The position numbers and the translations under genes are program-made. From assembly GCA_964489065.1 (NCBI GenBank), contig CAZAXH010000004.1, positions 150,304-214,303 of the forward strand: a stretch of DNA of 64,000 nucleotides. The letters are read 5' to 3'. Each line of letters begins with the position of its first letter. The first letter of the stretch is position 1. The DNA comes from an uncultured Planctomycetales bacterium (lineage in GTDB: Bacteria > Omnitrophota > Gorgyraeia > Zapsychrales > JANLHA01). Shown here piece by piece: positions 1 to 64,000 of this stretch. The notes beneath the pieces are model-generated. The model was not told where the DNA came from and did not search any database. It saw nothing but the letters and a program-made list of their open reading frames with translations.

Positions 1-1288
1 TGAACATTCGGTAAGGCTCTTCCGTCCCTTTAGTGATCAGGTCATCAATTAAAACACCGATATACGATTCATCCCGACCCAAAATGACCGGCTCCTTATC
101 CAAAACAGCGCAGGCTGCGTTAATCCCGGCCACGATCCCCTGCGCCGCCGCCTCTTCATATCCGGTCGTGCCGTTCACCTGCCCCGCGCAATAAAGCCCG
201 CCGATTCTTTTGGTTTCCAGCGTGCCCTTTAATTCCGTGGCGCGGATGACGCCATGTTCAATAGAGTACCCGTAACGGTTTATTTTAACCCGTTCGAGCC
301 CCGGGATAGACCGCACGAACATCTCCTGCACTTCAGCCGGCAAACCGGTGGAAATCCCATTGGGATAATATTCATCGGTGTCCAGCCCCTCCGGCTCCAG
401 GAAAACATGATGGGAAGATTTATCCCCGAATTTCTTTAATTTATCTTCAATCGAAGGGCAATACCGTACACCGGTTGAATGAATCTGCCCCGAATACATG
501 GGCGATAAATGCATATTAGCGCGGATGATATCATGCGTTTTCTCGCAAGTCCGAGTGATATAACAGGAAAGCAGTCTCTGTCCCGGAGGGATAAACGGCG
601 TCCGGAATGAAAACGGCCATGGAGGGTTATCCGAATGCTGAACCTCCATAGAAGAAAAGTCGATCGTCTTCCCGTCAAGTCGGGGAGGAGTTCCGGTTTT
701 AAACGACAGGACTTCAAACCCCAGATCTGACAAACTGGCGGCCAAAGACACGCAGGCCGGCTCATCAATGCGCCCGCCCGGGATAATAGTCCGGCCGATA
801 TGGATCCGCCCGTTTAAAAATGTCCCGCCGGCGATCACAACCGTCGGGGCGCCCAGTATCAGCCCCTGACGCGTCTTGACTCCGGTAACCCGGGATCCGC
901 GGCACAGCAACGTACAGGCCTCGTCTTCCAGGACCGTCAACCGCGCCTGCCGGTGGACAACGTCCTGCATATATTCCCGATATCGTTTACGGTCACTTTG
1001 GCACCGGCTGGAACGAACCGCCTGTCCTTTCGAGGCGTTCAGCCTCCTAAACTGGATGCCCGTGCGGTCGGCGGCCAAAGCCATTTCCCCGCCCAGGCAG
1101 TCGATCTCCTTCACCAGTTGTCCTTTGCCGACGCCCCCCACGGCCGGATTGCAGCTCATCTGCCCTATCGTGGAAAAAGACAACGTCAACAAAAGCGTCT
1201 CACAGCCCATACGGCTCGCCGCCAAGGCCGCTTCAACCCCCGCATGGCCTCCCCCCACCACAATACACTGATATTCCCGGTCAAACAT
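1..1288 (-). CDS. mnmG: tRNA uridine-5-carboxymethylaminomethyl modification enzyme MnmG (GidA); N-terminus at 1288, C-terminal part runs off the window start
   Basis: Reverse complement of 1238-1288 reads MFDREYQCIVVGGGHAGVEAA, the FAD-binding GGGHAG motif typical of MnmG. The frame stays open to position 1. It is absent from the ORF track only because its stop lies outside the window. SD GGAAGA lies upstream. Confidence 0.85.
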   Translation of the reverse strand, partial: MFDREYQCIVVGGGHAGVEAALAASRMGCETLLLTLSFSTIGQMSCNPAVGGVGKGQLVKEIDCLGGEMALAADRTGIQFRRLNASKGQAVRSSRCQSDRKRYREYMQDVVHRQARLTVLEDEACTLLCRGSRVTGVKTRQGLILGAPTVVIAGGTFLNGRIHIGRTIIPGGRIDEPACVSLAASLSDLGFEVLSFKTGTPPRLDGKTIDFSSMEVQHSDNPPWPFSFRTPFIPPGQRLLSCYITRTCEKTHDIIRANMHLSPMYSGQIHSTGVRYCPSIEDKLKKFGDKSSHHVFLEPEGLDTDEYYPNGISTGLPAEVQEMFVRSIPGLERVKINRYGYSIEHGVIRATELKGTLETKRIGGLYCAGQVNGTTGYEEAAAQGIVAGINAACAVLDKEPVILGRDESYIGVLIDDLITKGTEEPYRMF

Positions 1289-1302
1289 AATGGAATCTTC
1301 CG

Positions 1303-1476
1303 TTATTTTTTATTCATCGTTAATGCCAGAATAGAATTCATGACCGCAAAAACAAACGATAGGAATGCAATCAGGTTTAAGTCCTCATATTGAAAATCCT
1401 TAAAAGTTGCGGCAAAAACGGCCAGGATCGTCAACCCCCATAAAAAGTACATGAAAATTGTTATAGCTTTATGCAT
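1303..1476 (-). CDS. possible small hydrophobic membrane protein (57 aa) immediately upstream of mnmG
   Basis: ATG at 1476, preceded by GGTGAGGA. One predicted TM helix (MHKAITIFMYFLWGLTILAVFAATF...). Below the ORF-track size cutoff and has no homology support. Confidence 0.3.
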   Translation of the reverse strand: MHKAITIFMYFLWGLTILAVFAATFKDFQYEDLNLIAFLSFVFAVMNSILALTMNKK

Positions 1477-1654
1477 ACACAATCCTCACCTTGAGCCTAA
1501 GGTTAATTTATTAAACTAACGCTAAATTATTGATTTGTCAATGTTTTCGTTCTGGGCCCCGCCAGTCCCAACCAGGTTTCGCGCATTTCAGCCGCTCCTC
1601 CCAATAAACTTTAAAGACTAAGGCAGACCACGAGGATTCGAAGTGACAGCATTT

Positions 1655-2659
1655 TTACTTGGGCGCTCGGCAGGAATCACGAACGACAAGCTGCGGGGTT
1701 AAAACCATCTGAACCGCGGATTTTTTTTTCCCGGACATAATATTCTGCAGATATTTCACCGCGTATTCGGCCATCTGAAACAGCGATTGCCGGATTGTGG
1801 TCAAAGCAATAGGACCATAAAGGCTGGCCGGATTATCGTCGAATCCGATCACGGATATATCATCAGGCACCTTCATCCCTCTCTCCTGTATGACAGCAAT
1901 GACCTCCAAAGCCATATCATCACTGGCGACAAAGACCGCGGTCGGCGGCTGAGGAAGCGCCAGAAGCTTCTCCATCGCACCCCTGGCACTGCGGCGGGAA
2001 TAATCCCCTTCGAGCACATATTCATCTTTCACCGGAATGTTTTCCTTCTGAAGCCCCTGCCGGAAGCCCTCAAAGCGCTGCAACCCGGCCTGCGTCTGCA
2101 GAGTGCCGGTAACCGTGGCGATGCGTTGGTGCCCCAAGCTGACAAGGTAATCGGCGGCAATGCGGCCGCCTGCCACATTATCGATCCCGATATAATTCAC
2201 ATCCAGATCATCCACGACATTGTTAATGACCATACAAGGGACATGGGCGGCCAAGGTCTCTTCAACCTGTTTCCGGTTCTCAATAATATCGGCAAAAATG
2301 ACGCCTCCGACGCTATTCGTATTAAGCGGATTAAAACCATTGGTAATATGAAAAACCAAATCCAAGCGCAGGGTCTCGCAGGCATGCCCCACACCCCGGA
2401 TAATTTCGATGGCATAAAAAGAATAAAAAATCCCAGGATATCCGGGCATGACCAGCCCGATAGCATTATTAGTGCCGCTGGCCAGACGCTGGGCGCTGAC
2501 ATCCGGCTTGTATTTCAAAGCCGCGATCGCTTCTTCTACTTTAGAACGGTTATGCTGGCTGACGGTGGGAACATCATTAATGACACGCGAAACGGTCGTA
2601 ATGGAAACCTTAGCGCGGCGGGCGACATCTTCTATGCTGACTTTACGTTGCCTGGTCAC
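1655..2659 (-). CDS. LacI-family transcriptional regulator
   Basis: N-terminal HTH (RQRKVSIEDVARRAKVSITTVSRVIN) followed by a periplasmic-binding-protein-like sugar-binding fold. GTG start. Confidence 0.85.
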   Translation of the reverse strand: MTRQRKVSIEDVARRAKVSITTVSRVINDVPTVSQHNRSKVEEAIAALKYKPDVSAQRLASGTNNAIGLVMPGYPGIFYSFYAIEIIRGVGHACETLRLDLVFHITNGFNPLNTNSVGGVIFADIIENRKQVEETLAAHVPCMVINNVVDDLDVNYIGIDNVAGGRIAADYLVSLGHQRIATVTGTLQTQAGLQRFEGFRQGLQKENIPVKDEYVLEGDYSRRSARGAMEKLLALPQPPTAVFVASDDMALEVIAVIQERGMKVPDDISVIGFDDNPASLYGPIALTTIRQSLFQMAEYAVKYLQNIMSGKKKSAVQMVLTPQLVVRDSCRAPK

Positions 2660-2670
2660 GTTATCCTGAA

Positions 2671-3999
2671 TTATCGTACGACGTCACCCACACGGATGGA
2701 GGTGACTTTGTTTTTAATATCCGCGGCGGCAATGTCTTTGCGCACCTGGATCACTTCCAGAGCCGCGACATACTCCGCTCCCCGGTAAACACTCATATTA
2801 TCCCCCAGCTTTAGACCGTCATTCTGGCCTAAATCAACGATAACAAAATTATTTTCATCATTCACGGAAACAATATTGCCGTCAAACCCCGGAGCGGGCA
2901 AAACGACTTCCGGGATCCCCTCGCTCTTTTCTCCAGCGCCGGAAACGACAATCGGCGGAAGCTCCACGGCCTTGGAAGACGCTCCTGACATCTGAAAATT
3001 TTTCTCCAGGCTGTCCTTAATTTGCCAGATCTCATCAATGCGGTTTTGAATGACATGCTCGGTTTCCATCAGTTTCCGCTCCACGTCCTTCTTTTCATCC
3101 TGCAGACGCACAATACTCTTTTCCAAAGCAATTTTAGTCGAACTCAAGTCTTTGATCTGAGACCGCAAGGCCATGTTTTCCTCGTTAAGTTTCGCGAAGC
3201 GGCCATTTAAAAATTCCTTATCATTTTCCGCCCGGGCTAGGGCCAGAGATAAATTGTCCGCCAAATCTTTCCCGTGTTTGATTTCCCGCTCAATAGAATC
3301 TTTGGTGGTAACCAACTCCGAAATTTCCAGCTCCAAGTCTGAGTTTGATTTCTTTAAGGCTTCCAACTCGAGCATATTGGCATCCAGTTTCTTTTTTAAA
3401 GCATTCACTTCCAGTTCAAGGGAAGTTTTCTCGCGGATGACCTGCGCCCAATAAGTTTCATTATCCGGCGGCACATCAGGGATATTGTTCGTCGATATTC
3501 TTTGACCGGGAGAAGACGGTTCCGGCTTGTTATCTGCCGCGGGGCTGACAGAAGCAACCGTCCCCGGAGGCTCCACCGGCGCTCCGGTTTCCCGCTCCAC
3601 ATATTTATAGACAATTTGCGGTTCGGATTTTTCTTTGACCTTAGATAACAAGGTGGTCCGCTCTTTTTCCAGCGCCGCTATTTTTTCCTGCAAGACATTC
3701 CGTTCGCCGGTCAAATCCGCAATCTGTTTGTTCAGGGACTCCACATCACCATCGAAAGAACTTAAGCGCTCTTCCAACTCGGATTTCTTTTTCTCAACAT
3801 CTTTCAGCTTTTCCTGCAGGTCTTTATTTTCAAAGATATATTTTTTCTCCCGTTGCTGAAAATCATCCACCTGTTTCTCCAAAGATATCTTTGATTTATC
3901 AGACTCTTGTTTCTGAAAAGCAATATACGTTAGCAATCCGACGGAGACAAAAAGCAATAAGAGCAAGAAAACTAAGATAGACTTTGCAGCTCTCGACAT
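2671..3999 (-). CDS. membrane-anchored long coiled-coil protein with C-terminal beta domain
   Basis: N-terminal TM helix, roughly 300 aa of heptad-rich E/K/L sequence, and a C-terminal domain (NIVSVNDENNFVIVDLGQNDGLKLGDNMSVYRG). Strong SD AAGGAGA before the ATG at 3999. Confidence 0.6.
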   Translation of the reverse strand: MSRAAKSILVFLLLLLFVSVGLLTYIAFQKQESDKSKISLEKQVDDFQQREKKYIFENKDLQEKLKDVEKKKSELEERLSSFDGDVESLNKQIADLTGERNVLQEKIAALEKERTTLLSKVKEKSEPQIVYKYVERETGAPVEPPGTVASVSPAADNKPEPSSPGQRISTNNIPDVPPDNETYWAQVIREKTSLELEVNALKKKLDANMLELEALKKSNSDLELEISELVTTKDSIEREIKHGKDLADNLSLALARAENDKEFLNGRFAKLNEENMALRSQIKDLSSTKIALEKSIVRLQDEKKDVERKLMETEHVIQNRIDEIWQIKDSLEKNFQMSGASSKAVELPPIVVSGAGEKSEGIPEVVLPAPGFDGNIVSVNDENNFVIVDLGQNDGLKLGDNMSVYRGAEYVAALEVIQVRKDIAAADIKNKVTSIRVGDVVR

Positions 4000-4202
4000 A
4001 TCATCTCCTTATGATAATAATATTTATAAGCTTGATATGAATATAACAAAGGATAGGAAGCAGCACAAGGAAAAAAGAAACAAAATGCGGATAGAAATAA
4101 CCCGAAGGATGATCCTGCTAAGGACAGCAAGGGGCCATCATCAAACCAAGGCTCTGAAGTAAATATCGACGGGCTTGCTGCGGCAAACCCGCGGACAACG
4201 AC

Positions 4203-4231
4203 AAAAAGGGCCGGTTTCCCGGCCCTTTTTT
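4203..4231. terminator. bidirectional intrinsic terminator
   Basis: GGGCCGG-tttc-CCGGCCC hairpin flanked by an A-run and a T-run, between the lipoprotein gene stop and the next gene. Confidence 0.7.
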
Positions 4232-4258
4232 AAAAAATTATTGCAAGCGGTGTTCCTG

Positions 4259-4900
4259 TTATTGATATTGAATATTATCCAGATAAAACGTGCAGGTGTC
4301 TGGATTGACGTCCACATTCGTCGACCAGGAAAACCCGCCGCTCACATAAGATAAATCACGGCCCCGCAAATCGATTGTATATTTGCGCCACTCGTTTGTC
4401 AAAATCACCGGCCCGATGATCGCCATATCAGAATCCGGGAAATCCCCGGTAATCCCGCCCATTTTAAATTCCTCAATACGCTCGCCGCCTTTTTCCCCTT
4501 TCGCCCAAAAGCTCAGCTCCCGTGCGCCGTCAAGGTTAAACCCGCCTTTGCGATTGCCCCAGTTATTCGCCGGGTTCAGCCAATAAATACCCGCCCATTT
4601 CTGATCATCCTTCGAGCATGCCACGTCATACTCAACACGAATACATGTTTTACCGTCATAGCAATTTTCCTGCCACGCGTCGTTAAAATTGATGCATTTC
4701 CCGTTCGGCATAAAACCGGAAGGGACAAAATGATTTCCCCGGGACCCTTTATCTTGGTATACGAGGAACGGCTGAAAAGTGGTTTCTTCCTGTGCCACAT
4801 TTCGGTCAGGCTGCCCCTCTGAACTCCCCCGAGAGCTTTGGTTGCAGCCCCCGCATACGAGCAGAAAACACAGCCCCCCAAAAAAGACAGTCTTATTCAT
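4259..4900 (-). CDS. secreted lipoprotein, possible carbohydrate-binding beta-sandwich
   Basis: ATG at 4900 gives MNKTVFFGGLCFLLVCGGC, a signal peptide with a Cys near the cleavage region. W/G/N-rich beta-type sequence. Last gene of the glycan locus. Confidence 0.55.
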   Translation of the reverse strand: MNKTVFFGGLCFLLVCGGCNQSSRGSSEGQPDRNVAQEETTFQPFLVYQDKGSRGNHFVPSGFMPNGKCINFNDAWQENCYDGKTCIRVEYDVACSKDDQKWAGIYWLNPANNWGNRKGGFNLDGARELSFWAKGEKGGERIEEFKMGGITGDFPDSDMAIIGPVILTNEWRKYTIDLRGRDLSYVSGGFSWSTNVDVNPDTCTFYLDNIQYQ

Positions 4901-4970
4901 AAAACATCTCGCCCTTTCATTAAAATCATTTCCCATCACTTAAAATTAAATTGATCGCAGGATAATAAAG

Positions 4971-5018
4971 AAAAACAGGATCCTCAAGTTGAGGAACACC
5001 CTTAAGGATCCTGTTTTA
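4971..5018 (-). terminator. long imperfect hairpin downstream of the repeat-protein gene
   Basis: AACAGGATCC...GGATCCTGTT inverted repeat with a nested CCTCAA/TTGAGG, followed on the minus strand by a T-rich run. Confidence 0.35.
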
Positions 5019-5056
5019 AAAATACGGATCAATCCAGAGACAAAAAAGAGGAGAAA

Positions 5057-5917
5057 TTATTCTTCCTCCAAAGCCTCAAGTTTCTGTTGGGCGCCTTCCG
5101 CCGGCTTCCAGAACCAGCCCTTGGGGTCCCAACACTGTGAAAAATAATAGTCATCAACCAGCTTCTTGAAATTCTTCTTGGCTTCTTCTTTGTTGCCGGC
5201 ATTCAAATAAGCTTCGCCTCTGATAAAAAGGCAGGTCCCAACGTCATTCAGCGCCCAGTATGAAAAAATCTTGTCTTTCGACTCCCAAGCGTATTCGGTC
5301 ATGGATTCCTGCATCTCTTTAGCTTTGGCCTCATAAAGCTCCAAACACTTATTCGTGTAAGCAACAACGCTGTCCAAATCCTTATTAGCAAGGGCTTCCC
5401 ATGCTTTGACGGTCAACGTCATAGACGTATAGTCACCGAAGTCCAAATTAGAACCAGATTCGATCATGGCGATCTTTTCTTTTGCGGCCTCCGCCGGTTT
5501 CCAAAACCACCCCTTCGGGTCCCAGCATTGACCATACGTATACTCGTCCACCACCGTCTGATACGCCTTCACCGCTTCATCCGTCATTTTAGCTTTGCGG
5601 TACGCTTCCCCCTGGATAAACAGGCCGGTCGCAATATCGTTCAACGCCCAGTATGAAAAAATTTCATCGTTCGTACCTGTCGGATAAGCCGTCAGACTGG
5701 CCTGCATCTTTTTGGCCTGCTCGGCGTATAATTCAACGCATTTATTCGTGTAAGCCAAAACGGCCTCCAAGTCGTTTTCTCCCAAGGCCTGCCAGGCGTT
5801 CGTGATCAACGTGACAGAGCGGTAATCCCCAAAATTATAGGCAGCGGCGGGCACAGGAATGGCTAAAGACACTCCTACCATGGCCATCATCATGCATAAT
5901 AAAATCTTTTTGTACAT
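5057..5917 (-). CDS. secreted protein composed of two tandem copies of a Trp-rich helical domain (QCWDPKGWFWKPAE motif)
   Basis: Signal peptide, then two roughly 130-aa repeats (aa 27-156 and 157-286) with about 60% identity. Each ends in [YF]xQCWDPKGWFWKPAE. Confidence 0.8.
   Translation of the reverse strand: MYKKILLCMMMAMVGVSLAIPVPAAAYNFGDYRSVTLITNAWQALGENDLEAVLAYTNKCVELYAEQAKKMQASLTAYPTGTNDEIFSYWALNDIATGLFIQGEAYRKAKMTDEAVKAYQTVVDEYTYGQCWDPKGWFWKPAEAAKEKIAMIESGSNLDFGDYTSMTLTVKAWEALANKDLDSVVAYTNKCLELYEAKAKEMQESMTEYAWESKDKIFSYWALNDVGTCLFIRGEAYLNAGNKEEAKKNFKKLVDDYYFSQCWDPKGWFWKPAEGAQQKLEALEEE
5060..5839 (-). repeat. in-frame tandem duplication (2 x ~390 bp) inside the CDS
   Basis: The two halves align at about 70% nucleotide identity, e.g. 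gccggcttccagaaccagcccttggggtcccaacactg versus gccggtttccaaaaccaccccttcgggtcccagcattg. Confidence 0.7.
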
Positions 5918-6150
5918 CTCTAAGGTCCCTCCAGTTGGTTAAACGCGATTTCCTTTCAAATGAATTTCTTATATTAAGGCCCCTATGCCTTCCGAGGCAA
6001 TCTAACCTTGCGGTCAGATACGGGTAATAAAAAATTTAATCAGTTCTCCACACCCCCTCTCCTATTAAGATATATACCAAAAAACAACGGAGTAATTATA
6101 GCATTTTTACCCGTTATTTAGCAAATTGAATCTTAGCCCAACCCCCGTCT

Positions 6151-8772
6151 TCAGTTCCAAGCTTCCTTGTAAAACTCATAACTCTTCCGCAACTGACGCA
6201 TAAACGGGCTGTGCGTCCCATTGCCCTGACTTGTAATACCAAACCATTCCTCATAATAATACCCTCCGGGGAAAGGCCCGATGGCATCAGAACGGCGGTC
6301 ATGATAAAATGGCTCGTAATTCTTCCACCATTCATCCGTCCACTCAAAGACAACCCCTCCCAGGGCGTTCCCGGCCCCTTCCGCATGCCCTGCCATATTG
6401 GCTTCAATATCATGCCAGTTGCCACGATGATAATTCATCTGCGCCTCCTCGCCTTCCGCTTTCGTGAGATGCTTGGCATAGGCCGGGCAACCGTATTCTG
6501 TAATAAAAGCCGCTTTCCCGGTTGACTCCTGAACCTGTTGCCAGAAAGCGCCAAAACCATAGTCCCCGCGGTAAACATTGGCCGCAAAAATATCAATATC
6601 CGGCGCATTCTTCGCAAAAATATCCAAATACAGGGTATCGCCGTTACATAATGCTACCGGATGATTAGGATCAATGCTCTTGATCATTTTAGCCACTTCA
6701 TTGGCAAACTTGTAATACGCTTCTGGTTTTTTGTCCGCGTTAGAGGCGACCCCGTAATTATTCTCGTTTCCCAAAAGCCAAAACAAAAGATACGGCTCGT
6801 CCTTATGTTCCATGACCATCTGACGGACGGATTCCATCATATTCTTCTGATGTTCCGGATTTTCATAATCGGTCCCCTCAAACCAGGTTGCCCCGGACCC
6901 CAGAGTATATTTCCCAAGAAAATCGCCTAAGATCACCCGGATACCATGTTCTTCATAAAGCTTACGGAAAACCTCTTTATCCGGTTTAATCGGCTGCTGG
7001 TATTCGCGAATGGTGTTGCCGCCCATCTCCTTAATCAGCTTGAAATCCCCGACCACCGGCTCATCCGGGTCCTGCTGATTGTTGCCGTTTCTATCCACCC
7101 AGGAATCATAAGGGCCGTCCGGCTTGCCGTTCTTATTGGTGTCTTCATACATCCAGGACACCAAGGTTCCCTTGTCCGGACTCTGGCCGATCTTGGTCGG
7201 AGCATAAGTAATCCCTTTGATAACATAGGGGTTGCCATCGACAAAAAGTTGCCAGTGCCCGTTATCATACTGAACGAGTGACACCTTGCCTTCTCCCAAA
7301 CGCCGGGCAACATTCCGTAACGGCACCTTTTTTTGATCCAGGTTCAGGCTTCCCTTCACCTTATCCATCCAGCCCCTTTCCTGAACGACCCCGGGATACG
7401 TGACAACAATGTCATTGCTGACATCGTTGTCAAAACCGTTTTTAACTTCTATTTTCATCCACTTCACTTTTAAATTTAATTCCGGATGAGACCGCACCAA
7501 ATAAACAATCTTGGAAACCGCGGCCTGGGCCGGATACCAGGGCGTCTGCCAGTAAGTCCACCCGACCGTTTTGGGAAAATGGACAACAATGGCCTGGTAA
7601 GTTTTAATGGCTTCATAATACATCTGCGCTTTTTCAAAAATCATACCCAGGTAAAAAAGCTTGACCCCTCCGGGTTCCGGAGCCGTCGCCCATTTATAAA
7701 AAGCCGCCTCCAGGTCATCGCTATGAACAAAATCCCAGTGGCTTCCTTCCAGGCGGCCCTCCTTTTTGGCCTGTTTATATTTCGGATCCTTAAACACATC
7801 GGCGGTATTAGGGTATATCCCTTCTCCGACAGCCTCCTTCAAGCCCTTAAGATCGTTGATCTTATAATGATACCGATCTGTCCCCACGTCCAGGAACTCG
7901 CCGTATTTATGATAATCGACCACTTGATCTGTCCCGGGAAACGCCAGCGAGGGGAGGGTCTTCAACCGTGTCGGCGGCTCCTCCACCTCCTCTTCAACTT
8001 TCCCGGTCATGACATCAATACTTGCCTGGCTCTTTTCCGCCACCGACCAGTACGACCCGCGGGAAGGGTCCCAGGCCTGCGCCCAAGGATATTCATCAAT
8101 GATCTTCTGAAAGGTCGCGATCGACTCTTCCGTGCGTCCGTAATTCATCATGGCTTCCGCCTGGACAAAAAAGAGAGTGGCCACCGCATTCAAATAAGGA
8201 TAATCCTTTTCCTTGCCGCGCCCGGGAAATCCGGACAACGACGCTTCTTCTTTGCGGGCCTCGGCGTCAAAAAGCGTTAAAGCCACCCCCACCAGCTTAT
8301 CCAACGGCTCCAGCTTCCTCTGGCTGGACAATTCCCACGCCTTCCGGACAAAATCCTCCGTCGTCGCCCCGGCTTCAAGTTCAATGTCCGCGTAAGGGAA
8401 ATTCCCGTCTGCCGGTAATGTAATAACACTCTTTTCCGCAGAAACATCCTGTGCGACTTCTCCCTCGGCATTACCGCCCTTTTCCACGGCCGCTTCAGCC
8501 GCCGGAGATTCTGTTTCCGCCGCCGGAACGGCTCCTTCCGGAACGCTCCCGGCCGCGGCTTCAGAGCCCTGGGCTTCCTGCTGTACCGTGTCTGGAGCAA
8601 GGGAACTCTCCTGCTTCACCGGCTCTTGCGCCTCAACGGTCGTTTGAATAGCCGGGCTTTCGCCAGCCGCTTCCTGAGCATAGCCGAATGTCGCCGGGCT
8701 TAACAGGAAAATTCCCGCCAAAAGTATTGATAATCGCGACACAGTTTTTTCCCCTTGATTATTTTTTTTCAC
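6151..8772 (-). CDS. secreted multidomain glycoside hydrolase: signal peptide, A/E-rich linker, two copies of the Trp-rich helical domain, then a clan GH-A TIM-barrel (GH2/GH5-like) catalytic domain
   Basis: Candidate catalytic motifs LLGNENNYG and ITEYGCP plus DEWWK. N-terminal half contains YPWAQAWDPSRGSYWSVAE and VGWTYWQTPWYPAQAA, matching the domain in 5057-5917. GTG start with GGGAGG SD. Confidence 0.75.
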   Translation of the reverse strand: MKKNNQGEKTVSRLSILLAGIFLLSPATFGYAQEAAGESPAIQTTVEAQEPVKQESSLAPDTVQQEAQGSEAAAGSVPEGAVPAAETESPAAEAAVEKGGNAEGEVAQDVSAEKSVITLPADGNFPYADIELEAGATTEDFVRKAWELSSQRKLEPLDKLVGVALTLFDAEARKEEASLSGFPGRGKEKDYPYLNAVATLFFVQAEAMMNYGRTEESIATFQKIIDEYPWAQAWDPSRGSYWSVAEKSQASIDVMTGKVEEEVEEPPTRLKTLPSLAFPGTDQVVDYHKYGEFLDVGTDRYHYKINDLKGLKEAVGEGIYPNTADVFKDPKYKQAKKEGRLEGSHWDFVHSDDLEAAFYKWATAPEPGGVKLFYLGMIFEKAQMYYEAIKTYQAIVVHFPKTVGWTYWQTPWYPAQAAVSKIVYLVRSHPELNLKVKWMKIEVKNGFDNDVSNDIVVTYPGVVQERGWMDKVKGSLNLDQKKVPLRNVARRLGEGKVSLVQYDNGHWQLFVDGNPYVIKGITYAPTKIGQSPDKGTLVSWMYEDTNKNGKPDGPYDSWVDRNGNNQQDPDEPVVGDFKLIKEMGGNTIREYQQPIKPDKEVFRKLYEEHGIRVILGDFLGKYTLGSGATWFEGTDYENPEHQKNMMESVRQMVMEHKDEPYLLFWLLGNENNYGVASNADKKPEAYYKFANEVAKMIKSIDPNHPVALCNGDTLYLDIFAKNAPDIDIFAANVYRGDYGFGAFWQQVQESTGKAAFITEYGCPAYAKHLTKAEGEEAQMNYHRGNWHDIEANMAGHAEGAGNALGGVVFEWTDEWWKNYEPFYHDRRSDAIGPFPGGYYYEEWFGITSQGNGTHSPFMRQLRKSYEFYKEAWN

Positions 8773-8795
8773 AATAAAAACCCTCCCAGTTTTGA

Positions 8796-9668
8796 TTATC
8801 CAACAACAGCGCCGGATGATAATCCTTTAATAATATGCTTCTGCATCAGAAGATAGACCACAATAATTGGCACGGCAGCGATGGTCAACCCCGCCATCAA
8901 AAGAGGATAGTCCGAAAGGTATGTCCCCTGAAAAACCATAAGCCCCCTTTGGATCGGCATAATGGTGGGATGATTGGGAATGTCATTCAACAACAACATC
9001 GCCAAGATATACTCGTTCCAGACATTTAAGGCGTTAAAGATCACGATAACGGCAATGGCCGGCCTGGCCAACGGGATAGCCACATGCCTCCATATCCCCA
9101 GTTTCGAGCAGCCGTCAATACGGGCAGCGTCTTCCAGGTCCGGCGGCATCTTGTCAAAAAACGTCTTTAAAAGCAAAATACTTAAAGACAGGCCCACATT
9201 GATCATGCAGAGCACATACCCCAGTTGCCGGACAAAGGGATAAGGCGAATTAATGAATCCCAGCTTTGTCATCAATACCGTTAACGGAACGAAGCTTCCC
9301 GGCAGGGGAATCATCATGGCCATGACAAACATGTAAAAGAAAAAATTTTTTCCCGGGAATTCTAGGCGGGAGAAAGCATAAGCGGCCAGAGAGGACACCA
9401 CCACAATCCCTATGACGACGGAAACCGTGTAGATAATGCTGTTGAGCGAATACATGGCGAACTGCCCCTGCGTCCAGGCCTTCACGAAATTATCAAAATG
9501 GATCTCCGCCGGAATCAGGGATTTATCCGTAAAAATCGTTTTGTTGCTCATCAGCGCCGAACGCGCCATCCAGAATAACGGGAATAAACAGGTTATCGTC
9601 ACGGTCAGGAGAAAAACGTGAATCAAGGTTGCCTTAACGTCCCGGATCACTCTATATTTATTGATCAT
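8796..9668 (-). CDS. carbohydrate ABC transporter permease (MalG-like)
   Basis: Six TM helices and the EAA-loop signature DAARIDGCSKLGIWRHVAIPLARPA. Confidence 0.85.
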   Translation of the reverse strand: MINKYRVIRDVKATLIHVFLLTVTITCLFPLFWMARSALMSNKTIFTDKSLIPAEIHFDNFVKAWTQGQFAMYSLNSIIYTVSVVIGIVVVSSLAAYAFSRLEFPGKNFFFYMFVMAMMIPLPGSFVPLTVLMTKLGFINSPYPFVRQLGYVLCMINVGLSLSILLLKTFFDKMPPDLEDAARIDGCSKLGIWRHVAIPLARPAIAVIVIFNALNVWNEYILAMLLLNDIPNHPTIMPIQRGLMVFQGTYLSDYPLLMAGLTIAAVPIIVVYLLMQKHIIKGLSSGAVVG

Positions 9669-9680
9669 GCCCTTTCCTTT

Positions 9681-10610
9681 TTAAGCCTGTTTCATGCGCT
9701 CGGATATTTTCTTGAGGACAAACGACACCGCTATTAAAATCATCCCGAAATTAACGCCCATGGCGCAAGCATAGCCGTACCGGTTCTGCCCGGTCATGGC
9801 CGCCAGTATCTTTGTGACAGGGACGGCGGTATAATCCCCCAGCCCCGAACTGCCCGCTAACGTCAAAATAAGGACAAAGGCCTGCATCGCCCCGAGGATC
9901 GTCAATATCATCACCACCACGATAACCGGAAGCATCATCGGAACCGTCACGTTCTTAAAAACACTGAACGAACCGGCGCCGTCCACCCGCGCCGCTTCAT
10001 AGAGCTGACGGTCGATCGTCTGCAATCCGGCCAGGAACATAATAAACCCCCAGCCAAATCCCTTCCAGGAATGGACCACGGCGATACAGGTTAAGACCGT
10101 CTTGGGATTGGACAGCCAATTGGTGATAAGGTTCGAAAATCCGATTTTGGCCAAGGCGCTGTTAAGCAGACCGATATGCTGGCCATCCTGCATACCGGAA
10201 TAAAGGATCCAGGACCAGATGAGCCCGACCACGACTTCGGAAAGCACCGGCGGAATAAAGAAGATAACCCGGTACACCCCTTTCATGAAGATTTCCTGGT
10301 CGCAGGCCAGGGCCAAAGCAAAGGCCAGGGCGTTCTGAAAAGTCAGGGCGATGAGGGTGATATACGCGGCGTTCCACATGGACTTCCACCAGCCACGATC
10401 CGCCATCAAGTCCTTAAAATTCTCAAATCCGATATAAGTTCTGGCCAGGCTGATACCGTCCCATTCCTGCAGGGACAGTTTAAATATTTCATAAAAAGGA
10501 ACAATATAAAACACGCAAAAGATAAGAACAGCAGGCAGGACAAATGAGAAACTTTCCAGTTGATCCCGGAGTTTCGGGAGCGAAAAACTGCTTTGTTGGT
10601 ACAAAGGCAT
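9681..10610 (-). CDS. carbohydrate ABC transporter permease (MalF-like)
   Basis: EAA motif EAARVDGAGSFSVFKNVTVPMMLP and multiple TM helices. Confidence 0.85.
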   Translation of the reverse strand: MPLYQQSSFSLPKLRDQLESFSFVLPAVLIFCVFYIVPFYEIFKLSLQEWDGISLARTYIGFENFKDLMADRGWWKSMWNAAYITLIALTFQNALAFALALACDQEIFMKGVYRVIFFIPPVLSEVVVGLIWSWILYSGMQDGQHIGLLNSALAKIGFSNLITNWLSNPKTVLTCIAVVHSWKGFGWGFIMFLAGLQTIDRQLYEAARVDGAGSFSVFKNVTVPMMLPVIVVVMILTILGAMQAFVLILTLAGSSGLGDYTAVPVTKILAAMTGQNRYGYACAMGVNFGMILIAVSFVLKKISERMKQA

Positions 10611-10637
10611 TATGATTGGTTTCGTTTTAAAAACTAT

Positions 10638-11948
10638 TTATTTGCGTTTTTGTTTCTTCGCCATCTCGCGTTCTTTTACGCTCTGCACTTCCTGGGCGAC
10701 CTGTTCCGGAGTTTTTTCTCCTATAATAATCGACTGGATCCCCTTGTCAAACGCTTCGATCACAAGGGGATCTTCATTCAGCGGCCAAATCGTCGGATGC
10801 GTGGTCGCGTCCATAGCCCGGGCGAACTCCGAAAGCACGTCGGGAATATCGGTCAGCGCATACCGGTTAGCCGGCAGATTCAGCGTTTCTTTTGATAGAT
10901 ACGACTGCTGTTCCTTGGCGGAAAGCCATTTCAGGAAAGCAATGGCCTTATCCTTCTTGTCGGAAGCATTGTTGACAACAAAAGAAGAGCCGGCCCCGCC
11001 CCAAATCCGCATGGGAAGATCATGATTATATTTAGGAGGAAGCATAACCCCATACTCCAGATCAGGGTTCATTTCGTTGTAGACATTCACGCACCAGGAC
11101 CCGTTAAACGCAAAGGCGGCCCGGCCCAGGGCGAAGTCCTGTTCCGCATACTTATTGGCCTTGGTCACAATCCCTTCCAGCAAAGCGCCTTTTTGCCGCA
11201 ATGTATCAAAAATCCGGAACACTTCAACCCACTCGGGGTCAGTATACGGCACTTTCCCCCGGAACGTGTTCATGACTTTGTCTTCCCCCATAATATTAAA
11301 CGCATAATTAGACGCAAAACAATCCGCCATCCACAGCTCTCCCCAGCCGGAAACCAGCCCGGAAACGCCCACCCGGTTCAAGGCCTCCGTGGCCGCTAGG
11401 AATTCCTCTAACGTCTGGGGAGGATTTGCCACGCCGGCCTTTTCCAGAAGTTTCTTGTTATAAAGCATCTGAATATTGGTCACATCGATAGGAACGCCGT
11501 AAATTCCAGGCTCAACATTATAGACATTGCCTTCTTCAAACCGGTTGGCGGACATGGCTTTGGGAAACATGCTTTTCTCCCACGCGCCGTCATCCTTCAT
11601 GAATTCCTCGGTCAATTTGGCGACAAATCCGCTTTCAATAAACGTCGCAAACACGGCCTTCTTATCCAGGATGCCGAAAACATCCGGCAAAATATGCGCC
11701 TGGGCAGCGGCAATAATTTTCTGGGAATACACGTCAGAAGGGGCATACAATTCAAAAACCACTTCCACCCCGGTCTCTTCTTTGTAGCGTTTGGCCAGCT
11801 CATTTAAAGCATCATGCCGGTCGGTCATCCAGTGCCACACCGTAATCATATTTTTATTCGGAGTAACCGCCGGACCGCAACTCTGACAACTTCCGATAAT
11901 CGCCGCCAAAACACAAAGACCGATCACTAACAGCAATTTCCCTTTCAT
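10638..11948 (-). CDS. extracellular solute-binding lipoprotein of a sugar ABC transporter
   Basis: Signal peptide plus lipobox (LAAIIGSCQSC). Family 1 SBP fold features. Confidence 0.8.
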   Translation of the reverse strand: MKGKLLLVIGLCVLAAIIGSCQSCGPAVTPNKNMITVWHWMTDRHDALNELAKRYKEETGVEVVFELYAPSDVYSQKIIAAAQAHILPDVFGILDKKAVFATFIESGFVAKLTEEFMKDDGAWEKSMFPKAMSANRFEEGNVYNVEPGIYGVPIDVTNIQMLYNKKLLEKAGVANPPQTLEEFLAATEALNRVGVSGLVSGWGELWMADCFASNYAFNIMGEDKVMNTFRGKVPYTDPEWVEVFRIFDTLRQKGALLEGIVTKANKYAEQDFALGRAAFAFNGSWCVNVYNEMNPDLEYGVMLPPKYNHDLPMRIWGGAGSSFVVNNASDKKDKAIAFLKWLSAKEQQSYLSKETLNLPANRYALTDIPDVLSEFARAMDATTHPTIWPLNEDPLVIEAFDKGIQSIIIGEKTPEQVAQEVQSVKEREMAKKQKRK

Positions 11949-12082
11949 CCCCGCTCCTTTAAATGAGGTCCCAATAAAAATAATAAATCAAAGTGTATGA
12001 AGATCCTTTAGGCGTGAGATTTAAATCATTGGGACAAATAAATTAAACACAATATATCTGAAATAAAAACAGATGACGGCGT

Positions 12083-12111
12083 ATTCTATCATGCATGTTT
12101 TATTTTGTCAA
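12083..12111 (-). promoter_or_regulatory. sigma70-type promoter for the ABC transporter operon
   Basis: On the minus strand: TTGACA, 17 nt, TAGAAT, about 135 nt upstream of the SBP start. Confidence 0.55.
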
Positions 12112-12150
12112 AAAGCCTTCCTTCCTTATATAATCACAGGGCACTCTGTT

Positions 12151-12290
12151 CTCAATTAACCGCAGCAAGCTGCAGGGTATGAACCCAACATCCTTCGGCT
12201 CGTTCGCTTGGGCTCACTCGCTGAAGGATCAGTTCGCATTTTTAGTTTACACTCCCTTTGGTCGTGTAAACTAAATGCTCATTGAATAAA
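12151..12290. repeat. ~140 bp intergenic repeat element, copy 1, with conserved hairpin GTTTACAC-N11-GTGTAAAC at 12245-12271
   Basis: About 80% identical to 56662-56802. Lies between the GH94 stop and the ABC operon promoter. Confidence 0.7.
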
Positions 12291-12313
12291 AAAGGCGCAT
12301 GCCCGCCCCGCCG

Positions 12314-14731
12314 CTATCCAAGAACCACCTTAACGCGATGAACCTGACCGTCTTTAACGGGCACAACAACATCCCCGTCTATAACTTGCCCGTCTACCGT
12401 TATCGTCTTCTCGCCTTTTTCTTTTCCAAGAGGGTTCAAAATTTCTATTTCGTAAATATCTCCCCTGAACGGGCGCCGGACAAAACATTTTTTCCATTGC
12501 GGAGGCAGACACGGGTCAATCTTGAGTCCCTGGAAATCCCGGCGGATCCCGCAAATCCATTCAGTCGCCAGCATAAAATTCCAACCAGCCGTTCCCGTAA
12601 TCCAGGTAAAAGCGCCTTCCCCATACCGGTAGGGGTTGCCGGGACCGACCAGATATTCCGCAAACACATAGGGTTCGGTTTTATAAAGCTCCATATTCTT
12701 CTGTTTATTGGGCATAATTTTACACACCGCCTCGTAAGCTTTCGCTCCGTACCCGGCCATGGCATAACCGACAGCCATGAACGTGGCCGCGTGGCAAAAC
12801 ACGGCCGCGTTTTCTTTGGTACCCTCTGAAAACATGCTGATCCGGCCCAGCCTTTTGACCCAGTCTGAAAAGGCGGGGGCAAAAAGCGCCAAACCGTGCG
12901 GGCCGTTCAAGTGCTTGTCCACGGCCTGTATAATTTTCTTAAGCCGTTCGCCCTCCGCGACGCCGGAAAGAATCGCCCAAGCCTGCGTGTTCAAGAAGAT
13001 CTTCCCTTCTTTATCCTGCTTGCTCCCGTAAACCTGGCCCTGGTCATCAAACCCGCGGGAATACCATTCCCCATCCCATCCGGCATTGTTAATGCGTTCG
13101 GTCATGGTTTTAGCCATTTGCAGGTATTCGGATTTTTTTTGTTCTTCATTCACCAGCTGACAGAGTTCAGCCAGCATCTTCAAGGAACGGACCAGCGCCT
13201 GGGCCAGCCACACGCTTTCCCCGCGGTGCTTAATGCCTGCGGCGTCAATCGCGTCATTCCAGTCGGCGTGCCCGATGCGGGGAAACCCTTTTTCGCCGAC
13301 ATCATTAAAACAAAAGCTCAAATTCTTTTCCAGGTGCTCCAGGAGCGTCCCTTCCCCGTCCGTCTGAGCGCCGCCCTGATAATTCGGATCGACCTCCCAA
13401 CCGTTGATCCACTTATCCTTCAAATAAGGAACATATTCAGAAAGGATATCCTTGTCCCCGGTTTCCTTAATATAAGCCGTGACCGTGGTCGTCAGCCAGA
13501 CCGGATGGTCTTTATTGGGGAGGAATTTATGCGGCCCCGCTGTTTCCGACCATCCGGGAGCGGAGGTGCCGTCCCGCCGGATCAGGGAGGCCAGTTTCAA
13601 TATCTTTTGACGGGTCAACGCCGGGTTAATGGACACGACCGCTTCGGAGTCCTGGGCGGAGTCCCGGTAGCCCCGGCCGCCGGACCCTTCGTGATAAAAA
13701 CTCGGGGAACGCGACCACAGGTTACAAATATAAAGCTGGTATTTGACCCATACATTAAATAAAGTATTAAAATCCTTATCCGGCGTTTCCACCACAATAT
13801 TGTCTGTAACGCGCTTGAGCCACAGCTCTTTTGTCTTTTCCAGTTCGGCTCTGGCCTGCTTCAGGTCGCGATACTTGGCGATAAGTTTCCCGATACCCGG
13901 GATGTCCGGCGTCTGCCCTAAAACAACAGAAAACTCCTTGGTTTCCCCGGGCTTAAGCGTCACCGTGTGTTTAAAAGCCCCGATGCCGTCTTCCCCCGAG
14001 CACACCGGGAAATTCTTGAAGCGGCCTTCCAGCACCGCGTCCGGCCTCTCTTCAGAATTATACCGCCCGAGAAACGCGTCTTTTTGCGTGCAACACCCTT
14101 TCACCGCCAGGGACGATGAGAAATAAATCAGGGAGTCAAACGGCTGGATATTCATCCCCTGCCATTGCGCTGTTTTCTTGGCGAAAACGGCCTTATGCCC
14201 TTTATCAAACCAAACCCGCGTGTACAGGTTCATGATGTTCCGGTAGCGGATCTCCTCATGATAATCCCCGATCAGGAATTCCACGTAGGGATACAGCTCC
14301 AGTTTCTTCTCCTTTTTGGTCTGATTGGAGATTCTGGCCAGCCAGACTTCACAGGAATCATGTTCCGGGACGAAATAGGTCACCTCCGAATGAACACCGT
14401 TGTTAACCGCGGCAATCGTCGTATACCCCAACCCGTGCCGGCACTCATATTTCTGAGGTTTAACCCGCAGGGGCTGATAAGTTAAGGACCAGGCCTTTGT
14501 CCCTTCCCGCATGAAAATGTATTTCCCCGGCCGGTCAAAGTGCCAGTTTTCCGGCGCCCAGCGGGTTATCCGGTTTGTCCGGCAGTCTTTATAAAAACTG
14601 TATCCTCCCGCGCACTGGGAAATGATGCTGCAATAAGTTTCATTCGTAAGATAATTAATCCATGGCCGCGGGGTTTCCGGCGTGCAAATTACATATTCCA
14701 ATCCCGATTTTGAAAAAGAACCGTACTTCAT
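12314..14731 (-). CDS. GH94 glycoside phosphorylase (cellobiose/cellodextrin/chitobiose phosphorylase family)
   Basis: N-terminus MKYGSFSKSGLEYVICTPETPRPWINYLTNETYCSIISQCAGGYSFYKD is the hallmark of GH94 phosphorylases. Length 805 aa. Confidence 0.85.
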   Translation of the reverse strand: MKYGSFSKSGLEYVICTPETPRPWINYLTNETYCSIISQCAGGYSFYKDCRTNRITRWAPENWHFDRPGKYIFMREGTKAWSLTYQPLRVKPQKYECRHGLGYTTIAAVNNGVHSEVTYFVPEHDSCEVWLARISNQTKKEKKLELYPYVEFLIGDYHEEIRYRNIMNLYTRVWFDKGHKAVFAKKTAQWQGMNIQPFDSLIYFSSSLAVKGCCTQKDAFLGRYNSEERPDAVLEGRFKNFPVCSGEDGIGAFKHTVTLKPGETKEFSVVLGQTPDIPGIGKLIAKYRDLKQARAELEKTKELWLKRVTDNIVVETPDKDFNTLFNVWVKYQLYICNLWSRSPSFYHEGSGGRGYRDSAQDSEAVVSINPALTRQKILKLASLIRRDGTSAPGWSETAGPHKFLPNKDHPVWLTTTVTAYIKETGDKDILSEYVPYLKDKWINGWEVDPNYQGGAQTDGEGTLLEHLEKNLSFCFNDVGEKGFPRIGHADWNDAIDAAGIKHRGESVWLAQALVRSLKMLAELCQLVNEEQKKSEYLQMAKTMTERINNAGWDGEWYSRGFDDQGQVYGSKQDKEGKIFLNTQAWAILSGVAEGERLKKIIQAVDKHLNGPHGLALFAPAFSDWVKRLGRISMFSEGTKENAAVFCHAATFMAVGYAMAGYGAKAYEAVCKIMPNKQKNMELYKTEPYVFAEYLVGPGNPYRYGEGAFTWITGTAGWNFMLATEWICGIRRDFQGLKIDPCLPPQWKKCFVRRPFRGDIYEIEILNPLGKEKGEKTITVDGQVIDGDVVVPVKDGQVHRVKVVLG

Positions 14732-14932
14732 AGCTATAAACCTTTCTTCCCGGTAAAATATTTTTTACTTTTAAAATCAAAAGAATAAGGGGGATGATAT
14801 CATAGAGAAAAAATGCGGTCAAGATTTTTCCGGCATTAATTAAAGCGGCTTAATAGACAACGCGGGAAAGGCGTGCCTGCAACGGGGCTATCGGGCAACC
14901 CCATCCCGCAGGAATAAAAAGGGCCCCCAGGG

Positions 14933-15493
14933 CTACTGTTCCGCGACTTTATCCTGAAAATATTTCACGGCTTCCACCAGGGTTTCTTCCAGAAGCTTCG
15001 GGGTTTCTTCAAGATGCTTCTTGCCGGTGGGGCTGGTGTAGAAATTGATCAAATCCTGGATTTCTTCAGACGTATAATATTTAGAATACAGGGGAATGAG
15101 CCTTTCGATAATTTCATCCGGTATTAATATCTTGCGCAGCTTCTCCTGCGTCTCCGCGGGAGCCTGTTCGATAATCTGATTAAAAATCTTCTGCATGTTG
15201 TTCCGGGCCAAATTGGCTTCCAGCAACTTCAGGATCAGCTCTTTTTTCTGAGCCGCCTCCTTCTGCTTTTCTTGTTTCTCCTGTGCCACCTCTACATCCC
15301 GGGTCACTTTCTCAATTTCCGAAAAATAATACGTCAGGATCTTTTTATCCACCAGCACCTTGACCGAATATTTGCTCTCCTCCAAAATCTTCCCGGAAAC
15401 CTCTTTCCCATTTTTAAAAAGGATCACATCCGCCCAGAGTAGCCCGGGGGATAAAAGCACCGCCAGCAGTCCCGCCCAAACACGATTCTTCAT
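14933..15493 (-). CDS. DUF2059-family periplasmic protein
   Basis: ATG at 15493 gives MKNRVWAGLLAVLLSPGLLWA, a signal peptide. C-terminal region matches DUF2059. The ORF-track start 15601 adds an implausible leader. Confidence 0.6.
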   Translation of the reverse strand: MKNRVWAGLLAVLLSPGLLWADVILFKNGKEVSGKILEESKYSVKVLVDKKILTYYFSEIEKVTRDVEVAQEKQEKQKEAAQKKELILKLLEANLARNNMQKIFNQIIEQAPAETQEKLRKILIPDEIIERLIPLYSKYYTSEEIQDLINFYTSPTGKKHLEETPKLLEETLVEAVKYFQDKVAEQ

Positions 15494-15627
15494 AACAAAC
15501 TCCTTTGCAAAAAATAAATGCCTTGTCCGTTCTTTCCAAGACGCAGGCGCCGGGCCGCAAGAACACGGAGCCGTCCCGAAACACATAGAAGTTGCAGCCA
15601 TGCTTTATCTATGTTAGGATAATGCCC

Positions 15628-16710
15628 ATGTTAACACAAATGAAGAAAAAAATCGACCAAAGTTTAGAAGCGTTTTTAAACAAGGCTTACAAAGATTACC
15701 GGCTCGATCAGATTGACCCCATTCTTTTTCAAAGCATCCGGGATTTTATCCTCCGGCCCGGTAAACGCATCCGCCCCCTGCTGCTCATCTGCAGCTATAA
15801 AGGCTACTGCCGCAAAAATATCAGGTTGAGCCCTTCCATTTATTACGTTTCCACCTGCATCGAGCTTCTTCATAACTTTATGCTAATACACGATGACATC
15901 ATCGACCGGTCCGAACTGCGCCGGGGGAAACCGACCATGCACAAGATGCTGGAGAAAGCCGTCAAGACCGGTGACCGCCGGCGATTGGGAACCGACTTAA
16001 GCATCGTTGCGGGGGACATTGTCTACGCCCTGGCCATCGACGCTTTCCTCTCCATCCATGAAGAGCGGAGCCGCAAAGAGCGAGCGCTTCAATATTTCAT
16101 TCAAACCGCCGTCTTCACGGCCATGGGGGAATTCATTGACACCTTGCACGGAGTGAAAACGGTGCCCCAGGTTTCCGAGGAAGAAGTCTTCCTCAATTAT
16201 TCGCTTAAAACAGCACGTTACACCTTTGACTGCCCGCTGGTCGTGGGGGCGATCCTGGCCGGCGCCGGCGAACAGGACACCCGGCTTCTGGCGGAACTGG
16301 GGCTGCAGATCGGGCAGGCGTTTCAGATTCAGGATGACATCATCGGCGTGTTTGGCACGCAAAAGACCATCGGAAAATCAGTCTTAAGCGACATCGCCGA
16401 ATCCAAAAAAACTTTATTGGTGTGCCGCGCGCACAGCCAGCTTAAAGGAAAAGATAAAACCCGGTTCATGGAAATATTCACCAAGCCAGAAATAACGCAT
16501 AAAGACCTGTTGGCCGTCCGAAAAATTTTCATAGAAACGGGAAGCCTGGCCTACAGCCTGGAACACATTCTGGCCCGGCTCCGGAAAGCAGAAGCCATAT
16601 TTCAACAACTGCAAATTAAAAAACAATACCGCCGTTATGTCGAACAACTCCTTTTACAATCCTTCCACCAAAGCCGGGCTGTCGCTGAACAAAACGGTCT
16701 CTCTTTCTAA
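15628..16710 (+). CDS. polyprenyl diphosphate synthase (GGPP/FPP synthase family)
   Basis: First Asp-rich motif LIHDDIIDRSELRRG and second motif FQIQDDIIG. AGGA sits 8 nt before the ATG at 15628. Confidence 0.8.
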   Translation: MLTQMKKKIDQSLEAFLNKAYKDYRLDQIDPILFQSIRDFILRPGKRIRPLLLICSYKGYCRKNIRLSPSIYYVSTCIELLHNFMLIHDDIIDRSELRRGKPTMHKMLEKAVKTGDRRRLGTDLSIVAGDIVYALAIDAFLSIHEERSRKERALQYFIQTAVFTAMGEFIDTLHGVKTVPQVSEEEVFLNYSLKTARYTFDCPLVVGAILAGAGEQDTRLLAELGLQIGQAFQIQDDIIGVFGTQKTIGKSVLSDIAESKKTLLVCRAHSQLKGKDKTRFMEIFTKPEITHKDLLAVRKIFIETGSLAYSLEHILARLRKAEAIFQQLQIKKQYRRYVEQLLLQSFHQSRAVAEQNGLSF

Positions 16711-16725
16711 AACACCTATCTTCTC

Positions 16726-17841
16726 TTATATAATATAAGGCATCAGCGCGTCCAGCACGAGACGCCCCCGGTCCGTCACCCTCCAGAACCGACCCCCCAC
16801 GCTGGACTCCTGATCCAACCACCCCTCCTGAATCAAAGACTCAACCCTCACCTCCAAGGATTCCGGCACCGTCACACGGTAGCGTTCTTCCAGTTGTCGC
16901 ACATCCACGCCCTGGTTCATCCTCAAGCCGAAAGCAATCGCTTCTCTGAATTGCTGTTCGGACGTTAACATTTCATATCCCTCTTCCGGATTCACTTCTT
17001 TTTCAACGGCCGTCATATAGGCCTTCATCTGGGAGGTATTCCAACTCCGCCGGCCGTGGCGGTGCGAATGCGCGCCCACACCAAGCCCGATGTAATCTCC
17101 CCCCAGCCAGTAATTCTTATTATGAAACGACTCCATCCCGGGTCGGCAAAAATTGCTGATCTCATACTGGCCATACCCGTTCCGAAGAAATCTCTGCCGG
17201 GCCTCCTCGTAAAATACGGCTTCGGTATCCCGGGGTAATGGCTGAACTCCCCGTGAAAAAAAACGGCTGTGCGGCTCCACGCTTAACGAATACAGCGACA
17301 CATGAGCGCAGCCCAGGTCAACCAGGTGTTTCACGTCGCTTTCAAGTTCTGCTAAAGTCTCCTCCGGGAAAGAATACATCAGGTCCACATTAATATTCTT
17401 TAAAGGCGCCGCTTTAAGCGCGGCCACGGCCCGGGCCGATTGCTCCGCCGTATGCGTGCGTCCCATCCACCGCAAATATTTTTCATGACATGTCTGCACG
17501 CCGAGACTCACGCGATTCACTCCCAAAGACAAAAAAAGTTCCGCCTTCGCGGGATCCACGGTTTCCGGATTCGCTTCCAGTGTTATTTCCAGCCCGGGAA
17601 CGAAAGAAAAAATTCCCACGAGCCCGTCAAAAAGTTTGCGCAGTTGAGCCTCCGTTAACAAGCTGGGCGTTCCTCCTCCGACGTAAAGGGAGCCGATGGT
17701 TTCCCCGCGATACCGCCGGGCCTCTCCCAAGACACAGTCCACGTAAGGGTCCGCGTGATGTTCCTTGGCAACGGCAACAACAAACGAACAGTAGAAACAT
17801 TTTCTCAAACAAAAAGGAATATGAATATATAATGACAGCAT
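16726..17841 (-). CDS. hemW: radical SAM heme chaperone HemW (HemN-like)
   Basis: YIHIPFCLRKCFYCSF CxxxCxxC radical-SAM motif in a HemN-family fold. 371 aa. Confidence 0.8.
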   Translation of the reverse strand: MLSLYIHIPFCLRKCFYCSFVVAVAKEHHADPYVDCVLGEARRYRGETIGSLYVGGGTPSLLTEAQLRKLFDGLVGIFSFVPGLEITLEANPETVDPAKAELFLSLGVNRVSLGVQTCHEKYLRWMGRTHTAEQSARAVAALKAAPLKNINVDLMYSFPEETLAELESDVKHLVDLGCAHVSLYSLSVEPHSRFFSRGVQPLPRDTEAVFYEEARQRFLRNGYGQYEISNFCRPGMESFHNKNYWLGGDYIGLGVGAHSHRHGRRSWNTSQMKAYMTAVEKEVNPEEGYEMLTSEQQFREAIAFGLRMNQGVDVRQLEERYRVTVPESLEVRVESLIQEGWLDQESSVGGRFWRVTDRGRLVLDALMPYII

Positions 17842-18017
17842 TTCTAAAAACGTTTGGGGGACAAAAATTTTTTATTTGACACCGCACTCATAAACCTGGC
17901 CACGCCAGCGCAATTCCCGTCGGGTAAAAAACAAAACAAAAAATAAAAATTCATTTTGATTTAAAAATATTTACAAAAAAATAAAAAGAATTTTTATTAA
18001 AAAATGTAAATTATTTT

Positions 18018-18045
18018 TTGCATCTTATTATGTGTGTGTTATTAT
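18018..18045 (+). promoter_or_regulatory. candidate extended -10 promoter in AT-rich island
   Basis: TTGCAT, 16 nt, TGT-TATTAT, about 45 nt upstream of the Lys-rich ORF. Confidence 0.4.
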
Positions 18046-18091
18046 TTAAGTAACATTATTTAAAATTTCTTTCACGAAAGGAGAAAGGAAC

Positions 18092-18187
18092 ATGCCAGTA
18101 AAAAAGAAAGCAGCCAAGAAAAAAACAACCAAAAAAGTCGCTAAGAAAAAAGTTGCAAAGAAAAAAACTGCTGCTAAAAGAAAATAA
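18092..18187 (+). CDS. 31-aa lysine/alanine-rich basic peptide (histone H1-tail-like), MPVKKKAAKKKTTKKVAKKKVAKKKTAAKRK
   Basis: Strong SD AGGAGAAAGGA 2 nt (a, c) before the ATG. Clean stop, followed by an intrinsic terminator. Not in the ORF track because it is under 60 aa. Confidence 0.65.
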   Translation: MPVKKKAAKKKTTKKVAKKKVAKKKTAAKRK

Positions 18188-18209
18188 TTTTTACCACACC
18201 CCTTGAAAA

Positions 18210-18240
18210 CCCCCTGAGTTCCTCAGGGGGTTTTCTTTTT
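18210..18240 (+). terminator. rho-independent terminator
   Basis: CCCCCTGAG-ttc-CTCAGGGGG (9 bp stem) followed by TTTTCTTTTT. Confidence 0.85.
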
Positions 18241-18302
18241 ATCTTAACGATTATGCAACTCTGCTTGATTGACCACAGTATCGTCATTATACTATAAGAA
18301 TC

Positions 18303-20690
18303 ATGATTCACCGGATAAAAAATCAAGCCGTCCTCATCCCCTTTTTCCTGGCGATTCTGCTCGTTATCGCGTTCTACGATGTCGTCTTCCTGAACAAAAC
18401 CTTTAAAGTCACAACTGCCAACTCCCAGGCCCTGCCAACCGGAGCTTACGGCCAGGAAAATAACAAACCCAAATTTATTCCCGTAAACGGCACGGATTCT
18501 CCGGTCATGGAAGAGCCCGTGTACGAATTTATCAAACGCAACCTCAGGAAAGGCATCATCCCTCTCTGGAATCCCCACCAGGCCTGCGGGTATCCGCTGA
18601 TCGCCATGATCGAGGTCGGCATGTTTTATCCGTTGATGTTCATTCTCTATCTCTTCCCGGAACTTTTCGCGTGGGACATCATGATCCTTTCCCGGTTCCT
18701 TGTCGCCGGCTGCCTCACCTACTGGTTCATGCGCACACTAGGGCTGAAAACAATCCCGTCTCTCTGCTCCGCCGTCGCCTTCATGCTCAGCGGGCCGCTT
18801 TTATCGCTCCAATATTGGACCACCAACGTTGACATCATCACGCCTTTCATCCTGCTGTCTCTGGAACGGCTGCTCCGCAAACAACGGCCGGTCGACACAG
18901 CGCTTCTTGGTGCCGCCGTCACATTCAGTATTCTGGGCGGGCATCCGGAGCATATTCTTCTGGTCAACTTTTACTGTTTCTGTTTCTTCGTATACCGAAT
19001 TTTTGTATTCCGGCGTTCCTTCCCGGCCAAACACGCGATCCAACGGTATCTTCTGGCATATCTTTTAGCGTTTGGGCTCACGGCGTTCATCACGTTTCCT
19101 TTTCTGAAAAACATCTTATTTGAATTCTGGCACGCACATCCTCCCAGAGTCGGTCTTCTTTTGGAAGAACAACGCTCCCGCGCCCTGACCCTAGCGATCC
19201 CGTATTTCTTCCAGGAGGTTCCTCTCACTTATCAGTGGGTTTTTTCCGGATGGTGGGGGGGCTACATCGGGGTATTGCCCTTTGCCCTGACATTCCTAAG
19301 CTTTTTCAATAACCATAAAAAATATGCAAACGTTTTTTTCGCGTTGATGGCTTTTCTGATCATCAGCAAACAATACGCCCTGCCTTACATCAACTGGATC
19401 GGGTATATTCCGGGCTTCAGCGTCTGCCGTTTTGGGCCGCACATGCCGGCTCTCGCCGCGTTCTCGGTGGCCGTCTGCGCCGGCATGGGGGTCCGGGGCA
19501 TCTTAAACGGCCGCCATTTATTTCTGAAAGGAATGCCCTTCAGCCTGTTTCTGATCGGGATCGTGACCGCCCACCTCATCCTGCTGAAAAATCCCGACGG
19601 ACAAGACCAGGCTTTACGCGCAAGCCTGGCGGCTTTCTCGCTCATCGTCATCTTTCAAGGCCTCCTGTTCTGCCGGGATAAAAAAATTCTAACCAAACCC
19701 GTGACCGGATTTTTGCTCTTGGCGGTTGTGTTCGGGGAGCTCTTCTCTCATATTCACCGGGAAAGGCCGTTCAGATTCCAGTCTTTCGGCGACGTGCCCT
19801 ATATCTCCTTTATCAAAAATCAACCCGAACGGGCCAGAAGCTACGGAAACTTCTGGGCTTTTTACCCGAACACCGCTTCCGGATTTGAGGTAGACGACCT
19901 GGGGATTTTCTTCAGCCTGGTCCCAAAACGTTTCGTCCGTCTGGTAAACACGCTTTTCGTCCCCCATCATTTCCGCGATGATCTGCGGCCGCCGGCCTTG
20001 AGAGCGATCCCGCTGCCTTTCAGCGAAAACATCCTGGACTTGCTCAACGTGCGCTACATTATCAAACCGGCGGATTCAACCTTTGAAAAAAAGTTTTCTC
20101 ACTTTAAAAATGTGACAAAGGATTACACGCTTGTCTACCGAGAAAAAGTGGACGTCTACGAAAGGCCCAGCGCTTATCCCCGCGCCTTTATTGTCCATAA
20201 AGCGGTTTTCCTTCCGGACGACGAGCCGTCCCTGCAGGTGCTGAAGCAGCTGAAAGATAAAAGCCGCTATGTTGCCGTGATTAACCACCCACCCGTCACA
20301 ACGATCCAGCGCCTGCTGCAGGCGACCCCCATAGAGGATCGCTCCGACGTTAAAATCACCCACTATTCCGCCAACCAGGTCGTCCTGAAGGTTGACATGC
20401 AATCTCCCGGGTTCCTGATGCTTAGCGACGCCTACCATCCGGATTGGCAAGTTTATGTAAACGGAACGCTTTCCAAGATATTCCGCGCCGATTATTTTAT
20501 CCGGTCGGTTTTCCTCTCCGCCGGGTATCATACAGTACGTTTCGTTTTTTCCCCGGCTTCTTTCAGGATCGGCGGCATCGTCAGCTGCGCGTCCCTCCTC
20601 ATCCTTATCTTCCTCTGCGCTCGACAGGCCCGAGATCATCGCCGGGCACAGCGGAACTCCGTAGCACACCTCTCCGCGGAGAACCTTTAA
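18303..20690 (+). CDS. YfhO-family polytopic membrane protein (GT-C-like glycosyl/lipid transferase superfamily)
   Basis: 795 aa, about 14 TM helices, large C-terminal extracytoplasmic domain. Architecture typical of YfhO. Confidence 0.6.
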   Translation: MIHRIKNQAVLIPFFLAILLVIAFYDVVFLNKTFKVTTANSQALPTGAYGQENNKPKFIPVNGTDSPVMEEPVYEFIKRNLRKGIIPLWNPHQACGYPLIAMIEVGMFYPLMFILYLFPELFAWDIMILSRFLVAGCLTYWFMRTLGLKTIPSLCSAVAFMLSGPLLSLQYWTTNVDIITPFILLSLERLLRKQRPVDTALLGAAVTFSILGGHPEHILLVNFYCFCFFVYRIFVFRRSFPAKHAIQRYLLAYLLAFGLTAFITFPFLKNILFEFWHAHPPRVGLLLEEQRSRALTLAIPYFFQEVPLTYQWVFSGWWGGYIGVLPFALTFLSFFNNHKKYANVFFALMAFLIISKQYALPYINWIGYIPGFSVCRFGPHMPALAAFSVAVCAGMGVRGILNGRHLFLKGMPFSLFLIGIVTAHLILLKNPDGQDQALRASLAAFSLIVIFQGLLFCRDKKILTKPVTGFLLLAVVFGELFSHIHRERPFRFQSFGDVPYISFIKNQPERARSYGNFWAFYPNTASGFEVDDLGIFFSLVPKRFVRLVNTLFVPHHFRDDLRPPALRAIPLPFSENILDLLNVRYIIKPADSTFEKKFSHFKNVTKDYTLVYREKVDVYERPSAYPRAFIVHKAVFLPDDEPSLQVLKQLKDKSRYVAVINHPPVTTIQRLLQATPIEDRSDVKITHYSANQVVLKVDMQSPGFLMLSDAYHPDWQVYVNGTLSKIFRADYFIRSVFLSAGYHTVRFVFSPASFRIGGIVSCASLLILIFLCARQARDHRRAQRNSVAHLSAENL

Positions 20691-20727
20691 AAACAAAAGG
20701 ACAAACCAAAGTTTGTCCTTTTGTTTC
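20689..20727. terminator. bidirectional terminator between convergent genes
   Basis: Perfect 16 bp stem AAACAAAAGGACAAAC-caaa-GTTTGTCCTTTTGTTT, with T-runs on the plus side and A-runs on the other. Confidence 0.8.
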
Positions 20728-20751
20728 CCTGAAAATAAAAGTACAGCCGGA

Positions 20752-21021
20752 TCAGATGGCGTTATTTTTTCTGCCTGTTTTCCCGGATTTCTTTTTTTCG
20801 ATTTTTTCAGCTTCTTTCTTTTTCTTTAACTGCAGTGCCTGATATTTTTCCGGCATATGATACTTCATCCACACTTCCGCATATAATCTCAGCCATTCGT
20901 CCGTTGCCCTCTCAATGCCGATACTATATCCTGCTTTCTGGCTTTCAATCCACAGATGCCGATTAATTTCTTCAATGACCTGTTTATTTTTCAGCAATTC
21001 ACGAACGTCGGTGATTTTCAT
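20752..21021 (-). CDS. hypothetical 89-aa protein with Lys-rich C-terminal tail
   Basis: ATG start and a clean ORF. No family recognised. Confidence 0.45.
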   Translation of the reverse strand: MKITDVRELLKNKQVIEEINRHLWIESQKAGYSIGIERATDEWLRLYAEVWMKYHMPEKYQALQLKKKKEAEKIEKKKSGKTGRKNNAI

Positions 21022-21152
21022 ACGCCCTCCTTCGTGGTAAGAAAACTTAAGGCATAGAATTAGTTATGAAAAAAGGTTTTATTCCTTTTTCAAATTCCGC
21101 GCCAATTATATATCTTTAAAACATAAAATTCAAAACTTTTTTTATATTTATA

Positions 21153-23291
21153 TCAGGCTAAAACGCTCTCGTGTTTTGAATCACGGAGAAACATCACCGG
21201 AGAGCCGACAGCGTCTGTGATCCGGCGGATAGTTTTGAGGTCGGGGCTCTCCGCCATCCCGAATATATTCATCTTCGCAGGAGGCGCCGATCGGATGATC
21301 TCGGCGAAAATCCCTATCAGAACCGTCATCTCAACTTCTAAGGGCAGACGCATCAACTTCTTGAGTTTAGACAGGTAGGCATATCCTTCCGTAACGTCTT
21401 TTTCCTCCGGCACGACCAGGATCACCCGCACTCTGGTCTCCCGGGTTTCCATCAGCTTCAGGGCGATCAGAATCGCAAGGTTAATATTAGGTGTATGTTG
21501 ACGTATCCATAAATTAAGAACCCTCCCGCTTTCCCGACCCTCCCCGGTATACGGCCTAAGAATAATAAGCCCCAACCCCGCTTCAGCAGCTTTTTTCAGG
21601 ATCCGCAATGTCACGACGTCCTTTTCCGGCCCGTCCGGCATATAATAAAACAGCGTGTTGGGCGGGAACAACATGTCCTTGGCCATTTGAATAATAATAT
21701 CGCTCGCTGCAAAGAAATCCCGGGACTCGATCACGCTTCCTTCCACAAAAAAACCCTCCTCTTTTAACGCTTGAACACTGGCCTCCAAAGGACACGCCCC
21801 GCCCTCCCGGAATGCTTCTCCACCCGGACGGGCCAGCTCCGGCGTCATATCCGCCTTCACCTGCACGAACATCAGCCGGCCGGATGGGAACGCCACATCT
21901 TTAATAAACTCCACCGCAGGCTGATATTTATCCCAGTCGTTGGTAATAACCAAAAGGTTAGGTTTCCAAATTTTGGGATGATAGGGCAGGCGGTCGGCCA
22001 GCTTGGCAAACTGTTCCGATAAAAACACCAGCAGCCCGCTGCGGACGTCTGGGGAATGGACATTGATTTCCCTCCGAATCAGAATAGTATAAATCATCCC
22101 AATCACGACGAACGTAATAAGACTAAATTTAAAATCAATCAACAGCATCATGATAAGGCACCCCAGCCCGCCTGCAAAAGACACGACACGGGAGATGCGG
22201 AAAGTCGGACGAAAGCTGGCTATGCCGATCGATTGCTCAATAAAAACCGAAAAGTTAATCATGCCGTAGGTAATGAGAAAAAACATGGTTAAAAGGCTGG
22301 CCAGGGCATTAAGATTTCCCAATAAAATAGTGATCAATGACAATACCGCTGTCAGCAGGATGGCGTTAGCCGGTTCGCCTTTATGATTCGTTTCCGAAAA
22401 AGTATGGGAGTACGGGATGATCGAATGCTTTCCCAAAGCTAGGAGCGTGCGAGGACTACTGACGAACATGCCGAGCGCCGAAGAAACCGTCGCCCCCATA
22501 ATTCCAAGCGTCACGAGCCATCCCCAGTGGCCTAACCGGATCACGATGGACGTGTCGGCCACGAGATCAACCGCAGACACATGCAACGCAAACCAAGCGG
22601 CCAGGCTGATGTAAATAAGAAAACTTAACACAACGGCGGCCAATGTTCCTAACGGAATGCTCCGCCGGGGATCCTTGAGCTCCCCCGACATGGAAGCCCC
22701 GGCTAAAACACCCGTAACCGCCGGAAAAAATATGGCAAAAACTTTCCAGAAACCTTCCGTTCCCATTCCGGATAAAATCGGCAAAACATCAGGATTCCGA
22801 CTGCCCCCCAAAAAGATTGAAATCAACGAAAGGCCGATAAAGGCCATAATGATATATTGCATCCGAAAAGCCAGACTGGCGCTGCGGTAAGTCACGACCA
22901 AAAGAAGGCCCCAAAGAACAAGCGAGACCAAAAGGGCGGAATGGGCCGGGAACACCGAAATCCAGCATTCGGTGAACCCGGTGATATAAAACGCCACGGA
23001 AAGCGCCTGGGAAATATAAAGCGGAATCCCTATCGAACCGCCGGCTTCTATCCCGAGGGATTTGGTGATGATGGAATAAGCCCCGCCGGTTCCGATCCGG
23101 ATATTGGTCACGATGCTTGACATGGACAAGGCCGTGGCCAAAGTAATAAAATTTGATACAATAATAATCACCAGCGCCGAAAAAAGCCCGACCTGCCCGA
23201 CCACCCACCCCAGCCGAAGGTACATGATGACGCCCAGGATGCTTAAAAGCGTCGGGGTAAAAACTCCTTCAAATGTTCCAAAACGCCTCAT
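21153..23291 (-). CDS. APC-superfamily transporter resembling cation-chloride cotransporters (SLC12-like) with C-terminal cytoplasmic domain
   Basis: N-terminus FGTFEGVFTPTLLSILGVIMYLRLGWVVGQ matches the SLC12/AA-permease signature. 12 TM helices plus a roughly 250-aa C-terminal domain. Confidence 0.7.
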   Translation of the reverse strand: MRRFGTFEGVFTPTLLSILGVIMYLRLGWVVGQVGLFSALVIIIVSNFITLATALSMSSIVTNIRIGTGGAYSIITKSLGIEAGGSIGIPLYISQALSVAFYITGFTECWISVFPAHSALLVSLVLWGLLLVVTYRSASLAFRMQYIIMAFIGLSLISIFLGGSRNPDVLPILSGMGTEGFWKVFAIFFPAVTGVLAGASMSGELKDPRRSIPLGTLAAVVLSFLIYISLAAWFALHVSAVDLVADTSIVIRLGHWGWLVTLGIMGATVSSALGMFVSSPRTLLALGKHSIIPYSHTFSETNHKGEPANAILLTAVLSLITILLGNLNALASLLTMFFLITYGMINFSVFIEQSIGIASFRPTFRISRVVSFAGGLGCLIMMLLIDFKFSLITFVVIGMIYTILIRREINVHSPDVRSGLLVFLSEQFAKLADRLPYHPKIWKPNLLVITNDWDKYQPAVEFIKDVAFPSGRLMFVQVKADMTPELARPGGEAFREGGACPLEASVQALKEEGFFVEGSVIESRDFFAASDIIIQMAKDMLFPPNTLFYYMPDGPEKDVVTLRILKKAAEAGLGLIILRPYTGEGRESGRVLNLWIRQHTPNINLAILIALKLMETRETRVRVILVVPEEKDVTEGYAYLSKLKKLMRLPLEVEMTVLIGIFAEIIRSAPPAKMNIFGMAESPDLKTIRRITDAVGSPVMFLRDSKHESVLA

Positions 23292-23376
23292 AAAGCCTTT
23301 TCCTGGTCTTTAAAAACCACGTAGGAAGAGCCGATAAGGAAGGATAACCAGGCCGCGGAAACGCAAAAACAACCTG

Positions 23377-23904
23377 TTAAACATCGGATGTGTCCAGGCC
23401 GAAGTCTTTTTTGATTTTTAATTTCGCCTCAATAAAATCCTGGTGGTCCACACCGCACAGTCCGGAGATTTTTCGAATCACGTCCTGCTCTTCATGAGCC
23501 AGATCACCGTCCGAGCAGGCCACCCGGAACAGGTTCTCGACAATATTTTTTTTGACCGCGTAAGACAGCCCCCGGCTGACTTCCCGGGTGAAGGTAAACA
23601 AATCTATTCTGTCCCTGGCCGCCAGGCGTATGGAGCTTAAAACGACCGGCATGTTCTCGGGCCCGACCCCGCCCACGGATTCCAGGACCGTTTTAATCGC
23701 GGACTCTTCTTCCGGAAGAAATGTTTTATCTTCTTCCGCCACGACCCACAAAAGCACACCCAGCGCGATCTTATCATCAAGTTCAACCTGTGCCGGAGAG
23801 TCCATCCTGTCCTTCCACACAGATTGAATAACGGTATTGCGAAACCGGTCTAAAAATCCTGACACAAAAACCTCATTCTTTGACAACCCGGAAATAATCG
23901 GCAT
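23377..23904 (-). CDS. TerB-family (tellurite resistance/DjlA N-domain-like) protein
   Basis: Paired-helix TerB domain (LLWVVAEEDKTFLPEEESAIKTVL...). The alternative ATG at 23805 has a better SD (GGAAGGA), and using it removes the 32-nt overlap with the upstream gene. Confidence 0.6.
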   Translation of the reverse strand: MPIISGLSKNEVFVSGFLDRFRNTVIQSVWKDRMDSPAQVELDDKIALGVLLWVVAEEDKTFLPEEESAIKTVLESVGGVGPENMPVVLSSIRLAARDRIDLFTFTREVSRGLSYAVKKNIVENLFRVACSDGDLAHEEQDVIRKISGLCGVDHQDFIEAKLKIKKDFGLDTSDV

Positions 23905-24400
23905 TATACTGATTTTTTAGCCGTTCCGTGGGAAACACATAAGAAATCACATCCATGGCCATCATCACTTTCACCGTGTCAATTTTTTCATTGCCGTCAA
24001 AAACCGAAAGCCGGCTTCCCTCCGACAGCCCATTCAAAGCGCCTAATGTCACGACCCAGCTGGGAGATGCCCGGTCCACCCATAAATAGCCGTCTTTGAC
24101 ATCCTTGATTTTTTCATCATACACTTTATCCGCTTCCTGAACCACCCGGGACACCGCCACTTCCGACCCCAGGGCATCAAGCAGCTTGATATTTGTCTCT
24201 TCCACTTCGGCTTTCGTTTCCTCGGCCAGACTCACCTGCGCCTTAAGAAGAGACAATTCCTCATCCCGGACTCTCAGCTTCCCGAAAATAAGCACAATGA
24301 CCACCGCCATACCCAGGAAAGATAAAAGAATAAAAAAAATCCCCAGGTTAAACTGCACACGGGTCGCATGTTTAGGAAAACCTGATTTTTTCTGTTTCAT
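23873..24400 (-). CDS. membrane-anchored coiled-coil protein with C-terminal beta domain related to that of 2671-3999
   Basis: ATG at 24400 (MKQKKSGF). TM helix, coiled coil, and C-terminal YLWVDRASPSWVVTLGALNGLSEGSRLSVFDG, similar in pattern to the C-terminus of the 442-aa protein. Confidence 0.5.
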   Translation of the reverse strand: MKQKKSGFPKHATRVQFNLGIFFILLSFLGMAVVIVLIFGKLRVRDEELSLLKAQVSLAEETKAEVEETNIKLLDALGSEVAVSRVVQEADKVYDEKIKDVKDGYLWVDRASPSWVVTLGALNGLSEGSRLSVFDGNEKIDTVKVMMAMDVISYVFPTERLKNQYNADYFRVVKE

Positions 24401-24511
24401 TCTATGGCCTTGCGAATCAATCACTTAAATATCATTTTTATCTTATGACAAGCCGTCTTGGAATGCAACACTCATTCCATAATTTTGGAAAAATTATTTT
24501 AAAAATTACTC

Positions 24512-24540
24512 TTGAAAAATGCCCCCCCATGGTGCATAAT
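24512..24540 (+). promoter_or_regulatory. candidate promoter of an orphan short transcript
   Basis: TTGAAA, 17 nt, CATAAT. Alternatively an extended -10 reading TGcATAATT. Confidence 0.4.
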
Positions 24541-24546
24541 TTAGTT

Positions 24547-24637
24547 GTATATGGTATGGAGGTTGGATGATAGCGAAAGCGTCTGAAGGCCTATCACCTT
24601 ATAAGGACGATCCAGTACTGATCGTCCTTATTTTTTA
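24547..24637 (+). ncRNA. candidate ~90-nt small RNA (promoter plus intrinsic terminator, no plausible complete ORF)
   Basis: Terminator AAGGACGATC-cagtact-GATCGTCCTT followed by TTTTTT at 24603-24636. Lies in the intergenic gap between the convergent pgi gene and the divergent 183-aa gene. Confidence 0.3.
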
Positions 24638-24650
24638 TGTCCAAAATCTG

Positions 24651-25925
24651 CTATTGCCTGCCTAAAAGCGCAAACATTTTCTTTTTATACGCTTCAACTC
24701 CAGGTTGATTAAACGGATTCACTTCCAGCAAATAACCGGTAATGGCCACGGCCTTTTCAAAAAAGTAATACAATTCTCCCAAAGTAACCGCATCAAAACA
24801 GGGGATCGTAATAGTCATATTCGGGACGCCCCCCTCATAATGCGCCATAGCCGTTGCCTTATAAGCCTGTTTATTCACAAAATCCAAATCTTTGCCGGCC
24901 ACACAATTAAAATTATCCAGATTCGCGTCATCGGACGGAATCATAACCTCATGCCCGGAATTCTCCGCCATCAGGAAAGTTTCAAACATGTTCCGCTCTC
25001 CCTCCTGAAGCAACTGCCCCATGGAATGAAGGTCGGTCGTAAAACTGAGTGACGCGGGAAAAATCCCTTTGCCGTCCTTGCCCTCGCTCTCGCCGAACAA
25101 CTGTTTCCACCATTCTTCGACAAAGGACAGCCGCTGATAAAACGTTGACAAGACCTCGATAACTTTGCCGCTCTGATATAAAAGATAGCGGGCGGCGGCA
25201 TATTGATAAGCGGAATTTTTTTCCATATCCATGACCCCGTAACCGACCCTTGCCTGCCGGGCGCCCTGAAGGAGCCCTTTGATATCAATACCGGCGATCG
25301 CCAAAGGAACAAGCCCCACCGGTGTCAAAACTGAAAAACGCCCGCCCACATCATTATTAATGGAAAAGGACCGGTAGCCCTCCTTTTTTGTAATCGACCG
25401 TAATGCCCCTTTCTCCGCATCTGTGATCGTGATAATACGCTTTTTAAGCTCCTCCTTCGAATATTTCTCTTCCATAAATTTTTTGATAACACGAAATGCC
25501 AGCGCCGGCTCCGTGGTGGTCCCGGACTTGGATATCACCACAACCGTGACGCGCTTGTCTTTCAAGTGCTCCATCAAATGATATAAATAACCGGAGCTTA
25601 AATTCTGACCGGCGAAGTAGACCGGCATTTTCTGGCCAGCAATTAAGAATTCCAGAGAAGCCCTGATCCCGACATAAGACCCGCCGATGCCGATGCAGAC
25701 CAGGCAATCGGAGTGTTCCCTGACCGTCCTGGCCAAAACCAAGATGTCGTTCAGGACGGAATCTTCCGTCTTGGCAGGCAAATCGAGCCACCCGGTATAC
25801 TCGCTCCCTTTTCCGGTCTTCTTCAATAAATGATTATGCGCCTTCTCGACGGCCGGCTGGACGTTTTCAAAATCCTGGCCGGACAGAAACCCCTCCAGAT
25901 TTTTCTGATCAAGCTTGATATTCAT
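24651..25925 (-). CDS. pgi: glucose-6-phosphate isomerase
   Basis: 424 aa, sugar isomerase (SIS)-type PGI fold motifs. Confidence 0.75.
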   Translation of the reverse strand: MNIKLDQKNLEGFLSGQDFENVQPAVEKAHNHLLKKTGKGSEYTGWLDLPAKTEDSVLNDILVLARTVREHSDCLVCIGIGGSYVGIRASLEFLIAGQKMPVYFAGQNLSSGYLYHLMEHLKDKRVTVVVISKSGTTTEPALAFRVIKKFMEEKYSKEELKKRIITITDAEKGALRSITKKEGYRSFSINNDVGGRFSVLTPVGLVPLAIAGIDIKGLLQGARQARVGYGVMDMEKNSAYQYAAARYLLYQSGKVIEVLSTFYQRLSFVEEWWKQLFGESEGKDGKGIFPASLSFTTDLHSMGQLLQEGERNMFETFLMAENSGHEVMIPSDDANLDNFNCVAGKDLDFVNKQAYKATAMAHYEGGVPNMTITIPCFDAVTLGELYYFFEKAVAITGYLLEVNPFNQPGVEAYKKKMFALLGRQ

Positions 25926-25962
25926 CTTTTATCCTTTCTGATAAACACATTGAGCGAACTCC

Positions 25963-27081
25963 TTATCCTGATGCGGGACACTCCTGGCCCAGAGAGGTTT
26001 CAATCACACCGCCGCCCAGAACCGTGTCTCCCTCATATAAAACCACGGATTGTCCCGGCGTCACTGACTTTTGCGGCTCATCAAAAACAAGCCGGCTCTT
26101 CCCGGACTCCAAAACAGTCAGCCGCCCCTTCACGTCCCGAGCATTATAACGAATCCGCGCCGTGACCTCAACCGTTCGTTGCGGGATCATCGGCTGCAGG
26201 TAATTCATCTCTCCGGCCAGCAACCCTTCCGCGTAAAGATACTCTTCCGGCCCGACATAAACGGTGTTCTCATCAGGGTCAATCCTGTAAACATAAACCG
26301 GAACCCCGAGGGCGATCCCGAGCTGGTCTCTCTGGCCGATCGTGTACCGGGCGATCCCCTGATGCCGGCCCACGACCTCCCCTCTCGGATTTTTAAACGG
26401 ACCGGGAAGAAACCCCTCCGCCCCGGGTCGGGCCTGAATAAACGTTTTGTACCCACCCGGCGGGACAAAACAAATATCCTGACTTTCCGCTCTTTCTGCC
26501 GTCGGAAGTCCCCAACGGCGCGCCAGGCCCCGGACTTCTTCCTTGCTCAAATTCCCTAAAGGAAACACAATAAACGGCAGGGCCTCGGCGGCAAGCCCGT
26601 ACAGAAAATACGACTGGTCTTTATTCGCGTCCGCCCCTTTCCGAAGCCGGAAACAGCCTGTTTCGTCATAGCGGTCGATCCGGGCGTAATGCCCGGTCGC
26701 CAGATAATCCATCCCCAATTGCTTCATCAAAGCCCGCAGCGCACCGAACTTCAAATACCGGTTACACCGCACGCAGGGATTGGGCGTGCGGCCGCGGCCA
26801 TATTCCTCAATAAAATCTTTAATCACCAGATCTTCCAGGTCGCGGGAAAAATCCAGGACATGATGCGGAACCTCCAGGCACCGGGCAACGGCTCGCGCCG
26901 CCTGGATGCTTTCCTCTCCGCAGCACGCGGGCCTCCGTCCGGAGGGGGAAGGGATACTAAAACACATCGTCACCCCTTCCACTTCATAGCCCTGTTCCTT
27001 CAAAAGCGCCGCCGCCACCGAAGAATCAACCCCGCCGCTCATCGCGACCGCAACTTTCTTCCTTCCCCTGTCTTTGACCAT
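25963..27081 (-). CDS. mnmA: tRNA 2-thiouridine(34) synthase MnmA
   Basis: PP-loop VAVAMSGGVDSS. ATG at 27081 with GGGAGGG SD. The track start 27111 is GTG. Confidence 0.85.
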   Translation of the reverse strand: MVKDRGRKKVAVAMSGGVDSSVAAALLKEQGYEVEGVTMCFSIPSPSGRRPACCGEESIQAARAVARCLEVPHHVLDFSRDLEDLVIKDFIEEYGRGRTPNPCVRCNRYLKFGALRALMKQLGMDYLATGHYARIDRYDETGCFRLRKGADANKDQSYFLYGLAAEALPFIVFPLGNLSKEEVRGLARRWGLPTAERAESQDICFVPPGGYKTFIQARPGAEGFLPGPFKNPRGEVVGRHQGIARYTIGQRDQLGIALGVPVYVYRIDPDENTVYVGPEEYLYAEGLLAGEMNYLQPMIPQRTVEVTARIRYNARDVKGRLTVLESGKSRLVFDEPQKSVTPGQSVVLYEGDTVLGGGVIETSLGQECPASG

Positions 27082-27158
27082 ATCCCTCCCGCCCCCGCCG
27101 CGGCCTAACACCCCTCGCGGCTATTCCCGGCAACCGGAGAGCCGTCCCTTTCCCCCGT

Positions 27159-29417
27159 TCACGCCGGAACCGGCGCTCCTTCGGTCACGCTTTGAATCGC
27201 TTCATAGGTCGCCCCCAAAAGCTGATCCATTTCACTGCGGCCCACAGACAAAGGCGGCATGAGAACAATCACATCCCCCAGCGGCCGCAAGATCACGCCT
27301 CTCGACCGGACTTCCTGGCACACCCGGATCCCGACTTTCTCCTTACAGTCATAAGAAGTCTTCGAAGCCTTGTCCGCGACAAGCTCTATCCCGGCCATAA
27401 AACCCTTCTGCCGGATATCCCCGACGTGAGAAAGGCCGGCGAACCGCTGCAGGGCCTTTGTCAGGTACTTAATTTTAGGCTGCAGTTTAAGCAGTGTTTG
27501 TTCTTTCTCAAAAATACTCAAATTCGCCAGCGCCGCGGCGCAGCCCAAGGGGTTCCCCGTATACGTGTGCCCGTGGAAAAACGTTTTCTGGGATTCGTAA
27601 TCATAACAAAACCCGTCAAACACGCGCTGGGTCGTCAATGTCGCCGCCAGCGGCAGCGTGCCGCCGGTCAGCCCTTTGGCGACGCAAAGGAAATCCGGGC
27701 TGACTTTTTCCTGCTCGCAGGCGAACATGGTGCCGGTTCGCCCGAACCCGGTCGCAACCTCGTCCGCGATCAACAATATATTATATTTGTGGCACAAATC
27801 CTGGATTTTCTTCAAAACCCCTTCCGGCCAGACAATCATCCCGGCCGCCGCCTGGACCAGGGGCTCCACGATAATAGCCGCGAGCTCATGCTGGCGATGT
27901 TTTAAAATTTCGGCCATCACCTGCAGGCATTCTTCCGTGTACTCCGGATAATGTTTTCCATCCGGCGCGCGGTAAAAATCGGGAAACGGTATTTCCAGCG
28001 TTTTAAAAACCATTTTCTCGTACACCTTGTGAAACAGCGCGATGCCTCCAACGCTGACGCTCCCGCAGGTGTCACCGTGATACGAACGGGCCAAATGCGC
28101 GATCAGGGTCTTGTGGTGTTTTCCCTTATTCTGCCAGTACTGATACGCCATTTTCATCGCCACCTCAACGGCCGTCGAACCGTTATCCGAGTAAAACACT
28201 TTCCGCAATCCTTGCGGCGCTATCTCGACCAGCTTCTTGGCGAGCGCGACCGCGGGCACATTGGATAACCCCAAAAACGTCGAGTGGCTCAGCCGGTTGG
28301 CCTGTTCTTTGATGGCCCGGGTTAAAACAGGATGACCGTGCCCGTGGACATTCACCCACAGGCTGGAAACGCCGTCGAGATATTTTCTCCCGGAAACATC
28401 CTCCAGATAGGACCCCTTCGCTTTATGAATCACCAGAGGGTCTTCTTTAAGCCAATCCTTCATTTGAGTAAAAGGATGCCAGACCGCCTGTTTATCCCAA
28501 GACCCCCAGGGCATAGGTCTCGCGTCCGGCGATTGACTTAACAGCGGCTTGATATTCACGATCCGCGAACACCGCTTCACGATTTCGTCCTGGTATTGTT
28601 CCGGTGAGGGTTGGCCCAAGTAAGGAATGACCCCCAAGACCGGAACCCGGCCCAGGCGGCGTACCGCCGCAGGGTTCGTCTTCTCGGCCGCCCCCTGTGG
28701 GGAGGACGCAGGCTCATTAAAAATAACACCGAGCACTTTAATCCCCATCTCTTCGGCCTGGCGCAGAGTCAACAGCGTGTGATTAATCGTTCCCAGCCCC
28801 AAGCGTGCCACCACCACGACATCCAAATCCATGTCTTTAATCAAATCGGCCATAAAATACGTGTCGGACAAGGGCACCATCAGCCCGCCGGCCCCTTCCA
28901 CCAAAGTCAGGTCGTGCTTTTCCTGAATCCGGCGGTATTTCTCCAAAACCGTCGCCGCGTTAAAACGGATCCTGTCCTGATGCATCGCGATATGCGGGGA
29001 AAGTTCCGCTCCGGCTTTAAAAGGATTGATATCCTGCCTGTCATCCTTGGGATCAAACATCTGGCACAAAATATCCGTATCCTGCCCGCCGCACTGCACG
29101 GGCTTCATCACCCCGATATCGAGCCCCCTTTTCTGCAACAACGTCCCCAGAACGCAAAGCGCAACTGTCTTTCCGGCGCCGGTGTCGGTTCCGGTTATAA
29201 AAATCCCCCTCCCTTTCGTCTCCACAGCCTGGGGCGCGGCCGGAGTTCCAGCCCTAGACCCGGAGCGACGCCTTGCGTGCCGGTGATCCCGCGGCGGATG
29301 AGCTTCCTGTTCTTCGGACACCTCTTCCGACATCATGTCAAGGATATCCATGGGGTTAATCGCATCCGCTTCGACTTCCTGTTTTGTCTTCTTGGGTAAA
29401 CGTCTTTCTCTTCTCAT
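27159..29417 (-). CDS. bioD-bioA: fused dethiobiotin synthetase (BioD) / adenosylmethionine-8-amino-7-oxononanoate aminotransferase (BioA) with ~70-aa basic low-complexity N-terminal extension
   Basis: BioD P-loop GIFITGTDTGAGKT, then a class III aminotransferase domain. The ATG overlaps the bioC stop as ATGA. Confidence 0.8.
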   Translation of the reverse strand: MRRERRLPKKTKQEVEADAINPMDILDMMSEEVSEEQEAHPPRDHRHARRRSGSRAGTPAAPQAVETKGRGIFITGTDTGAGKTVALCVLGTLLQKRGLDIGVMKPVQCGGQDTDILCQMFDPKDDRQDINPFKAGAELSPHIAMHQDRIRFNAATVLEKYRRIQEKHDLTLVEGAGGLMVPLSDTYFMADLIKDMDLDVVVVARLGLGTINHTLLTLRQAEEMGIKVLGVIFNEPASSPQGAAEKTNPAAVRRLGRVPVLGVIPYLGQPSPEQYQDEIVKRCSRIVNIKPLLSQSPDARPMPWGSWDKQAVWHPFTQMKDWLKEDPLVIHKAKGSYLEDVSGRKYLDGVSSLWVNVHGHGHPVLTRAIKEQANRLSHSTFLGLSNVPAVALAKKLVEIAPQGLRKVFYSDNGSTAVEVAMKMAYQYWQNKGKHHKTLIAHLARSYHGDTCGSVSVGGIALFHKVYEKMVFKTLEIPFPDFYRAPDGKHYPEYTEECLQVMAEILKHRQHELAAIIVEPLVQAAAGMIVWPEGVLKKIQDLCHKYNILLIADEVATGFGRTGTMFACEQEKVSPDFLCVAKGLTGGTLPLAATLTTQRVFDGFCYDYESQKTFFHGHTYTGNPLGCAAALANLSIFEKEQTLLKLQPKIKYLTKALQRFAGLSHVGDIRQKGFMAGIELVADKASKTSYDCKEKVGIRVCQEVRSRGVILRPLGDVIVLMPPLSVGRSEMDQLLGATYEAIQSVTEGAPVPA

Positions 29418-30205
29418 AATGATTTCCTCTTTCGGGCCACAATCTGCACAACCTCAAAGGTGGCCTGCACGCCATTGTGCCATTGAAAATTATAACGGTA
29501 ATACCGGTCAGCCTCTTCAAGCCACTGCCTACCGACAAAAACATCACTGTTCATCGCGTTAGCCCCGGTCGCTTTCAGCCACCGCAAAAGCGCCATCAGG
29601 CTCGTATAATGCTGACGGTTTTCCTGTCTGTTTTTATGTTCTATACTAAATCCTTTTGCTTCCAGGGCCTGAAAAACTTCTGTTTCCCGGGGAAGGCGGG
29701 ACTCTGAGATCCGCCTCCGGCCGGCATGCTCCTGCGCGGTCTCGCCCAAAGACCGGTACAATTCCCATAACGTTTTTTGCGTGAAGACCGTTAAAAGAAA
29801 CGGCCCATCCGCTTTTAAAACCCGATTGATCTGCTCAAACGCCGTCGGCAAATCATTCACCCACTGGAAGGCCAGATTCGACACGACAGCGTCAAAGCCG
29901 CTACTCCTGAAGGGCAGCCGCATCGCGTCGGCCTGCACCGTGTGAATCCGCCGGTGCCGACTCCGGGCAAAAGCCGCCATTCCGAAAGCCAGGTCCACGC
30001 CCACAACCAGAAGGCGGGGCCGCCAGCGTTTCAGTTCAGCGGCCATCCGTCCGGTTCCCATACCCACGTCGAGTACGGCTCCCTCCTCCGGAAGCCGTCC
30101 GGCCTCCGTCAGGAGTGCCCGTCCGATCTGTCTCTGTAACAGAGCGTTTCGATCATACCGGTTGGCCGACCCGGAAAAAGCCCGCTGAACTCTCCGCTGA
30201 ATCAT
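29414..30205 (-). CDS. bioC: malonyl-ACP O-methyltransferase BioC
   Basis: SAM-methyltransferase fold, start MIQRRVQRAFSGSANRYDRNALLQRQIGRAL as in BioC. Sits in the bio operon. Confidence 0.75.
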   Translation of the reverse strand: MIQRRVQRAFSGSANRYDRNALLQRQIGRALLTEAGRLPEEGAVLDVGMGTGRMAAELKRWRPRLLVVGVDLAFGMAAFARSRHRRIHTVQADAMRLPFRSSGFDAVVSNLAFQWVNDLPTAFEQINRVLKADGPFLLTVFTQKTLWELYRSLGETAQEHAGRRRISESRLPRETEVFQALEAKGFSIEHKNRQENRQHYTSLMALLRWLKATGANAMNSDVFVGRQWLEEADRYYRYNFQWHNGVQATFEVVQIVARKRKSL

Positions 30206-31044
30206 ACAACCTCCTCCGCCGATGCGCGCCCGTCATGGCCGCCGTCCACCGTCTCCAGAAACTCCCGGAGCTTGCCATTGAATTCATACGGCTTCGTCAA
30301 AAACGGAAAATGCCCGCAGTCCTGGACCCAGTCCAACGTCACGACCGGATGATCCTTCTGCATCTGCTCAAAAACAGGACGGGGGCAGATATAATCCTCG
30401 GTTCCGTTGATCATGTGGACCGGAACCCGGCAGCGCGCCAAGACTTCCCGCAGGTCCGCCGCGGCCAGAATATCGAGGAATTCCGACAGCGCCTCCCGGT
30501 CCGGCGACTCCTCCCGACGGCGGAAAGTCTGAATCCATTTATACCGGCGGCTGTTCCGCTCCGACTGCGTGAAAAGGGAGCGAAAAAATATCCTCACGAT
30601 CGCCGGATACTCCGTCCGCAGCTGCTCTTTCAGTTTCAGCACGCGGGCGGGCGTGAGGCCGTAAGGGGCCCCCTCGTTTTGCACGAACTTCGGCAAGGAC
30701 CCGGTGAAAACCAGCGCGCGGATACGGGACGATTCATGCGCCGCCAACTGCCAGGCTAACAATCCGCCGAGAGAGCTCGATACAACCCGCCAGCCTCCGT
30801 TGTCCCGCAGAAACAGCTCATGAATATCCTCCGCCATCTCCGCCAGAGACACCGGCCGCCAGGCGCTGTGCCCGTGCCCGGGAAGATCCAGGGCAACGGC
30901 CCGGTAATCGCCGCAGAAAACCTTAAACTGCTGGCGCCATATTCTCCGGTCAACGCTCCAGCCGTGCAGAAAAAGCAGGCCCGGGCCTTCCCCTTCCTCA
31001 TCGTAATGCCAGCGCAGGCCGCGGCGTGACGTTAAATAAGGCAT
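30202..31044 (-). CDS. bioH: pimeloyl-ACP methyl ester esterase (alpha/beta hydrolase, BioH-type)
   Basis: HGWSVD nucleophile-elbow context. The ATG at 31044 (MPYLTSR) overlaps the end of bioF. The track start at 31176 is a non-ATG extension. Confidence 0.65.
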   Translation of the reverse strand: MPYLTSRRGLRWHYDEEGEGPGLLFLHGWSVDRRIWRQQFKVFCGDYRAVALDLPGHGHSAWRPVSLAEMAEDIHELFLRDNGGWRVVSSSLGGLLAWQLAAHESSRIRALVFTGSLPKFVQNEGAPYGLTPARVLKLKEQLRTEYPAIVRIFFRSLFTQSERNSRRYKWIQTFRRREESPDREALSEFLDILAAADLREVLARCRVPVHMINGTEDYICPRPVFEQMQKDHPVVTLDWVQDCGHFPFLTKPYEFNGKLREFLETVDGGHDGRASAEEVV

Positions 31045-32210
31045 AATTCCTTCCCGATTGTTTTCATGCTCGTCAATAAACACGTCAAATCTTCCGGCGT
31101 GTGGCCGGCGGTCACCGTGACGCGCAACCGCGCGGTGTTCGCCGGCACAGTCGGCGGCCGGATCGCCGCGACCCAAAGGCCCTGTTCAAAAAGCTTCGCC
31201 GAAAACGCGGCCGCCCGCTTTTCGTCCCCGATCACAACAGGAATAATCGGACTCTGGGAACGCAACGTGTTAAAACCGGCGTCCCGTAACTCATCCCGGA
31301 CCTGCCGGGCGTTCCTCCACAGCGCTTCACGACGGCCGGGCTCGCTCTCGATAATCTCCAGGGCTTTCAACGACGCCGCCGCCACCGACGGCGGAAACGC
31401 CGTCGTGTAAATAAAGCTCCGTGCCCGGTTGATGATATAATCCATCATGAGCGCCGGCCCGCAGACATAAGCGCCGGCAGAGCCGAACGCCTTGGACAGG
31501 GTCCCCATCTGGAGAGCGATATCGCCGCCGCACCCGAAATGTTCCACCGCGCCCCGGCCGCCGACGCCGAAAACTCCGGCCGCGTGCGCCTCGTCCACCA
31601 TCACAACCGCCCCGCACTCTTTCGCCAGCTGCGCGATCCGATCCAGCGGCGACAGGTCCCCGTCCATACTAAAAACAGATTCGGTAATAATAACGGTTGT
31701 CCTGTATTTACCCCCGGCCTCCCGCAGCAGACGCTCCAACGCCGCCGTATCGCAGTGCGGGTAACGGCGGCACTCCGCCCGGCTCAACACGATCCCGTCG
31801 ATGATGGACGCGTGATTCAGGCGGTCCGAAAGGATCAGGTCATCCCGGCCGAACAAAGAAGAAATAATCCCGACGTTGGCCATGTACCCGCAGTTAAACA
31901 CAACACACCCTTCAGCGCCTTTAAAAGCGGCCAGGCGTTCTTCGAGCCGCCGGTGTTCGGACATGGTCCCGCAGACCAGGCGTGAAGCGCCCGCGCCGAA
32001 ACCCGACCGCTCAAACGACGCGGCCGCCGCCTCCCGCAGGCGGACATCCGCGGCCAGGCCCAAGTAATCGTTGGAACAAAAATTAATATAGTCCCTGCCG
32101 CCGACACTGACAACGCGTCCCTGCGCGCCGTCCAGCCCGCGCAAAGTCCGGTGAAGCCCCTTTTCTTCCAGGGCCTCCAGTTCCGCCTTCAGTCTCGCCT
32201 CAAAAACCAT
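31032..32210 (-). CDS. bioF: 8-amino-7-oxononanoate synthase BioF
   Basis: PLP-dependent acyltransferase family. N-terminus EARLKAELEALEEKGLHRTLRGLDG...NFCSNDYLGL is typical of BioF. Confidence 0.85.
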   Translation of the reverse strand: MVFEARLKAELEALEEKGLHRTLRGLDGAQGRVVSVGGRDYINFCSNDYLGLAADVRLREAAAASFERSGFGAGASRLVCGTMSEHRRLEERLAAFKGAEGCVVFNCGYMANVGIISSLFGRDDLILSDRLNHASIIDGIVLSRAECRRYPHCDTAALERLLREAGGKYRTTVIITESVFSMDGDLSPLDRIAQLAKECGAVVMVDEAHAAGVFGVGGRGAVEHFGCGGDIALQMGTLSKAFGSAGAYVCGPALMMDYIINRARSFIYTTAFPPSVAAASLKALEIIESEPGRREALWRNARQVRDELRDAGFNTLRSQSPIIPVVIGDEKRAAAFSAKLFEQGLWVAAIRPPTVPANTARLRVTVTAGHTPEDLTCLLTSMKTIGKELCLI

Positions 32211-32243
32211 ATCCCTTTGCTCCCGACCACCGCACCGTCCTGC

Positions 32244-33206
32244 TCAATCCAAAAATTCCACGTCCCCGGTCATCTTTTTGATTAAATCCCCGTCGGCGTT
32301 CAGCACAACCAGCCCGCCGTTATCCGACAGGTCCACCGCCCTGCCTTCCACCGCCTTATGATGCTCCGAGATGCGCACGCGGCGTCCGAGCGTCACGGAC
32401 AACTCCTTCCACCGCTCCAGGACCGGAGGAAAACGGCGCTCCAGAAGGCAATCATACCAGTATTCCATACGCCTTAAAACCGCCTGCAGGCATGCCACAC
32501 GGCTCACTTTACGGCCCAGCTCCGCTTTTAAAGAGGTCGCCTGCGGCGGCAAATGGGCTTTACCAGTATTAACGTTCAGGCCCAAGCCGACGACCACAAA
32601 ATGGACCCGGTCCACCTCCGCATTCATCTCTGTCAAAATCCCGGCCACTTTTTTCCTTTGTATTAAAATATCGTTCGGCCACTTGATGACTGCCTCAAGG
32701 CCCGTGGTCTGCCGGACAGCTTCACAGACGGCGATCGCCGCGGCGAACGTGATCCAGCTCACCTCCAGCGGCGAAAGCAACGGATACAAAATCATGGACG
32801 CGTAAATCCCCTTGCCTTTGGGGGAAAGCCAAGCCCGGCCCATCCGCCCCCGGCCTTGGCTTTGGGTTTCCGCGCAGACCAGGGCACCTTCCCGACAGTG
32901 ATACCCCTCGGCCAGCCGGAACGCCTCGTCCATGGTGGACGTCAGGGTTTCATAACAGAACACCTCCTGCCCCAGAAACCGCGTACCCAGCCCCGGGCGT
33001 ATTTCCCAGGGGAGCAGCTTGTCCGGGGCTGACTTCAGATGATATCCTCGGCGGGGAACCGCTTTGATCCGGTAACCGGCATCCCTCAACTCATGGATAT
33101 ACTTCCAGACAGCGGCCCGGCTTATTTTCAGATGCTGGCTTAATTTCTGTCCGGACACAAAAGTAGTGTTGGATTTTAAATACTGGATGATTTCTTCCGG
33201 GATCAT
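32244..33206 (-). CDS. birA: bifunctional biotin-protein ligase / biotin operon repressor BirA
   Basis: N-terminal winged HTH (VSGQKLSQHLKISRAAVWKYIHELRDAGYRI) plus BPL catalytic domain. First gene of the operon. Confidence 0.85.
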   Translation of the reverse strand: MIPEEIIQYLKSNTTFVSGQKLSQHLKISRAAVWKYIHELRDAGYRIKAVPRRGYHLKSAPDKLLPWEIRPGLGTRFLGQEVFCYETLTSTMDEAFRLAEGYHCREGALVCAETQSQGRGRMGRAWLSPKGKGIYASMILYPLLSPLEVSWITFAAAIAVCEAVRQTTGLEAVIKWPNDILIQRKKVAGILTEMNAEVDRVHFVVVGLGLNVNTGKAHLPPQATSLKAELGRKVSRVACLQAVLRRMEYWYDCLLERRFPPVLERWKELSVTLGRRVRISEHHKAVEGRAVDLSDNGGLVVLNADGDLIKKMTGDVEFLD

Positions 33207-33265
33207 ATTCTGCGGCAGAGAAGCCCTTTCATAACACCACCAATATTAGCCTTATTTTTTTTAAA

Positions 33266-33295
33266 TGTCAACTTAATCCGCATTTTAAGTTTACA
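33266..33295. promoter_or_regulatory. BirA operator (bioO)
   Basis: TGTCAAC-N16-GTTTACA palindrome matching the TGTAAAC-N16-GTTTACA BirA box, 60-90 bp upstream of birA. Confidence 0.6.
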
Positions 33296-33354
33296 TTCAA
33301 CCCGGGCTGAAACGCACGCCCGCCAGGCGCCCGGGAAGTTACCAGAACGCTTCA

Positions 33355-33383
33355 TTGACAAAAGCACGGCTCAATGCTATATT
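33355..33383 (+). promoter_or_regulatory. sigma70-type promoter for tRNA-Ala
   Basis: TTGACA, 17 nt, TATATT, ending 15 nt before the tRNA 5' end. Confidence 0.55.
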
Positions 33384-33398
33384 GACAAAAAATTTAAC

Positions 33399-33474
<76 letters not shown>

Positions 33475-33494
33475 TTACGTAAGAATTCCGAAAA

Positions 33495-33890
33495 TTGAAA
33501 AGCTTTCGGGTTGTTTTATTTATCGGCATTATTGAAATTCTGATTGGCGGGGGGACACTCCTGGGAACGGTGTGGGCCGTGTTGCTGGGATCCAGCACCA
33601 AACCAAACAACGTTCTGTTCTTTGTTATTACGGCCGCTTTAACATCGTTTTCCATCGGCGTCGGCATTCTTCGGTTCAAAAAGCTGGCTTACCGGGCGTT
33701 GCTTTACTTCGCATCCGTGGTGCTCTTAAGCAAATTGCTGATTTTCTTGGGGATCATACATCTTAACGGCGCCCTGGAAACCGTGGTGCCGTCCCCGGTT
33801 AAAAACGGCATGTCCGTCTTCTATCACGGATTTGTCATTTATTCCCTGCTACAGAACGACATCAAAAAGATCTTTCACATTTGGCCGTAA
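33495..33890 (+). CDS. small membrane protein (131 aa, 4 TM) between two tRNA genes
   Basis: Clean ORF with hydrophobic helices. No family recognised. Confidence 0.5.
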   Translation: MKSFRVVLFIGIIEILIGGGTLLGTVWAVLLGSSTKPNNVLFFVITAALTSFSIGVGILRFKKLAYRALLYFASVVLLSKLLIFLGIIHLNGALETVVPSPVKNGMSVFYHGFVIYSLLQNDIKKIFHIWP

Positions 33891-33908
33891 GCATTTGCTA
33901 AACTTCCC

Positions 33909-33992
33909 GCTGGAGTGGCGGAATTGGCATACGCGCTGGTCTCAAAAACCAGTGAGGGCAACCTCATGAGGGTTCAACTCCCTCCTCCAGCA
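33909..33992 (+). tRNA. tRNA-Leu (anticodon CAA), type II with long variable arm, no encoded CCA
   Basis: Acceptor GCTGGAG/CTCCAGC, 3-bp D stem with 11-nt D loop, anticodon stem CTGGT/ACCAG with loop CT-CAA-AA, variable hairpin GTGAGG-gcaa-CCTCAT, T arm GAGGG-TTCAACT-CCCTC. Confidence 0.8.
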
Positions 33993-34073
33993 CTTAATTT
34001 TATATCCCCTCAACGACAATCTATTTCTTAATCTCCCCTACCGGGCCATTTTTGATTAAAACGGCCGCGCTTA

Positions 34074-34102
34074 TTGACAGAACCCGAATATTTAGGTATA
34101 TT
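34074..34102 (+). promoter_or_regulatory. sigma70-type promoter of the giant gene
   Basis: TTGACA, 17 nt, TATATT, about 95 nt upstream of the ATG at 34201. Confidence 0.5.
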
Positions 34103-34200
34103 TATTATAGCAATACTCACCCGTCCCTGTCTTACGCTTGGTGTCTTTTCATCAAACGCATTCCTTTTTTACATTTATTTTCAACTGATGAAAATTCTAT

Positions 34201-37200
34201 ATGACTATCTTTCATAAAAACAGGCCATTAGTCCGCAGGTGTTTTACGCTCAATCTGGCGCTTATTTTTTTCCTGACATCCCTGGGGGGTGTTTGTCCGG
34301 TTTCTGCACAGGAACTGCTTAAGACCAGCGTCGCGTTGCCCTCCCCGGGCACGATGGTTCTTCCCACCTCAGAATACACCCCGATGACCATCAAAGGCAT
34401 CACGATCTATCCGGACGACCCTTTTAAATTTGATTTCATCATGAACACCGGGAATTCCGGGCTGGAGGGCGAAGCGTTCAAGACTGAATCACGGCTTTTA
34501 ATCTCGTATTTTCTGGCGTCTTTAACGACCCCGGAAGAGGACATGTGGGTCAATTTGTCTCCAGAGGAGAAAAACCGGGTCATCCCGGAAAATCTCGGCT
34601 CCACCGGGTTGGGAGTCGACATGCTGGCCCAGGATTACCTTTTAAAACAATTGACGGCGTCGATGATCTATCCTGAAAATGACCTGGGCCGGGATTTCTG
34701 GGCAAGGATTTATAAAAAAGTCTATGCCCTCTACGGGCACATAAACGTCCCGATTAACACCTTTAATAAGGTGTGGATACTCCCGGATCAGGCGGAAGTC
34801 TATGAAAAAGGTGAAAACGCGTTTATCGTCACGCAGCATCTGAAAGTATTACTGGAAGAGGACTATAAAGTCTTTAAAAGCCATCTTGAGAACAAACAGC
34901 TGGGCATGGAGAACATCCGGGAAGAAGACGCGGTGGTCCTGCAGGACACCACCTCCGATATTGTCCGGGAGGTGCTTATCCCTGAAATAGAAAAAGAAGT
35001 CAACCACGGGAAAAATTTCGCGAGACTCCGGCAAATTTTCAGCGCCATGATCCTGGCCACCTGGTATAAAAAAACCCTGAAAGATTCGCTTCTGGGGCAG
35101 GTCTATGTTGATCAGGCGAAAACAAAAGGCGTGGATGTCGAGGATAAAGAGCTTAAACAAAGAATCTATAATCAATATATTGAAGCGTTCAAAAAAGGCG
35201 TCTTCAATTATATTAAGGAAGATTACGATCAGGTCGAGCGCAAAAGCGTTCCCAGGAAATATTTCTCCGGCGGTATTGACGTGCGTTCCAGCGCCATCAC
35301 GGAGAAAAATTTATCTGTGTTGTCCGGGCCGATTCAACAGCAGCCCCCTCGTGTCCGAGAGGCCTTTACGTCGCCTTTGGGCGAAAATCAGAAAGTGGCT
35401 GTCGGCCTAGTCCTGGCCGGGGCTGACCAGGATTTGTTAAACGCCTGGTTAGCAGAAAACGCCTCGTCCCCTATTGTCGAAGCCGTGGACACGACCCCGC
35501 CGGCTGGCGGATATGTCACGGCCGATCTGAACGCGCCTTTAGAAGTGGACGTGCGCATTCGGATTCAAAAGACGCCCGTGCCGTTGGATATCAATAATTT
35601 GATTGTCACGCTTCATACCGAACTGTTTACCGAAAAGGAAAAAAATTTTATAAGGCCGAACGAAGGAACCATCCCCTGGCGGGACATCGTGGTGCCTCCC
35701 GAGAAAATTACCCCGGCGACAGACAGCGCTGGCCGGATTATTCCCAACGTTTTTAACGCCAAGGTGGACATTGTCCCCACCCGGACCGGAGCATACGCGT
35801 TTAAAGTCAATGCCCGGACACGTCAGCAGGATCAGCCTGTTTGGGTGCAGGGAGAAAACACAACCGTCCAGGTGGACCTTCTGCCCACATGGCTTGACAA
35901 GAATCAGACGCACCCGATGTACGTTTTCCAGGATGATGTAAAGCTGCGGAACTTTCCTGCGAATTGGACGGGGCTTAATGCTTACCTTAAGCAGACCGCC
36001 GAAGAGACCGGGAAAAATTTCTTTATGATCTCGCCGTTTTTCCCGACCCAGGCGGAGAGCCCGTTTGCCCCGGTATCGGTCTACGCGCTCTCTCCGCGTT
36101 TGATCGATTGGCAGGCGGTGGAAGACCGGGGCGAGCATCCTTTTGAAAAATTCCGCGATTTCCGACACAATGCCTCGCAAGCCCGCCGGGAAGCGTTCGA
36201 GCGGTTCCGGCGCGGCAATCTCCCGATTCAGCAATACGCTGATTTGCTCCGGGAAAGGATCCAAAACCGCCGGGATGTGACTGTCTACGGGGTGAATTAT
36301 TCAGATTTCGCGTATCTCAATTCAGAAGAAATTTCGGAATATTTAATTTATGAACAGTTTGTCAACCTGGAACAGCTCTACGCCCTTTTAAAATACCAGC
36401 GGGAACAGGGGAATCATGTGGTCGGGGACCTGCCCTTTTTCCGATCTATCGTGGGAGTCGAAACCCGGTATGAACCGAATAATTTCGCCCATGACGGAGA
36501 CAACATAGATAACCCGGGTTTTATGGGGAATAAAAAGGTGCATGACCTGGCGGCCTGGGATGAAGTGGCGATCGACCAGCGCGTGCAGAACGGCGAGAAA
36601 GACCCGCGGATTCTCCCGTTCGAATATTGGAATAATCTTTTCCATAAGGTGTTCCTGGACCGCCGCACCCGGATTCACGGCTGGAGGATTGACGCTTTTC
36701 ATATGTACGGCCGGGGGTCATCCAAAGACAATGCCGCCAGGCTGATTTGGGGCACCTCCCTGTGGGAGGAATTCGCCCGTTATTTTCAAGCCCATGATTT
36801 GTTCCTCATGGCCGAACAGCTCGGCGGGGACGCCCATGCGTATTATCATTTTCAACGGCTGGGTCTCTTACAGAACGCCTTTATCCTGGACCTGAAGGCG
36901 AAAAAGCTGGACGCGTTTCTGTCCGACCTCGCCTGGATTTCCAGAGGACTGGCGGTCACCGTTGCCGACACGCATGACAGCGCCCGCTGGGCGGAAGAAT
37001 ATTTCCGTATGTTTGAAGAAGTCACGGGGCTCGCGATGACGAGGCCGGATGACCGGGCCGTCCAGGAAAAAATATTGAACTTGGCTGGGCCAATTTTCCT
37101 GGGACTTTTAATGCTCGGCCCCAAGTTGGAAACCGCCCTGCTCAGCCTTGGGGAACACGCGACCCAGGCTCCCATCAAAAGGGAGTTCCGGGATGAGAAG

Positions 37201-40200
37201 GGTGAATCGGTCATTGGGTCGGCCTGGGGCACTGCGGCGATGGGGCGGGTCGATTTGTCGGCCTGGGTCAAACGGTTCACCCGGATCAGGGAGGAAAATC
37301 CGGCAGTGAGCCGTTCGGAAATGGTGGTGCTTTCTAACAACAGCCCTCAAAACATGGTATCGGTAGCCAAAGTGTTTCAGGATAACAAATTATTATTCAT
37401 CGGCAATTTTTATAAAGAGGCCAAAACCATGGAATTGCCTGTTTTTCAATTTCCGGGATTCGGGATCGCCGCAGAGGATATAGCGGTGTTCCGCAACGCC
37501 CTTGCCCCCGAGGAGGAAATCCGGGTGGAACAAGGGAAGCTGACCTATCCCCTCGCTCCCGGGCAGGTGGCCGTGCTGAAACTGGAATCTGTGCGGAAAC
37601 CGGGGCCCACGTCCTCCCCCGTGACGCAAAGATGGAACTGGGCGGAGAATAAGAATAAAGCTGTGATGCTGTTGCCGGGTGAAACGTTGTTGATTGAGAA
37701 TGAGGAGTTTTTTGAACTGATTATTACAGAACATAATTTTGGGGGGACACAGACACTTTTTTGTGAAGCGGACCATAAATACATCGGCGATAAGTCGCAT
37801 CTTTATTATAAGCTTGAATTGACGGACTTAGACCCTGGAGATTATTCCATAATGTTTCGTTGGCCCGGGAAGCAGACCAACGGCGGCTGGGAAGGAGAGT
37901 CGGGGGGACCCCGGTCTTATCATTTTAAGGTTTTACCTGACATAACCCGTTTGAAATCTCCATATGAAAAATTGTCCATCCGAGTAACGTCCGGAGATCT
38001 AGGCCTCTCACCTGTATGGAACCCATTTCTAAAGTATCCGCATTATACAGTTACTTTATCCAACGGGATAGGAACGATTTTTAGAATACCGATCCGACCT
38101 CTCGTCCGGGAACAAAAAGACGGCGCTATCCGGGTGGGGGGCTATGTGAGCAAATATGACGGGTTCCTGGTCAACCTCAAGACAAGAGGCACTCCAGATG
38201 AAAATAAGCGGGCCATCTACCGGGGTGCAGTTGAGGATGTAAATGTAAAATTTCGTGATGGGAGTGAGCAGTTGTATTCCCTGGATATAAGAAGCTTTGA
38301 CCATTTTGAACGTTATCCGTCTCCGACCTGGACTTATGTTTTGAAAAAAGATTATTCCGGAATTGTGGTCATAGAAAAAACCGCGGTTGTCAAACAGGGA
38401 GAGAACACATTTGCCTTTCAGTACCGCGTTGTTTCAGCGACACCGGAAGTTGATGCCGTGGAGTTGTTCGTGCGGCCGGATATGGACCAGCGATCCCACC
38501 ATGAAACTACGACAATTACGCCAGAAGGCCTAGGCTGGTGGCAGGGAAAACAGCGGGTTGTATCCGACCAGAATGGAAACTCTATCGGGTTTGAATTGGG
38601 CGTCATTAATGAGGCTTGGAAACAGTGGTATCCGGGTTTTGAGGGGGTTCGGATGACAATCACAAAGGGCCGTTATCAAGAGTCCCCTGAGCGCCATTAT
38701 AGCGACAATCCGCTGGAAGAGGAGCGAGGACAACATAATTACAGCGACAGTTACAGCCCAGGATTCTTTTCCGCCATATTAAAAGCCGGGGAAACCACCA
38801 GCCTGGTTTTATCCAGCCGCGATATTAACACTCCCGACCATGTTTATGGGGAACAGGATGTTACGACTTTGATTCAAGAGAATACAACTCTTCTGCAAGA
38901 CCGTTTGGCTTTGATTAAGAATAAAGCGACAAGAGATGATGTCTTTGTGCAAAAACTGGTCCTGGCCCTCTGGGAGTTTATTGTTCAAAGGGACGAGTTT
39001 TATACTGTTATTGCCGGTCACCCCTGGTTTTCTGATTGGGGCCGGGACACCTTCATTGCTTTTGACGGAGTTTTGGCTGCAGGCATGTATGATGTGGCCC
39101 GGGGGTTGATTCTGGCTTTCGGGAGGTTTGAAGGTAAAGACGGAAACAAGGGGATGTTGCCCAATATTATCACAGGCGAGGAAGCAGGGAATTGGGATAC
39201 GGTGGATGCGCCGTTATTGTATGTGCTGGCTGTCCGGAATTATATTCAAAGCACGGGGGATGCCGGCATTTTGGAAACAAAAACCGGGGGCCGGACTGTG
39301 AGGGCGATTATTGAGTCCATCACGGAAGGGTATCAGCAGGGCACAAAAAACGGGATTCGCATGGACGCTGAGTCGGGGTTGATTTATTCCCCTGCCCATT
39401 ATACCTGGATGGATACGAATTATCCCGCGGCCACACCCCGGGAAGGCTACACGGTTGAGAACAACGCCCGATGGTTTGATGTTTTAAGTTGGCTTGCCGA
39501 GCTCGCCAGAAGGGACAATGATTTACCCAAGGCCGAGACTTATGCCCGGTTGGCGGCACGGGTCAAAGAAAGTTTTAATACGTATTTTTGGAATGAAAAC
39601 AGCGGCTATCTGGCGGATACAGTTTTCGCCGGCCAAGGGGTCAGCGCGAAAGACGGACGACCGGATCTTTCAATCCGGCCTAATCAGTTGATTGCGGTGC
39701 TTTCTGTCTATGGACTCTTATCTTCGGAACGCCAGCGAAAGATCGTTGAACTCGTTGAGAAAAAACTTCTGGTCCCAACGGGATTACGCACGCTGTCGGA
39801 AGACACCCAGTCCAGCGCGGAATTTCCTTATCGCGGCACGTATGAAGGCAGTGACGATTATGGCCGAAAACAAGCGTATCATAACGGCACGGTATGGCCG
39901 CACCTTTTCGGAGATTGGGCGCTGGCGTATGTTATGGCGAATAATTTTTCACAGCAAAGCAAAGAACATGTTTTACCGTATTTCACCACTCTGGATGAAC
40001 ATCTCAAGCAAGCCGGGGTAGGGAGTGTTTCGGAAGTGCGTGACGGGAATTATCCCCATCGGCCGAGAGGCACGGATGCCCAGGCCTGGAGTGTCGCGCT
40101 GCCCTTGGCCGCCTATACGAAAATACAGTATGGCGAACAAGACGACCAGGCTTCCTCTCCGATAGGAGTCTCGGGGCCAGGCGTCGCAGAATCGATAGTC

Positions 40201-40422
40201 CCGCAAGCCTCCCTTCAGACTTCTTCCGACCTTTCGCAGGATCTGGGGGGCATTAATCTTAACGCGGACCTGATGAACCTTAAAATCCAGCGTGACGAAC
40301 ACGGCCTCCCTCTCCCCCTGCCGCAACAACCTTTAATGGATATACAGGTGGAAGGCTTTTCCCCTGTCATCTTTTACGTCGTCCCCGTAGATATCCTGCT
40401 TTTGACCGGCCTGAAATCTTAA
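34201..40422 (+). CDS. 2073-aa secreted multidomain alpha-glucan-active enzyme: signal peptide, ~550-aa unknown N-domain, GH77 4-alpha-glucanotransferase domain, beta-rich middle region, archaeal-type glycogen-debranching (GDE_N/GDE_C, amylo-alpha-1,6-glucosidase) module, then a Pro-rich linker and hydrophobic C-terminal tail
   Basis: GH77 motifs: FFMISPFFPTQAESPFAPVSVYALSPRLID (compare LPLGPTGYGDSPYQSFSAFAGNPYLID), VVGDLPFF, WRIDAFHMYGRG (compare RIDHFRGF), TVADTHDS. GDE_C motifs: AGHPWFSDWGRDTFIAFDG, NGTVWPHLFGDWA. N-terminal signal MTIFHKNRPLVRRCFTLNLALIFFLTSLGGVCPVSA. C-terminus ...PLPLPQQPLMDIQVEGFSPVIFYVVPVDILLLTGLKS. Confidence 0.8.
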   Translation: MTIFHKNRPLVRRCFTLNLALIFFLTSLGGVCPVSAQELLKTSVALPSPGTMVLPTSEYTPMTIKGITIYPDDPFKFDFIMNTGNSGLEGEAFKTESRLLISYFLASLTTPEEDMWVNLSPEEKNRVIPENLGSTGLGVDMLAQDYLLKQLTASMIYPENDLGRDFWARIYKKVYALYGHINVPINTFNKVWILPDQAEVYEKGENAFIVTQHLKVLLEEDYKVFKSHLENKQLGMENIREEDAVVLQDTTSDIVREVLIPEIEKEVNHGKNFARLRQIFSAMILATWYKKTLKDSLLGQVYVDQAKTKGVDVEDKELKQRIYNQYIEAFKKGVFNYIKEDYDQVERKSVPRKYFSGGIDVRSSAITEKNLSVLSGPIQQQPPRVREAFTSPLGENQKVAVGLVLAGADQDLLNAWLAENASSPIVEAVDTTPPAGGYVTADLNAPLEVDVRIRIQKTPVPLDINNLIVTLHTELFTEKEKNFIRPNEGTIPWRDIVVPPEKITPATDSAGRIIPNVFNAKVDIVPTRTGAYAFKVNARTRQQDQPVWVQGENTTVQVDLLPTWLDKNQTHPMYVFQDDVKLRNFPANWTGLNAYLKQTAEETGKNFFMISPFFPTQAESPFAPVSVYALSPRLIDWQAVEDRGEHPFEKFRDFRHNASQARREAFERFRRGNLPIQQYADLLRERIQNRRDVTVYGVNYSDFAYLNSEEISEYLIYEQFVNLEQLYALLKYQREQGNHVVGDLPFFRSIVGVETRYEPNNFAHDGDNIDNPGFMGNKKVHDLAAWDEVAIDQRVQNGEKDPRILPFEYWNNLFHKVFLDRRTRIHGWRIDAFHMYGRGSSKDNAARLIWGTSLWEEFARYFQAHDLFLMAEQLGGDAHAYYHFQRLGLLQNAFILDLKAKKLDAFLSDLAWISRGLAVTVADTHDSARWAEEYFRMFEEVTGLAMTRPDDRAVQEKILNLAGPIFLGLLMLGPKLETALLSLGEHATQAPIKREFRDEKGESVIGSAWGTAAMGRVDLSAWVKRFTRIREENPAVSRSEMVVLSNNSPQNMVSVAKVFQDNKLLFIGNFYKEAKTMELPVFQFPGFGIAAEDIAVFRNALAPEEEIRVEQGKLTYPLAPGQVAVLKLESVRKPGPTSSPVTQRWNWAENKNKAVMLLPGETLLIENEEFFELIITEHNFGGTQTLFCEADHKYIGDKSHLYYKLELTDLDPGDYSIMFRWPGKQTNGGWEGESGGPRSYHFKVLPDITRLKSPYEKLSIRVTSGDLGLSPVWNPFLKYPHYTVTLSNGIGTIFRIPIRPLVREQKDGAIRVGGYVSKYDGFLVNLKTRGTPDENKRAIYRGAVEDVNVKFRDGSEQLYSLDIRSFDHFERYPSPTWTYVLKKDYSGIVVIEKTAVVKQGENTFAFQYRVVSATPEVDAVELFVRPDMDQRSHHETTTITPEGLGWWQGKQRVVSDQNGNSIGFELGVINEAWKQWYPGFEGVRMTITKGRYQESPERHYSDNPLEEERGQHNYSDSYSPGFFSAILKAGETTSLVLSSRDINTPDHVYGEQDVTTLIQENTTLLQDRLALIKNKATRDDVFVQKLVLALWEFIVQRDEFYTVIAGHPWFSDWGRDTFIAFDGVLAAGMYDVARGLILAFGRFEGKDGNKGMLPNIITGEEAGNWDTVDAPLLYVLAVRNYIQSTGDAGILETKTGGRTVRAIIESITEGYQQGTKNGIRMDAESGLIYSPAHYTWMDTNYPAATPREGYTVENNARWFDVLSWLAELARRDNDLPKAETYARLAARVKESFNTYFWNENSGYLADTVFAGQGVSAKDGRPDLSIRPNQLIAVLSVYGLLSSERQRKIVELVEKKLLVPTGLRTLSEDTQSSAEFPYRGTYEGSDDYGRKQAYHNGTVWPHLFGDWALAYVMANNFSQQSKEHVLPYFTTLDEHLKQAGVGSVSEVRDGNYPHRPRGTDAQAWSVALPLAAYTKIQYGEQDDQASSPIGVSGPGVAESIVPQASLQTSSDLSQDLGGINLNADLMNLKIQRDEHGLPLPLPQQPLMDIQVEGFSPVIFYVVPVDILLLTGLKS

Positions 40423-40629
40423 ATACACCGTCTTGGGACTTCCCCCCGGCCCTTTTCAGGACGGATTCCGTTCCTGTATATCCCCAAAAATCCTTTAAAA
40501 AAGTTAACATAAAAAACCGGAATTTTAGGAAATTTTTCTATATCTATTTTTCTTTAATCTCCCCCCACACACAAACTGGCTAATTTTTCGGTTCCGGGCC
40601 TCATGATTTTATGATAACTTAAAGGAGTC

Positions 40630-42198
40630 ATGTCCAACGATCCCTTAAGCCGCGCCGATGAAAATAACCGGGCCACGCGCCCTTTAAACCTATCCGCGAT
40701 GCGATTCCTTAAAGCAGCCCTGATCCCAGCGCTTCTTTTCATCATCAATTTTCTGCTGCGCCTCTCTTTAATTAGCAAAGGCCCCTATCATCTGGACTGT
40801 GTCACCATGGCCTACCAGGCCGGGCTCACGGTCAAGACCGGCACGCTCCATTACCTCCACAGCCACGGGTTCCCCTTGAGCGCCATACTCGCCGCCTTCA
40901 GCGCCTGGCTGGCGCAGGCCTTCGGTGCCGACGCCGTGGCCGCGGTGAACGGAATGAGCGTGTTCGTCAGCGCGCTTTCTGTCCCGCTTTTCTTTATCGT
41001 CACCCAGAAACTTTCCAGGAAAACCACGGCGGTCATAAGCAGCCTCTTGTTTTCGGTCAGCCCAATTTTCTTAAGCCTGTCGGTGTTCGGCAACACGCAC
41101 GTCTTAAGCCTGTTCCTCTGCTTGATGAGCGTATTCTTTATCCTTAAACTCAAAGCGCGTCCCTGTTCCAGCACCCTGCTGACGGCAGGGATTACGCTGG
41201 GATTATGGGGCGCGGCCCGCGTGCAGGACTTTCTCACCCTAGTGCCCGCGGTTCTGCTCCTCTTAAGGTTTCCCGTTATCCCCTCCGACGCCCCAAGGGG
41301 AAAACCGCTGACCACGCGGGCCCAAACGGCCGTGACAGCCTTGGCCATTGCGTTCATCATCACCGGATTATTCTACCTCCCGCTGGTCATGGCGACTCCG
41401 GGAAAAAGCCTGCGCCCGTTCTGGGATTTTGAAATCGCCAGCCGACTGAACATCCTGTCCCTCCGCTATCTTCTCCTCTCCCTGATTTATGGAGCCGATA
41501 ATTTTTTGCCGCTGGGCCTCGTGCTTATTGCCCTGGGCCATGTTATTATATATAGAATCAATAAATCTTTAGGCACGTTTTTAACGGCCTGGTACGCAGT
41601 TCCGCTTGTGGTGTTCAGCCGCCTGGATATTGTTATGCCCCGGTTTTTCCTGTGCGCCCTGCCGGCGCTCTACATCCTGGCGGGAACGGTGCTGGCCGCG
41701 CTATACCGACAGCGCAAAGTCTATTTTAAAACGATGACTCTCCTGATTATCCTTCTATGGGGCTGGCTGTGTTTTTACCGGATTTATCCCGTCCTTGACT
41801 TCCGGCACCGGCACGCGCTGTTGCCCGATTATATCCGCTGGATCAAGGACCAGGCCGGGCCGGGCGCCCTGATGATTCCCGGAGACGAAGGTGATTTTCT
41901 GCGATATTATAACGGGCCCGGCCTCCTGCGCCTCCCGCTCAAAATTCGGACCTCGTATTCCGAGGCGGAGCTTAATTCTTTCAAACAAAAAATCGACCGG
42001 GCGCTCGCCGGCGGCCGGGACGTCTATATCAATTACATCACCATGTCCGCCCACAACCCGCGGCGCCAGTTCACGGATTTTCTCCAAAAAAACTACTCGC
42101 TGATCTGCCTCGGAGAAAAACTTTATGAAGACTGGCACCGAGGTGCGATGTACCAGTTCATTTACCCGGTGGCTGTTTACAGGATCGTCAACGAATGA
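40630..42198 (+). CDS. polytopic membrane glycosyltransferase, GT-C fold (ArnT/PMT/DUF2723-like), paralog 1
   Basis: AAGGAG SD. About 11 TM helices followed by a ~120-aa C-terminal soluble domain. Conserved blocks shared with the downstream paralog: RLSLISKGPYHLDC, RHRHALLP, EDWHRG. Confidence 0.6.
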   Translation: MSNDPLSRADENNRATRPLNLSAMRFLKAALIPALLFIINFLLRLSLISKGPYHLDCVTMAYQAGLTVKTGTLHYLHSHGFPLSAILAAFSAWLAQAFGADAVAAVNGMSVFVSALSVPLFFIVTQKLSRKTTAVISSLLFSVSPIFLSLSVFGNTHVLSLFLCLMSVFFILKLKARPCSSTLLTAGITLGLWGAARVQDFLTLVPAVLLLLRFPVIPSDAPRGKPLTTRAQTAVTALAIAFIITGLFYLPLVMATPGKSLRPFWDFEIASRLNILSLRYLLLSLIYGADNFLPLGLVLIALGHVIIYRINKSLGTFLTAWYAVPLVVFSRLDIVMPRFFLCALPALYILAGTVLAALYRQRKVYFKTMTLLIILLWGWLCFYRIYPVLDFRHRHALLPDYIRWIKDQAGPGALMIPGDEGDFLRYYNGPGLLRLPLKIRTSYSEAELNSFKQKIDRALAGGRDVYINYITMSAHNPRRQFTDFLQKNYSLICLGEKLYEDWHRGAMYQFIYPVAVYRIVNE

Positions 42199-43739
42199 AA
42201 AACCGCCTTCCCTTTCATCCCGCTCTGATCCCTCTTTTATTCGGAGGGCTAAACCTGCTGTTACGGCTATCGGTAATCAGCCGGGGGCCATTTAACGGCG
42301 ACTGCCTCTCCCTGGCGATCCAGGCCGAGAAAACCCTGCAATTATTGCAACCCCAATACGTTTTCGGCACAGGCTATCCCCTGACGGTTCTCTTGGGTGC
42401 CTTGTTTTTCAGGCTGACACGGCTTTACGGCAACACCGATCCTGTCCTGGCCGTTAACCTTATGAGTGTGGTCTTAAGTTCGCTAACGGTGGCCATCCAT
42501 TACCTCGTCGTGCAAAAACTCCTGGACCGAACCGCGGCGATAGCCAGTGCGCTCTTATTGTCCGTGTTCCCCATATTTTTAGGGATATCCACCTACGGCA
42601 TGAGCCACGTCCCCAGCCTGTTGTTCCTGCATCTGGGCCTTTTATCGCTCCTGCAATTTAAGGAAACCCGCTCCGCCGCGAACTTCGCCTTAAGCGCCTT
42701 CTGGCTGGGATGCATGGGCGCCTCCCGTATTCAGGAATTCGCCCTCATGACCGTGCCCGTTTCGATCCTGCTGGGAACGCTTGTGTCCGGCGGAGGCGGC
42801 CCGCGGCCGGGCGCCAGAACAGCCTACCGCCGGTTCCTAAACAAATTCTTTTTCCTTTGGCTCGGCGCTGGTGCGACCGCGCTCCTTTTTCATCTTCCGC
42901 TTTTTCTTTTGTCCGCGCAAAACGGGTATTTCGTCCAGTTGAAACGGTACTGGGCCGCCAGCACGGCGCCGAACTTCTTAGGGTTCCTGTCGCCGGCTTT
43001 AGGCGACAGTTTTCAGGTCACATTCTTCAGCCTGACCCCCTTCGGCGCCATAGCCGCCGCGCTGGGGCTCCTCCTGCTCTTAAAAAACAAACGGTTCACA
43101 GCCCTGTTCCTGGCCGCGTGGTTCCTCTGGCCGCTCCTGTTCCTCGGCAACCTCGCCATGACAACACCGCGGTTCATCCTTATCGCGCTGATCCCGCTCT
43201 TGATTTTTTCCGGCGCGTTCTTTTCTCATCTTAAAAATTTCCCCAACACCCGTTTCCGCCTGCTCGCCAGCTTCGCTTTCGGCCTTATTTTTGTCACCAT
43301 GTTCGTCAACATCCACCCGATCCTGCGGTTCCGCCACCGGCATGAATTGCTGCCGGGTTTCGCCCGTTTCGTCCAGAAAAGCACCGAGCCCGGCGCGAAA
43401 ATCATCTGCGGGGACGAATTCCCGTTCATCATTTATTACGGCCGCCGGGACATGCTCCGCCGGCCTAACGACCCTTTCCGCATCACACCCACGGACATGG
43501 AAGTGTTCCGGGCCCGGCTGGACGAACTGCTTGCCGACGGGGTGCCTGTTTATATTACCTCCTCGGGCCTGTTCAGCTACGACCCGGGCAAACGCTTTTC
43601 CGGATTCATCCAATCTCATTACCGGCTGGAATACCAGGGCGAAACCCTTTCGGAAGACTGGCACCAGGGCGTCACCCGGCTGCGCGTCGGCGTGGAAAAA
43701 CTCTACCGGATCCAAAAGCTCCCGCGCGCGGAGCCCTAA
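42195..43739 (+). CDS. polytopic membrane glycosyltransferase, GT-C fold, paralog 2 (tandem duplicate)
   Basis: Start overlaps the upstream stop as ATGA. Same architecture and motifs: RLSVISRGPFNGDC, RFRHRHELLP, EDWHQG. Confidence 0.6.
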   Translation: MKNRLPFHPALIPLLFGGLNLLLRLSVISRGPFNGDCLSLAIQAEKTLQLLQPQYVFGTGYPLTVLLGALFFRLTRLYGNTDPVLAVNLMSVVLSSLTVAIHYLVVQKLLDRTAAIASALLLSVFPIFLGISTYGMSHVPSLLFLHLGLLSLLQFKETRSAANFALSAFWLGCMGASRIQEFALMTVPVSILLGTLVSGGGGPRPGARTAYRRFLNKFFFLWLGAGATALLFHLPLFLLSAQNGYFVQLKRYWAASTAPNFLGFLSPALGDSFQVTFFSLTPFGAIAAALGLLLLLKNKRFTALFLAAWFLWPLLFLGNLAMTTPRFILIALIPLLIFSGAFFSHLKNFPNTRFRLLASFAFGLIFVTMFVNIHPILRFRHRHELLPGFARFVQKSTEPGAKIICGDEFPFIIYYGRRDMLRRPNDPFRITPTDMEVFRARLDELLADGVPVYITSSGLFSYDPGKRFSGFIQSHYRLEYQGETLSEDWHQGVTRLRVGVEKLYRIQKLPRAEP

Positions 43740-43793
43740 GCCCCGCGGGGCCGAATCTGTTGCCCGTTTTCTGATTCAATGCTACACTTATAC

Positions 43794-44384
43794 ATGATGA
43801 AAAAACCCCTGTTAATCATAACACTCCTGTTTCTCCTGCCCGCAACCTTTCTCCTTATTCCCTCATCGGCCGCGGCGGGAGAGAACACCGCATCCGTGCC
43901 CCTACAGTTTATCTCTCTGAATGACGGCACGCTGATCCGGGGACGGCTGACTTCCGTCGAGAATGGCGTTTATATCATTCAAACCGAGCACTTGGGCGAA
44001 ATCCGGGTGAACCCGGAGGATATTCAAAGCATCTCTTCCGGAAATTTCCAGCGCAAGGAAAAGGACGACACTGCCGGCTCCCGGCAGAACGCGGCCAGGA
44101 CCGTTCCCCTTTCCCCGGGGACGCAGGTCCTGAATTCCCCGGACGCACTGCAAACGGTCCAGCAGGCCCTGATGAGCGATCCGCAAATCCTATCCCTTAT
44201 CCAGGACCTCATGCAGGACCCGGAGGTGGTGAAAATCATCGAGGACAGCAACCTCATGAACGACCTCTCGACACTGGACCCGGCCACCATACAGAAAAAC
44301 CAGGACTTCCAGCGCCTGCTCCAGCATCCGAAAATCCAACAGATCATCAAAACCTTCACCCAAAAAAATATCCAACTGCCTTAA
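43794..44384 (+). CDS. secreted protein with N-terminal beta region and C-terminal helical DP/Q-rich repeats
   Basis: Signal peptide MMKKPLLIITLLFLLPATFLLIPSSAAA. Repeats SDPQILSLIQDLMQDPEVVKIIED and DPATIQKNQDFQRLLQHPKIQQIIKTF. Confidence 0.55.
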   Translation: MMKKPLLIITLLFLLPATFLLIPSSAAAGENTASVPLQFISLNDGTLIRGRLTSVENGVYIIQTEHLGEIRVNPEDIQSISSGNFQRKEKDDTAGSRQNAARTVPLSPGTQVLNSPDALQTVQQALMSDPQILSLIQDLMQDPEVVKIIEDSNLMNDLSTLDPATIQKNQDFQRLLQHPKIQQIIKTFTQKNIQLP

Positions 44385-44454
44385 CGCGGGGGATTAAACT
44401 AGATATCTACGGGCTCTCCACCCGTAGGATTACGAGGGTCTACTAAAAGAGGAC

Positions 44455-45159
44455 TTAATGGATGTTGGAGTGGCGGTTATACCGCAGGCGTATTGTATCG
44501 ACGACAACCCGGGGACCGTGCCGCAGGATGGAAAAGGTTCCCGGCCCTTTGTCGCAATAAGAACCCGGGATCTCCAGGATGGAACAGCGGCGGGCAGAGA
44601 AAGCGTTGATGATTTCCATGTGAATATCAAAGCCGTCCGCACGAAGGGGAACCCGCGTTAAAACCTCGCGGGACATGGCGACGGTCCCGGATCCGATGTC
44701 AAAAACCGGGACATGAAAAAGTATCCGGCAAAGCCAGAAATACATCCGGCTGACCGTCCTGCGCAGAAACGGGACGCGGCCCTGCCCCGCGGCAAGATAG
44801 CGGGACACGACAACCATCTCGTATTTTTTGCTTAGCGCGACCAGATCTTTCAAAACAGCGGTGCCAAAAGGGAGATCGACGTCGCAATACACCACGGTCT
44901 GGCCCTGCGCCTCTTCGAACAGCCGCCTTAACGTAAACCCCAGGCCGCGGTTTTTTTCATTGAACGCACAGCGCACGCCGGAACGCTGATCCGCAAGACG
45001 GCGCAGGACATCGGCACTGCCGTCAGAGCTCCCATCGTCCCGAAGTAAAATTTCATATTCCAAACCCTGTCCGTCGCAAAAGACGGCAAGCTCTTCCACC
45101 GCAGGGATGATAAGATCCCTGGAATTATAAACAGGGATAACGACAGACAACTCGGGCAT
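44455..45159 (-). CDS. GT2-family polyprenyl-phosphate glycosyltransferase (Dpm1/GtrB/ArnC-like)
   Basis: LSVVIPVYNSRD...DDGSSDGS...VVYCDVDLPF GT-A motifs. 234 aa with no C-terminal TM pair. Confidence 0.7.
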   Translation of the reverse strand: MPELSVVIPVYNSRDLIIPAVEELAVFCDGQGLEYEILLRDDGSSDGSADVLRRLADQRSGVRCAFNEKNRGLGFTLRRLFEEAQGQTVVYCDVDLPFGTAVLKDLVALSKKYEMVVVSRYLAAGQGRVPFLRRTVSRMYFWLCRILFHVPVFDIGSGTVAMSREVLTRVPLRADGFDIHMEIINAFSARRCSILEIPGSYCDKGPGTFSILRHGPRVVVDTIRLRYNRHSNIH

Positions 45160-46985
45160 TAAAAAACCCTCGGGGTTAACGCGTCCCGGTCCGAATCAGG
45201 CGGAGACTGCAAAACGGATTCGACCTGCTGAAGCAGCATGCCCGCCTCCAGCACGCGGCCCTGCTGTTGAAAAAACCAAATAGATTGATTAAGATGGCTG
45301 CGGACCTCGTCTTCTTTCCCGAACTGGGCGTACACGCCCGCTAGGTTAAAATACGCTTCCGCGAAAGCGGGATTCAAAGCGATGGCTCTCCGGTAAGCGG
45401 CGATCGCCTGCTCCGGAAGCCCTTTTGCCAGATACACCGGAGCCACGGCGAAATAAAAATGCGCGTCGTCCGGCTTCAAAGCGATCGCGGCTTGAAACGC
45501 GTTCAGCGCGAGGTCCCATTCCCCTTCCTGGGCGTACACGATCCCGAGATTGCTCTGCATCACGGCGCTCTCGGGGTTCATCTGGACCGTTCCTTCATAC
45601 AGCCGCCGGTTGTCTTTCCAGTCCGTATTCCGCAACCAGGTCCGTCCTCCGTAAAACACAACGATCAGGGCGGCGCACGCCGTGACCGCGCGTTTCATCC
45701 ATGTCCGGTCGACGGAGGAACCCGCCTCCAGCCAGGAGACAATCCCCGTCGCTAATAAAAAGCAAAAACCCAGGGAGCCGGGATACAAATACCGCTCCGC
45801 GAAATAAACAGAGCTGGGCACGATATTAGCCCCCGGCAACAAGGAAATGAAGAGCCAGCCGGCACAAAATCCAATGAGAGGCCGGCGTCTTCTGGAGACA
45901 AACACCCAGAAAGCCAGCAAACCCAACACGGCCAGGGCCTTCAGCGTGTACCCATCGGTCCAGGACTGCGCCAGGACAGCGGCCCGGTTAAAATCGCTCG
46001 GGTCAAACGCGAAAATACCGGGCGCGATCACGGGATTGTGGGACAATTGAAAAGGAAACACAAGCACCGCCAGGTATTGCGCCCAGGCCTTGACAATGAC
46101 CGCCATGGTCAGGCCGAAACTCCCGGCGACATAACCGCCGCGGTTGATCATGCCCAGCACGCCCCACTTGCATAAAATATAAACCGCGACAATGACAAAA
46201 AAAGGCCAGGAGAGCGGCACAACCTCCCGCCATGTCCGGCGGGGCCGCGTAAAAAACTTATCGTAAAACACAATCAATAACGGCATTGAAATCGCCAGCT
46301 CATGGGTAAACACCGCCAGAACCGCGAAAAAAACCGCCCAGCCCCGGGCCCGCGCCTCTGAGTCCGCAGGGGGTTGCTCTCGGCCCGCCGGACTTATATC
46401 CTCATCCGCGGCTCCCTCTTCCCAGAAAATCGGAACCTGGCCTTCCCTCCGATCAGCCCGCAGATGAAAATAAAAACCCGCGAACAAAAACACGATCCCG
46501 AGCGTGTCTACGCTGGCCGTCATAAACGTGATGGCTTCGACATGAACCGGGTGCAATGCGAACAAAAGCGCCGTCCAAAAAGAAACATCGCTGCGCCGCG
46601 ACAATTCATAAACGATTTGATACACGAGCCAGATCCCGGCGGCGTGAATAAGGAGCGAAACAAGGTGATAACCGAAAACCGCCTCTCCCCACAATTGATA
46701 ATTGACCGCGTGCCAAAAGGTTTTAAGCGGGGAATAGACTCCGGGCTGTCCGTCCGGCGGGATATATCCCACGAAAAACCGGGGGACATTGCGCAGGTCA
46801 CGGATCAGCGGCCAATTGGTGATAAAATCGAAATCGTCCAGGACAAACTGATTGCCAAAAATATTGCTGAAGGCCAAAAACGTTAAGACAAAAACAAAAC
46901 CCAAACGCGCCGCCTTTTGCTGAAACAGCTGGCTCCACCCCCGCGCGGGAGCGGTTTCTTTGTTTTTACCCCTGGCCTTTCTCAT
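45159..46985 (-). CDS. GT-C membrane glycosyltransferase with C-terminal TPR repeats (TMTC/PMT_2/DUF1736-like protein O-mannosyltransferase family)
   Basis: N-terminal FVLDDFDFITNWPLIRD motif, multiple TM helices, and at least 4 C-terminal TPR units. ATG at 46985 overlaps the rlmN stop (ATGA) and has a GGAGGGAGG SD. Its stop overlaps the GT2 start as TAATG. Confidence 0.7.
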   Translation of the reverse strand: MRKARGKNKETAPARGWSQLFQQKAARLGFVFVLTFLAFSNIFGNQFVLDDFDFITNWPLIRDLRNVPRFFVGYIPPDGQPGVYSPLKTFWHAVNYQLWGEAVFGYHLVSLLIHAAGIWLVYQIVYELSRRSDVSFWTALLFALHPVHVEAITFMTASVDTLGIVFLFAGFYFHLRADRREGQVPIFWEEGAADEDISPAGREQPPADSEARARGWAVFFAVLAVFTHELAISMPLLIVFYDKFFTRPRRTWREVVPLSWPFFVIVAVYILCKWGVLGMINRGGYVAGSFGLTMAVIVKAWAQYLAVLVFPFQLSHNPVIAPGIFAFDPSDFNRAAVLAQSWTDGYTLKALAVLGLLAFWVFVSRRRRPLIGFCAGWLFISLLPGANIVPSSVYFAERYLYPGSLGFCFLLATGIVSWLEAGSSVDRTWMKRAVTACAALIVVFYGGRTWLRNTDWKDNRRLYEGTVQMNPESAVMQSNLGIVYAQEGEWDLALNAFQAAIALKPDDAHFYFAVAPVYLAKGLPEQAIAAYRRAIALNPAFAEAYFNLAGVYAQFGKEDEVRSHLNQSIWFFQQQGRVLEAGMLLQQVESVLQSPPDSDRDALTPRVF

Positions 46986-48127
46986 GTCCGCCTCCCTCCG
47001 GAGCCGCGCCACCCCCGGGGTTCGTAACGCCGTGCCGACGCCGGACGTGTCCGGCCGGTCCCGCGGCCACGTCCGGATGAAGACCCTTTCCGTAGCTGCC
47101 CACAGGCGGCCTGGACATCCCGCCCCCGGGGCATCCGGACCGTGGCGTGAATCCCCTGTCGCAAAAGGAGCGTCATAAAAGAAAGCATTTCCAACTTGTT
47201 CGGCGGCTCATAATCAAACTCCGGAACGGGATTATACGGGATCAGGTTCATCTTGCAGAGCATCCCCCTTAACAAGCCCCCCAAAGCCCGGGCGGCTTTT
47301 TCCGTGCAGGTCAAATTTCTGATTAAAATATATTCAAACGTGATCTGGCGGTTGGTTTCCCGGATGTATTCCCGGCAAGCGGCCATGAGTTCCCGAATAG
47401 AATATTTTCTATTAACCGGCATAAGAAAGCTCCGGGTTTCGTCATCATATCCGTGCAGCGAAACCGCCAATTCGATCTGCAGCCCCGCCTTGGCCAGCTC
47501 TTTCATCCCGGGAATCAGGCCCGCGGTGGAAACCGTCAGGTGGCGGGCGCCGATATTCAAACCCTGACCGGAATTAATGATCCGGATAGCGGCCATAAGA
47601 TTCTGAAAATTATCTAGCGGCTCGCCGGTGCCCATAAAAACGATATGAGACAGCGGTTGGCTGTGTTGGAGCGATTCCTCCTTCAGGTGCAAGGCCTGGG
47701 TCACGATCTCGGCGCACGTCAGATCCCGGCTCCAACCGCAGACGCCGCTGGCGCAGAACTTGCAGCCGAACCGGCAGCCCGCCTGGGTGGAAACGCAGGC
47801 CGTGGCCCGGCCACGGGCTGGGATCAGAACGCTTTCAATTTTTTCATGGTCGTCAAGCTCAAAGAGAAACTTAATGGTGCCTTCAGCGGAAACCTTCTTC
47901 TGCAGCACAACAAAAGGACGGCAGTGGAAATCCCGCGCCAGCCTCTCCCGGAGCGGCTTGGGCAGATTGCTCATCTCATCAAAAGACCACGCGTTCTTTT
48001 GATAAAGCCATTCAAAAACCTGGACCGCGCGGAAACTTTTTTCCCCAGCGACTTCCAAATACTTTTTCAGGTCATCGCAGGATAAATTCCTGATATCCTC
48101 TTTATGAGACAATTCCCCTTGATTCAT
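46982..48127 (-). CDS. rlmN: 23S rRNA m2A2503 / tRNA m2A37 methyltransferase RlmN (radical SAM), with Arg/Gly-rich C-terminal tail
   Basis: CVSTQAGCRFGCKFCASG radical-SAM motif and RlmN-family fold. Tail GSSSGRGRGTGRTRPASARRYEPRGWRGSGGRRT. Confidence 0.85.
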   Translation of the reverse strand: MNQGELSHKEDIRNLSCDDLKKYLEVAGEKSFRAVQVFEWLYQKNAWSFDEMSNLPKPLRERLARDFHCRPFVVLQKKVSAEGTIKFLFELDDHEKIESVLIPARGRATACVSTQAGCRFGCKFCASGVCGWSRDLTCAEIVTQALHLKEESLQHSQPLSHIVFMGTGEPLDNFQNLMAAIRIINSGQGLNIGARHLTVSTAGLIPGMKELAKAGLQIELAVSLHGYDDETRSFLMPVNRKYSIRELMAACREYIRETNRQITFEYILIRNLTCTEKAARALGGLLRGMLCKMNLIPYNPVPEFDYEPPNKLEMLSFMTLLLRQGIHATVRMPRGRDVQAACGQLRKGSSSGRGRGTGRTRPASARRYEPRGWRGSGGRRT

Positions 48128-48236
48128 GGCTTTCTAAAAGGTCGGTGGTGTTGTTTGTCCTTCTTACAGGCTTGTGATGGCTAACGAAAAAAGAAAAACG
48201 CGGGAGAAAATGTGGCCAGTCCTTCACCGGGAAGCG

Positions 48237-49226
48237 TCACGAAGCCGGGGAGTCGGCCGCCACGCCCGCCACGCCATTTTCCAGGAATACGCCGATGCTG
48301 CGGAACTTATTATAACGGTCCTCCAGCAGCTCCTCCCGGGATTTGGCGGATAATTCCTTAATGGCCTTCAGGATAACTTTCTTCATGTTTTTCGCGACGA
48401 ATTGGGGGTCATGATGGGCGCCGCCCGGCGGCTCCGGGATAATGTCATCAATAATGCCGAATCTCTTTAAATGTTCGCCGGTCAGCTTCAAGGCGTTGGC
48501 GGCGTCAGGCGCTTTCACGCTGTTGCGCCACAGGATCGAAGCGCAGCCTTCCGGGGAAATGACGGAATAATACGCGTTCTGTAAGATGTAAACACGGTTG
48601 GCAACTCCGATGCCGATGGCCCCTCCGCTGCCGCCTTCCCCGATAACAACAGCGATGATCGGCGTTGGGATTAGGCTCATGTCTTTCAGGTTCGAGGCGA
48701 TGGCCTGGGCCTGGCCTCGCTCCTCGGCGCCGATGCCGGGATAAGCGCCGGGCGTGTCAATCAGGGTAATGATCGGCAGGTGAAATTTTCCGGCAAACTG
48801 CATCAGGCGGATGGCTTTGCGGTACCCTTCCGGATGGGCACAGCCGAAATTCCGCATGATATTTTCCTTAATATCCCGGCCTTTCTGATGCCCCATGATA
48901 ACGACCTTGTGCTGGTCTATCCTGGCCAGACCTCCCAGAAGGGCCTGGTCATCGGCAAAAAGCCGGTCCCCGTGCAGTTCTACAAAATCAGAAGCGATCA
49001 TGTGAACGTAGTCCAGCGTGTACGGCCGGGCCGGATGCCGGGCAATCTGAACCCGCTGCCATTCCGTGAGGTTGCTGTAAATCGACTGCTTCATCTTCTC
49101 CAGCTTCTGCTCCAGCTTTTTGATTTCGGGGTCGATATTGATCCGCTTGTTCGTGCCGAAACTCTTCAGCTGCTCAATCTTCGCCTGCAACTCCATAATA
49201 GGTTTTTCAAAATCCAGGCCGCTCAT
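48237..49226 (-). CDS. accA: acetyl-CoA carboxylase carboxyltransferase alpha subunit
   Basis: MSGLDFEKPIMELQAKIEQL aligns with the E. coli AccA N-terminus. ATG at 49226. The track start at 49256 is GTG. Confidence 0.85.
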   Translation of the reverse strand: MSGLDFEKPIMELQAKIEQLKSFGTNKRINIDPEIKKLEQKLEKMKQSIYSNLTEWQRVQIARHPARPYTLDYVHMIASDFVELHGDRLFADDQALLGGLARIDQHKVVIMGHQKGRDIKENIMRNFGCAHPEGYRKAIRLMQFAGKFHLPIITLIDTPGAYPGIGAEERGQAQAIASNLKDMSLIPTPIIAVVIGEGGSGGAIGIGVANRVYILQNAYYSVISPEGCASILWRNSVKAPDAANALKLTGEHLKRFGIIDDIIPEPPGGAHHDPQFVAKNMKKVILKAIKELSAKSREELLEDRYNKFRSIGVFLENGVAGVAADSPAS

Positions 49227-49271
49227 CTCTCTGCTCTCTCCTTTTAAGAAATCCACTTCCCCCGCGCGCTT

Positions 49272-50090
49272 TCAGTCAACAATAACCACTTCGGTTCCCA
49301 TGGGGATCAGGCTGTAAAGTTCTTCCACATCCTCGTTTCTCATGCGGACGCACCCGGCGGTCACCGCCTGCCCGATGGTTTCCGGCTCTATCGTGCCGTG
49401 GATGCCGTAGCCGGGAATGTCAAACCCCATCCACCGCGTGCCCAGGACATTTTCCGGACTCTCCGGGGGGACGATGATCCCGCGGCTGAACCACACCGGA
49501 TCCACCAGTTTCGAAGTGATCTTGAACGTGCCCACCGGCGTGCTGGAATTCTCTCCGGTGGATACAAGGTACACTTTCACAATCTCATCCCCGTCTTTCA
49601 GGATCAGGACGTTCTGCGATTTATCAACGAATATATTAAAATGGCCGGTCCAGATGCGCAGCTTCTGCGCGATCCGGATCACGTCGCTTTTTAAGGCGTT
49701 GCTTTTTTTTATCAGCTCCACCGTGGTGCCGTAGCGCTTGGCGATCTTGCCGAGCGTGTCCCCGGTCATCACTTCATGCGTCAGGGTTTTTCCCGGAACG
49801 GTCGTGGTGGAAAAGATAAGGCTCATATTCAACCCTTCCAGGTCTTTCTGAACATTCATGATGTTATCGTAATCCGGATACTTCTTTAAAATTTCCTGAT
49901 AAATCACCCGCGCCTTGACGTAATCGCCGTCCTTTTCAAATCCGCTGGCCCGCTTATAAAGCTCCGCGACATTGACCTGTTTCGGGTCCGCCTGCGCGAC
50001 CGGCTCCGGTTTCTTGCCGCGGGATAAGCTAAACCACAGGACGATAATCCCTACACACACTCCACCAATGATCACCAATCGATTATTCAC
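49272..50090 (-). CDS. L,D-transpeptidase (YkuD) with LysM domain and N-terminal membrane anchor
   Basis: LysM (HEVMTGDTLGKIAKRYGTTVELIKKSN) plus the YkuD catalytic motif HGT...GCVRMRNED. GTG start. Confidence 0.8.
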   Translation of the reverse strand: MNNRLVIIGGVCVGIIVLWFSLSRGKKPEPVAQADPKQVNVAELYKRASGFEKDGDYVKARVIYQEILKKYPDYDNIMNVQKDLEGLNMSLIFSTTTVPGKTLTHEVMTGDTLGKIAKRYGTTVELIKKSNALKSDVIRIAQKLRIWTGHFNIFVDKSQNVLILKDGDEIVKVYLVSTGENSSTPVGTFKITSKLVDPVWFSRGIIVPPESPENVLGTRWMGFDIPGYGIHGTIEPETIGQAVTAGCVRMRNEDVEELYSLIPMGTEVVIVD

Positions 50091-50139
50091 AATTCCACTC
50101 CTTTTGGCAGGTGAATTTGAGTCTGTTCCCGGACGGATA

Positions 50140-50610
50140 CTAGCGGCCCCACATACTGTAAAAAATAATCGACATCAGGCAGCCGATGATGGAACCAATA
50201 AAAACCTGAATGGGGGTGTGCCCGATAAGTTCCACAAGGCGGTTGGTTTCGATCTTCCCCCTCCAGTAGATATCCTCAAGAATCTTGTTCAATATTTCCG
50301 CCTGTTGCCCCGTGGCCCTGCGGACCCCCTGGGCGTCAAACATCGTGACCAAGGCAAAAACAGCGGAAAGGGCGAAGATCACCGAGTCGAATCCCCGTTC
50401 CATGCCTATGGTCGTGGCCAAGGCGGTAGCCCCCGCGGCGTGGCTGGACGGCATGCCTCCGGTCCCGATAAACCAGCGGAAATTAAACCGCCGTTCCCGA
50501 ATGACCCCCAGGAATACTTTAATACACTGCGCCAAAGCCCAGACAGTCAGTGTGATGACCAGAATTTTATTACGCAAAATCTCTTTAACAAGTATGATCA
50601 GGAATTCCAT
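50140..50610 (-). CDS. DUF212 / divergent PAP2-family membrane protein (YuiD-like)
   Basis: GGMPSSHAAGATALATTIG motif and 4 TM helices. GGGAG SD. Confidence 0.7.
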   Translation of the reverse strand: MEFLIILVKEILRNKILVITLTVWALAQCIKVFLGVIRERRFNFRWFIGTGGMPSSHAAGATALATTIGMERGFDSVIFALSAVFALVTMFDAQGVRRATGQQAEILNKILEDIYWRGKIETNRLVELIGHTPIQVFIGSIIGCLMSIIFYSMWGR

Positions 50611-50679
50611 AAACTCCCAGGGTATGCCGGCAGCCCCGCGCTTAACCGCAAGCGGGACAAAGATTAATAACGTTTATTG

Positions 50680-50814
50680 CTATAATTGACATGATTCCGA
50701 ATTTATGTCGCTTACATTATAATTTTGCTTCCCCAAAAATGCAAGGTCTTTCATTTCCTTCTTTTAATATTATTATCGGTAATAGAAGAAAACTTCCCCC
50801 CTGAAACGGACCCT
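50680..50814 (-). promoter_or_regulatory. duplicated promoter cassette, copy A: minus-strand TTGCAT-17-TATAAT (50716-50744) plus ~100 bp conserved upstream region
   Basis: About 80% identical over roughly 140 bp to 52099-52248. Lies 70-200 bp upstream of the DUF212 gene start. Confidence 0.55.
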
Positions 50815-50967
50815 GAACAGCCAGCGGACGATTTACGCCAATATCCAGATCATGTGATATTCTCCAAGCCGAAAGAAAGGACAACGAAATCTCCTGAACG
50901 ATCCCACGGTCAAGCGGCAAGAAGAACAAGGCGGGCTCGCGGCCTAGTTCAGAGCAACGGAATCTTC

Positions 50968-51942
50968 TCAAGCACAATCCTTGGAAGCGGCCCCTGCATT
51001 TGTATTTTCCCGGGTTTTCTCCCAATCGAGAATAGTCTTGACCACAATGCCGATACGCTTGTCCCCAAATCCCCGCCCCAGCTTGAAATTGACGATGCCG
51101 GACTGCAGTTGCAGACGCATAAGCGCATTCACATCACATAGTCTTATCACCTGTTTATACGCCGAACACGTCCCCAGGTGCCGGCAGGCAAAGGCAATCG
51201 TTCCGAAAAGGATACGCGCGTCTATAATCCCAGGCCCCAGAAGAGACTGCTTGTTCTCGCGAGACATATATTCATAGTGGTCATAGGAATTGCAGGCGTT
51301 CGAGCAGTAAGAATTCGCGATGGCGATAATCTTAGCGCGGCAATCCGCTGCCGCTGCGGTAAGCACACGTTCACGGCGCGAATCCTGGGGCGTGAGGCAC
51401 ACGTAATCATAGCGCCGGCAGTCCTCGTGGTACATACGAAGTGTTTCCTGGGGCGTGAGGATTTTATCGGGGCTGACATATTTCGTGCACGAACTCACGT
51501 AGACAAGCGCGTCCCCGTAGGTCGAGCGCACATGCCGTTCCAGAAGGGCATTATTAACGATAATACCGTTACGCATTCCGTAACGCCGCCCGATTGCAGC
51601 GACACACTCAACAGGCAACAGGTTCTTTTCCGTAAGCTCATCCTCGCGGACAAACATGTTCGTAAACGCCAGCCGGAATGAAATCCCCGCGGCATTCAGT
51701 TGTTCAACCGTGGCTTCAAACGACTTAACCGCGCGCGAAAGTTCTCCCCTAGTTAAGCCAATCCAGAGCCTTCCGTAGAGCCTCATCCTGTCGAGGAGAA
51801 AATTATTCCTCCCCCCGTTAAACGGAGAGTCAGGGAACCCTCCGTAGGCAACCACCTCAATACAATCCCGGCGATGCGCCTCGATAAGACGAGCCCGGGG
51901 ATTTGCGTACAAAGGCACTTCAATAGAATATTTTTTAGTCAT
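50968..51942 (-). CDS. Cys-rich hypothetical protein, possibly a divergent peptidase-U32/UbiV-like TIM-barrel protein
   Basis: 324 aa. N-terminus IEVPLYANPRARLIEAHRRDCIEVVAYGGFPDSPFNGGR loosely resembles the U32 N-terminal consensus. Cys cluster IANSYCSNACNSY. Family assignment is weak. Confidence 0.5.
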   Translation of the reverse strand: MTKKYSIEVPLYANPRARLIEAHRRDCIEVVAYGGFPDSPFNGGRNNFLLDRMRLYGRLWIGLTRGELSRAVKSFEATVEQLNAAGISFRLAFTNMFVREDELTEKNLLPVECVAAIGRRYGMRNGIIVNNALLERHVRSTYGDALVYVSSCTKYVSPDKILTPQETLRMYHEDCRRYDYVCLTPQDSRRERVLTAAAADCRAKIIAIANSYCSNACNSYDHYEYMSRENKQSLLGPGIIDARILFGTIAFACRHLGTCSAYKQVIRLCDVNALMRLQLQSGIVNFKLGRGFGDKRIGIVVKTILDWEKTRENTNAGAASKDCA

Positions 51943-52098
51943 GGTCCCTAAAAGCAGCCGCGGTACCCACGCGCCTCAAGGCTGCGAGAACAGCACAAGG
52001 AGCGGCGGCCTTACGCACCCCTCCCCTGCCCGCGCAAAACAGGACGGATTTTTATAGATATAAAAAAATCCCTTTTCGCATATCTTATGCAAATTGGT

Positions 52099-52248
52099 AT
52101 TATTTGACATAATTCCGAAGTTATGTTAGTTTACATTATAATTTTGCTTCCCCCAAAATGCAATGTAAGCTCTCTGATTTTCTTCTTTTAATATTCTTAT
52201 TGGTCATGACAGAAAACTTCCCCCTTAAACAGACCCCTCTTTTTCCCA
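52099..52248 (-). promoter_or_regulatory. duplicated promoter cassette, copy B: minus-strand TTGCAT-17-TATAAT (52135-52163) plus conserved upstream region
   Basis: Same architecture as copy A. Lies about 190 bp upstream of the 324-aa gene start. Confidence 0.55.
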
Positions 52249-52532
52249 TTTTATAACAACACCCCCACAAGAAAGACGTATATTTTACGATATCCCACGT
52301 TTTCGGGTCGGCCAGCATCAGGCAAACAACCATTCGCCGCTATAAAGGGACGCTTTTCCCGCCAGCAGCCAAAATTACTGGACCCGCCTGAAAAACCGGG
52401 GGACCGGACAGGATTTCATCCCCACAATTAAACCCAAAAAAGGCCGCCCGGCTGTTTTCTTGTGAAAACACGGCGCAGGACGAGCCTCGTCATTTCCTTA
52501 ATTGAAATGACAAAAAGATGACGGGAAATACC

Positions 52533-54062
52533 ATGTTATCAAAAACCTACAGTTACGCCTTAAGCGGCATTGATTCCTATTTAGTCACGATTGAAGTTGA
52601 TTGTTCGCGCGGCCTGCCGGCAACGATTATTGTCGGGCTTCCCGACAACGCGCTCAAGGAAAGCAAAGAACGGGTCCGCGCGGCCATTAAAAACAGCGGA
52701 CACAAATTCCCCTCTTCCAGAAGCACCGTCAACCTTTCTCCAGCAGACACAAAAAAGGAAGGCCCGGCCTTTGATTTGCCGATCGCCTTAGGGGTATTGG
52801 CGGCCTCCGAACAGATTTCCCCGCAACGCTTGAATGAATACGCCCTTTTGGGAGAGCTCTCTCTGGACGGGAAGGTCAAGCCTGTCAAGGGCGCGCTGTC
52901 CATCGCGCTGTCTATGGATAAAAACCGTTTTAAAGGACTTGTCCTGCCGGCGGCTAACGCTCCGGAAGCGGCCATTGCCGATGTCATCGACGTTTATCCG
53001 GCGGATTCCCTCAACCAGGTGCTCCATTTTCTCTCTGTGCCGGAAAGCATCCGCCCCTTTAAAACCGATCCCTCCCTGCTCACAGATCAACCCGATGACG
53101 GGGGGCTGGATTTTGCCGATATCAAGGGCCAATACCAAGTCAAGCGCGGCCTCGAGATATGCGCCGCGGGGGCGCACAATTGTCTGCTGATAGGCAGCCC
53201 CGGCACAGGAAAATCGCTCGCCCTGCGCCGGTTAAACAGCATTATCCCTGAAATGAGCCGGGAAGAAATCCTGGAAACCACCCGGATTTATTCCGCCATG
53301 GGCCTGGTGAAATCAAAAACGGGAATGGTGACGCAACGCCCCTTCCGCTCTCCCCACCCTACGACCTCGGACGTGGCCCTGGTCGGAGGCGGATCAACCC
53401 CCCGTCCGGGGGAGGTGACCCTGGCCCACAACGGCATCCTTTTCCTGGACGAACTTCCCGAATTCAGCCGTAACGCGCTTGAAGCGCTGCGTCAGCCCCT
53501 GGAAGAAAAAATCGTCACCATCTCCCGCGCGTCTAAAACCATGCAGTTTCCCGCCAACTTTATGTTCGTCGCCGCCATGAACCCCTGTCCGTGCGGATTT
53601 TTCACCGACCCGAAAAAGGAATGCCGGTGTTCCTCCTGGCAGATCCAGAGGTATATTTCCAAAGTGTCCGGCCCGCTGCTGGACCGCATCGACCTTCATC
53701 TGGACGTGCCGTCCCTCCCGCCGGAGGAACTCCTGTCCGACACAAAAGGAGAACCGTCGGCGCAAATCAAAGAAAGAACCGTCAAGGCCAGGGAAATTCA
53801 AAAAAAGCGGTTTGCCGGCACCGGCATCGCCGTCAACGCGCAACTCAATCACCGCCAGCTCAAAGAATACTGCCCCCTGTCCCCAAAATGCCGCACCCTG
53901 CTCAAACAAGCCATTGAAGAGCTCAATTTCTCCGCCCGGGCCCACGATAAAATCATCAAGGTGGCTCGAACTGTAAGTGACTTGGCTGGCTCCCCCGACA
54001 TTTTGCCCGAGCATATTGCCGAGGCGATTCAATATCGGAGTCTGGACAGGGGCTTTTGTTAA
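52533..54062 (+). CDS. comM: Mg-chelatase-like AAA+ ATPase YifB/ComM
   Basis: N-terminal Lon-protease-like domain, Walker A GSPGTGKS, Walker B ILFLDELPEF, C-terminal ComM domain. ATG at 52533. Confidence 0.85.
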   Translation: MLSKTYSYALSGIDSYLVTIEVDCSRGLPATIIVGLPDNALKESKERVRAAIKNSGHKFPSSRSTVNLSPADTKKEGPAFDLPIALGVLAASEQISPQRLNEYALLGELSLDGKVKPVKGALSIALSMDKNRFKGLVLPAANAPEAAIADVIDVYPADSLNQVLHFLSVPESIRPFKTDPSLLTDQPDDGGLDFADIKGQYQVKRGLEICAAGAHNCLLIGSPGTGKSLALRRLNSIIPEMSREEILETTRIYSAMGLVKSKTGMVTQRPFRSPHPTTSDVALVGGGSTPRPGEVTLAHNGILFLDELPEFSRNALEALRQPLEEKIVTISRASKTMQFPANFMFVAAMNPCPCGFFTDPKKECRCSSWQIQRYISKVSGPLLDRIDLHLDVPSLPPEELLSDTKGEPSAQIKERTVKAREIQKKRFAGTGIAVNAQLNHRQLKEYCPLSPKCRTLLKQAIEELNFSARAHDKIIKVARTVSDLAGSPDILPEHIAEAIQYRSLDRGFC

Positions 54063-54173
54063 ATCAATATTTCCCGGATAAAACTTCCAACCCTGTCAGC
54101 CCTTCCAGACCTGCCGTCTCACGTCGCAGCCGCAGGTTTTGCCCCGAATTGCGGCCACAAACACATTCCTGAT

Positions 54174-56498
54174 TTATATCGCCCCGCCGGATATTGCCTG
54201 ATCAAGCGCCTGACGCACCGCAACCCCCAGATCCTTTACTGTCAGCGGTTTTTGTATAAGCCGGACCCCCTTCCCCAGGACTCCCCGGGGAGCGATAATA
54301 TTGGCCGTATAGCCTGACATATACAAGCATTTCAACCCGGGCTTCATGGAAACGAGTTTTTCCGCGACATCCCGGCCAGACATCTCCGGGAGCACCACAT
54401 CCGTGAGTAAAAGTTGAATTTCTTCCGAATGTTTTTCAAACAGCCCTATGGCTTCCCGGGGCGACCGGGCCGTCAACGTCACATACCCTAATTTTTTGAG
54501 GATGCTCGCGCACAAGTTGAGAATCGACTCCTCATCATCAAGAATCAAAATGGTTTCTGTTCCCCGTATTAATATATCGGCTTGCGCAAGCCCCCCGGCC
54601 TCCACCCTTCGGTCCTTCTCCCGGGGGAAATACACCTGGAACGCCGTCCCCTCTCCCGGCTTGCTGCACACGTCAATATAACCGTTGTTCTGCTTGACAA
54701 TGCCGTACACGGTGGCTAATCCAAGTCCGGTATTTCTCGCCTGATCCTTTGTGCTAAAAAAGGGCTCGAATATATGGGACAGCGTCTCCTCGTCCATGCC
54801 GCGGCCATTGTCCGTAATAGAAATCAGCGTGTAATCACCGGGGACAAGCCCCTTGTGGCCGGCACAATAAGCGTCATCAAAAGAACAATTCCCTGTCGCG
54901 ATGATGAGTTTTCCCACATCCGATATAGCGTCGCGGGCATTGAGACACAGGTTGGTCAGCACTTGATCGATCTGACTGGGATCGATCTTCACCGGCCACA
55001 AATCCGCGGCGGGACTCCAAATCAGCTCAATGTTTTCCCCGATAAGACGCTCAAGCATCTTCAGCATGCTGAAGATAGTGTCGTTCAAGTCTAAAACACG
55101 CGGGGAAACGGTCTGTTTGCGCGCGAACGCCAACAATTGCCTGGTCAAAGCCGCCGACCGCCGGGCAGCGGCCTCGACTTCTTGAAGCTGGACATAAAGC
55201 GGATCTTCCGGCGCGATATTCATAAGCGTTAATTCCGCGTAACCAATAATGACCGAAAGCATGTTGTTAAAGTCATGGGCCACGCCGCCTGCGAGCCGCC
55301 CCACCGATTCCATCTTCTGCGCCTGGGCCAGTTGGGCCTGCAGTTTCTCCTTCTCCTGATCCGCCTGTTCCCTCTCCGTGATATCCTCAACCATCTCAAT
55401 GACAGCCGTGACCTCCTTCGCCGCGTTGAAAACAGGAAAAGCAACGAGACGGTAACTGCGCAGGCTGTTCCCCCGCTGAGTTTTTGTCATGACTTCATGG
55501 ACTAACCCGTTCTGCAGAGTCTTTTGGGCAGGACAAAACTCACAAACATCTTCACGCGGCGGGTCATGAAATACTTTGTAACAGAGGGGACACTGACTCA
55601 AATCAACGGTTGGAAACCACTCGCGCATTTGGCGGTTGACTTCACAAATCTCCATCTTAGGATTTATGAGGACCACGCCTATCCCTATGTTCTCCAGAAT
55701 GCCGCGCAATTTCGCCTCACTCGCTTCCAGAGCTTGCTTAGCCCGATTGCGTTCCCCGATGTCCACCAAAACGGCAATATTGCCAGAAATGCGCCCGTCC
55801 GCGTCATGAAGGGGCGAGGCATAAATGCTATAATCGATCGGTGTCCCGTCACGCCTCTGGCGGCGCACTTCGACACCGTTAAGAGTCAACCCTTTGCGGA
55901 TTCTTTCCCGGAATCCCTCAAATTCCCCTTGCCGCTCCGTTGGGACGCTCGGCAGAGGGCGGCCCATCACCTCCTGGGCGCTCCAGCCAAGCATCTTTTC
56001 CGCGGCCGCGTTCCAAACGCTATGGACGTTCCCGTCCAGGTCCAGACCAATAATGGCCGTCGGCACAGCCTCAATGACGGCCCGAAGCAGATCATGAGAC
56101 TGCCGCAATTCCTTCTCGGCTTTCCGGCGCGCGGCGTCGGGGTCGATTATCCCCGCGATATGACTCGTCTTCCCGGAAGAATCGCTCATAGGAACAAAAA
56201 CCGCATGAAAAGATTGACGGCCCATCGCCAAAGGAGGCGCGTCCTCGCCATAACCGACGGGTGTCCCTTCGCTCAGACAGCGTTGGCATCGGTCTCTTAA
56301 TGTCGCCGAATCTTCCCGGGAAAACCCGGGGATTTCGGGGAATTCCCTGCCAACGGCATCCTCCCGGCAAAAGCCGGTCGCTTTCTCAAAAGCCGGATTA
56401 AGGTAGCCAAACGTAAAACTCCCCGTGCGCTCAATATTGATGATAAAAAGCGGAACCTCCAGGTACTCGCAAAGGCCATAAAATATTCCCTCCTGCAT
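54174..56498 (-). CDS. hybrid sensor histidine kinase: multiple PAS domains, HisKA, HATPase_c, C-terminal receiver domain
   Basis: Phospho-acceptor His box GGVAHDFNNMLSVIIGYAEL, ATPase G-boxes DNGRGMD...GLGLATV, REC ILILDDEES...LLLTDVVLPEMSG. AGGAGGT SD. Confidence 0.85.
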   Translation of the reverse strand: MQEGIFYGLCEYLEVPLFIINIERTGSFTFGYLNPAFEKATGFCREDAVGREFPEIPGFSREDSATLRDRCQRCLSEGTPVGYGEDAPPLAMGRQSFHAVFVPMSDSSGKTSHIAGIIDPDAARRKAEKELRQSHDLLRAVIEAVPTAIIGLDLDGNVHSVWNAAAEKMLGWSAQEVMGRPLPSVPTERQGEFEGFRERIRKGLTLNGVEVRRQRRDGTPIDYSIYASPLHDADGRISGNIAVLVDIGERNRAKQALEASEAKLRGILENIGIGVVLINPKMEICEVNRQMREWFPTVDLSQCPLCYKVFHDPPREDVCEFCPAQKTLQNGLVHEVMTKTQRGNSLRSYRLVAFPVFNAAKEVTAVIEMVEDITEREQADQEKEKLQAQLAQAQKMESVGRLAGGVAHDFNNMLSVIIGYAELTLMNIAPEDPLYVQLQEVEAAARRSAALTRQLLAFARKQTVSPRVLDLNDTIFSMLKMLERLIGENIELIWSPAADLWPVKIDPSQIDQVLTNLCLNARDAISDVGKLIIATGNCSFDDAYCAGHKGLVPGDYTLISITDNGRGMDEETLSHIFEPFFSTKDQARNTGLGLATVYGIVKQNNGYIDVCSKPGEGTAFQVYFPREKDRRVEAGGLAQADILIRGTETILILDDEESILNLCASILKKLGYVTLTARSPREAIGLFEKHSEEIQLLLTDVVLPEMSGRDVAEKLVSMKPGLKCLYMSGYTANIIAPRGVLGKGVRLIQKPLTVKDLGVAVRQALDQAISGGAI

Positions 56499-56661
56499 AC
56501 GGCACCTCCTTATATCTTTAATACCTGTATTTCATAGAAGGAATTCTTGCGCAGTCCATAAGTTCCTTAAAAATGACGCCCCCTCTTATCAAGCATTCCT
56601 GTTTCCCGCCGTTATGGTCTATTTCTTAATCAAAGGCATGAACCCCAGAGCAAGATCTGGA

Positions 56662-56802
56662 CTCAATAAACCGCAACAAGCCTCCGGGGTATTAAACCCA
56701 TATCCTTCGACTCCTTCGCTTGGGCTCTCTCGTCTCAGGATCAATTCGCATTTTTAATTTACACTCCTTTCGGTCGTGTAAATTAAATGCTCATTAAATA
56801 AA
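56662..56802. repeat. ~140 bp intergenic repeat element, copy 2, hairpin ATTTACAC-N11-GTGTAAAT at 56757-56783
   Basis: About 80% identical to 12151-12290. Stem positions 1 and 8 show compensatory G>A and C>T changes relative to copy 1. Confidence 0.7.
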
Positions 56803-57054
56803 CCCCTGCAAAAAAGACGCGATGACGAGCCAAAGGACAAAAGCCGATAAACCAACGCAAATGTTTAAAATGATTTTTAAAAAAACCGGGAACCTCGATT
56901 TATAAATAGCCCTATTAATAACATACGCGCCCCCACCCAACCCACCGCCGATGAGGCCCCCGACCAACACCAAAATTAACGGCCACCCGCACATGACATG
57001 GACTTTTAAAGGCAATTTCTCCTTTTTCGGTTCCGCGCCTGTTTCTTGATTCAT
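56794..57054 (-). CDS. small membrane protein (86 aa, 2 TM)
   Basis: ATG start and hydrophobic helices. Its stop lies inside the repeat element. Confidence 0.45.
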   Translation of the reverse strand: MNQETGAEPKKEKLPLKVHVMCGWPLILVLVGGLIGGGLGGGAYVINRAIYKSRFPVFLKIILNICVGLSAFVLWLVIASFLQGFI

Positions 57055-57177
57055 TGTGATCTCCTTCTATAATGAATAAACGTCACCGGCAGCCGGACAA
57101 AAACCGCAGCGAGCCATCGCTTGTCCGAGCCTCTTAACGCGCGTCTTCAACGGTGAACCGCGGGCTGCCGCCCAGCA

Positions 57178-57381
57178 TTATTTCAATACCTGGCTTTCCG
57201 TCCCGTCTCTGGGCGCTTCACCAAAATGCAGGACAGCCAGCCATAATATCCCCGACAGGACACAATAAATGACACCAACGGACACAAGGGTTACAGACAG
57301 CACTTTATTCTTTTTTCTAAAGAAGACCACCATGCCCGCCGCAATAAATATGACCCCAACACAGCCAATCAGCAATATCAT
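57178..57381 (-). CDS. small membrane protein (67 aa, 2 TM)
   Basis: ATG at 57381 with GAGGAG SD (MILLIGCVGVIFIAAGMVVFF...). The longer track ORF starts at a non-ATG codon. Confidence 0.45.
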   Translation of the reverse strand: MILLIGCVGVIFIAAGMVVFFRKKNKVLSVTLVSVGVIYCVLSGILWLAVLHFGEAPRDGTESQVLK

Positions 57382-57495
57382 TTTTACTCCTCTGAAACAC
57401 AAAAAAACGGCGCGAATTTCTCTCCCCCGGACAAAGACAACGGGACCCGCAACGTTTTGTGTCCGCCGGCAGCACCGGGTCATGCATTGTTTACA

Positions 57496-58200
57496 TCAAT
57501 CCGTCTTCTCTCCCGGGTCCGGATAGATTCTTTTATATTCCTCCGGATAATATTTCTTGAAACAGTCAGGGCAAATGCTGTGGCTGATATCCGCTTCGGA
57601 GTGTTTTCTGATATAAACATCAACCTGTTCCCAATACCCCTTGTCATCCCTCACCTTTTTGCAGAAACAGCATAAAGGCAATATGCCCCTTAAGCTTTTA
57701 ATCTCCGCCAAGGACTCCTGAAGTTTCTTGATAAGTTCTTCCCGTTCTTTTTCGGCCTGTTTTTTCCCGCTGATGTCCCGGCATATGCAGAATATCAGTT
57801 TCTGCCCCCGGTAAACGGCCCCGTTGTTGCTGAGCTCCACATCTATGAGCCGGCCATCTTTGCGGCGGTGGCGCGTCTCAAAGTGATGCCCTGCAGCGTC
57901 GACGCTTTTGGCCATTTCCAATATGTGCTCTTTATTATGAACAGCGTCCCAGTCCCACGCATGAAGATGACACACGTCTTCCCTCGAATAACCAAGCATA
58001 TCGGCAAACCGGCTATTGGCGTCATAAACCTTGGCGTTTTGGTCAAGGATAACGATGCCGTCCCGGGATTCCTCCACCCAAAGACGCCGCCAATTGATTT
58101 CATCCTTCAGCAAAATTTCGGTTTTTTTAAATTCAAGTTCAACCGCTTCCAATTCCAGGATCCGCCTTTCCAGCTCTTCATAAGTCGGTTTTCCAGACAT
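57496..58200 (-). CDS. stand-alone PAS-domain protein with coiled-coil flanks and C-terminal Cys4 zinc-ribbon-like motif
   Basis: PAS S-box region (DGIVILDQNAKVYDANSRFADMLGYSREDV...). C-terminus LPLCCFCKKVRDDKGYWEQVDVYIRKHSEADISHSICPDCFKKYY. Confidence 0.7.
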   Translation of the reverse strand: MSGKPTYEELERRILELEAVELEFKKTEILLKDEINWRRLWVEESRDGIVILDQNAKVYDANSRFADMLGYSREDVCHLHAWDWDAVHNKEHILEMAKSVDAAGHHFETRHRRKDGRLIDVELSNNGAVYRGQKLIFCICRDISGKKQAEKEREELIKKLQESLAEIKSLRGILPLCCFCKKVRDDKGYWEQVDVYIRKHSEADISHSICPDCFKKYYPEEYKRIYPDPGEKTD

Positions 58201-58443
58201 AATGACTCTCCTGTTTCAATATAAAGACTCTGTGCGGGCGCTCCTCCCCAGCCTGGGCTTGCCGCAGGAAAAGTCCGCGGAGAATGGATGTTTATATTAC
58301 CCCGAGGCTCATGTCTCCGGTTTCATAATACCACAAATTAAAACCTCCCGGATATTCTTCCCTTGTATATTCAACCGCCTTGCCGCGCAAAATAATTTAA
58401 CCCTGTTTAACGATGCCGGACGAGGGATTCCTTATAAGTTAAT

Positions 58444-58851
58444 TTACTTAAGGCCATGCTCATTGAAAAACGGGCCATACTCTTTGTCAGAACCCTTAAT
58501 ATGGTCCTTTAGCCAGTTACTCAAAAATCTCATAACTTCAACTGATAAACAAACCTTCCCTTGAGCAAAATCATCCTTGAACTGGGCGGCCTTTTGGGTA
58601 AAGTCAGAATGTTGTTTCTTGTGGATATTCGTTTTGGGGTATTTGAACTTATCAAAATATTTTTCTTCGGTTTGAAAATGTATGACGGCATAACGAACAA
58701 GGCCATCAATAACTTCACCAAGGATGGCGTCGGCTTTGCCCACGATCATGGCTTCATAAAGTTCATTGAGCATCCCGACAAGCTTTTTATGCTGTAAATC
58801 AATCTCAACAACATTAACGCTAAAACTGTCATCCCACTGAATGAGCGGCAT
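58444..58851 (-). CDS. hemerythrin-like metal-binding protein (bacteriohemerythrin)
   Basis: MPLIQWDDSFSVNVVEIDLQHKKL..., with hemerythrin H-HxxxE-H-HxxxD ligands. ATG at 58851 with GGGGGGA SD. The track start 58992 is TTG and would overlap the CBS gene. Confidence 0.8.
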   Translation of the reverse strand: MPLIQWDDSFSVNVVEIDLQHKKLVGMLNELYEAMIVGKADAILGEVIDGLVRYAVIHFQTEEKYFDKFKYPKTNIHKKQHSDFTQKAAQFKDDFAQGKVCLSVEVMRFLSNWLKDHIKGSDKEYGPFFNEHGLK

Positions 58852-58939
58852 TCTTTTCCCCCCTTCTTTATTATCCCATATAACGTCGCAAATCACGGGC
58901 GGCGGAACGCCGCCCCGCGGCATGGACCTCGCGGAACAT

Positions 58940-59908
58940 TTATCTGAAATATTCAATATCGGCGCTAAGAAGCTCGCCAGCAATGTCCTCAAGGGTCACG
59001 ATGCCCACGCAATGCTTCTGGTTGTCAACCACCGCCACCAAATGCTCTTTGTTCTGGATCATCGTGTGAAGAGCCGTCATCAGGGTGGCGTAGCGGTCCA
59101 CCATGGGGATGGGCTTCGCCTGAGCCATCAACTGGGCAAGCTCACCGCGCGTGGCCGGGAAAGCCTTCTTCGTCACGATGTACGCGTAAATGTCTTTCGC
59201 GTCCGCGCTACTGCTCAAGGGATAGCGCGTGTGTCCGCTCTCCTTGATCATTGCAAAAAGCGCGTCCGGCGTCGCGTCTTTGGAAAGAAATTGAATACGC
59301 TCCTGCGGGATCATGGCGGTCGTAATCGCGGCATGACTGAGGCGCACCGCGTTGACGATGATGTTTTCTTGTTCCAGGTTGATGAACTTGCCGGACCGCG
59401 CGAGCGAGGCCAGCGTCACAAGGTCCGCGGTCGTGATCTGTTCGGATTCCCCGTGAGCCGTAAGCCCTTTGAACATGGATTCACTTAGCAAGATGACCGG
59501 CTGAAGCAGGCGCGTGGTGACTTCCAGGACCGGACCGGCATAGGGCGCCAGTCGGTCGCGGAACGTCACCCCGATGACTTTGGGCAGGATCTCGGTTCCG
59601 AAAAGAACGATGACGGTGAACAAGACAGAGAACACCCAAATACTGCCTTCGCCGTATATCTCCGCGAAAGCCCCGCCGGCAATCGTCGCGCCGCCCGTGT
59701 GGGCAACCGTGTTGAGAACGAGAATCGCCGTGATCGGCCGGGCGACGTTCTTCTTGAGGCGTCTCCACGATTCCGCGGCGCGTGGACGAGCCGCCTGAAG
59801 GCGATTCAGGGTCAGGGGGTTAAAACTCAACAGGATCGCCTCTGCCAGTGAGCAGAGGAACGAAACAGCAATCGCAACGGTCGAACTGATAATAAGAATG
59901 AATTTCAT
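58940..59908 (-). CDS. DUF21 (CNNM) transmembrane domain protein with tandem CBS domains (CorC/HlyC-family transporter-like)
   Basis: Four N-terminal TM helices (DUF21) followed by a CBS pair. 322 aa. Confidence 0.75.
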   Translation of the reverse strand: MKFILIISSTVAIAVSFLCSLAEAILLSFNPLTLNRLQAARPRAAESWRRLKKNVARPITAILVLNTVAHTGGATIAGGAFAEIYGEGSIWVFSVLFTVIVLFGTEILPKVIGVTFRDRLAPYAGPVLEVTTRLLQPVILLSESMFKGLTAHGESEQITTADLVTLASLARSGKFINLEQENIIVNAVRLSHAAITTAMIPQERIQFLSKDATPDALFAMIKESGHTRYPLSSSADAKDIYAYIVTKKAFPATRGELAQLMAQAKPIPMVDRYATLMTALHTMIQNKEHLVAVVDNQKHCVGIVTLEDIAGELLSADIEYFR

Positions 59909-60003
59909 GGTTTGGTTTCTTTTTCTCCTCCGCCGGGCGCCTTCCGGGCGTTGTCATACGATAGACAGATTCGTTCATGTCTTCATCATACCCGGGTTCG
60001 CCA

Positions 60004-60501
60004 CTACATGTGTGGCGGATGTATAATGACCCACACCGTTGCGATCCCGACAGTTATTGCATTTATAAACAAAGTAAGAAAAAATCTTTTCTTATTTATC
60101 CTCTGTTTCCAGATGAGACGCACGGTGCCCAGCTCAATCCCGGCGTTGACAGCACCACCAAAAATCGGGACAAAAAACCATGCGACCGGATTAAATGTCC
60201 CCCAGCTGAACAACCAATTCACGAGCATTCCCAGTGAAAGTTCATACGCTATCCCGGACAGAGGCCTGGCTAGCAAGCCCATAATCCCGGAGGCCAAATT
60301 AGCGGTAACTGTATAAAGCAAAGCATTTTTATAGTTGATGGAAAACAGCCATTTGAAAAACCAATATTCAAGGAGAAGACTTATCCCGATAATTGGCAAG
60401 GAACTAATTTTTGTTTCTGCGTACAAAGCAGGCCACACAACATCAGCATACGCGGCTGTCGGGAATAAAATCAAAAATAGCGCGATCCATCGTTTTTTCA
60501 T
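60004..60501 (-). CDS. membrane protein with signal peptide (166 aa)
   Basis: ATG at 60501 (MKKRWIALFLILFPTAAYA). Choosing it removes the overlap with the upstream lipoprotein gene. Confidence 0.5.
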   Translation of the reverse strand: MKKRWIALFLILFPTAAYADVVWPALYAETKISSLPIIGISLLLEYWFFKWLFSINYKNALLYTVTANLASGIMGLLARPLSGIAYELSLGMLVNWLFSWGTFNPVAWFFVPIFGGAVNAGIELGTVRLIWKQRINKKRFFLTLFINAITVGIATVWVIIHPPHM

Positions 60502-60532
60502 ATCTGTTGGACGAACGCAATCATCAGCGGAT

Positions 60533-60991
60533 TTACTTATTAGCGATTTTTTTAAATTCCCGGTATTGATCGGGATCGGGATTATTCCCCCCAAAAATCG
60601 ATAAAGACACGCCTTCCTGATGTCCATCAATAACCCACCATATTTGATTTATGGGTTTCCATGATATTCCATCTTGCTCTGGCACTTCCATCAGGACATC
60701 CGAGAGGTGTATATCTGCCTTTTGAAGTCGCCAATGCCCTGTTTGAATAATAGCGTTTGAAGTCTTTGCCAACAACACTTCTTGTTTGAATGTCCCGTCC
60801 GGGACAAATTCAATGTTAATAATACCATCGTTTGTGGATATTCCTTTATAAAGACCGGGATTAATTTCATATTGCCAATTTCCCATGATATCAGCGATGG
60901 AAACGTTTTCTTTCGTAGGTTCGGGAAGAAAAGCGTGCCCGCAGCCAGAAAGCAGTATTAGAAGAAGAGGCAGTATAAACAATTTTTTCAT
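60533..60991 (-). CDS. lipoprotein (hypothetical)
   Basis: ATG at 60991 gives MKKLFILPLLLILLSGC, a lipobox. The track start 61015 is TTG. Confidence 0.55.
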   Translation of the reverse strand: MKKLFILPLLLILLSGCGHAFLPEPTKENVSIADIMGNWQYEINPGLYKGISTNDGIINIEFVPDGTFKQEVLLAKTSNAIIQTGHWRLQKADIHLSDVLMEVPEQDGISWKPINQIWWVIDGHQEGVSLSIFGGNNPDPDQYREFKKIANK

Positions 60992-61167
60992 TTTATTATG
61001 CGACGAACTCAACAAAGCGCGAGGCCTGCCAACGGTGGCCGAGCCCCACGCCCGTTTCTTTTAAATTCCGGAGACGCACCTAATTCATAAGCGCATTAGG
61101 TACGTGTCCTCCAAATTCCGCACACTTCCCCGCAGACTGCGCGTAACCTCAACGCGCTGGATGGGCG

Positions 61168-61887
61168 CTATTTCTGGGCCTCGAGTTTCTCCAGGAACTT
61201 CTGGCCCAGTTCCCCCAGGATCTGGTCACGCAGGTTGATCTGCATTCTCTTCTGTTTGTCCTCCAGGAACCAGCTGGGCGTTACCCCTTGAGCTTGGGTC
61301 TCCGTGTTCACCAGGAACACGACGCGGCCGTCTTCGGTATCAACCAGCGCTCCCGCGGCTTTCGCTTCCGCCTTGACCGTTTGGCTCGGGATGATGGCTC
61401 CGCCAATGATGGTGATGTCAAAAATACCGAGCGGCGAACCGATTGTTTCGATGTCGATGTTGCCGCCGAAGAGAAACACGTAGTCGGCGCCGAGTTCTTT
61501 CGCGAGCTTGCGCATCGCCGTGGTGCGCTTGGCGAACTTCACAGCCTCGGCCTCAATGTCCTCTTCTTTCTGCTGGTAGTAGCCATAGCCGGTCTGTTCG
61601 GCCCCTAGCTGCGGGATGTCAATGACTTCCGAGATGAGCGTGGGGCTGTTTTGCAGCAAGGACGTGAATGACTTGGGAGGCGCCACCTCACCAATCTGGG
61701 TGACGCCCAGTTTGATCGGCTTGGTAAATGCGCCCTGTGTGGATGACTCGGGTTGGTCGTAGTAGAGCCCATACACAAGTTTCGTGTAGGTGGATGAACC
61801 GTACTCACGCGGTGACAATCCGGTGGTGTAGCAGCCGGTCATGCCCATCAGCGCAAATGCTGTTATTGTGATGATCCATCTTCTCAC
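61168..61887 (-). CDS. lipoprotein (hypothetical; LpoB/FlgP-like size and topology)
   Basis: GTG at 61887 preceded by GGAGGA gives MRRWIITITAFALMGMTGC. The track start 61920 is TTG. Confidence 0.5.
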   Translation of the reverse strand: MRRWIITITAFALMGMTGCYTTGLSPREYGSSTYTKLVYGLYYDQPESSTQGAFTKPIKLGVTQIGEVAPPKSFTSLLQNSPTLISEVIDIPQLGAEQTGYGYYQQKEEDIEAEAVKFAKRTTAMRKLAKELGADYVFLFGGNIDIETIGSPLGIFDITIIGGAIIPSQTVKAEAKAAGALVDTEDGRVVFLVNTETQAQGVTPSWFLEDKQKRMQINLRDQILGELGQKFLEKLEAQK

Positions 61888-62061
61888 TACCTTCCTCCTC
61901 TCTTCATATCCGCCGTCCAATGGACAGGGGAATGAAGTTGTTATAGGTTTTATTTAAATTCCATAAATTCCCGTGACGCGTACCCAACGCCCCAAGATCA
62001 TCGGCAACGCGAGCCGCCACTGCTGGCGAAGCGATGACCGATGGATTTGGTTGTTAGAAGT

Positions 62062-62376
62062 TTATTTTTCAGGTAGTTCTTCTTTTTTGTTGCAAAGATT
62101 GCCGTATTTAGTTTGTGTATAAATAGTGTAAGGCAAAACTACGGTATCGGCTACCAAACTAAACGGCATGTCTAAAATTATAAATCCAGCGTCTTCACAT
62201 GGTCCTTCCTGTAAAAAACGCATATCATTAGATATGCCGGAATAAACTCTAGTAATGGTATTTCGTGTGTTACAATCGAATTTTTCAATATTACGCCCCA
62301 CTGAAAGTGTAGCTATGGACGAACAGCCAGATGAGATGATGATACACAAGGAAACTATGGTGAATTTAACTTTCAT
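62062..62376 (-). CDS. small lipoprotein in AT-rich region
   Basis: MKVKFTIVSLCIIISSGCSS lipobox. GC about 30%. Confidence 0.5.
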   Translation of the reverse strand: MKVKFTIVSLCIIISSGCSSIATLSVGRNIEKFDCNTRNTITRVYSGISNDMRFLQEGPCEDAGFIILDMPFSLVADTVVLPYTIYTQTKYGNLCNKKEELPEK

Positions 62377-62475
62377 AAATTTACTTGTGCCAAACCAAGA
62401 TGAAAACGCATAAATCTTGCATGTCCCCCATAAACCATGCGCGCACTTTTTGTTTTAACTTGTCATCTTTGAACG

Positions 62476-63690
62476 TTATTGATTTATTTTTAATAAATAT
62501 CTGCCACCACCAAAACTTTTACCACAGACAGGGCATGACGATTTTGCTTTATTCGTCCAAAAACTAAAATGCAACTTTTCCTTGCTACATGATTCACATA
62601 TTCTTGTGTAGCATTGGCAACACTCTACTGCGGCAATTTCAGATGGGTATTGGAATATCAGTGGATCCCAATCAAGCGGGGTGCTTTGCACCTTATTATT
62701 ACAAACAGAACAGGAAAAAGTTTCTACCCCAGGCGATTTTGTAAAATCCACCCCCTTAATCTTCTTAATAAGATACGTTGTGAACCTTAAATTGCTAACC
62801 CCGCCTATCGTAATAATCTTCCCCGATTGTAATGTCAGGATGACGGCATTACCAAGAATCCCGTTCTTTATGTCACATCCCTTTATATCCTCAAGCCAGA
62901 CGCTCCTCAAAGATATTCCTGCTGTCTTATCAATATAAAAGAACCTGTTGTTTGTTAAAACATACTGCTCCGCAGGCTCAAAGAATATAAGATATTCCCC
63001 TTCTTCCGGGATGACTGAAGTAAATACGTTTATTAAGAAATTGTTTTTAATGAACTCCTTATTAAACTCTTCTAGTGCACAAGCAGCTTTGTATTTATAA
63101 TATCCAGAGAACCCGCAAAGTTTTCCGCCCTGCCATGCCTCATAAGTATTTTTAAGTACCGCATCTACCGCACTCCCCCGCTCTTTTGTTCTGTCTATTT
63201 GCTCAGCGATATTAACATCGTCCATGATTTCCCGAACATTATAATCGAACCTGCCGGGAAACCGTTCTAGGGTCTTCAAGAACTCCGCAATTGTTTTTTT
63301 GATTTCTAAATGAGCCTTTTCATCATGAAAAATATCTAATAACATGCTCATCGCCACCGCATCTTTATAAGAGAGATTTTTAAGTTTCTGGAGGGCGGTA
63401 CGCTGAATAATTAAATCTGTTTGCGTTTTGACACATTCCAAACACTCGGCTGGGTCAATCTTTTTATACTCTATATATCCCTGCCAGAGCGCAATAGCGG
63501 CTATCCGACTGCCCTGAAATGCGCCGTATAGTATTCCCGCAATCCATACAAAACCGATCGGCGACAGCTCTGGAACCTTACCTACCCCAATGAACACTAA
63601 AACCATTGAAAAACCCACCACAGCGTTAAAGAACCATTTATAAGTCACTTCAAAAACATTTTTCGATCGAAATAATTTATTATAATCCAT
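62476..63690 (-). CDS. membrane protein with bacterial PH-like domain and C-terminal multi-Cys zinc ribbon, in AT-rich region
   Basis: ATG at 63690 with AGAAGGA SD. Two TM helices. C-terminal CSVCNN...CCQCYTRICESC...CPVCGK. Confidence 0.55.
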   Translation of the reverse strand: MDYNKLFRSKNVFEVTYKWFFNAVVGFSMVLVFIGVGKVPELSPIGFVWIAGILYGAFQGSRIAAIALWQGYIEYKKIDPAECLECVKTQTDLIIQRTALQKLKNLSYKDAVAMSMLLDIFHDEKAHLEIKKTIAEFLKTLERFPGRFDYNVREIMDDVNIAEQIDRTKERGSAVDAVLKNTYEAWQGGKLCGFSGYYKYKAACALEEFNKEFIKNNFLINVFTSVIPEEGEYLIFFEPAEQYVLTNNRFFYIDKTAGISLRSVWLEDIKGCDIKNGILGNAVILTLQSGKIITIGGVSNLRFTTYLIKKIKGVDFTKSPGVETFSCSVCNNKVQSTPLDWDPLIFQYPSEIAAVECCQCYTRICESCSKEKLHFSFWTNKAKSSCPVCGKSFGGGRYLLKINQ

Positions 63691-64000
63691 AATAATCCTT
63701 CTCTTTCCAGCATATAGTTGACTCAAAACAAATTCTGGTATTTTGTAATTACTTACATGCCTTCCAGGGTACAAATGTTTTTCTAGGGCGCTGAGTTTCT
63801 CTCTGCCTCCGGCCAACTGGGGATGCTTTTCATTTCCCTCGCTTTGGCTACCGACCCTCTATAGGTGTTTGGTGCAAACGGGTCTTCTCTGACCCAAGTC
63901 ACCTGCTTGTGAATTAAAGTCAAAACAAATCCGATGAACAACTCTTCTTTATAAATTTCAAAGATCTTTAAAAATCTTCACCGGGCAACTTTTTTATCTT

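Follow-up and report, generated by a model that had tools for sequence, protein, structure and literature searches.

The window, by which we mean the whole 64,000-nucleotide stretch of DNA analysed, carries an open reading frame of 2,073 codons that runs without an internal stop behind two tRNA genes on the same strand (Table 1). A promoter-like site lies between the second tRNA and the start codon, in keeping with the preliminary description of this DNA, which had given the gene two upstream tRNAs and a promoter of its own. The site is a consensus match only, from a scan that returned five sites against 1.2 expected in shuffles. The strings quoted at that stage, ITIYPDDPFKFDFIMNTGNSGLEG, PLPLPQQPL and FSPVIFYVVPVDILLLTGLKS, are all found in the translation. 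The neighbours of the gene are biotin genes and two PMT_2 glycosyltransferases; in the genome of one orthologue the neighbours differ. The window also carries at least one stand-alone glycolytic enzyme of cytoplasmic type, a PGI at 24651-25925.

The ORF is a genuine gene of a Candidatus Omnitrophota bacterium. Because the gene is unusually long and combines domains of different kinds, an assembly chimera, already considered in the preliminary description, or a decaying pseudogene that merges unrelated genes could come to mind; moreover, the closest relative in one 3.36-Mb genome (P0220, 989 residues) begins inside the domain-C-like region and could be a split or frameshifted copy. Such an artefact is effectively refuted: the identical protein (P0001) is encoded on an NCBI contig of 215 kb and again on a Logan contig of 23 kb that was assembled independently, and four full-length orthologues (P0002-P0005) are colinear with it at 86, 74, 55 and 47% identity. 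The intact frame, the conservation of all catalytic residues and the two ends of the protein, a matching pair known from 114 other proteins, argue in the same direction.

Table 1. Features of the giant gene and its upstream region (positions in the window).
Feature	Residues	Position	Strand	Basis or remark
tRNA-Ala (GGC)		33399..33474	+	ARAGORN; promoter-like site of its own at 33355-33383 (promoter scan)
tRNA-Leu (CAA)		33909..33993	+	ARAGORN; directly 5' of the giant gene
Sigma-70-like promoter, TTGACA-17-TATATT		34074..34102	+	Consensus scan, 11/12; ~100 nt before ATG
Whole ORF	1-2073	34201..40422	+	2,073 aa and stop codon; ATG start; uninterrupted
Sec-type signal peptide (predicted)	1-36	34201..34308	+	Sequence reading and hydropathy profile
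N-module	38-375	34312..35325	+	Family-wide conserved domain; invariant WVNLSP, QDYxLKQ, PEIExEVNxG, YFSGG
Orthologue-specific region	376-580	35326..35940	+	Linker and likely ~120-aa beta-rich domain (about 445-570)
Clan GH-H (GH77-scoring) catalytic domain	581-1080	35941..37440	+	Pfam, PDB profile match
Putative nucleophile	D831	36691-36693	+	Aligns with MalZ regions II-IV set
Putative acid/base	E872	36814-36816	+	Aligns with MalZ regions II-IV set
Putative third carboxylate	D926	36976-36978	+	Aligns with MalZ regions II-IV set
Alpha-amylase domain-C-like beta-sandwich	~1081-1160	37441..37680	+	Profile matches
Unplaced beta-rich insert	~1161-1309	37681..38127	+	Kept in orthologues and P0220
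GDE N-terminal domain	~1310-1590	38128..38970	+	Pfam, NCBIfam, homologue alignments
GDE_C / GH133 (alpha/alpha)6 amylo-alpha-1,6-glucosidase domain	1592-1966	38974..40098	+	Pfam, 284 bits
GDE_C domain residue	D1616	39046-39048	+	
GDE_C domain residue	D1669			
General acid	D1738	39412-39414	+	Opposite human GDE D1261 (8zeq alignment)
General base	E1945	40033-40035	+	Opposite human GDE E1502 (8zeq alignment)
Ser/Pro/Gln-rich low-complexity linker	1976-2010	40126..40230	+	Sequence
C-module	2011-2073	40231..40419	+	GGINLNxxLMNLKIQRDxxGLPLPLPQQPLxxIQVEGFSPVIFYVVPVDILLLTG

Two catalytic modules in one chain

The first catalytic module, a divergent clan GH-H domain, is recognized by the Pfam model Glyco_hydro_77 with 33.4 bits, for a gathering threshold of 25; all six relatives scanned are also above threshold, giving a range of 33-38 bits. 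Its profile matches amylomaltases of the PDB (E 4e-8) over the N-terminal half of the domain only. The catalytic strands, GWRIDAFH, MAEQLG and DTHDSARW, are GH13-like and align with regions II-IV of MalZ (E about 0.06 to GH13). They hold the Asp/Glu/Asp triad by which the proposed GH77 domain was to be judged: D831, E872 and D926 are invariant in seven sequences. The region that follows matches the C-terminal domains of trehalose synthase and alpha-amylases, and SusG_C and Malt_amylase_C are matched there in relatives. The earlier formula "GH77 rather than GH13" draws too clean a line, given the GH13-like motifs, the GH13-type domain C and the half-length match to GH77 structures. Altogether, the assignment of the domain to a GH-H family is weak, and we take it to be a transferase rather than a hydrolase, two activities that look alike in sequence.

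Next comes a beta-rich insert with no family match in Pfam and no similarity to residues 376-580. Previously estimated at some 200 residues, it stays unplaced but shrinks to about 150, because it is flanked by the domain-C-like sandwich on one side and, on the other, by a GDE N-terminal region that begins earlier than its Pfam match. The latter match is partial (GDE_N, 1364-1532, 58.6 bits), whereas alignments to bacterial GDE homologues start at about 1310-1373. The NCBIfam model of the archaeal-type GDE, TIGR01561, aligns from residue 1368 with 198.9 bits, below its equivalog cut-off of 364 bits.

In the GDE_C domain, D1738 and E1945 coincide with the acid-base pair whose catalytic roles are proven in the human and yeast debranching enzymes (PMC12219210, PMC4837477); the aspartates equivalent to yeast D1086 and D1147 are present as well (alignment; PMC4837477). 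Both enzymes thus keep an intact set of catalytic residues, and their order in Pfam, a GH77-scoring domain followed by GDE_N and GDE_C, is that of the fusion first described, of a glucanotransferase-like to a debranching module.

A pair of end modules limited to Omnitrophota

The N-terminus reads as a Sec-type signal peptide, as originally noted, with a basic n-region, an h-region of ~17 residues and V-S-A↓Q at positions -3 to +1; signal peptidase I is predicted to cleave at V-S-A36↓Q37. The call was made by eye and from the hydropathy profile, not by a trained predictor. By the same profile, 114 of 120 family members share the layout, namely a basic n-region, an h-region of 12-17 residues, a c-region containing Pro or Gly, and a small-x-small site ending in (S/T/Y)-x-A↓Q.

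What had been described as a 550-residue unknown domain indeed matches no family, but it is not a single domain: the signal peptide is followed by an N-module of ~335 residues, found family-wide, and by ~200 residues specific to orthologues. The N-module matches no model in Pfam or NCBIfam and its predicted structure, of medium confidence (pLDDT 74), no structural relative in the PDB. The orthologue-specific region, also without a Pfam match, is kept in P0002-P0004 alone; in P0005, P0023 and P0044 it is much reduced in length. Going by sequence pattern only, it includes a likely beta-rich domain that is possibly carbohydrate-binding (CBM).

All 115 non-orthologous top matches contain the N-module and 114 of them the C-module; the sequences enclosed by the two modules show no similarity. 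The N-module, always starting near residue 40, makes up 7,958 clusters at 50% identity. In GTDB species genomes we count at least 592 loci of the family, all in Omnitrophota-type MAGs and in several copies per genome; the named records are likewise all Omnitrophota MAGs, some of them labelled "Planctomycetales" or unclassified. The two modules are not peculiar to the debranching protein but a conserved pair of ends on thousands of Omnitrophota proteins, an architecture that is consistent across the family and limited to this phylum. From a single sequence, these family-wide bookends are not visible.

The enclosed cargo consists of unrelated, normally cytoplasmic enzymes. It covers all steps of lower glycolysis and includes enolase, PGK, GAPDH, PGM, PPDK/PEP synthase-type domains, UDP-glucose pyrophosphorylase and glycogen synthase (with branching enzyme in P0072), as well as response-regulator receivers, GGDEF, DnaJ and radical SAM domains. 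Within a genome, the N-modules of paralogues still share 55-76% identity although their cargo is unrelated, which suggests that a shared partner keeps them under purifying selection. Judging from this architecture, the pair would be a device used in common by these proteins for targeting, retention or assembly.

At the other end, a linker of variable length among orthologues (pLDDT below 50) leads to the C-module. Its HMM finds one copy in 180 of 217 family proteins, ending 0-78 residues before the C-terminus; in a single case the match falls into two pieces that lie side by side. Modelled alone by AF2, the module has hardly any regular structure (pTM 0.26), and in this model no transmembrane helix is predicted.

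It is very unlikely that this tail is a classical sorting signal or transmembrane anchor (of sortase, exosortase, rhombosortase or T9SS type), as had been suggested. Its last 19-residue windows do reach a Kyte-Doolittle mean of 1.9, but the hydrophobic stretch contains on average three Pro and three polar or charged residues, with an Asp in its middle in the debranching protein. In every complete family member the motif lies at the C-terminus or close to it, and the family has signal peptides, like sorted surface proteins; yet up to 78 residues trail it, and the first ten of these are acidic (mean net charge -2.1) instead of basic. Neither NCBIfam nor Pfam has a sorting-signal model that matches. 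Overall, the observations of the preliminary description are confirmed, while its interpretation is supported in part.

Location and proposed function

We give an even chance to a Sec-exported, envelope-associated protein that debranches alpha-glucan with two enzymes set on a phylum-specific chassis for targeting or assembly. The signal peptide would be cut off after export, behind A36. Enzymes of GH77, GH13 and GH133 are cofactor-free, so both modules could work outside the cytoplasm. The same is hard to say of the family: PGK, GAPDH, enolase, PPDK, receiver, GGDEF, DnaJ and radical SAM cargo needs ATP, NAD, GTP, SAM, Fe-S assembly or cytoplasmic partners, and is difficult to explain if the frame always means export. 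This weakens the case for export of the debranching protein too.

It is conceivable, if doubtful, that the N-terminal hydrophobic segment stays uncleaved and holds the protein at the inner membrane face or an internal structure; the end modules would then organise membrane-bound sugar-metabolism enzymes, and the cell's own glycogen would be debranched. The overwhelmingly cytoplasmic type of the cargo fits, as does the enolase of P0109, fully intact with every catalytic motif kept. Many Omnitrophota are predicted to synthesise glycogen (PMC8542988), and a 2026 preprint takes the view that, where long Omnitrophota proteins are anchored by transmembrane helices only, their sugar-metabolism modules could face the cytoplasm. 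The C-module, however, is no such helix, and the stand-alone PGI of the window implies that bookended enzymes need not be housekeeping copies. The N-terminus, a textbook Sec signal conserved in 114 of 120 family members, also disagrees: h-regions this short give no stable transmembrane anchor, and a basic end inside would put the bulk of the protein outside.

A genuine signal peptide and cofactor-dependent cargo would be reconciled if bookended enzymes were delivered into an attached prey or host cell, or onto its leaking contents, where ATP and NAD are available: the debranching member would mobilise prey glycogen and its sister proteins process sugar phosphates. Published work characterises Omnitrophota as ultra-small, with traits of host dependence or predation (PMC10066038). 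Ca. Velamenicoccus archaeovorus is described as a predator whose macromolecules reach the prey, its intron RNA accumulating in dead archaeal prey cells (PMC13153191, PMC12583861), and Chlamydia secretes glycogen enzymes into its host-derived vacuole (PMC4829429). We nevertheless consider an effector unlikely, as the gene has no linked translocation machinery, its neighbours not being kept in the one orthologue's genome, no known effector-delivery domain is similar (Pfam, NCBIfam and further scans) and radical SAM cargo would still have to be loaded with Fe-S once transported.

For the exported debranching enzyme, the GH77-like domain (D831/E872/D926) would take maltooligosyl stubs off branch chains and attach them to the ends of other chains, and the GH133 domain (D1738/E1945) would next hydrolyse the leftover alpha-1,6-linked glucose. 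The N-module may be recognised by a single partner common to these proteins or by a C-module, in its own chain or in another, and the C-module may serve as an extended docking or sorting peptide.

Two-partner-secretion exoproteins have a signal peptide, a conserved N-domain of ~300 residues and a long variable passenger, a layout that the bookended proteins resemble and to which the effector scenario likens them. Omnitrophota are usually placed in the same PVC group as Chlamydia. As a precedent for an exported enzyme, Chlamydia trachomatis exports GlgX, MalQ, GlgP, GlgA and GlgB, and its glycogen metabolism takes place outside the cell (PMC4829429). The fusion of clan GH-H and GH133 modules is not unique, since long GDE homologues of Planctomycetota and other phyla have a weak N-terminal GH13 domain, and the indirect debranching proposed here is the chemistry of the eukaryotic GDE.

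Terminal modules and the bookend family

A search with the whole focal protein (P0001, 2,073 aa) returned 2,977 significant matches among 8,000 candidates scored. The top 120 consist mainly of long proteins of 1,140-3,593 aa with mixed Pfam domains, and not mainly of glycogen enzymes. In a BLAST map, an N-module (residues 38-375, directly behind the signal peptide; BLAST matches over about 1-370) is common to all 115 non-orthologous top matches at 43-60% identity, and a C-module (residues 2011-2073; BLAST matches over about 2005-2071) to 114 of the 115 at 35-57% identity. Between these modules no similarity was seen in the non-orthologous top matches, except in P0023 and P0044, two shorter GH77/GDE relatives. 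We refer to proteins built on this frame as the bookend family. The preliminary description had set apart about 550 N-terminal residues as unplaceable; the region is indeed without a Pfam family, but its residues 38-375 are the family-wide N-module and not a peculiarity of the focal protein.

An exhaustive HMMER search with the N-module (38-375) gave 7,958 clusters at 50% identity, 6,096 of them at E <1e-30. In nearly all of the 150 listed representatives the match begins at about residue 40, and it begins earlier only in N-terminally truncated sequences. The C-module HMM matches 180 of 217 family proteins once each, with the match falling into two adjacent pieces in a single protein; those without a match look truncated by contig ends. 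The module ends 0-78 aa before the C-terminus across the family and at the very last residue in the focal protein. Complete members span 633-5,312 aa, with a median of about 1,800. Tandem cassettes in the longer members were considered and rejected, each protein up to 5,312 aa having a single C-module match. One relative, P0220 (989 aa, on a 3.36-Mb contig), is the closest to the focal protein in its genome; it starts inside the domain-C-like region and carries a normal C-module at its end, which suggests that the gene is split or frameshifted there.

With one genome taken per GTDB species, at least 592 loci were found, with several copies per genome. Their record names are mostly Omnitrophota; the rest are 'Planctomycetales' or unclassified 'bacterium', labels that we read as placeholders. 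N-module identity is 55-76% among within-genome paralogues (63%) and 48-71% between genomes (59%). Because the former barely exceeds the latter, the family appears old and under purifying selection, and the same values led us to reject recent gene conversion among paralogues.

The preliminary description had proposed a signal peptide, and one is predicted. We judged it by hand and by hydropathy, looking for a basic n-region, an h-region of 7-17 residues and small uncharged residues at -3/-1. The n-region has K6, R8, R12 and R13, the h-region runs from F15 to V31 with a hydropathy peak of 1.92, and V34-S35-A36 followed by Q37 forms the cleavage site, in line with Sec export and signal peptidase I. 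In 114 of 120 family members the N-terminus is likewise a Sec signal peptide of this type, with (S/T/Y)-x-A at its end and Q behind it. Tat export was rejected, as the RR at positions 12-13 is not conserved in the family; so was a lipoprotein, there being no lipobox and Cys32 not being conserved.

Both modules lack a model in Pfam and NCBIfam, and the N-module has no structural relative in the PDB. AF2 predicts the N-module as a mixed alpha/beta fold with three hairpins. Modelled alone, the C-module has a pTM of 0.26, almost no regular secondary structure and no transmembrane helix. Across the family its hydrophobic end, GFxPVIINVxPVxNLPLLLG, averages three prolines and three polar residues, and the ten residues behind the module have a mean net charge of -2.1. 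No Pfam or NCBIfam match to LPXTG, PEP-CTERM, GlyGly-CTERM or T9SS CTD-type sorting signals was found in the focal protein. In its prolines, its acidic flank and its lack of a predicted helix, the hydrophobic tail, put forward earlier as a possible C-terminal anchor or sorting signal, has the reverse of the features expected for a stop-transfer anchor or a sortase-type signal. We read the C-module as an extended peptide needing a partner. In a minority variant (P0082, P0098, P0115, P0206 and P0169, all family members), LQIKRDGNGVPLP gives way to an acidic stretch such as LEIQGEEIDVPMPAFDP or LQTQGEDMDLDISFDP, while GGIDLNP and GFxPVI are retained; this could mark a second docking specificity.

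Among the top 120 matches, the sugar-metabolism cargo comprises PGM, UDP-glucose pyrophosphorylase, PGI, aldolase, TIM, GAPDH, PGK, phosphoglycerate mutase-type and enolase domains, PPDK/PEP synthase-type domains, and glycogen synthase with branching enzyme. The remaining cargo includes response-regulator receivers, GGDEF, PP2C, UbiB-type kinases, radical SAM, DnaJ and HEAT repeats. In P0109, a bookended protein of 2,795 aa that also holds a PGK domain, the enolase domain (residues 2090-2536) aligns with solved enolases at 364 bits, with every metal-binding and catalytic motif in place. The domain seems to be a glycolytic enzyme in working order that sits behind a signal peptide.

The main interest lies in this frame and not in the enzyme that we started from. 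It is large, spanning about 8,000 protein clusters, and specific to a single lineage, an uncultured phylum that is still poorly understood; it is also biologically puzzling and apparently undescribed.

The debranching domains of the focal protein

The GDE_C domain (residues 1592-1966) scores 284 bits in Pfam (GA 21) and covers 359 of 367 model positions; GDE_N (residues 1364-1532) is partial, at 58.6 bits (GA 27). In an alignment to human GDE (8zeq), D1738 (in YTWMD) lies opposite D1261 and E1945 (in SEVRDG) opposite E1502. Human D1261/E1502 and C. glabrata D1241/E1492 are the general acid and base, as shown by mutagenesis (PMC12219210, PMC4837477). In addition, D1616 and D1669 match D1086 and D1147 of yeast GDE, where both Asp residues are essential (PMC4837477). 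The GDE_C catalytic residues, whose absence the preliminary description had named as a refutation, are in place as the general acid D1738 and the general base E1945, and by score and catalytic residues the module is a member of GH133/GDE_C. Against TIGR01561, the NCBIfam model of archaeal-type GDE, the protein reaches 198.9 bits, below the equivalog cut-off of 364.15: it is, as judged from this score, homologous to archaeal-type GDE yet not the same named protein. The eukaryotic-type model TIGR01531, which has a cut-off of 1,399.55 bits, gives only 69.3 bits, and Pfam, at E up to 1, reports none of hGDE_N, hDGE_amylase and hGDE_central in the focal protein.

The upstream domain had been described as a GH77 amylomaltase. 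Glyco_hydro_77 (PF02446) scores 33.4 bits on the whole protein and 37.7 bits on the segment (about residues 581-1080), over a gathering threshold of 25. All six relatives scanned match it as well (best E 8.8e-21), and none of the six matches the GH13 model PF00128. The Pfam match covers about positions 101-224 of 465, roughly a quarter of the model. The orthologue profile aligns with solved amylomaltases (E 4e-8) over the first part of the barrel, strands 1-3, including the GDLPxF region, and this alignment to GH77 structures ends ahead of the catalytic strands that carry D831, E872 and D926. The triad named earlier as decisive for GH77 is present: these three residues, in the motifs GWRIDAFH, LMAEQLG and ADTHDSARW, are invariant in all seven sequences. 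E. coli MalZ, a GH13 enzyme, matches the motifs weakly in its conserved regions II-IV (E ~0.06), with agreement in order and spacing. In GH77, the first Asp is the nucleophile, the Glu the acid/base and the second Asp the transition-state stabiliser, on barrel strands 4, 5 and 7. After the barrel, profile matches and the domain matches of relatives place a beta-sandwich resembling domain C of alpha-amylases at about residues 1081-1160.

GH77 enzymes have a region II of the RIDH type and are not known to carry a domain C after the barrel. The focal domain resembles GH77 amylomaltase/MalQ (Thermus aquaticus 1CWY, Aquifex 1TZ7) in its Pfam score, in the profile match over strands 1-3 and in the Asp/Glu/Asp triad; it differs from them in the partial extent of the barrel match, in having GWRIDAFH instead of RIDH and in its domain-C-like sandwich. 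The amylomaltase assignment therefore stands in part. We classify the domain as a divergent, putative clan GH-H member with an intact triad, GH77 by Pfam score only and with GH13-like features; its sequence cannot discriminate between transfer and hydrolysis. Residues 376-580 and about 1161-1309, both apparently beta-rich, have no family match, and an internal-repeat test of 376-580 against 1161-1370 found no mutual similarity. When residues 440-1365 served as the query for homologues, P0218 was the one protein retrieved.

Like eukaryotic GDE/AGL (GH13_25 + GH133), the focal protein combines in one chain a clan GH-H domain and, downstream of it, a GH133 (alpha/alpha)6 barrel. The GH133 acid/base pair and the two further essential Asp residues are conserved between them (PMC12219210, PMC4837477), and the chemistry predicted from sequence would be the same, transfer followed by alpha-1,6-glucosidase action. 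Unlike its eukaryotic counterpart, the focal protein has an upstream domain that scores as GH77, without the GDE-specific amylase domain; its GH133 part has the bacterial/archaeal GDE_N + GDE_C layout; and, in contrast to the cytosolic eukaryotic enzyme, it starts with a signal peptide and is framed by the N- and C-modules of Omnitrophota. The mimicry of eukaryotic GDE proposed earlier holds for domain order and catalytic residues, but the protein is not a member of that family (69 bits with TIGR01531, GDE-specific N-terminal domains absent). The focal enzyme would be an uncharacterised prokaryotic counterpart of eukaryotic GDE, made of different parts and apparently located outside the cytoplasm.

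The GDE part shares 33-37% identity over about 700 aa with hundreds of proteins from Planctomycetota, Verrucomicrobiota, Desulfobacterales and others. Three GDE_N + GDE_C homologues, P0257 (Planctomycetota), P0248 and P0239 (both metagenomic), are 1,150-1,230 aa long and have 450-600 extra N-terminal residues. Two of the three, P0248 and P0257, gave weak GH13 Alpha-amylase matches when scanned. The GH-H + GH133 fusion is therefore not unique, since these two long homologues also carry a weak alpha-amylase-family domain in front of the GDE part. However, the N-terminal domains of the long bacterial GDEs show no detectable similarity to the focal GH77-like domain, and, set against bacterial/archaeal GDE proteins outside Omnitrophota, only the focal type has the N- and C-modules. 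Some long homologues are labelled 'starch synthase (maltosyl-transferring)' by JGI. They may form an unstudied prokaryotic full-length GDE-like class; to our knowledge, no prokaryotic GH133 protein has been characterised.

The gene and its neighbourhood

The focal gene is one uninterrupted ORF of 2,073 codons with an ATG start, and each string quoted from it in the preliminary description was found in its translation. A possible assembly chimera, also raised there, is not what we see: two contigs assembled separately, one of 215 kb from NCBI and one of 23 kb from Logan (run SRR15237810), encode exactly this protein, and colinear full-length orthologues exist at 86, 74, 55 and 47% identity. With two separate assemblies and colinear orthologues, the gene is no assembly artefact. 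Its organism falls within Candidatus Omnitrophota, judging by the source names of the matches and by the scan of GTDB species genomes. Overall, the observation that opened this analysis is confirmed and its interpretation partly supported.

Features around the focal gene, with positions in the window
Feature	Position	Strand	Remark
Sugar-utilisation/uptake cluster	6151-14731	-	farther from focal gene
Solute-binding protein	10638-11948	-	in sugar cluster
GH94 cellobiose/chitobiose-phosphorylase-type protein	12314-14731	-	in sugar cluster
Biotin gene string + mnmA + PGI	24651-33206	-	upstream of focal gene
Fused BioD-BioA protein (AAA_26 + Aminotran_3)	27159-29417	-	in biotin string
birA-like gene	32244-33206	-	in biotin string
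Promoter-like site, TTGACA-17-TATATT	33355-33383	+	before tRNA-Ala
tRNA-Ala(GGC)	33399-33474	+	upstream of focal gene
131-aa ORF	33495-33890	+	between both tRNA genes
tRNA-Leu(CAA)	33909-33993	+	upstream of focal gene
Promoter-like site, TTGACA-17-TATATT	34074-34102	+	before focal gene
Focal gene	34201-40422	+	
Two tandem PMT_2/TMEM260-like membrane glycosyltransferases (protein O-mannosyltransferase/ArnT-type)	40630-43739	+	directly downstream; 4-bp overlap

The neighbourhood is that of an ordinary chromosome. The two tRNA genes reported upstream are there, and the gene's own promoter, likewise reported, corresponds to a predicted near-consensus sigma-70-type site. The promoter-like site before tRNA-Ala has identical hexamers and spacing. 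The ORF between the tRNA genes is very hydrophobic, with several predicted membrane segments; it has no Pfam match, and gene calling on the independent Logan contig reports it as well. The biotin string further contains a bioF-like aminotransferase, an alpha/beta hydrolase and a bioC-like methyltransferase, and beyond it lie mnmA and a stand-alone PGI of 423 aa without an N-module. The sugar cluster also holds two likely permease ORFs and an 872-aa TPR + GH2-like protein.

The downstream glycosyltransferase pair could glycosylate exported Ser/Pro-rich linkers. It is kept on the identical Logan contig and is absent beside the 55%-identical orthologue (GCA_054039695.1), whose neighbours differ; because the pairing is missing there, we left the pair out of the system. 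A second bookend gene was looked for in the 64-kb window and none was found. At the locus of the 55%-identical orthologue, the debranching gene is followed 5 kb downstream by a second very long gene (19506-22111; 2,280 aa, faint HEAT matches), perhaps a further family member, which would hint at local clustering.

Localisation and likeness to known export systems

We favour export of the focal protein to the envelope because the signal peptides fit, though we hold this reading with evenly balanced confidence. The protein would leave through Sec and be cleaved after A36, and its N- and C-modules would then retain or assemble it at the envelope. There, the GH-H and GH133 domains would debranch alpha-glucans indirectly and without a cofactor, releasing linear maltooligosaccharides and glucose for uptake. 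The difficulty with export is that the same frame carries enzymes needing ATP, NAD, GTP, SAM or Fe-S clusters, and among the cargo are enzymes with intact catalytic sites that ought to be of no use outside the cytoplasm. A tether facing the cytoplasm would agree with this cargo but disagrees with the signal peptides, and we consider it unlikely. Delivery into prey or host would accommodate signal peptides and cargo together, and it agrees with published accounts of Omnitrophota as host-dependent or predatory (PMC10066038, PMC12583861, PMC13153191); no machinery for it was identified, and we rate it as quite improbable.

For the whole family we tentatively propose, with more doubt than conviction, that the N-/C-module pair marks a new phylum-wide system that exports or assembles a second, dedicated set of central-metabolic and signalling enzymes outside the Omnitrophota cytoplasm. 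This set would span glycogen synthesis and breakdown, nearly all of glycolysis, PPDK, response regulators and diguanylate cyclases. It could be destined for the cell surface, for multi-enzyme assemblies joined head to tail through binding of the N-module of one chain to the C-module of the following chain, or for the cytoplasm of an attached prey or host. The focal debranching enzyme would be the entry that feeds prey or host glycogen into the external pathway. The question bears on how ultra-small, host-dependent or predatory Omnitrophota feed and on the purpose of oversized multi-enzyme proteins. Should the frame prove to be a portable tag for targeting or assembly, an engineering use is possible.

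Chlamydia belongs to the PVC group, where Omnitrophota are usually placed. A documented precedent for export is the host-dependent Chlamydia trachomatis: it exports a debranching enzyme and a 4-alpha-glucanotransferase among GlgX, MalQ, GlgP, GlgA and GlgB, and glycogen is turned over outside the bacterium (PMC4829429). The bookend frame carries a comparable glycogen set: glycogen synthase with branching enzyme, PGM and the focal debranching pair. In Chlamydia, however, type III signals act on ordinary separate enzymes, whereas here a predicted Sec signal and dedicated modules accompany fused enzymes, and there is no homology between the targeting parts.

Two-partner-secretion exoproteins (TpsA) consist of a signal peptide, a TPS domain of about 250-300 aa and a long variable passenger. 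The bookend layout is similar, with a conserved domain of about 300 aa and a freely varying remainder; since this domain stands behind the signal peptide of many varying proteins, one shared recognition partner would fit. Contrary to the TpsA beta-helix, the N-module is predicted to be mixed alpha/beta with three hairpins; the focal protein has no Pfam match to TPS/Haemagg_act, and no TpsB/Omp85 gene is adjacent to it or to its 55%-identical orthologue. Bookend cargo consists of globular enzymes instead of filamentous repeats, and the family has a conserved C-terminal module, of a kind that TpsA proteins are not known to share. In cellulosomal and SLH-anchored exoenzymes, a small terminal module, dockerin or SLH, fixes diverse secreted enzymes to a common scaffold or wall, and the C-module of about 60 aa is about the size of a dockerin. 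Pfam finds no dockerin, cohesin or SLH match in the focal protein; unlike those exoenzymes, bookend proteins carry both modules (114 of 115), and their cargo extends beyond polymer-degrading enzymes. The likeness to TpsA and to dockerin/SLH proteins is one of layout only, all homology tests against them having failed.

In the accessible literature we found no description of the shared N-/C-module pair; a prior mention is possible in Kizina et al. 2022, reportedly the key genome/proteome paper on Ca. Velamenicoccus archaeovorus. For giant proteins of the same phylum, Archaeovorins and 'multi-enzyme metabolic clusters', the same localisation puzzle has been noted (bioRxiv 10.1101/2023.11.21.568195; bioRxiv 10.64898/2026.06.07.730766). 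There too, signal peptides or membrane segments precede an odd mix of domains for sugar metabolism, signalling and radical SAM chemistry. The giants measure at least 10,000-30,000 aa, with no shared module pair described, whereas bookend proteins, within the size range of the family, carry one module at each end.

Follow-up and report, generated by a model that had tools for sequence, protein, structure and literature searches.

Two adjacent genes in the window (the whole 64,000-nucleotide stretch that was analysed) encode membrane proteins of similar length, and they raise the question of whether this Omnitrophota bacterium carries two related glycosyltransferases side by side and, if so, what the two copies do. 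This phylum consists of uncultured bacteria, many of them very small, that may be associated with hosts. The genes, A and B, and their junction are as follows.

40630..42198, forward strand: gene A, a GT-C-fold membrane glycosyltransferase paralog (522-aa ORF)
42195..43739, forward strand: gene B, a GT-C-fold glycosyltransferase paralog with the architecture of A (514-aa ORF)
42195..42198, forward strand: ATGA stop/start overlap of A and B, a candidate termination-reinitiation coupling site

The reading that we favour, with a probability of about 60%, is that A and B are two diverged, competent GT-C(A) paralogs that perform two non-redundant periplasmic transfers to an envelope acceptor.

Paralogy and the A/B junction

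The first-pass annotation described A and B as tandem, translationally coupled paralogs of 522 and 514 aa, and both ORFs are present at the positions and lengths that it gave. Pairwise alignment, which it had proposed as a check, gives a similarity far above chance, and A and B are true, full-length paralogs. In the family alignment, they are 32% identical over their full length. In BLASTP, A317-519 matches B305-506 with 35% identity (E=1e-31). The N-terminal halves have a Smith-Waterman score of 336, compared to 43.6 +/- 6.7 in 300 shuffles (z=44). The middle segment (A220-316 and B200-304) has no detectable similarity when taken alone. The shared motifs are present as described (RLSLISKGP, FRHRHALLP and EDWHRG in A; RLSVISRGP, FRHRHELLP and EDWHQG in B). 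The last of these was said to end the C-terminal domain; the motif itself is found, but its position is not terminal, as 17-24 residues follow EDWH. A second 514-aa ORF, at 52518..54062, was considered as a third paralog in the window and rejected, as it encodes a Mg-chelatase/ComM-like ATPase and not a GT-C.

The overlap of the two genes is also as described. The ATG of B (42195-42197) overlaps the TGA of A (42196-42198) as ATGA, and a weak AGGA lies 10 nt upstream of this junction. The overlap is kept as ATGA in three related loci (L001, L004 and L005) and as an overlap of 26-32 nt in a fourth (L003). An overlapping pair that was duplicated independently is also found in L022. This conservation is consistent with translational coupling, short of proof. 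More distant orthologs start close to M24 of A and do not share its first 23 residues, which have a pLDDT of only 53-58 in the AlphaFold model. Because of both features, A may start at 40699 (M24) and be 499 aa long.

Further ORFs lie inside A and B on the reverse strand (e.g., 43080..43715) or in another frame of the forward strand (e.g., 42710..43234). They are presumed to arise as a side effect of the GC-rich coding sequence. No structured or regulatory RNA is found around A and B, and the window contains only two tRNAs. Promoter and terminator counts are at the level of shuffled sequence.

Fold and family membership

In the AlphaFold (AF2) models, A has a pLDDT of 90.0 and a pTM of 0.89, and B has a pLDDT of 92.8 and a pTM of 0.92. 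Each model has 31 Foldseek matches in the PDB at E<=1e-3, all of which are GT-Cs or the GT-C-like PIGU. The top match is PglB 3rce for A (5e-9) and STT3 6s7t for B (1e-8). The best mutual TM-scores are with ArnT (0.62/0.60 with 5f15 for A; 0.63/0.61 with 5ezm for B). With matches to STT3, PglB, AglB and ArnT at E=5e-9 to 1e-8 and TM-scores of about 0.6, the GT-C-like character proposed for the pair is borne out.

The Pfam matches do not place A and B among the PMTs. B matches PMT_2 (38.2 bits; cutoff 26.1) and the TMEM260-like family (27.8 bits; cutoff 24.2), and A matches both just under the cutoff. The PMT_2 match spans TM2 to TM6 and is present in 33/33 aligned family members. A PMT_2 match is common to many GT-C families. 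The N-terminal PMT domain PF02366 has no match in A or B at E<=1 and is matched by 4/33 family members. Loop 1 lacks the DE motif and has xDC instead. No MIR or PMT_4TMC domain is matched in Pfam by either protein, and no loop in the models is longer than about 35 aa. The Pmt1 and Pmt2 structures are matched over about 260-300 columns only, with TM-scores of 0.34-0.37. Membership in PMT/GT39 is rejected on the absence of PF02366, the DE motif, and the MIR and 4TMC domains. Close homologs of A and B are named PMT/GT39 protein O-mannosyltransferase at NCBI. The GT39 label that these proteins carry in public databases is a domain-level transfer that the defining PMT features do not support.

The match to ArnT is likewise structural. 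The family profile matches ArnT 5ezm at E=5.6, which is not significant, and there is no ArnT match in NCBIfam, where A has no match at all and B has only an 18-bit match to archaeal STT3. Weak Pfam matches to STT3 occur in 8/33 family members, with none in A or B. Membership in ArnT/GT83 is rejected on the profile E-value, the lack of an NCBIfam ArnT match and the lack of an arn operon. Mapping of the catalytic residues by sequence onto a solved GT-C was dropped, as phmmer finds nothing and the profile reaches only ArnT at E=5.6. In that alignment, the PRF motif falls near the LPGY segment of ArnT, which is a hint at most. A and B belong to an uncharacterised GT-C(A) family that is seen here only in Omnitrophota, with the limit that most clusters of distant members are unnamed in taxonomy and a single one has a name, that of Omnitrophota. 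The family comprises about 390 clusters at 50% identity.

GT-Cs typically carry an acidic motif (DxD, DE, DD or ExD type) soon after TM1 in the first extracytoplasmic loop (EL1) and basic residues in EL3 and the last loop, the last of which is the proposed ligand of the donor phosphate (PMC6801728). A and B each retain all 18 invariant columns of the family alignment as well as the near-invariant ones, including D36/D56, R178/R197, R326/R338, R380-H381, D407 and E487-x-W489 (pairs are B/A). The near-invariant Asp (>=90% conserved; D36 in B, D56 in A) lies 9-10 residues past TM1 in the motif GP(Y/F)HxDC. It is a lone Asp in both proteins (HxDC / NGDC), with no second acidic residue in the EL1 motif, where two acids (DxD, DE or DD) are usual. 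One invariant Arg (R178 in B, R197 in A) is in EL3. Another, in the PRF motif (R326 in B, R338 in A), is found where TM10 begins, on the side modelled as periplasmic. Both proteins have the conserved basic residue that is characteristic of GT-Cs in the loop of the C-terminal TM cluster. Both copies look functional and are probably catalytically competent.

A and B share a modelled architecture of 11 TM helices followed by an alpha/beta domain of ~130 aa. The topology is derived from the AF2 helices, with the hydrophobic stretch B 110-137 treated as a putative periplasmic loop. In the N-in/C-out model with 11 TM helices, every invariant polar residue except D82 is on the periplasmic side. The model obeys the positive-inside rule, with a K+R density of 0.23 vs 0.07 for B. 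The C-terminal domain is a probable periplasmic domain in this model. It contains the family motifs FRHxH, GDE and EDWH and has no sequence match in Pfam or the PDB.

Among solved enzymes of similar size, the structurally closest is ArnT (GT83; undecaprenyl-phosphate-L-Ara4N:lipid A transferase; 5ezm and 5f15). At ~520-540 aa, it has a multi-helix GT-C(A) membrane module and then a small C-terminal periplasmic alpha/beta domain, the layout that is modelled for A and B. ArnT acts on lipid A and not on protein. The C-terminal domain of A and B differs in having its own motifs. The oligosaccharyltransferases STT3, PglB and AglB (GT66) are the top Foldseek matches for both proteins. Like A and B, they have an Asp near the beginning of EL1 and a conserved Arg in one of the late periplasmic loops. 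A further shared feature is the C-terminal extracytoplasmic domain, which in the oligosaccharyltransferases contacts the acceptor (PMC6801728). They differ in their length (650-870 aa), in a much larger C-terminal domain with WWDYG and related motifs, and in their use of pyrophosphate-linked oligosaccharides.

Divergence of the copies and copy number in relatives

The A and B sequences form separate clades with bootstrap support of 100% and 97%, respectively, in a distance tree. Five genomes retain both genes with overlapping stop and start, even where identity has dropped to 43-48%. The duplication is old and, as a tandem duplication, ordinary in itself. The enzyme class is well known, and the branch to which the pair belongs is uncharacterised. 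Both copies are under purifying selection, with a dN/dS of 0.25-0.27 for A and 0.14-0.17 for B. The A clade has 11 conserved substitutions of its own, all in the modelled periplasmic half and strictly conserved in 8/8 sequences. Six of the 11 turn the EL1/TM2 motif FGxGYPLTV of B into HSHGFPLSA in A, and the A-specific changes are concentrated at the border of EL1 and TM2, close to the Asp presumed to be catalytic. A divergence of A and B in substrate or step is plausible because the invariant residues are kept, both copies are under purifying selection, and the A-specific changes lie around EL1 on the modelled periplasmic side. The pair is suited to dissecting specificity in this family, since the two versions of the EL1/TM2 motif provide a natural comparison.

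One copy could instead be redundant or in decay, without a role of its own. The slightly more relaxed selection on A, its Pfam scores under the thresholds, a frameshift in one copy in another lineage (L018) and the loss of B from one locus (L002) are consistent with decay. This explanation is nevertheless very improbable. Both ORFs are intact and have confident folds with all invariant residues, A and B persist as separate orthologous clades where synonymous sites are saturated, and A has strictly conserved residues of its own.

At the orthologous loci, where the first-pass annotation had suggested counting copies, most relatives carry a single copy. In L002, A is present without B, together with the partner gene, the GT2 gene and the TPR gene described below. 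Among the homologs of B, no B-type ortholog came from the 3.35-Mb L002 contig; orthologs with 57% identity from other genomes appeared. Tandem duplication has recurred elsewhere in the family (e.g., in L022), and a third paralog (clade C) is found at another locus in the same genomes.

These copy numbers bear on whether the pair forms an obligate heterodimer like Pmt1-Pmt2 or EmbA-EmbB, in which the gene overlap would match subunit amounts and clade C would be homodimeric, like EmbC. PMT/POMT enzymes (GT39, including the Pmt1-Pmt2 heterodimer) are in the same GT-C clan as A and B and are the source of the idea of paralogous partners. The mycobacterial EmbC/EmbA/EmbB enzymes (GT53) are also encoded by tandem paralogous GT-C genes. 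EmbA-EmbB is a heterodimer (7bvf) and EmbC a homodimer (7bve), and this pattern of three paralogs is mirrored by A and B plus clade C elsewhere in the same genomes. The conservation of the stop/start overlap in distant orthologs and the joint retention of A and B in five genomes are also in favour of a heterodimer. The fold matches include heterodimers (6p25 Pmt1-Pmt2 and 7bvf EmbA-EmbB) as well as homodimers (7bve EmbC2 and 9i5k Pmt4). The Emb enzymes, however, have a length of about 1050-1100 aa and large periplasmic domains that bind carbohydrate, use decaprenyl-phosphate arabinose to build arabinan, and match in fold only at E=0.02-0.2. The analogy to PMT1/PMT2 drawn in the first-pass annotation is not established, as PMT/GT39 features are missing. 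The single copy in most relatives and the retention of A alone in L002 argue against an obligate pair. Both proteins have the full set of presumed catalytic residues, and neither looks purely structural. ArnT and PglB, the closest size-matched structural matches, are regarded as monomeric enzymes, which also counts against a heterodimer. We consider an obligate heterodimer unlikely.

Conserved neighbours and the putative acceptor

Four other genes in the window are relevant to the function of the pair.

43779..44384, forward strand: small secreted protein of 201 aa (annotated elsewhere as 196 aa), from an alignment of 18 homologs
44455..45159, reverse strand: GT2 enzyme (GT-A fold) of 234 aa with a soluble catalytic domain (Pfam Glycos_transf_2, E=2.5e-21)
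45159..47012, reverse strand: TMTC-like multi-pass membrane protein of 617 aa with C-terminal TPRs (TPR Pfam matches)
33495..33890, forward strand: four-helix membrane protein of 131 aa, encoded immediately 5' of the GT-C gene(s) in the relatives L001 and L002

The best solved relatives of the GT2 enzyme are Pyrococcus DPMS 5mlz (7e-17), ArnC 9hwj (5e-12) and GtrB 5ekp (1e-5). Its NCBIfam matches, to ArnC, AglJ, PgfS (2.2e-10) and PpgS, are below threshold. It is a candidate polyprenyl-phosphate sugar synthase, which would make a lipid-linked donor. The gene is syntenic in L001, L002, L003, L004, L005, L007, L009, L014, L019 and L028; many family members have no adjacent GT2.

The gene for the 617-aa protein overlaps the GT2 gene by 1 nt. 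Its product has an invariant FVLDDFDFI motif after TM1, with D59 and D60 both invariant, and its membrane part has no Pfam match. In hhalign, it matches the A/B family with a probability of 64% (E=6.7e-5, 327 columns), and the DD is aligned to the family Asp. TMTCs carry a DD motif, and the 617-aa protein resembles them in having a membrane domain with DD after TM1 and then C-terminal TPRs (PMC7801869). On this 64%-probability profile match, it is a candidate third GT-C of the TMTC type. TMTC/TMEM260-type O-mannosyltransferases (GT-C plus TPR) also resemble B, which passes the TMEM260-like threshold in Pfam. Unlike TMTCs, A and B lack TPRs and carry one Asp rather than DD.

Besides its signal peptide and a small beta domain, the small secreted protein has a variable linker rich in Ser, Thr, Pro and Gln, and helical DPx-hydrophobic repeats. 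The repeats are weakly STI1-DP-like (Pfam STI1-HOP_DP, 21.3 bits, under the cutoff of 29.1). The gene adjoins the GT-C gene downstream on the same strand in 15/27 untruncated loci. Its close homologs were found with a word-based search, which gave close relatives only, and its distant ones with an HMM on fetched loci. The S+T+P fraction is 0.34 in the linker vs 0.18 in the folded parts. Such enrichment is generic for disordered linkers and is missing in some homologs (S+T of 0.06-0.09). The protein is the leading candidate for an acceptor or accessory partner.

No GtrA, SMR or MATE gene is found near A and B, and no flippase is identified there. The 131-aa four-helix protein is the only candidate flippase. 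A GtrA-like identity was rejected for it, as it matches no significant Pfam family. In this window, it is not adjacent to A, as a gene for a protein of 2073 aa lies between them.

Taken together, these conserved neighbours suggest that the locus is a module for glycosylation from lipid-linked sugars in the periplasm. Comparable gene sets are known. In the streptococcal Pgf cluster, a GT-A (PgfS) and two non-redundant paralogous GT-Cs (PgfM1 and PgfM2) are encoded with their substrates, secreted proteins with Ser/Thr-rich disordered regions (PMC12041528). The Pgf and GtrB/PgtC2 systems share with the A/B locus a GT-A synthase, paired GT-Cs and a secreted protein (PMC12041528). They differ in that PgfM1, PgfM2 and PgtC2 are Gram-positive YfhO-family GT-Cs with no sequence relation to A and B, and in that glycosylation in the Omnitrophota is so far a prediction. 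Three-component periplasmic glycosylation systems consist of a polyprenyl-P sugar synthase, a flippase and a GT-C (PMC11127046), and a GT2 synthase and a GT-C are likewise encoded together here, in at least 10 loci.

The usual targets of three-component systems are glycans (PMC11127046, PMC8035078), and A and B might act like ArnT or Gtr on a lipid or glycan of the outer membrane or cell wall, such as lipid A, LPS core or peptidoglycan, with the small downstream protein as an unrelated periplasmic factor. ArnT is the best size-matched structure, with a TM-score of 0.60-0.63 under either normalisation. The nearby GT2 is similar to ArnC and GtrB, a further likeness to ArnT. A LysM-YkuD L,D-transpeptidase gene is also part of the conserved neighbourhood. 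On the other side, the sequence similarity to ArnT is not significant, and the oligosaccharyltransferases score as high as or higher than ArnT in the fold search. No arnA, arnB, arnD, arnE or arnF gene is found among the large ORFs of the window, where the GT2 is the only Arn-like gene, and LPS genes are likewise missing from the window. The tightly linked secreted protein on the same strand and the TMTC-like TPR protein point more to protein substrates. A lipid or glycan acceptor is accordingly rated as doubtful.

With two non-redundant transfers as the preferred reading, a mechanism can be proposed by analogy to ArnT, PglB and the PMTs. A and B would be 11-helix proteins with a cytoplasmic N-terminus that transfer a sugar from a polyprenyl-phosphate donor to an envelope acceptor at the periplasmic face. 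The predicted general base is the near-invariant Asp of the first periplasmic loop, the Arg of the PRF motif would hold the donor phosphate, and the C-terminal domain with its FRHxH, GDE and EDWH motifs may help to bind the acceptor. The donor would most likely come from the convergently encoded DPMS/ArnC-like GT2. The two proteins would be co-expressed from a single transcript with overlapping stop and start and would most likely differ in site, linkage or step. The most likely class of acceptor is a periplasmic or envelope protein, and the small secreted protein encoded by the next gene is the foremost candidate for a substrate or partner. Several points count against this proposal: the lone Asp in EL1, the lack of an identified flippase, the many family members that have no GT2 gene beside them, and the action of ArnT on lipid A.

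A broader reading is speculative, and we think it probably incorrect as a whole. The pair, the STI1-DP-like secreted protein, the DPMS-like GT2 and the TMTC-like TPR protein would together form an undescribed, Omnitrophota-wide system for periplasmic protein O-glycosylation. In it, the disordered linker of a dedicated periplasmic partner or chaperone would be glycosylated by a new GT-C family whose own C-terminal domain binds the acceptor, with A and B making successive or site-specific transfers. In any case, the family has a C-terminal domain unique to it and a conserved gene module, in which a lipid-sugar synthase and a dedicated secreted protein accompany up to three enzymes of the GT-C type, and it offers a testable entry into surface glycosylation in the Omnitrophota.

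The locus is flanked by RlmN, AccA and biotin genes. The synteny of the GT2 and TPR genes might reflect a conserved housekeeping gene order rather than a shared function. A separate YfhO-domain gene is present in the window at 18303..20690.

Sequence and fold of the tandem pair

The two genes encode paralogous GT-C-fold membrane proteins, designated A and B.

40630..42198, plus strand: A, ORF of 522 aa
42195..43739, plus strand: B, ORF of 514 aa

The first-pass annotation reported the span 40630-43739 and both lengths, and both ORFs are present on the plus strand. The overlap it described between the two genes is also present, with ATGA shared by the A stop codon and the B start codon. The same ATGA overlap occurs in the relatives' pairs at L004, L005 and the distant L001. 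The overlap is 26-32 nt at L003 and 14 nt in the independently duplicated pair at L022. A weak AGGA lies 10 nt 5' of the B ATG. From the sequence, the arrangement would fit termination-reinitiation coupling. No promoter-like or terminator-like signals rise above the shuffled background, and no Rfam families are found in the window besides two tRNAs. Residues 1-23 of A are unconserved among more distant orthologs and have low model confidence; M24 (position 40699) may therefore be where A really starts.

Pairwise alignment, which the first-pass annotation proposed as a check on paralogy, gives significant similarity. The BLASTP alignment of A and B (E=1e-31, 35% identity) is confined to the C-terminal 40%. 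The N-terminal membrane halves have a Smith-Waterman score of 336 vs 43.6 +/- 6.7 for shuffles (z=44), and on this score they are clearly homologous too. Full-length identity is 32% in the family alignment (n=33 sequences). The motifs RLS(L/V)IS(K/R)GP, FRHRH(A/E)LLP and EDWH(R/Q)G occur in both proteins as described, except that EDWH(R/Q)G does not end the C-terminal domain and lies 17-24 residues short of the C-terminus.

The Pfam models PMT_2 and TMEM260-like match B above both thresholds and A just under both; PMT_2 matches 33 of the 33 aligned family members. AlphaFold2 models built from the family alignment have pLDDT 92.8 and pTM 0.92 for B and pLDDT 90.0 and pTM 0.89 for A, with identical helix and strand order. 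Foldseek searches of these models against the PDB (E<=1e-3) return GT-C enzymes only. STT3, AglB and PglB match at E=5e-9 to 1e-8, and ArnT is the best size-matched hit (TM 0.60-0.63, both normalisations). ALG9/ALG12, DPY19, Pmt4 and AftA/AftB/AftD also match, and Pmt1/Pmt2 and the Emb proteins match weakly. Against solved structures, phmmer finds no match for A or B, and the family profile finds ArnT alone at a non-significant E=5.6. Neither Pfam nor the PDB has a sequence match to the C-terminal domain (~130 aa). By these searches the family is remote in sequence from every solved structure. The closest homologs are named 'glycosyltransferase family 39 protein' by NCBI. The defining PMT features do not back this label: a PF02366 match, the DE motif, the MIR domain and the 4TMC domain are all missing from A and B.

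In the topology model (11 TM, N-in/C-out), all invariant polar residues except D82 are periplasmic. The model satisfies the positive-inside rule, with a K+R density in B of 0.23 in cytoplasmic vs 0.07 in periplasmic loops. It would also place the hydrophobic segment B 110-137 (EL2) in a periplasmic loop.

Conserved residues and motifs, all modelled as periplasmic
Near-invariant Asp (B D36, A D56): motif GP(Y/F)HxDC, after TM1
SxYGxSH segment
Invariant Arg with Gln (R178, Q180): extracytoplasmic loop 3 (EL3)
Invariant Arg of the PRF motif (R326): before TM10
FRHxH, GDE and EDWH motifs: C-terminal domain

The full set of conserved residues, in B numbering, is D36, S132, H138, R178, Q180, R326, R380, H381, D407, Y415, Y453, E487, W489 and H490. 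In GT-C enzymes generally, EL1 has an acidic motif, EL3 a basic residue and the last loop a further basic residue, the proposed ligand of the donor phosphate (PMC6801728). The modelled residue pattern of A and B matches this arrangement; both the topology and the active site are predictions. The A/B family departs from the general two-acid EL1 motif in having a single Asp.

Distribution, duplication and divergence

A word-based homolog search finds 47 relatives for B and 14 for A. A profile search run exhaustively over 1.84 billion representatives returns 392 clusters (50% identity) when the cutoff is E<=1e-30. At E<=1e-3 it returns 13,662 clusters, and the family merges into the general PMT_2 superfamily. 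The scan of one genome per species contains 28 family loci, all hosted by Omnitrophota MAGs or by MAGs auto-labelled 'uncultured Planctomycetales'. One of the latter (L007) has the locus synteny of the Omnitrophota genomes. For the phylum as a whole, 176 complete genomes are reported (bioRxiv 10.64898/2026.06.07.730766). The A/B pair belongs to an uncharacterised GT-C family seen here in Omnitrophota only.

The conserved neighbourhood has biotin genes and a small membrane protein upstream. Downstream of these are the GT-C gene(s) and then a small secreted protein, followed by convergent genes for GT2, a membrane+TPR protein, RlmN, AccA and LysM-YkuD. The comparison of copy number in relatives, also proposed in the first-pass annotation, finds the A+B pair in the window and four other genomes (L003, L004, L005 and L001, the last being one record with L006). 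In L002, L007, L009, L014, L019, L028 and L029 the locus has just one copy.

In the bootstrapped NJ tree, the A orthologs form one clade (100%) and the B orthologs another (97%). Clade C (L011, L015, L026 and P0032; 100%) consists of a further paralog that these genomes carry at another locus. On this tree the A/B duplication is a single old event within one Omnitrophota lineage. Both copies have been retained down to 43-48% identity, a level at which synonymous sites are already saturated. L011, L015 and L026 belong to the genomes of L004, L005 and L001, at separate loci, and a clade C paralog is present at a different locus in each genome having A and/or B. The window's own genome probably also has a clade C copy outside the window. 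The 3.35-Mb contig of L002 carries an A-type copy only, plus a clade C copy elsewhere, and B therefore appears to have been lost.

Tandem pairs in L027, L022 and L018 look like independent duplications, with sister-copy support of 81% in L027 and 57% in L022. In L018, from another Omnitrophota MAG, the upstream copy (L018:8082-9911) is split into ORFs of 133 and 428 aa; it is a pseudogene with a frameshift, or else the assembly is in error.

All 18 invariant columns of the family, and the near-invariant columns, are kept in both A and B. Compared with the L004 and L005 orthologs, A has dN/dS values (Nei-Gojobori) of 0.25 and 0.27, and B has 0.14 and 0.17. At 11 positions the A clade has a fixed residue (7-8 of 8 sequences) where the rest of the family conserves a different one. 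The topology model puts all 11 in the periplasmic half. Six of them turn the motif FGxGYPLTV at the EL1/TM2 boundary into HSHGFPLSA, near the presumed catalytic Asp, and another change, YGNL to FSRLD, immediately precedes the PRF Arg. Such a pattern is expected of a specificity shift, and not of decay or simple redundancy.

The general reading of the first-pass annotation, that the duplicated GT-Cs are probably co-translated and functionally diverged, is reasonable; the membership tests do not support its PMT1/PMT2 analogy. An obligate Pmt1/Pmt2-like heterodimer of A and B is less likely because one genome (L002) has A only and many relatives are single-copy. The pair is an old, lineage-specific tandem duplication within an uncharacterised GT-C family.

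The conserved module and the wider window

The genes around the pair are as follows.

33399..33474, plus strand: tRNA-Ala(GGC)
33495..33890, plus strand: conserved four-helix membrane protein, 131 aa, no family assignment
33909..33993, plus strand: tRNA-Leu(CAA)
43779..44384, plus strand: small secreted partner, 201 aa, immediately 3' of B
44455..45159, minus strand: GT2, 234 aa, similar to solved polyprenyl-phosphate glycosyltransferases
45159..47012, minus strand: membrane+TPR protein, 617 aa, C-terminal TPRs, DD motif

The partner has a cleavable signal peptide, a small beta domain, a variable S/T/P/Q linker and helical DPx-hydrophobic repeats. It matches the STI1 DP domain under threshold and has no annotation in any source. 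Of the 27 loci whose flanking sequence is long enough, 15 have a partner homolog directly downstream of a family GT-C on the same strand, and two others have one no more than 10 kb away. Clade C copies have no adjacent partner. By position, the partner is tightly linked to the A/B GT-C family across Omnitrophota. Its linker is enriched in Ser/Thr/Pro (0.34 vs 0.18, p=2e-4), and this enrichment is missing in some homologs. Such enrichment is frequent in disordered linkers.

The nearest solved structures to the GT2 are Pyrococcus dolichol-phosphate mannose synthase (7e-17), ArnC (5e-12) and GtrB (1e-5), all polyprenyl-phosphate glycosyltransferases. The gene for the 617-aa protein overlaps the GT2 by 1 nt and RlmN by 31 nt. 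This protein has an invariant FVLDDFDFI motif after its first TM helix and C-terminal TPRs, and it shares the layout of TMTC proteins, a membrane domain with a DD motif after TM1 and C-terminal TPRs (PMC7801869). Its membrane part matches no Pfam model. Against the A/B family profile it scores 64% probability (E=6.7e-5), with the DD aligned over the family Asp. From its sequence it looks like a bacterial TMTC-type GT-C.

No flippase of GtrA, SMR or MATE type is found near A/B. The four-helix protein, encoded directly upstream of the GT-C gene(s) in relatives, is a possible flippase and the sole candidate near A/B. In the window its gene has the two tRNA genes on either side.

By analogy, the GT2, the TPR protein, the partner and the GT-Cs together look like a 'three-component' module (PMC11127046, PMC8035078) for glycosylation with lipid-linked sugars in the periplasm. 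In function, the nearest precedent is the Pgf operon of streptococci, which encodes a GT-A synthase, two GT-C paralogs with non-redundant roles (PgfM1 and PgfM2), and substrate proteins whose disordered regions are rich in Ser/Thr (PMC12041528). PgfM1 and PgfM2 are of the YfhO family, which is unrelated to A/B. The conserved module, above all its dedicated secreted partner, is a more interesting lead than the pair. Judged from gene neighbourhood alone, it could define a protein glycosylation system in an uncultured phylum.

Three further features lie upstream of A.

1655..14731, minus strand: sugar-utilisation cluster
18303..20690, plus strand: YfhO-domain protein, 795 aa (YfhO E=1e-14)
34201..40422, plus strand: giant GDE protein, 2073 aa, clear GDE_N/GDE_C amylo-1,6-glucosidase domains

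YfhO is a GT-C-type family, to which PgfM1 and PgtC2, protein glycosyltransferases of streptococci, belong (PMC12041528). With this gene, the 64-kb window has up to four GT-C-type genes. The 2073-aa ORF has an N-terminal signal-peptide-like segment, a weak GH77 (4-alpha-glucanotransferase) region and ~1300 N-terminal residues without assignment. Since L001, L002 and L003 lack it at this position, it looks like a lineage-specific insertion just past tRNA-Leu. The sugar-utilisation cluster encodes a LacI-type regulator, a GH94 phosphorylase, a GH2-like protein that carries TPR repeats, and an ABC sugar transporter made up of one solute-binding protein and two permeases. Taken with the giant GDE protein and a phosphoglucose isomerase, this cluster suggests a glycan-centred lifestyle.

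Follow-up and report, generated by a model that had tools for sequence, protein, structure and literature searches.

What had been described as a promoter-containing cassette in front of two adjacent, unrelated genes is very probably the conserved core of the divergent intergenic region between comM and DUF212, duplicated around an insert in this lineage. With the ancestral state preserved in relatives, the locus shows a way for an inserted newcomer to come by transcription signals: the predicted two-way promoter already resident there was duplicated, and both neighbouring genes still have a copy each. The main features, in coordinates of the window (the whole 64-kb stretch of DNA analysed), are as follows.

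50140–50610, minus strand: DUF212 (divergent PAP2) gene, predicted to be the first gene served by copy A (Pfam PF02681, E = 1.9e-47)
50676–50814, unstranded: copy A of the duplicated core (aligned by BLASTN and MAFFT with copy B and with the single-copy elements of L010, L011, L012, L049 and L047; nhmmer E = 5e-34)
50815–52092, unstranded: insert between the copies, 1278 bp (nothing similar between comM and DUF212 in relatives, where the two genes are directly adjacent)
50968–51942, minus strand: Cys-rich gene of 324 aa (uncharacterised TIM-barrel family)
52093–52238, unstranded: copy B of the duplicated intergenic core (BLASTN; nhmmer E = 3e-32)
52518–54062, plus strand: comM/YifB-type Mg-chelatase-like ATPase gene (Pfam Mg_chelatase, ChlI and Mg_chelatase_C; synteny in relatives)

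Two copies at a single locus

Copy A (50676–50813) aligns with copy B (52093–52236) in direct orientation at 81.4% identity over 145 columns (BLASTN, E = 5e-32); MAFFT gives 79%, and 84% when the comparison is limited to core columns. The sequence-only reading had noticed this pair at about 80% identity, and both the similarity and, broadly, the coordinates stand, apart from the end of copy B, which lies near 52238 and not at 52248. A 23-nt core, TTACATTATAATTTTGCTTCCCC, is exact in both copies (50712–50734 and 52131–52153) and had no match in 100 shuffles. As first described, one copy stands in front of each minus-strand gene: copy A lies 66–204 nt upstream of the DUF212 start codon (ATG at 50610) and copy B 151–296 nt upstream of that of the 324-aa gene (ATG at 51942). 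The two downstream proteins are non-paralogous, one matching PF02681 and the other no Pfam family.

The search for further copies that had been proposed along with the original description returned none at other loci of the window or of the collections scanned. Exact and mismatch pattern searches and an nhmmer profile search with filters off find two copies in the window. Scans with core 19–20-mers brought nothing new: the genome collection yielded the same locus in L008 and one chance match in an Alteromonadaceae gene, only 3 of the 32 metagenome matches contained the element, all three at the same locus, and the viral collection gave no match. Every genome or metagenome contig with the element carries it at the comM–DUF212 locus only.

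Seven related Omnitrophota lineages (L010, L049, L011, L012-14 and L047) have comM and DUF212 side by side in divergent orientation, with a single copy of the element between them. The left flank of copy A is orthologous to the DUF212-proximal side of this single-copy region and the right flank of copy B (to 52277, and again at 52371–52443) to its comM-proximal side; the overlap of the two orthologous flanks is the duplicated stretch of about 140 bp. The copies are more similar to each other (84%) than either is to any outgroup (69–75%) and have five derived states in common; judged from these alignments, they are paralogs made in the window lineage. The duplication is inherited: a sister lineage, represented by L008, L042 and L050-L063 (at least 11 contigs), has both copies as well.

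Two copies of some 140 bp, about 81% identical and upstream of unrelated genes, could also result from a small mobile promoter element, either MITE-like or a "putative mobile promoter", transposed before two genes; promoter reuse is a documented concept (PMC3575422), and a small mobilisable promoter element was among the possibilities raised at the outset. We regard this as extremely unlikely. All relatives carry the region once, at the orthologous site, the window and the k-mer scans of genomes, metagenomes and viruses hold no additional copy, and the fact that the two copies flank one insert implies one event, not two transpositions. Of the hallmarks of MITEs, no terminal inverted repeats were found at the copy ends, no short target-site duplications at the copies, and in place of many copies there are two.

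Conservation across species is uneven along the duplicated core. The promoter block retains an identity of 0.85–0.91 to L011, with 4-fold sites saturated at 0.39, and of 0.59–0.74 to L047, with 4-fold sites saturated at 0.37; the variation within it is concentrated in two spacers. The distal stretch of about 60 bp falls to 51–65% and then 23–33% identity, against 85–91% and 59–74% for the promoter block. This pattern indicates purifying selection on the promoter block, and the 100 bp of similarity upstream of the core reflects the shared descent of the copies rather than strong constraint. The extended conservation had been taken as the mark of a regulator-binding or UP region or of a mobilisable element; the recent common origin of the copies explains it, and across species the distal part decays.

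The insert and its gene

The insert consists of the Cys-rich gene and its flanks, 153 bp on the 3' side and 150 bp on the 5' side, the latter with an A/T-rich hairpin at about 52046–52071. The encoded protein has no sequence match in Pfam, NCBIfam or PDB; its AF2 model (pLDDT 88) has a TIM-barrel fold, and a fold search with the model gave generic TIM-barrel similarities only. Its best non-self homologue shares 57% identity with it and occurs in other contexts. Homologues were found neither in the DNA read from close relatives nor, more specifically, between comM and DUF212 in the loci read from relatives, and the gene looks acquired. It is truncated in L008-type strains.

Direct repeats bracketing a discrete single-gene insert also resemble the attL/attR-type junctions that a gene cassette leaves behind on site-specific integration. 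Integrons and att cassettes come with an adjacent site-specific recombinase and short core sites. Here, no integrase or recombinase was found in or beside the insert, which is one ORF without a recombinase domain and has comM, DUF212 and a histidine kinase as its neighbours; the repeats, at about 140 bp, are far longer than typical core att sites and equal the native promoter region of relatives. We find an integration of this kind hardly credible. Two further ideas about the origin of the segment were rejected. Movement of the Cys-rich gene from the other side of comM, through tandem duplication in an L011-like ancestor, fell because the proteins beside comM in L011 (324 aa) and L010 (radical-SAM) are unrelated to the Cys-rich protein. 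A larger duplication, which could have left a remnant of the 5' part of comM on the right of copy A, was dismissed because no significant similarity was found there.

Two opposed predicted promoters within the core

The core of about 70 bp is predicted to hold two opposed, interlocked sigma-70-type promoters, one pointing to DUF212 or the inserted gene and the other to comM. The elements are listed below.

50678–50686, plus strand: TGcTATAAT, resembling an extended -10, where copy A begins on the left (lineage-specific; possible extra plus-strand start)
50686–50714, plus strand: copy A equivalent of the comM promoter, degenerate (alignments)
50716–50744, minus strand: predicted promoter of the DUF212-ldt-accA-rlmN gene string in copy A (pattern match and conservation in relatives)
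52104–52132, plus strand: predicted comM-directed promoter in copy B, TTGACA, 17-nt spacer and TGT-TAGTTT, an extended -10 (pattern match and conservation)
52135–52163, minus strand: predicted promoter TTGCAT-17-TATAAT in copy B, upstream of the inserted 324-aa gene (pattern match)

The minus-strand promoter of copy A has its -35 TTGCAT at 50744–50739 and, after a 17-nt spacer, its -10 TATAAT at 50721–50716, with a predicted start at about 50709; in copy B, the predicted start is at about 52128 and a 5-nt insertion sits directly upstream of the -35. The sequence-only reading had proposed exactly this TTGCAT-17-TATAAT arrangement in each copy, and it is indeed present and kept in relatives. Position and hexamers recur as TTGCTT-17-TATAAT, with varying spacer sequence, in L010, L049, L011, L012, L047 and L048; TTGC(A/T)T-17-TATAAT holds its place in each of the relatives examined, including those whose synonymous divergence is saturated. 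The broader pattern TTG-N20-TATAAT has 4 matches in the window against 0.37 expected. Calling the promoter near-consensus was too generous: the -10 is perfect but TTGCAT agrees with TTGACA at only three of six positions, and a simple promoter scan therefore does not list it. In L008, where the inserted gene is truncated, the -35 of copy B reads CTGCAT.

On the plus strand, the earlier description had seen no functional promoter. The alignments contradict this: the predicted promoter TTGACA-17-TGT-TAGTTT of copy B is conserved wherever comM is adjacent. It is identical in L8_B, L010, L049, L011 and L012 and takes the form TTGACT-17-TGG-TAAATT in L047; in L048, the sole relative with comM not adjacent, TTGACA is missing and the minus-strand promoter is still present. 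The plus-strand promoter thus appears to track comM, the link between TTGACA and comM coming from this one informative relative. The gene itself, ancestrally the divergent partner of DUF212, is encoded on the plus strand downstream of copy B. Matches to TTGACA-N14-TGnTAnnnT number 3 in the window against 0.02 expected, and another of these is the tRNA-Ala promoter at 33355–33383, an architecture that it has in common with the comM promoter. Copy A keeps TTGACA but has CGCTTA in place of TAGTTT, through the deletion of 1 nt and one substitution, and no -10 is left at a spacing of 16–18 nt; in both genomes, these changes are derived in copy A alone (alignment A5, columns 42 and 44).

A different plus-strand start could lie at the left edge of the copies. 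The counterpart of the TGcTATAAT of copy A is TGgTATTAT in copy B, ending at 52103, and the simple scan lists the latter site (52075–52103, TTCGCA-17-TATTAT with TG). A derived A-to-T change here is common to both copies (alignment A5, column 15), and the motif is not conserved in outgroups, which have an AAAAT-type sequence there. As the main plus-strand promoter it was rejected for this lack of conservation, and we retain it only as a lineage-specific possibility.

The predicted starts of copy B, at about 52128 on the minus and about 52139 on the plus strand, are some 11 bp apart, so that each would fall within the -10 of the other promoter; the -10 hexamers, 52127–52132 on the plus and 52135–52140 on the minus strand, interlock. 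With the starts as predicted, the core would be a compact bidirectional promoter. A TAnnnT -10 follows a TTGnnn -35 at the sigma-70 distance of 16–18 bp on the minus strand of both copies and on the plus strand of copy B, and in alignments of 9–10 sequences the hexamers and their spacing are kept across species as the spacer drifts. Each promoter agrees with the consensus at 9 of 12 positions, and neither passes the rule of the simple scan (at least four of six matches per hexamer). Leaders reckoned from the predicted starts would be long, at about 100, 186 and 380 nt for DUF212, the inserted gene and comM, respectively, and nearer promoters could exist.

Possible regulator site or encoded product

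A 29-nt block, TTTATGTTAGTTTACATTATAATTTTGCTT, runs across both -10 elements and is invariant in five lineages; it includes a perfect palindrome, ATTATAAT, together with ACAT/ATGT half-sites, and both copies keep it. The block exceeds the strict need of two -10 elements, and the site of an unknown regulator may therefore also be involved. Taken further, the block could primarily be a transcription-factor operator, with DUF212, the inserted gene and comM co-regulated, a reading compatible with the duplication of a resident promoter region. The invariance of the stretch despite saturated synonymous sites and the retention of palindrome and half-sites in both copies speak for it; against it, most positions are already under constraint from the interlocked promoters and start regions, no gene for a regulator lies next to the block, and neither the window nor the flanks of relatives yielded another site with the motif, which gives no evidence of a regulon. 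We consider the operator reading unlikely; of the sequence-only reading, a shared regulator site overlapping the two -10 elements may still hold.

About 140 conserved nucleotides might also encode a product, either a small protein or, from one strand or the other, a small RNA or structured leader, the duplication then representing two gene copies. The possible plus-strand promoters at the left edge would suit this, as would a plus-strand hairpin, predicted as GACAU...AUGUY. Nevertheless, we think it very unlikely. There was no Rfam match at the gathering threshold or at E <= 10, and RNAalifold gave a consensus of only -5.2 kcal/mol on the plus and -1.7 kcal/mol on the minus strand (about 150 columns, nine homologues), with positive covariation terms and at most one compensatory pair on either strand; with Rfam null and the consensus weak and without covariation, a structured non-coding RNA or riboswitch was rejected. 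As for a small protein, the short ORFs across the block differ in frame between the copies because of the 5-nt indel, and the copy B orthologue in L008 is frameshifted. Conservation in the block tracks the promoter hexamers, with spacers that vary.

Proposed history of the locus

The preferred reading, duplication of the comM–DUF212 core around an insert, suggests the following history. A segment of 1278 bp would have landed in the intergenic region in the ancestor that the window genome shares with the L008-type strains, and about 140 bp of the promoter region would have become duplicated, one copy on each side. Such a duplication would place the new gene behind the native minus-strand promoter of copy B, with DUF212 retaining its own promoter in copy A and comM its promoter in copy B. 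A Campbell-type single crossover of a circular promoter–gene fragment is a candidate mechanism, a tandem duplication followed by insertion an alternative one. Later divergence may have been partly complementary, A losing the plus-strand -10 and B gaining 5 nt upstream of the minus-strand -35; in L008-type strains, the inserted gene was afterwards truncated, and the -35 of copy B is mutated as well.

A bolder version of this history is possible but rather doubtful. It would make the locus a natural, datable duplicated bidirectional promoter in complementary degeneration after the capture of an acquired gene, copy A being without the comM-directed -10 and copy B having an altered DUF212-type upstream side and a -35 that decays once the captured gene dies; the 29-nt block would then be the site of an unknown Omnitrophota regulator co-controlling comM, the DUF212 operon and the newcomer gene. 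The left-edge motif weakens the part on complementary degeneration: copy A has a perfect TGcTATAAT and may thus still fire on the plus strand.

Relation to known systems

In the bidirectional promoters of Warman et al. (2021), as related in PMC12825309 and PMC10268837, divergent starts on opposite strands lie 7–25 bp apart with a common or interlocking -10 region, and a spacing of 10 bp, described as "also common", puts the starts inside the -10 region. The core described here is similar to what is related there in its short, pseudo-symmetric A/T-rich -10 region (the palindrome and TAGTTT), its opposed promoters and its divergent genes, and the predicted starts, about 11 bp apart, would fall within the same range and close to the 10-bp spacing. 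It differs from those accounts in having its own -35 each way (TTGACA and TTGCNT) and an extended -10 on the plus strand, and its host is an uncultured Omnitrophota bacterium. For that uncultured phylum, the alignments offer a first comparative view of promoter architecture, TTGACA-17-TGnTAnnnT, common to the tRNA promoter.

Putative mobile promoters were defined by an identity of 80% or more across 50 nt or more upstream of non-homologous genes in one genome, in a screen that covered -150 to -50 from start codons, and most of their families are pairs (Matus-Garcia, Nijveen and van Passel 2012; PMC3575422). Our pair, with 81.4% over 145 columns, reaches that identity. In contrast to the screened set, copy A (-66 to -204) overlaps the interval only partially and copy B (-151 to -296) lies outside it, and the origin is traceable to a local duplication of a native intergenic region around a single insert; independent movement, in the form of unlinked copies or non-orthologous sites in other genomes, was not seen among the genomes and contigs carrying the element. 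Short repeated intergenic DNA with promoter signals is likewise typical of MITEs with outward promoters, such as the Correia, ERIC and REPIN elements cited in PMC3575422, but the copies here, two at one locus, have neither terminal inverted repeats nor target-site duplications. The similarity of two upstream regions in one genome can simply mean a recent local duplication, and a cross-species comparison is needed before regulators or mobile elements are invoked.

The locus is probably an ordinary case of promoter duplication upon the landing of a foreign gene. Promoter capture or duplication is known to activate genes that are silent or newly acquired, as in the citT example of Blount et al. 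(cited in PMC3575422), and duplication-driven activation of transferred genes is described in PMC6614815 and PMC11111574. As in the cases described there, a duplicated resident promoter stands before a gene that the loci read from close relatives lack, and the resident genes keep theirs. Different from those descriptions, the event is natural and old, with copies 16–19% diverged and an arrangement fixed in two sub-lineages, the promoter use is predicted, and the captured gene was later truncated in the sister lineage. As a minor observation, L008-type strains, and only these, have a comM relic beside copy B.

The repeated segment and its relatives

Two A/T-rich segments of about 140 bp, copies A and B, lie in direct orientation on either side of an open reading frame for a Cys-rich protein, between the genes for DUF212 and comM:

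50140-50610, minus: DUF212 gene
50676-50814: copy A
50968-51942, minus: Cys-rich ORF of 324 aa, without a Pfam match
52093-52238: copy B
52518-54062, plus: gene for a comM/YifB-type Mg-chelatase-like ATPase

The copies are 81.4% identical over 145 columns by BLASTN (E = 5e-32) and 79% by MAFFT, or 84% over the core columns. Within the window, the 23-nt exact core TTACATTATAATTTTGCTTCCCC occurs at these two sites only (0 matches in 100 shuffles), two further sub-motifs are restricted to the same copies, and a profile search of all 64 kb with all filters off gave no additional, more diverged copy. The sequence-only reading had placed the copies essentially right, its descriptions of DUF212 and the Cys-rich ORF hold, and the minus-strand TTGCAT-17-TATAAT that it proposed is found in both A and B; as TTGCAT matches the -35 consensus at 3 of 6 positions, a simple scan does not list this promoter.

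Protein homologues place the window in Candidatus Omnitrophota, and a Logan contig (L001, SRR15237810) is identical to it in sequence. Through homologues of DUF212, a graded series of related contigs was collected.

Relatives used for comparison, by amino acid identity of DUF212
L008, L042, L050-L063: 99% (about 93% nucleotide identity; at least 11 contigs)
L012-14, L021, L027: 96%
L010, L049: 94% (L010 from a 3.3-Mb contig)
L011: 88% (from a 3.36-Mb contig)
L047: 84%
L048: 80% (comM non-adjacent)

Origin of the duplication

In L010, L049, L011, L012-14 and L047, comM and DUF212 are directly adjacent and divergent, and the 178-590 bp spacer between them holds the element as a single copy. The left flank of copy A (from 50620) aligns to the DUF212-proximal side of that single-copy region and the right flank of copy B (to 52277 and again at 52371-52443) to its comM-proximal side, the overlap of the two alignments being the duplicated ~140 bp. 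No counterpart of the 1278 bp at 50815-52092 was found in the relatives' comM-DUF212 spacers, and the stretch is thus an insert. Identity between copies A and B is 0.84, whereas that of either to any outgroup is 0.69-0.75, and the two have in common five derived states at columns invariant in four outgroups; the duplication therefore took place within the lineage and not through import of a foreign copy. The strains of the L008 type, sisters of the window genome, also carry both copies.

The resulting order is native left flank, copy A, insert, copy B and native right flank. Such an order would follow if a circular piece of DNA with a promoter copy and the gene had joined the chromosome by a single crossover, or if a short tandem duplication had arisen first and the insert had entered at its junction; the ends of the insert show neither inverted repeats nor obvious microhomology. 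The locus seems prone to rearrangement.

In the L008-type strains, the stretch from copy B to the real comM includes 238 bp left over from the N-terminus of a different comM (L008 6060-6299, minus; L042 counterpart 6605-6829). This relic covers residues 6-80, shares 43% identity with the resident comM and is free of stop codons. It is absent from the window, where the insertion point corresponds to 52277/52278, and at the DNA level it is nearest to comM of the L010 type (69%), which points to a past event in which comM was replaced or rearranged here.

That the segment might instead be a small mobilisable element, an option of the sequence-only reading, is rejected: relatives have a single copy at the orthologous site, terminal inverted repeats are lacking, and unlinked copies were not found. 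The search for further copies that the same reading had called for, extended over the window, genomes, metagenomes and viruses, led to the comM-DUF212 locus only, the genome scan returning the L008 locus and one chance match, the metagenome scan 32 matches of which 3 were true and all from the same locus, and the viral scan none. Among other candidates, an RNA gene or leader was rejected (no Rfam match; consensus folds of -5.2 and -1.7 kcal/mol, the covariation terms being positive), as were a small protein, the reading frames being unlike between A and B, and att sites, no recombinase being found.

Three known phenomena come closest, namely bacterial bidirectional promoters, the capture of a promoter by duplication when a gene is newly acquired, and promoter reuse. 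The last, also called "putative mobile promoters", is defined by two upstream regions that share 80% identity or more while the genes behind them are unrelated (PMC3575422). The A/B pair reaches this identity; however, copy B lies outside the positional window of that definition and the pair shows no mobility. The pair thus adds a well-documented case to a type of event already known; the element itself is not of a new kind.

Two predicted interlocked promoters

The single-copy element is predicted to contain two overlapping promoters. The minus-strand one, facing DUF212 (or, in copy B, the Cys-rich gene), consists of TTGC(A/T)T, a 17-nt spacer that includes the variable run CCCC/CTTC/AACC/TCTT, and TATAAT; it is kept in all relatives, even in L048, where everything else is altered. 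The plus-strand one, facing comM, has a consensus -35 and an extended -10 of the type TGnTAnnnT (TTGACA, 17-nt spacer, TGT-TAGTTT) and is the same in copy B of both the window and L008 and in L010, L049, L011 and L012; L047 has TTGACT-17-TGG-TAAATT, the critical bases being retained and others changed. TTGACA is missing in L048, the sole relative without comM as the upstream neighbour, a single case that connects the plus-strand promoter with comM. In the window, TTGACA-N14-TGnTAnnnT is matched three times against 0.02 expected:

12083-12111, minus
33355-33383, plus: 16 nt before tRNA-Ala (33399)
52104-52132, plus: copy B

This enrichment, with one match before tRNA-Ala, argues that the architecture is in real use in the genome, and the pattern lends itself to predicting promoters in this Omnitrophota genome. 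The predicted starts, near 52128 (minus) and 52139 (plus), are about 11 bp apart, each inside the -10 of the opposite promoter; bidirectional promoters are defined by start pairs that diverge and are separated by 7-25 bp, distances of 18, 10 and 23 bp being common (PMC12825309, PMC10268837).

For comparison, 4-fold-degenerate sites were pooled over DUF212, ldt and accA; identity to the window at these sites is 0.71 for L012, 0.56-0.58 for L010 and L049, and, near saturation, 0.39 for L011 and 0.37 for L047. The ~70-bp promoter block (columns 18-90 of the alignment) has identities of 0.85-0.91 among L011, the other outgroups and copy A, and of 0.59-0.74 for L047 versus the others, and by this measure it is under strong purifying selection. 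The 100 bp upstream, described in the sequence-only reading as conserved, turned out to be weakly constrained: identity over the distal ~57 columns falls to 0.51-0.65 in the first set and to 0.23-0.33 for L047 versus the others, and the 0.83 identity of these 100 bp between A and B is a mark of common origin.

Within the block, TTGACAT, TTATGTTAGTTTACATTATAATTTTGCTT and AAAA-GCAAGG are invariant or nearly so, and the variable positions form two runs of about 4-9 nt each. A shared regulator site spanning both -10 elements is conceivable in addition, the 29-nt invariant block exceeding what the hexamers need, but exact-core and profile searches of the window found no other instance of the motif.

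Changes after the duplication

In the window and L008, copy A has lost 1 nt and undergone a T-to-C change; its TAGTTT has become CGCTTA or TGCTTA, no -10 is left 16-18 nt from TTGACA, and comM is no longer downstream. In copy B, the comM promoter is intact and a 5-nt insertion lies immediately upstream of the minus-strand -35, which in the L008-type strains, with their truncated inserted gene, is now CTGCAT. Read from the sequences, these changes look like partial complementary degeneration of the two copies. Lineage-specific motifs at the left edge, TGcTATAAT in A and TGgTATTAT in B, may provide extra plus-strand starts and to that extent weaken the reading as complementary degeneration.

The inserted Cys-rich gene

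The loci read beside comM or DUF212 in relatives, including those from two 3.3-Mb contigs, contain no homologue of the inserted gene; the closest non-self homologue of its protein is 57% identical, and the homologue loci examined (protein records P0002 and P0003) have other contexts, one adjoining PMT_2 and glycosyltransferase genes. The gene thus looks acquired. It is intact in the window genome only (one contig on record). The L008-type strains, on at least 11 contigs of 99%-DUF212 sisters (L008, L042, L050-L063), have a deletion of window positions 51223-52061, comprising the first three quarters of the gene (~240 codons) and 120 bp upstream, and the decaying remnant behind copy B encodes residues 235-324 at 79% amino acid identity. 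An A/T-rich hairpin, GGATTTTT-ATAGATAT-AAAAAAATCC, lies at 52046-52071 in the predicted leader, between the minus-strand promoter of copy B and the gene, and the deletion has its right end (52061/52062) within this hairpin.

The family of this protein is uncharacterised and counts about 78 members, mostly from Omnitrophota, with C213, C217, H222 and C259 among the invariant residues; sequence searches of Pfam, NCBIfam and PDB gave no match. Its AF2 model is a TIM barrel (pLDDT 88) with generic fold matches only (MTHFR, U32 peptidase Mk0906 and DHPS; TM about 0.4-0.5), and family members in Margulisbacteria are fused to a TylF-type methyltransferase. The database record, P0001, has 295 aa, or 91% of the ORF, so that its start seems to be a GTG 29 codons further on (Val30); since homologues align across 94-99% of the 324-aa ORF, translation more likely begins with the ATG at 51942.

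Other repeats in the window

A second intergenic repeat family (12170-12290 and 56682-56802; 121 nt, 84% identical) is also present in L008 (3839-3942 and 3951-4046). Either strand folds into two to three strong hairpins (z = -4.1 to -5.0; 0/200 shuffles as stable), and differences between copies preserve the pairing, as in AGUUUACAC/GUGUAAACU versus AAUUUACAC/GUGUAAAUU. The family has no match in Rfam, even at E = 10, and is a candidate for a structured RNA or an element of the REP type. A direct repeat of 73 nt at 5208-5280 and 5601-5673 (78% identical, spacing 393 bp) may lie within a coding sequence as an internal repeat.
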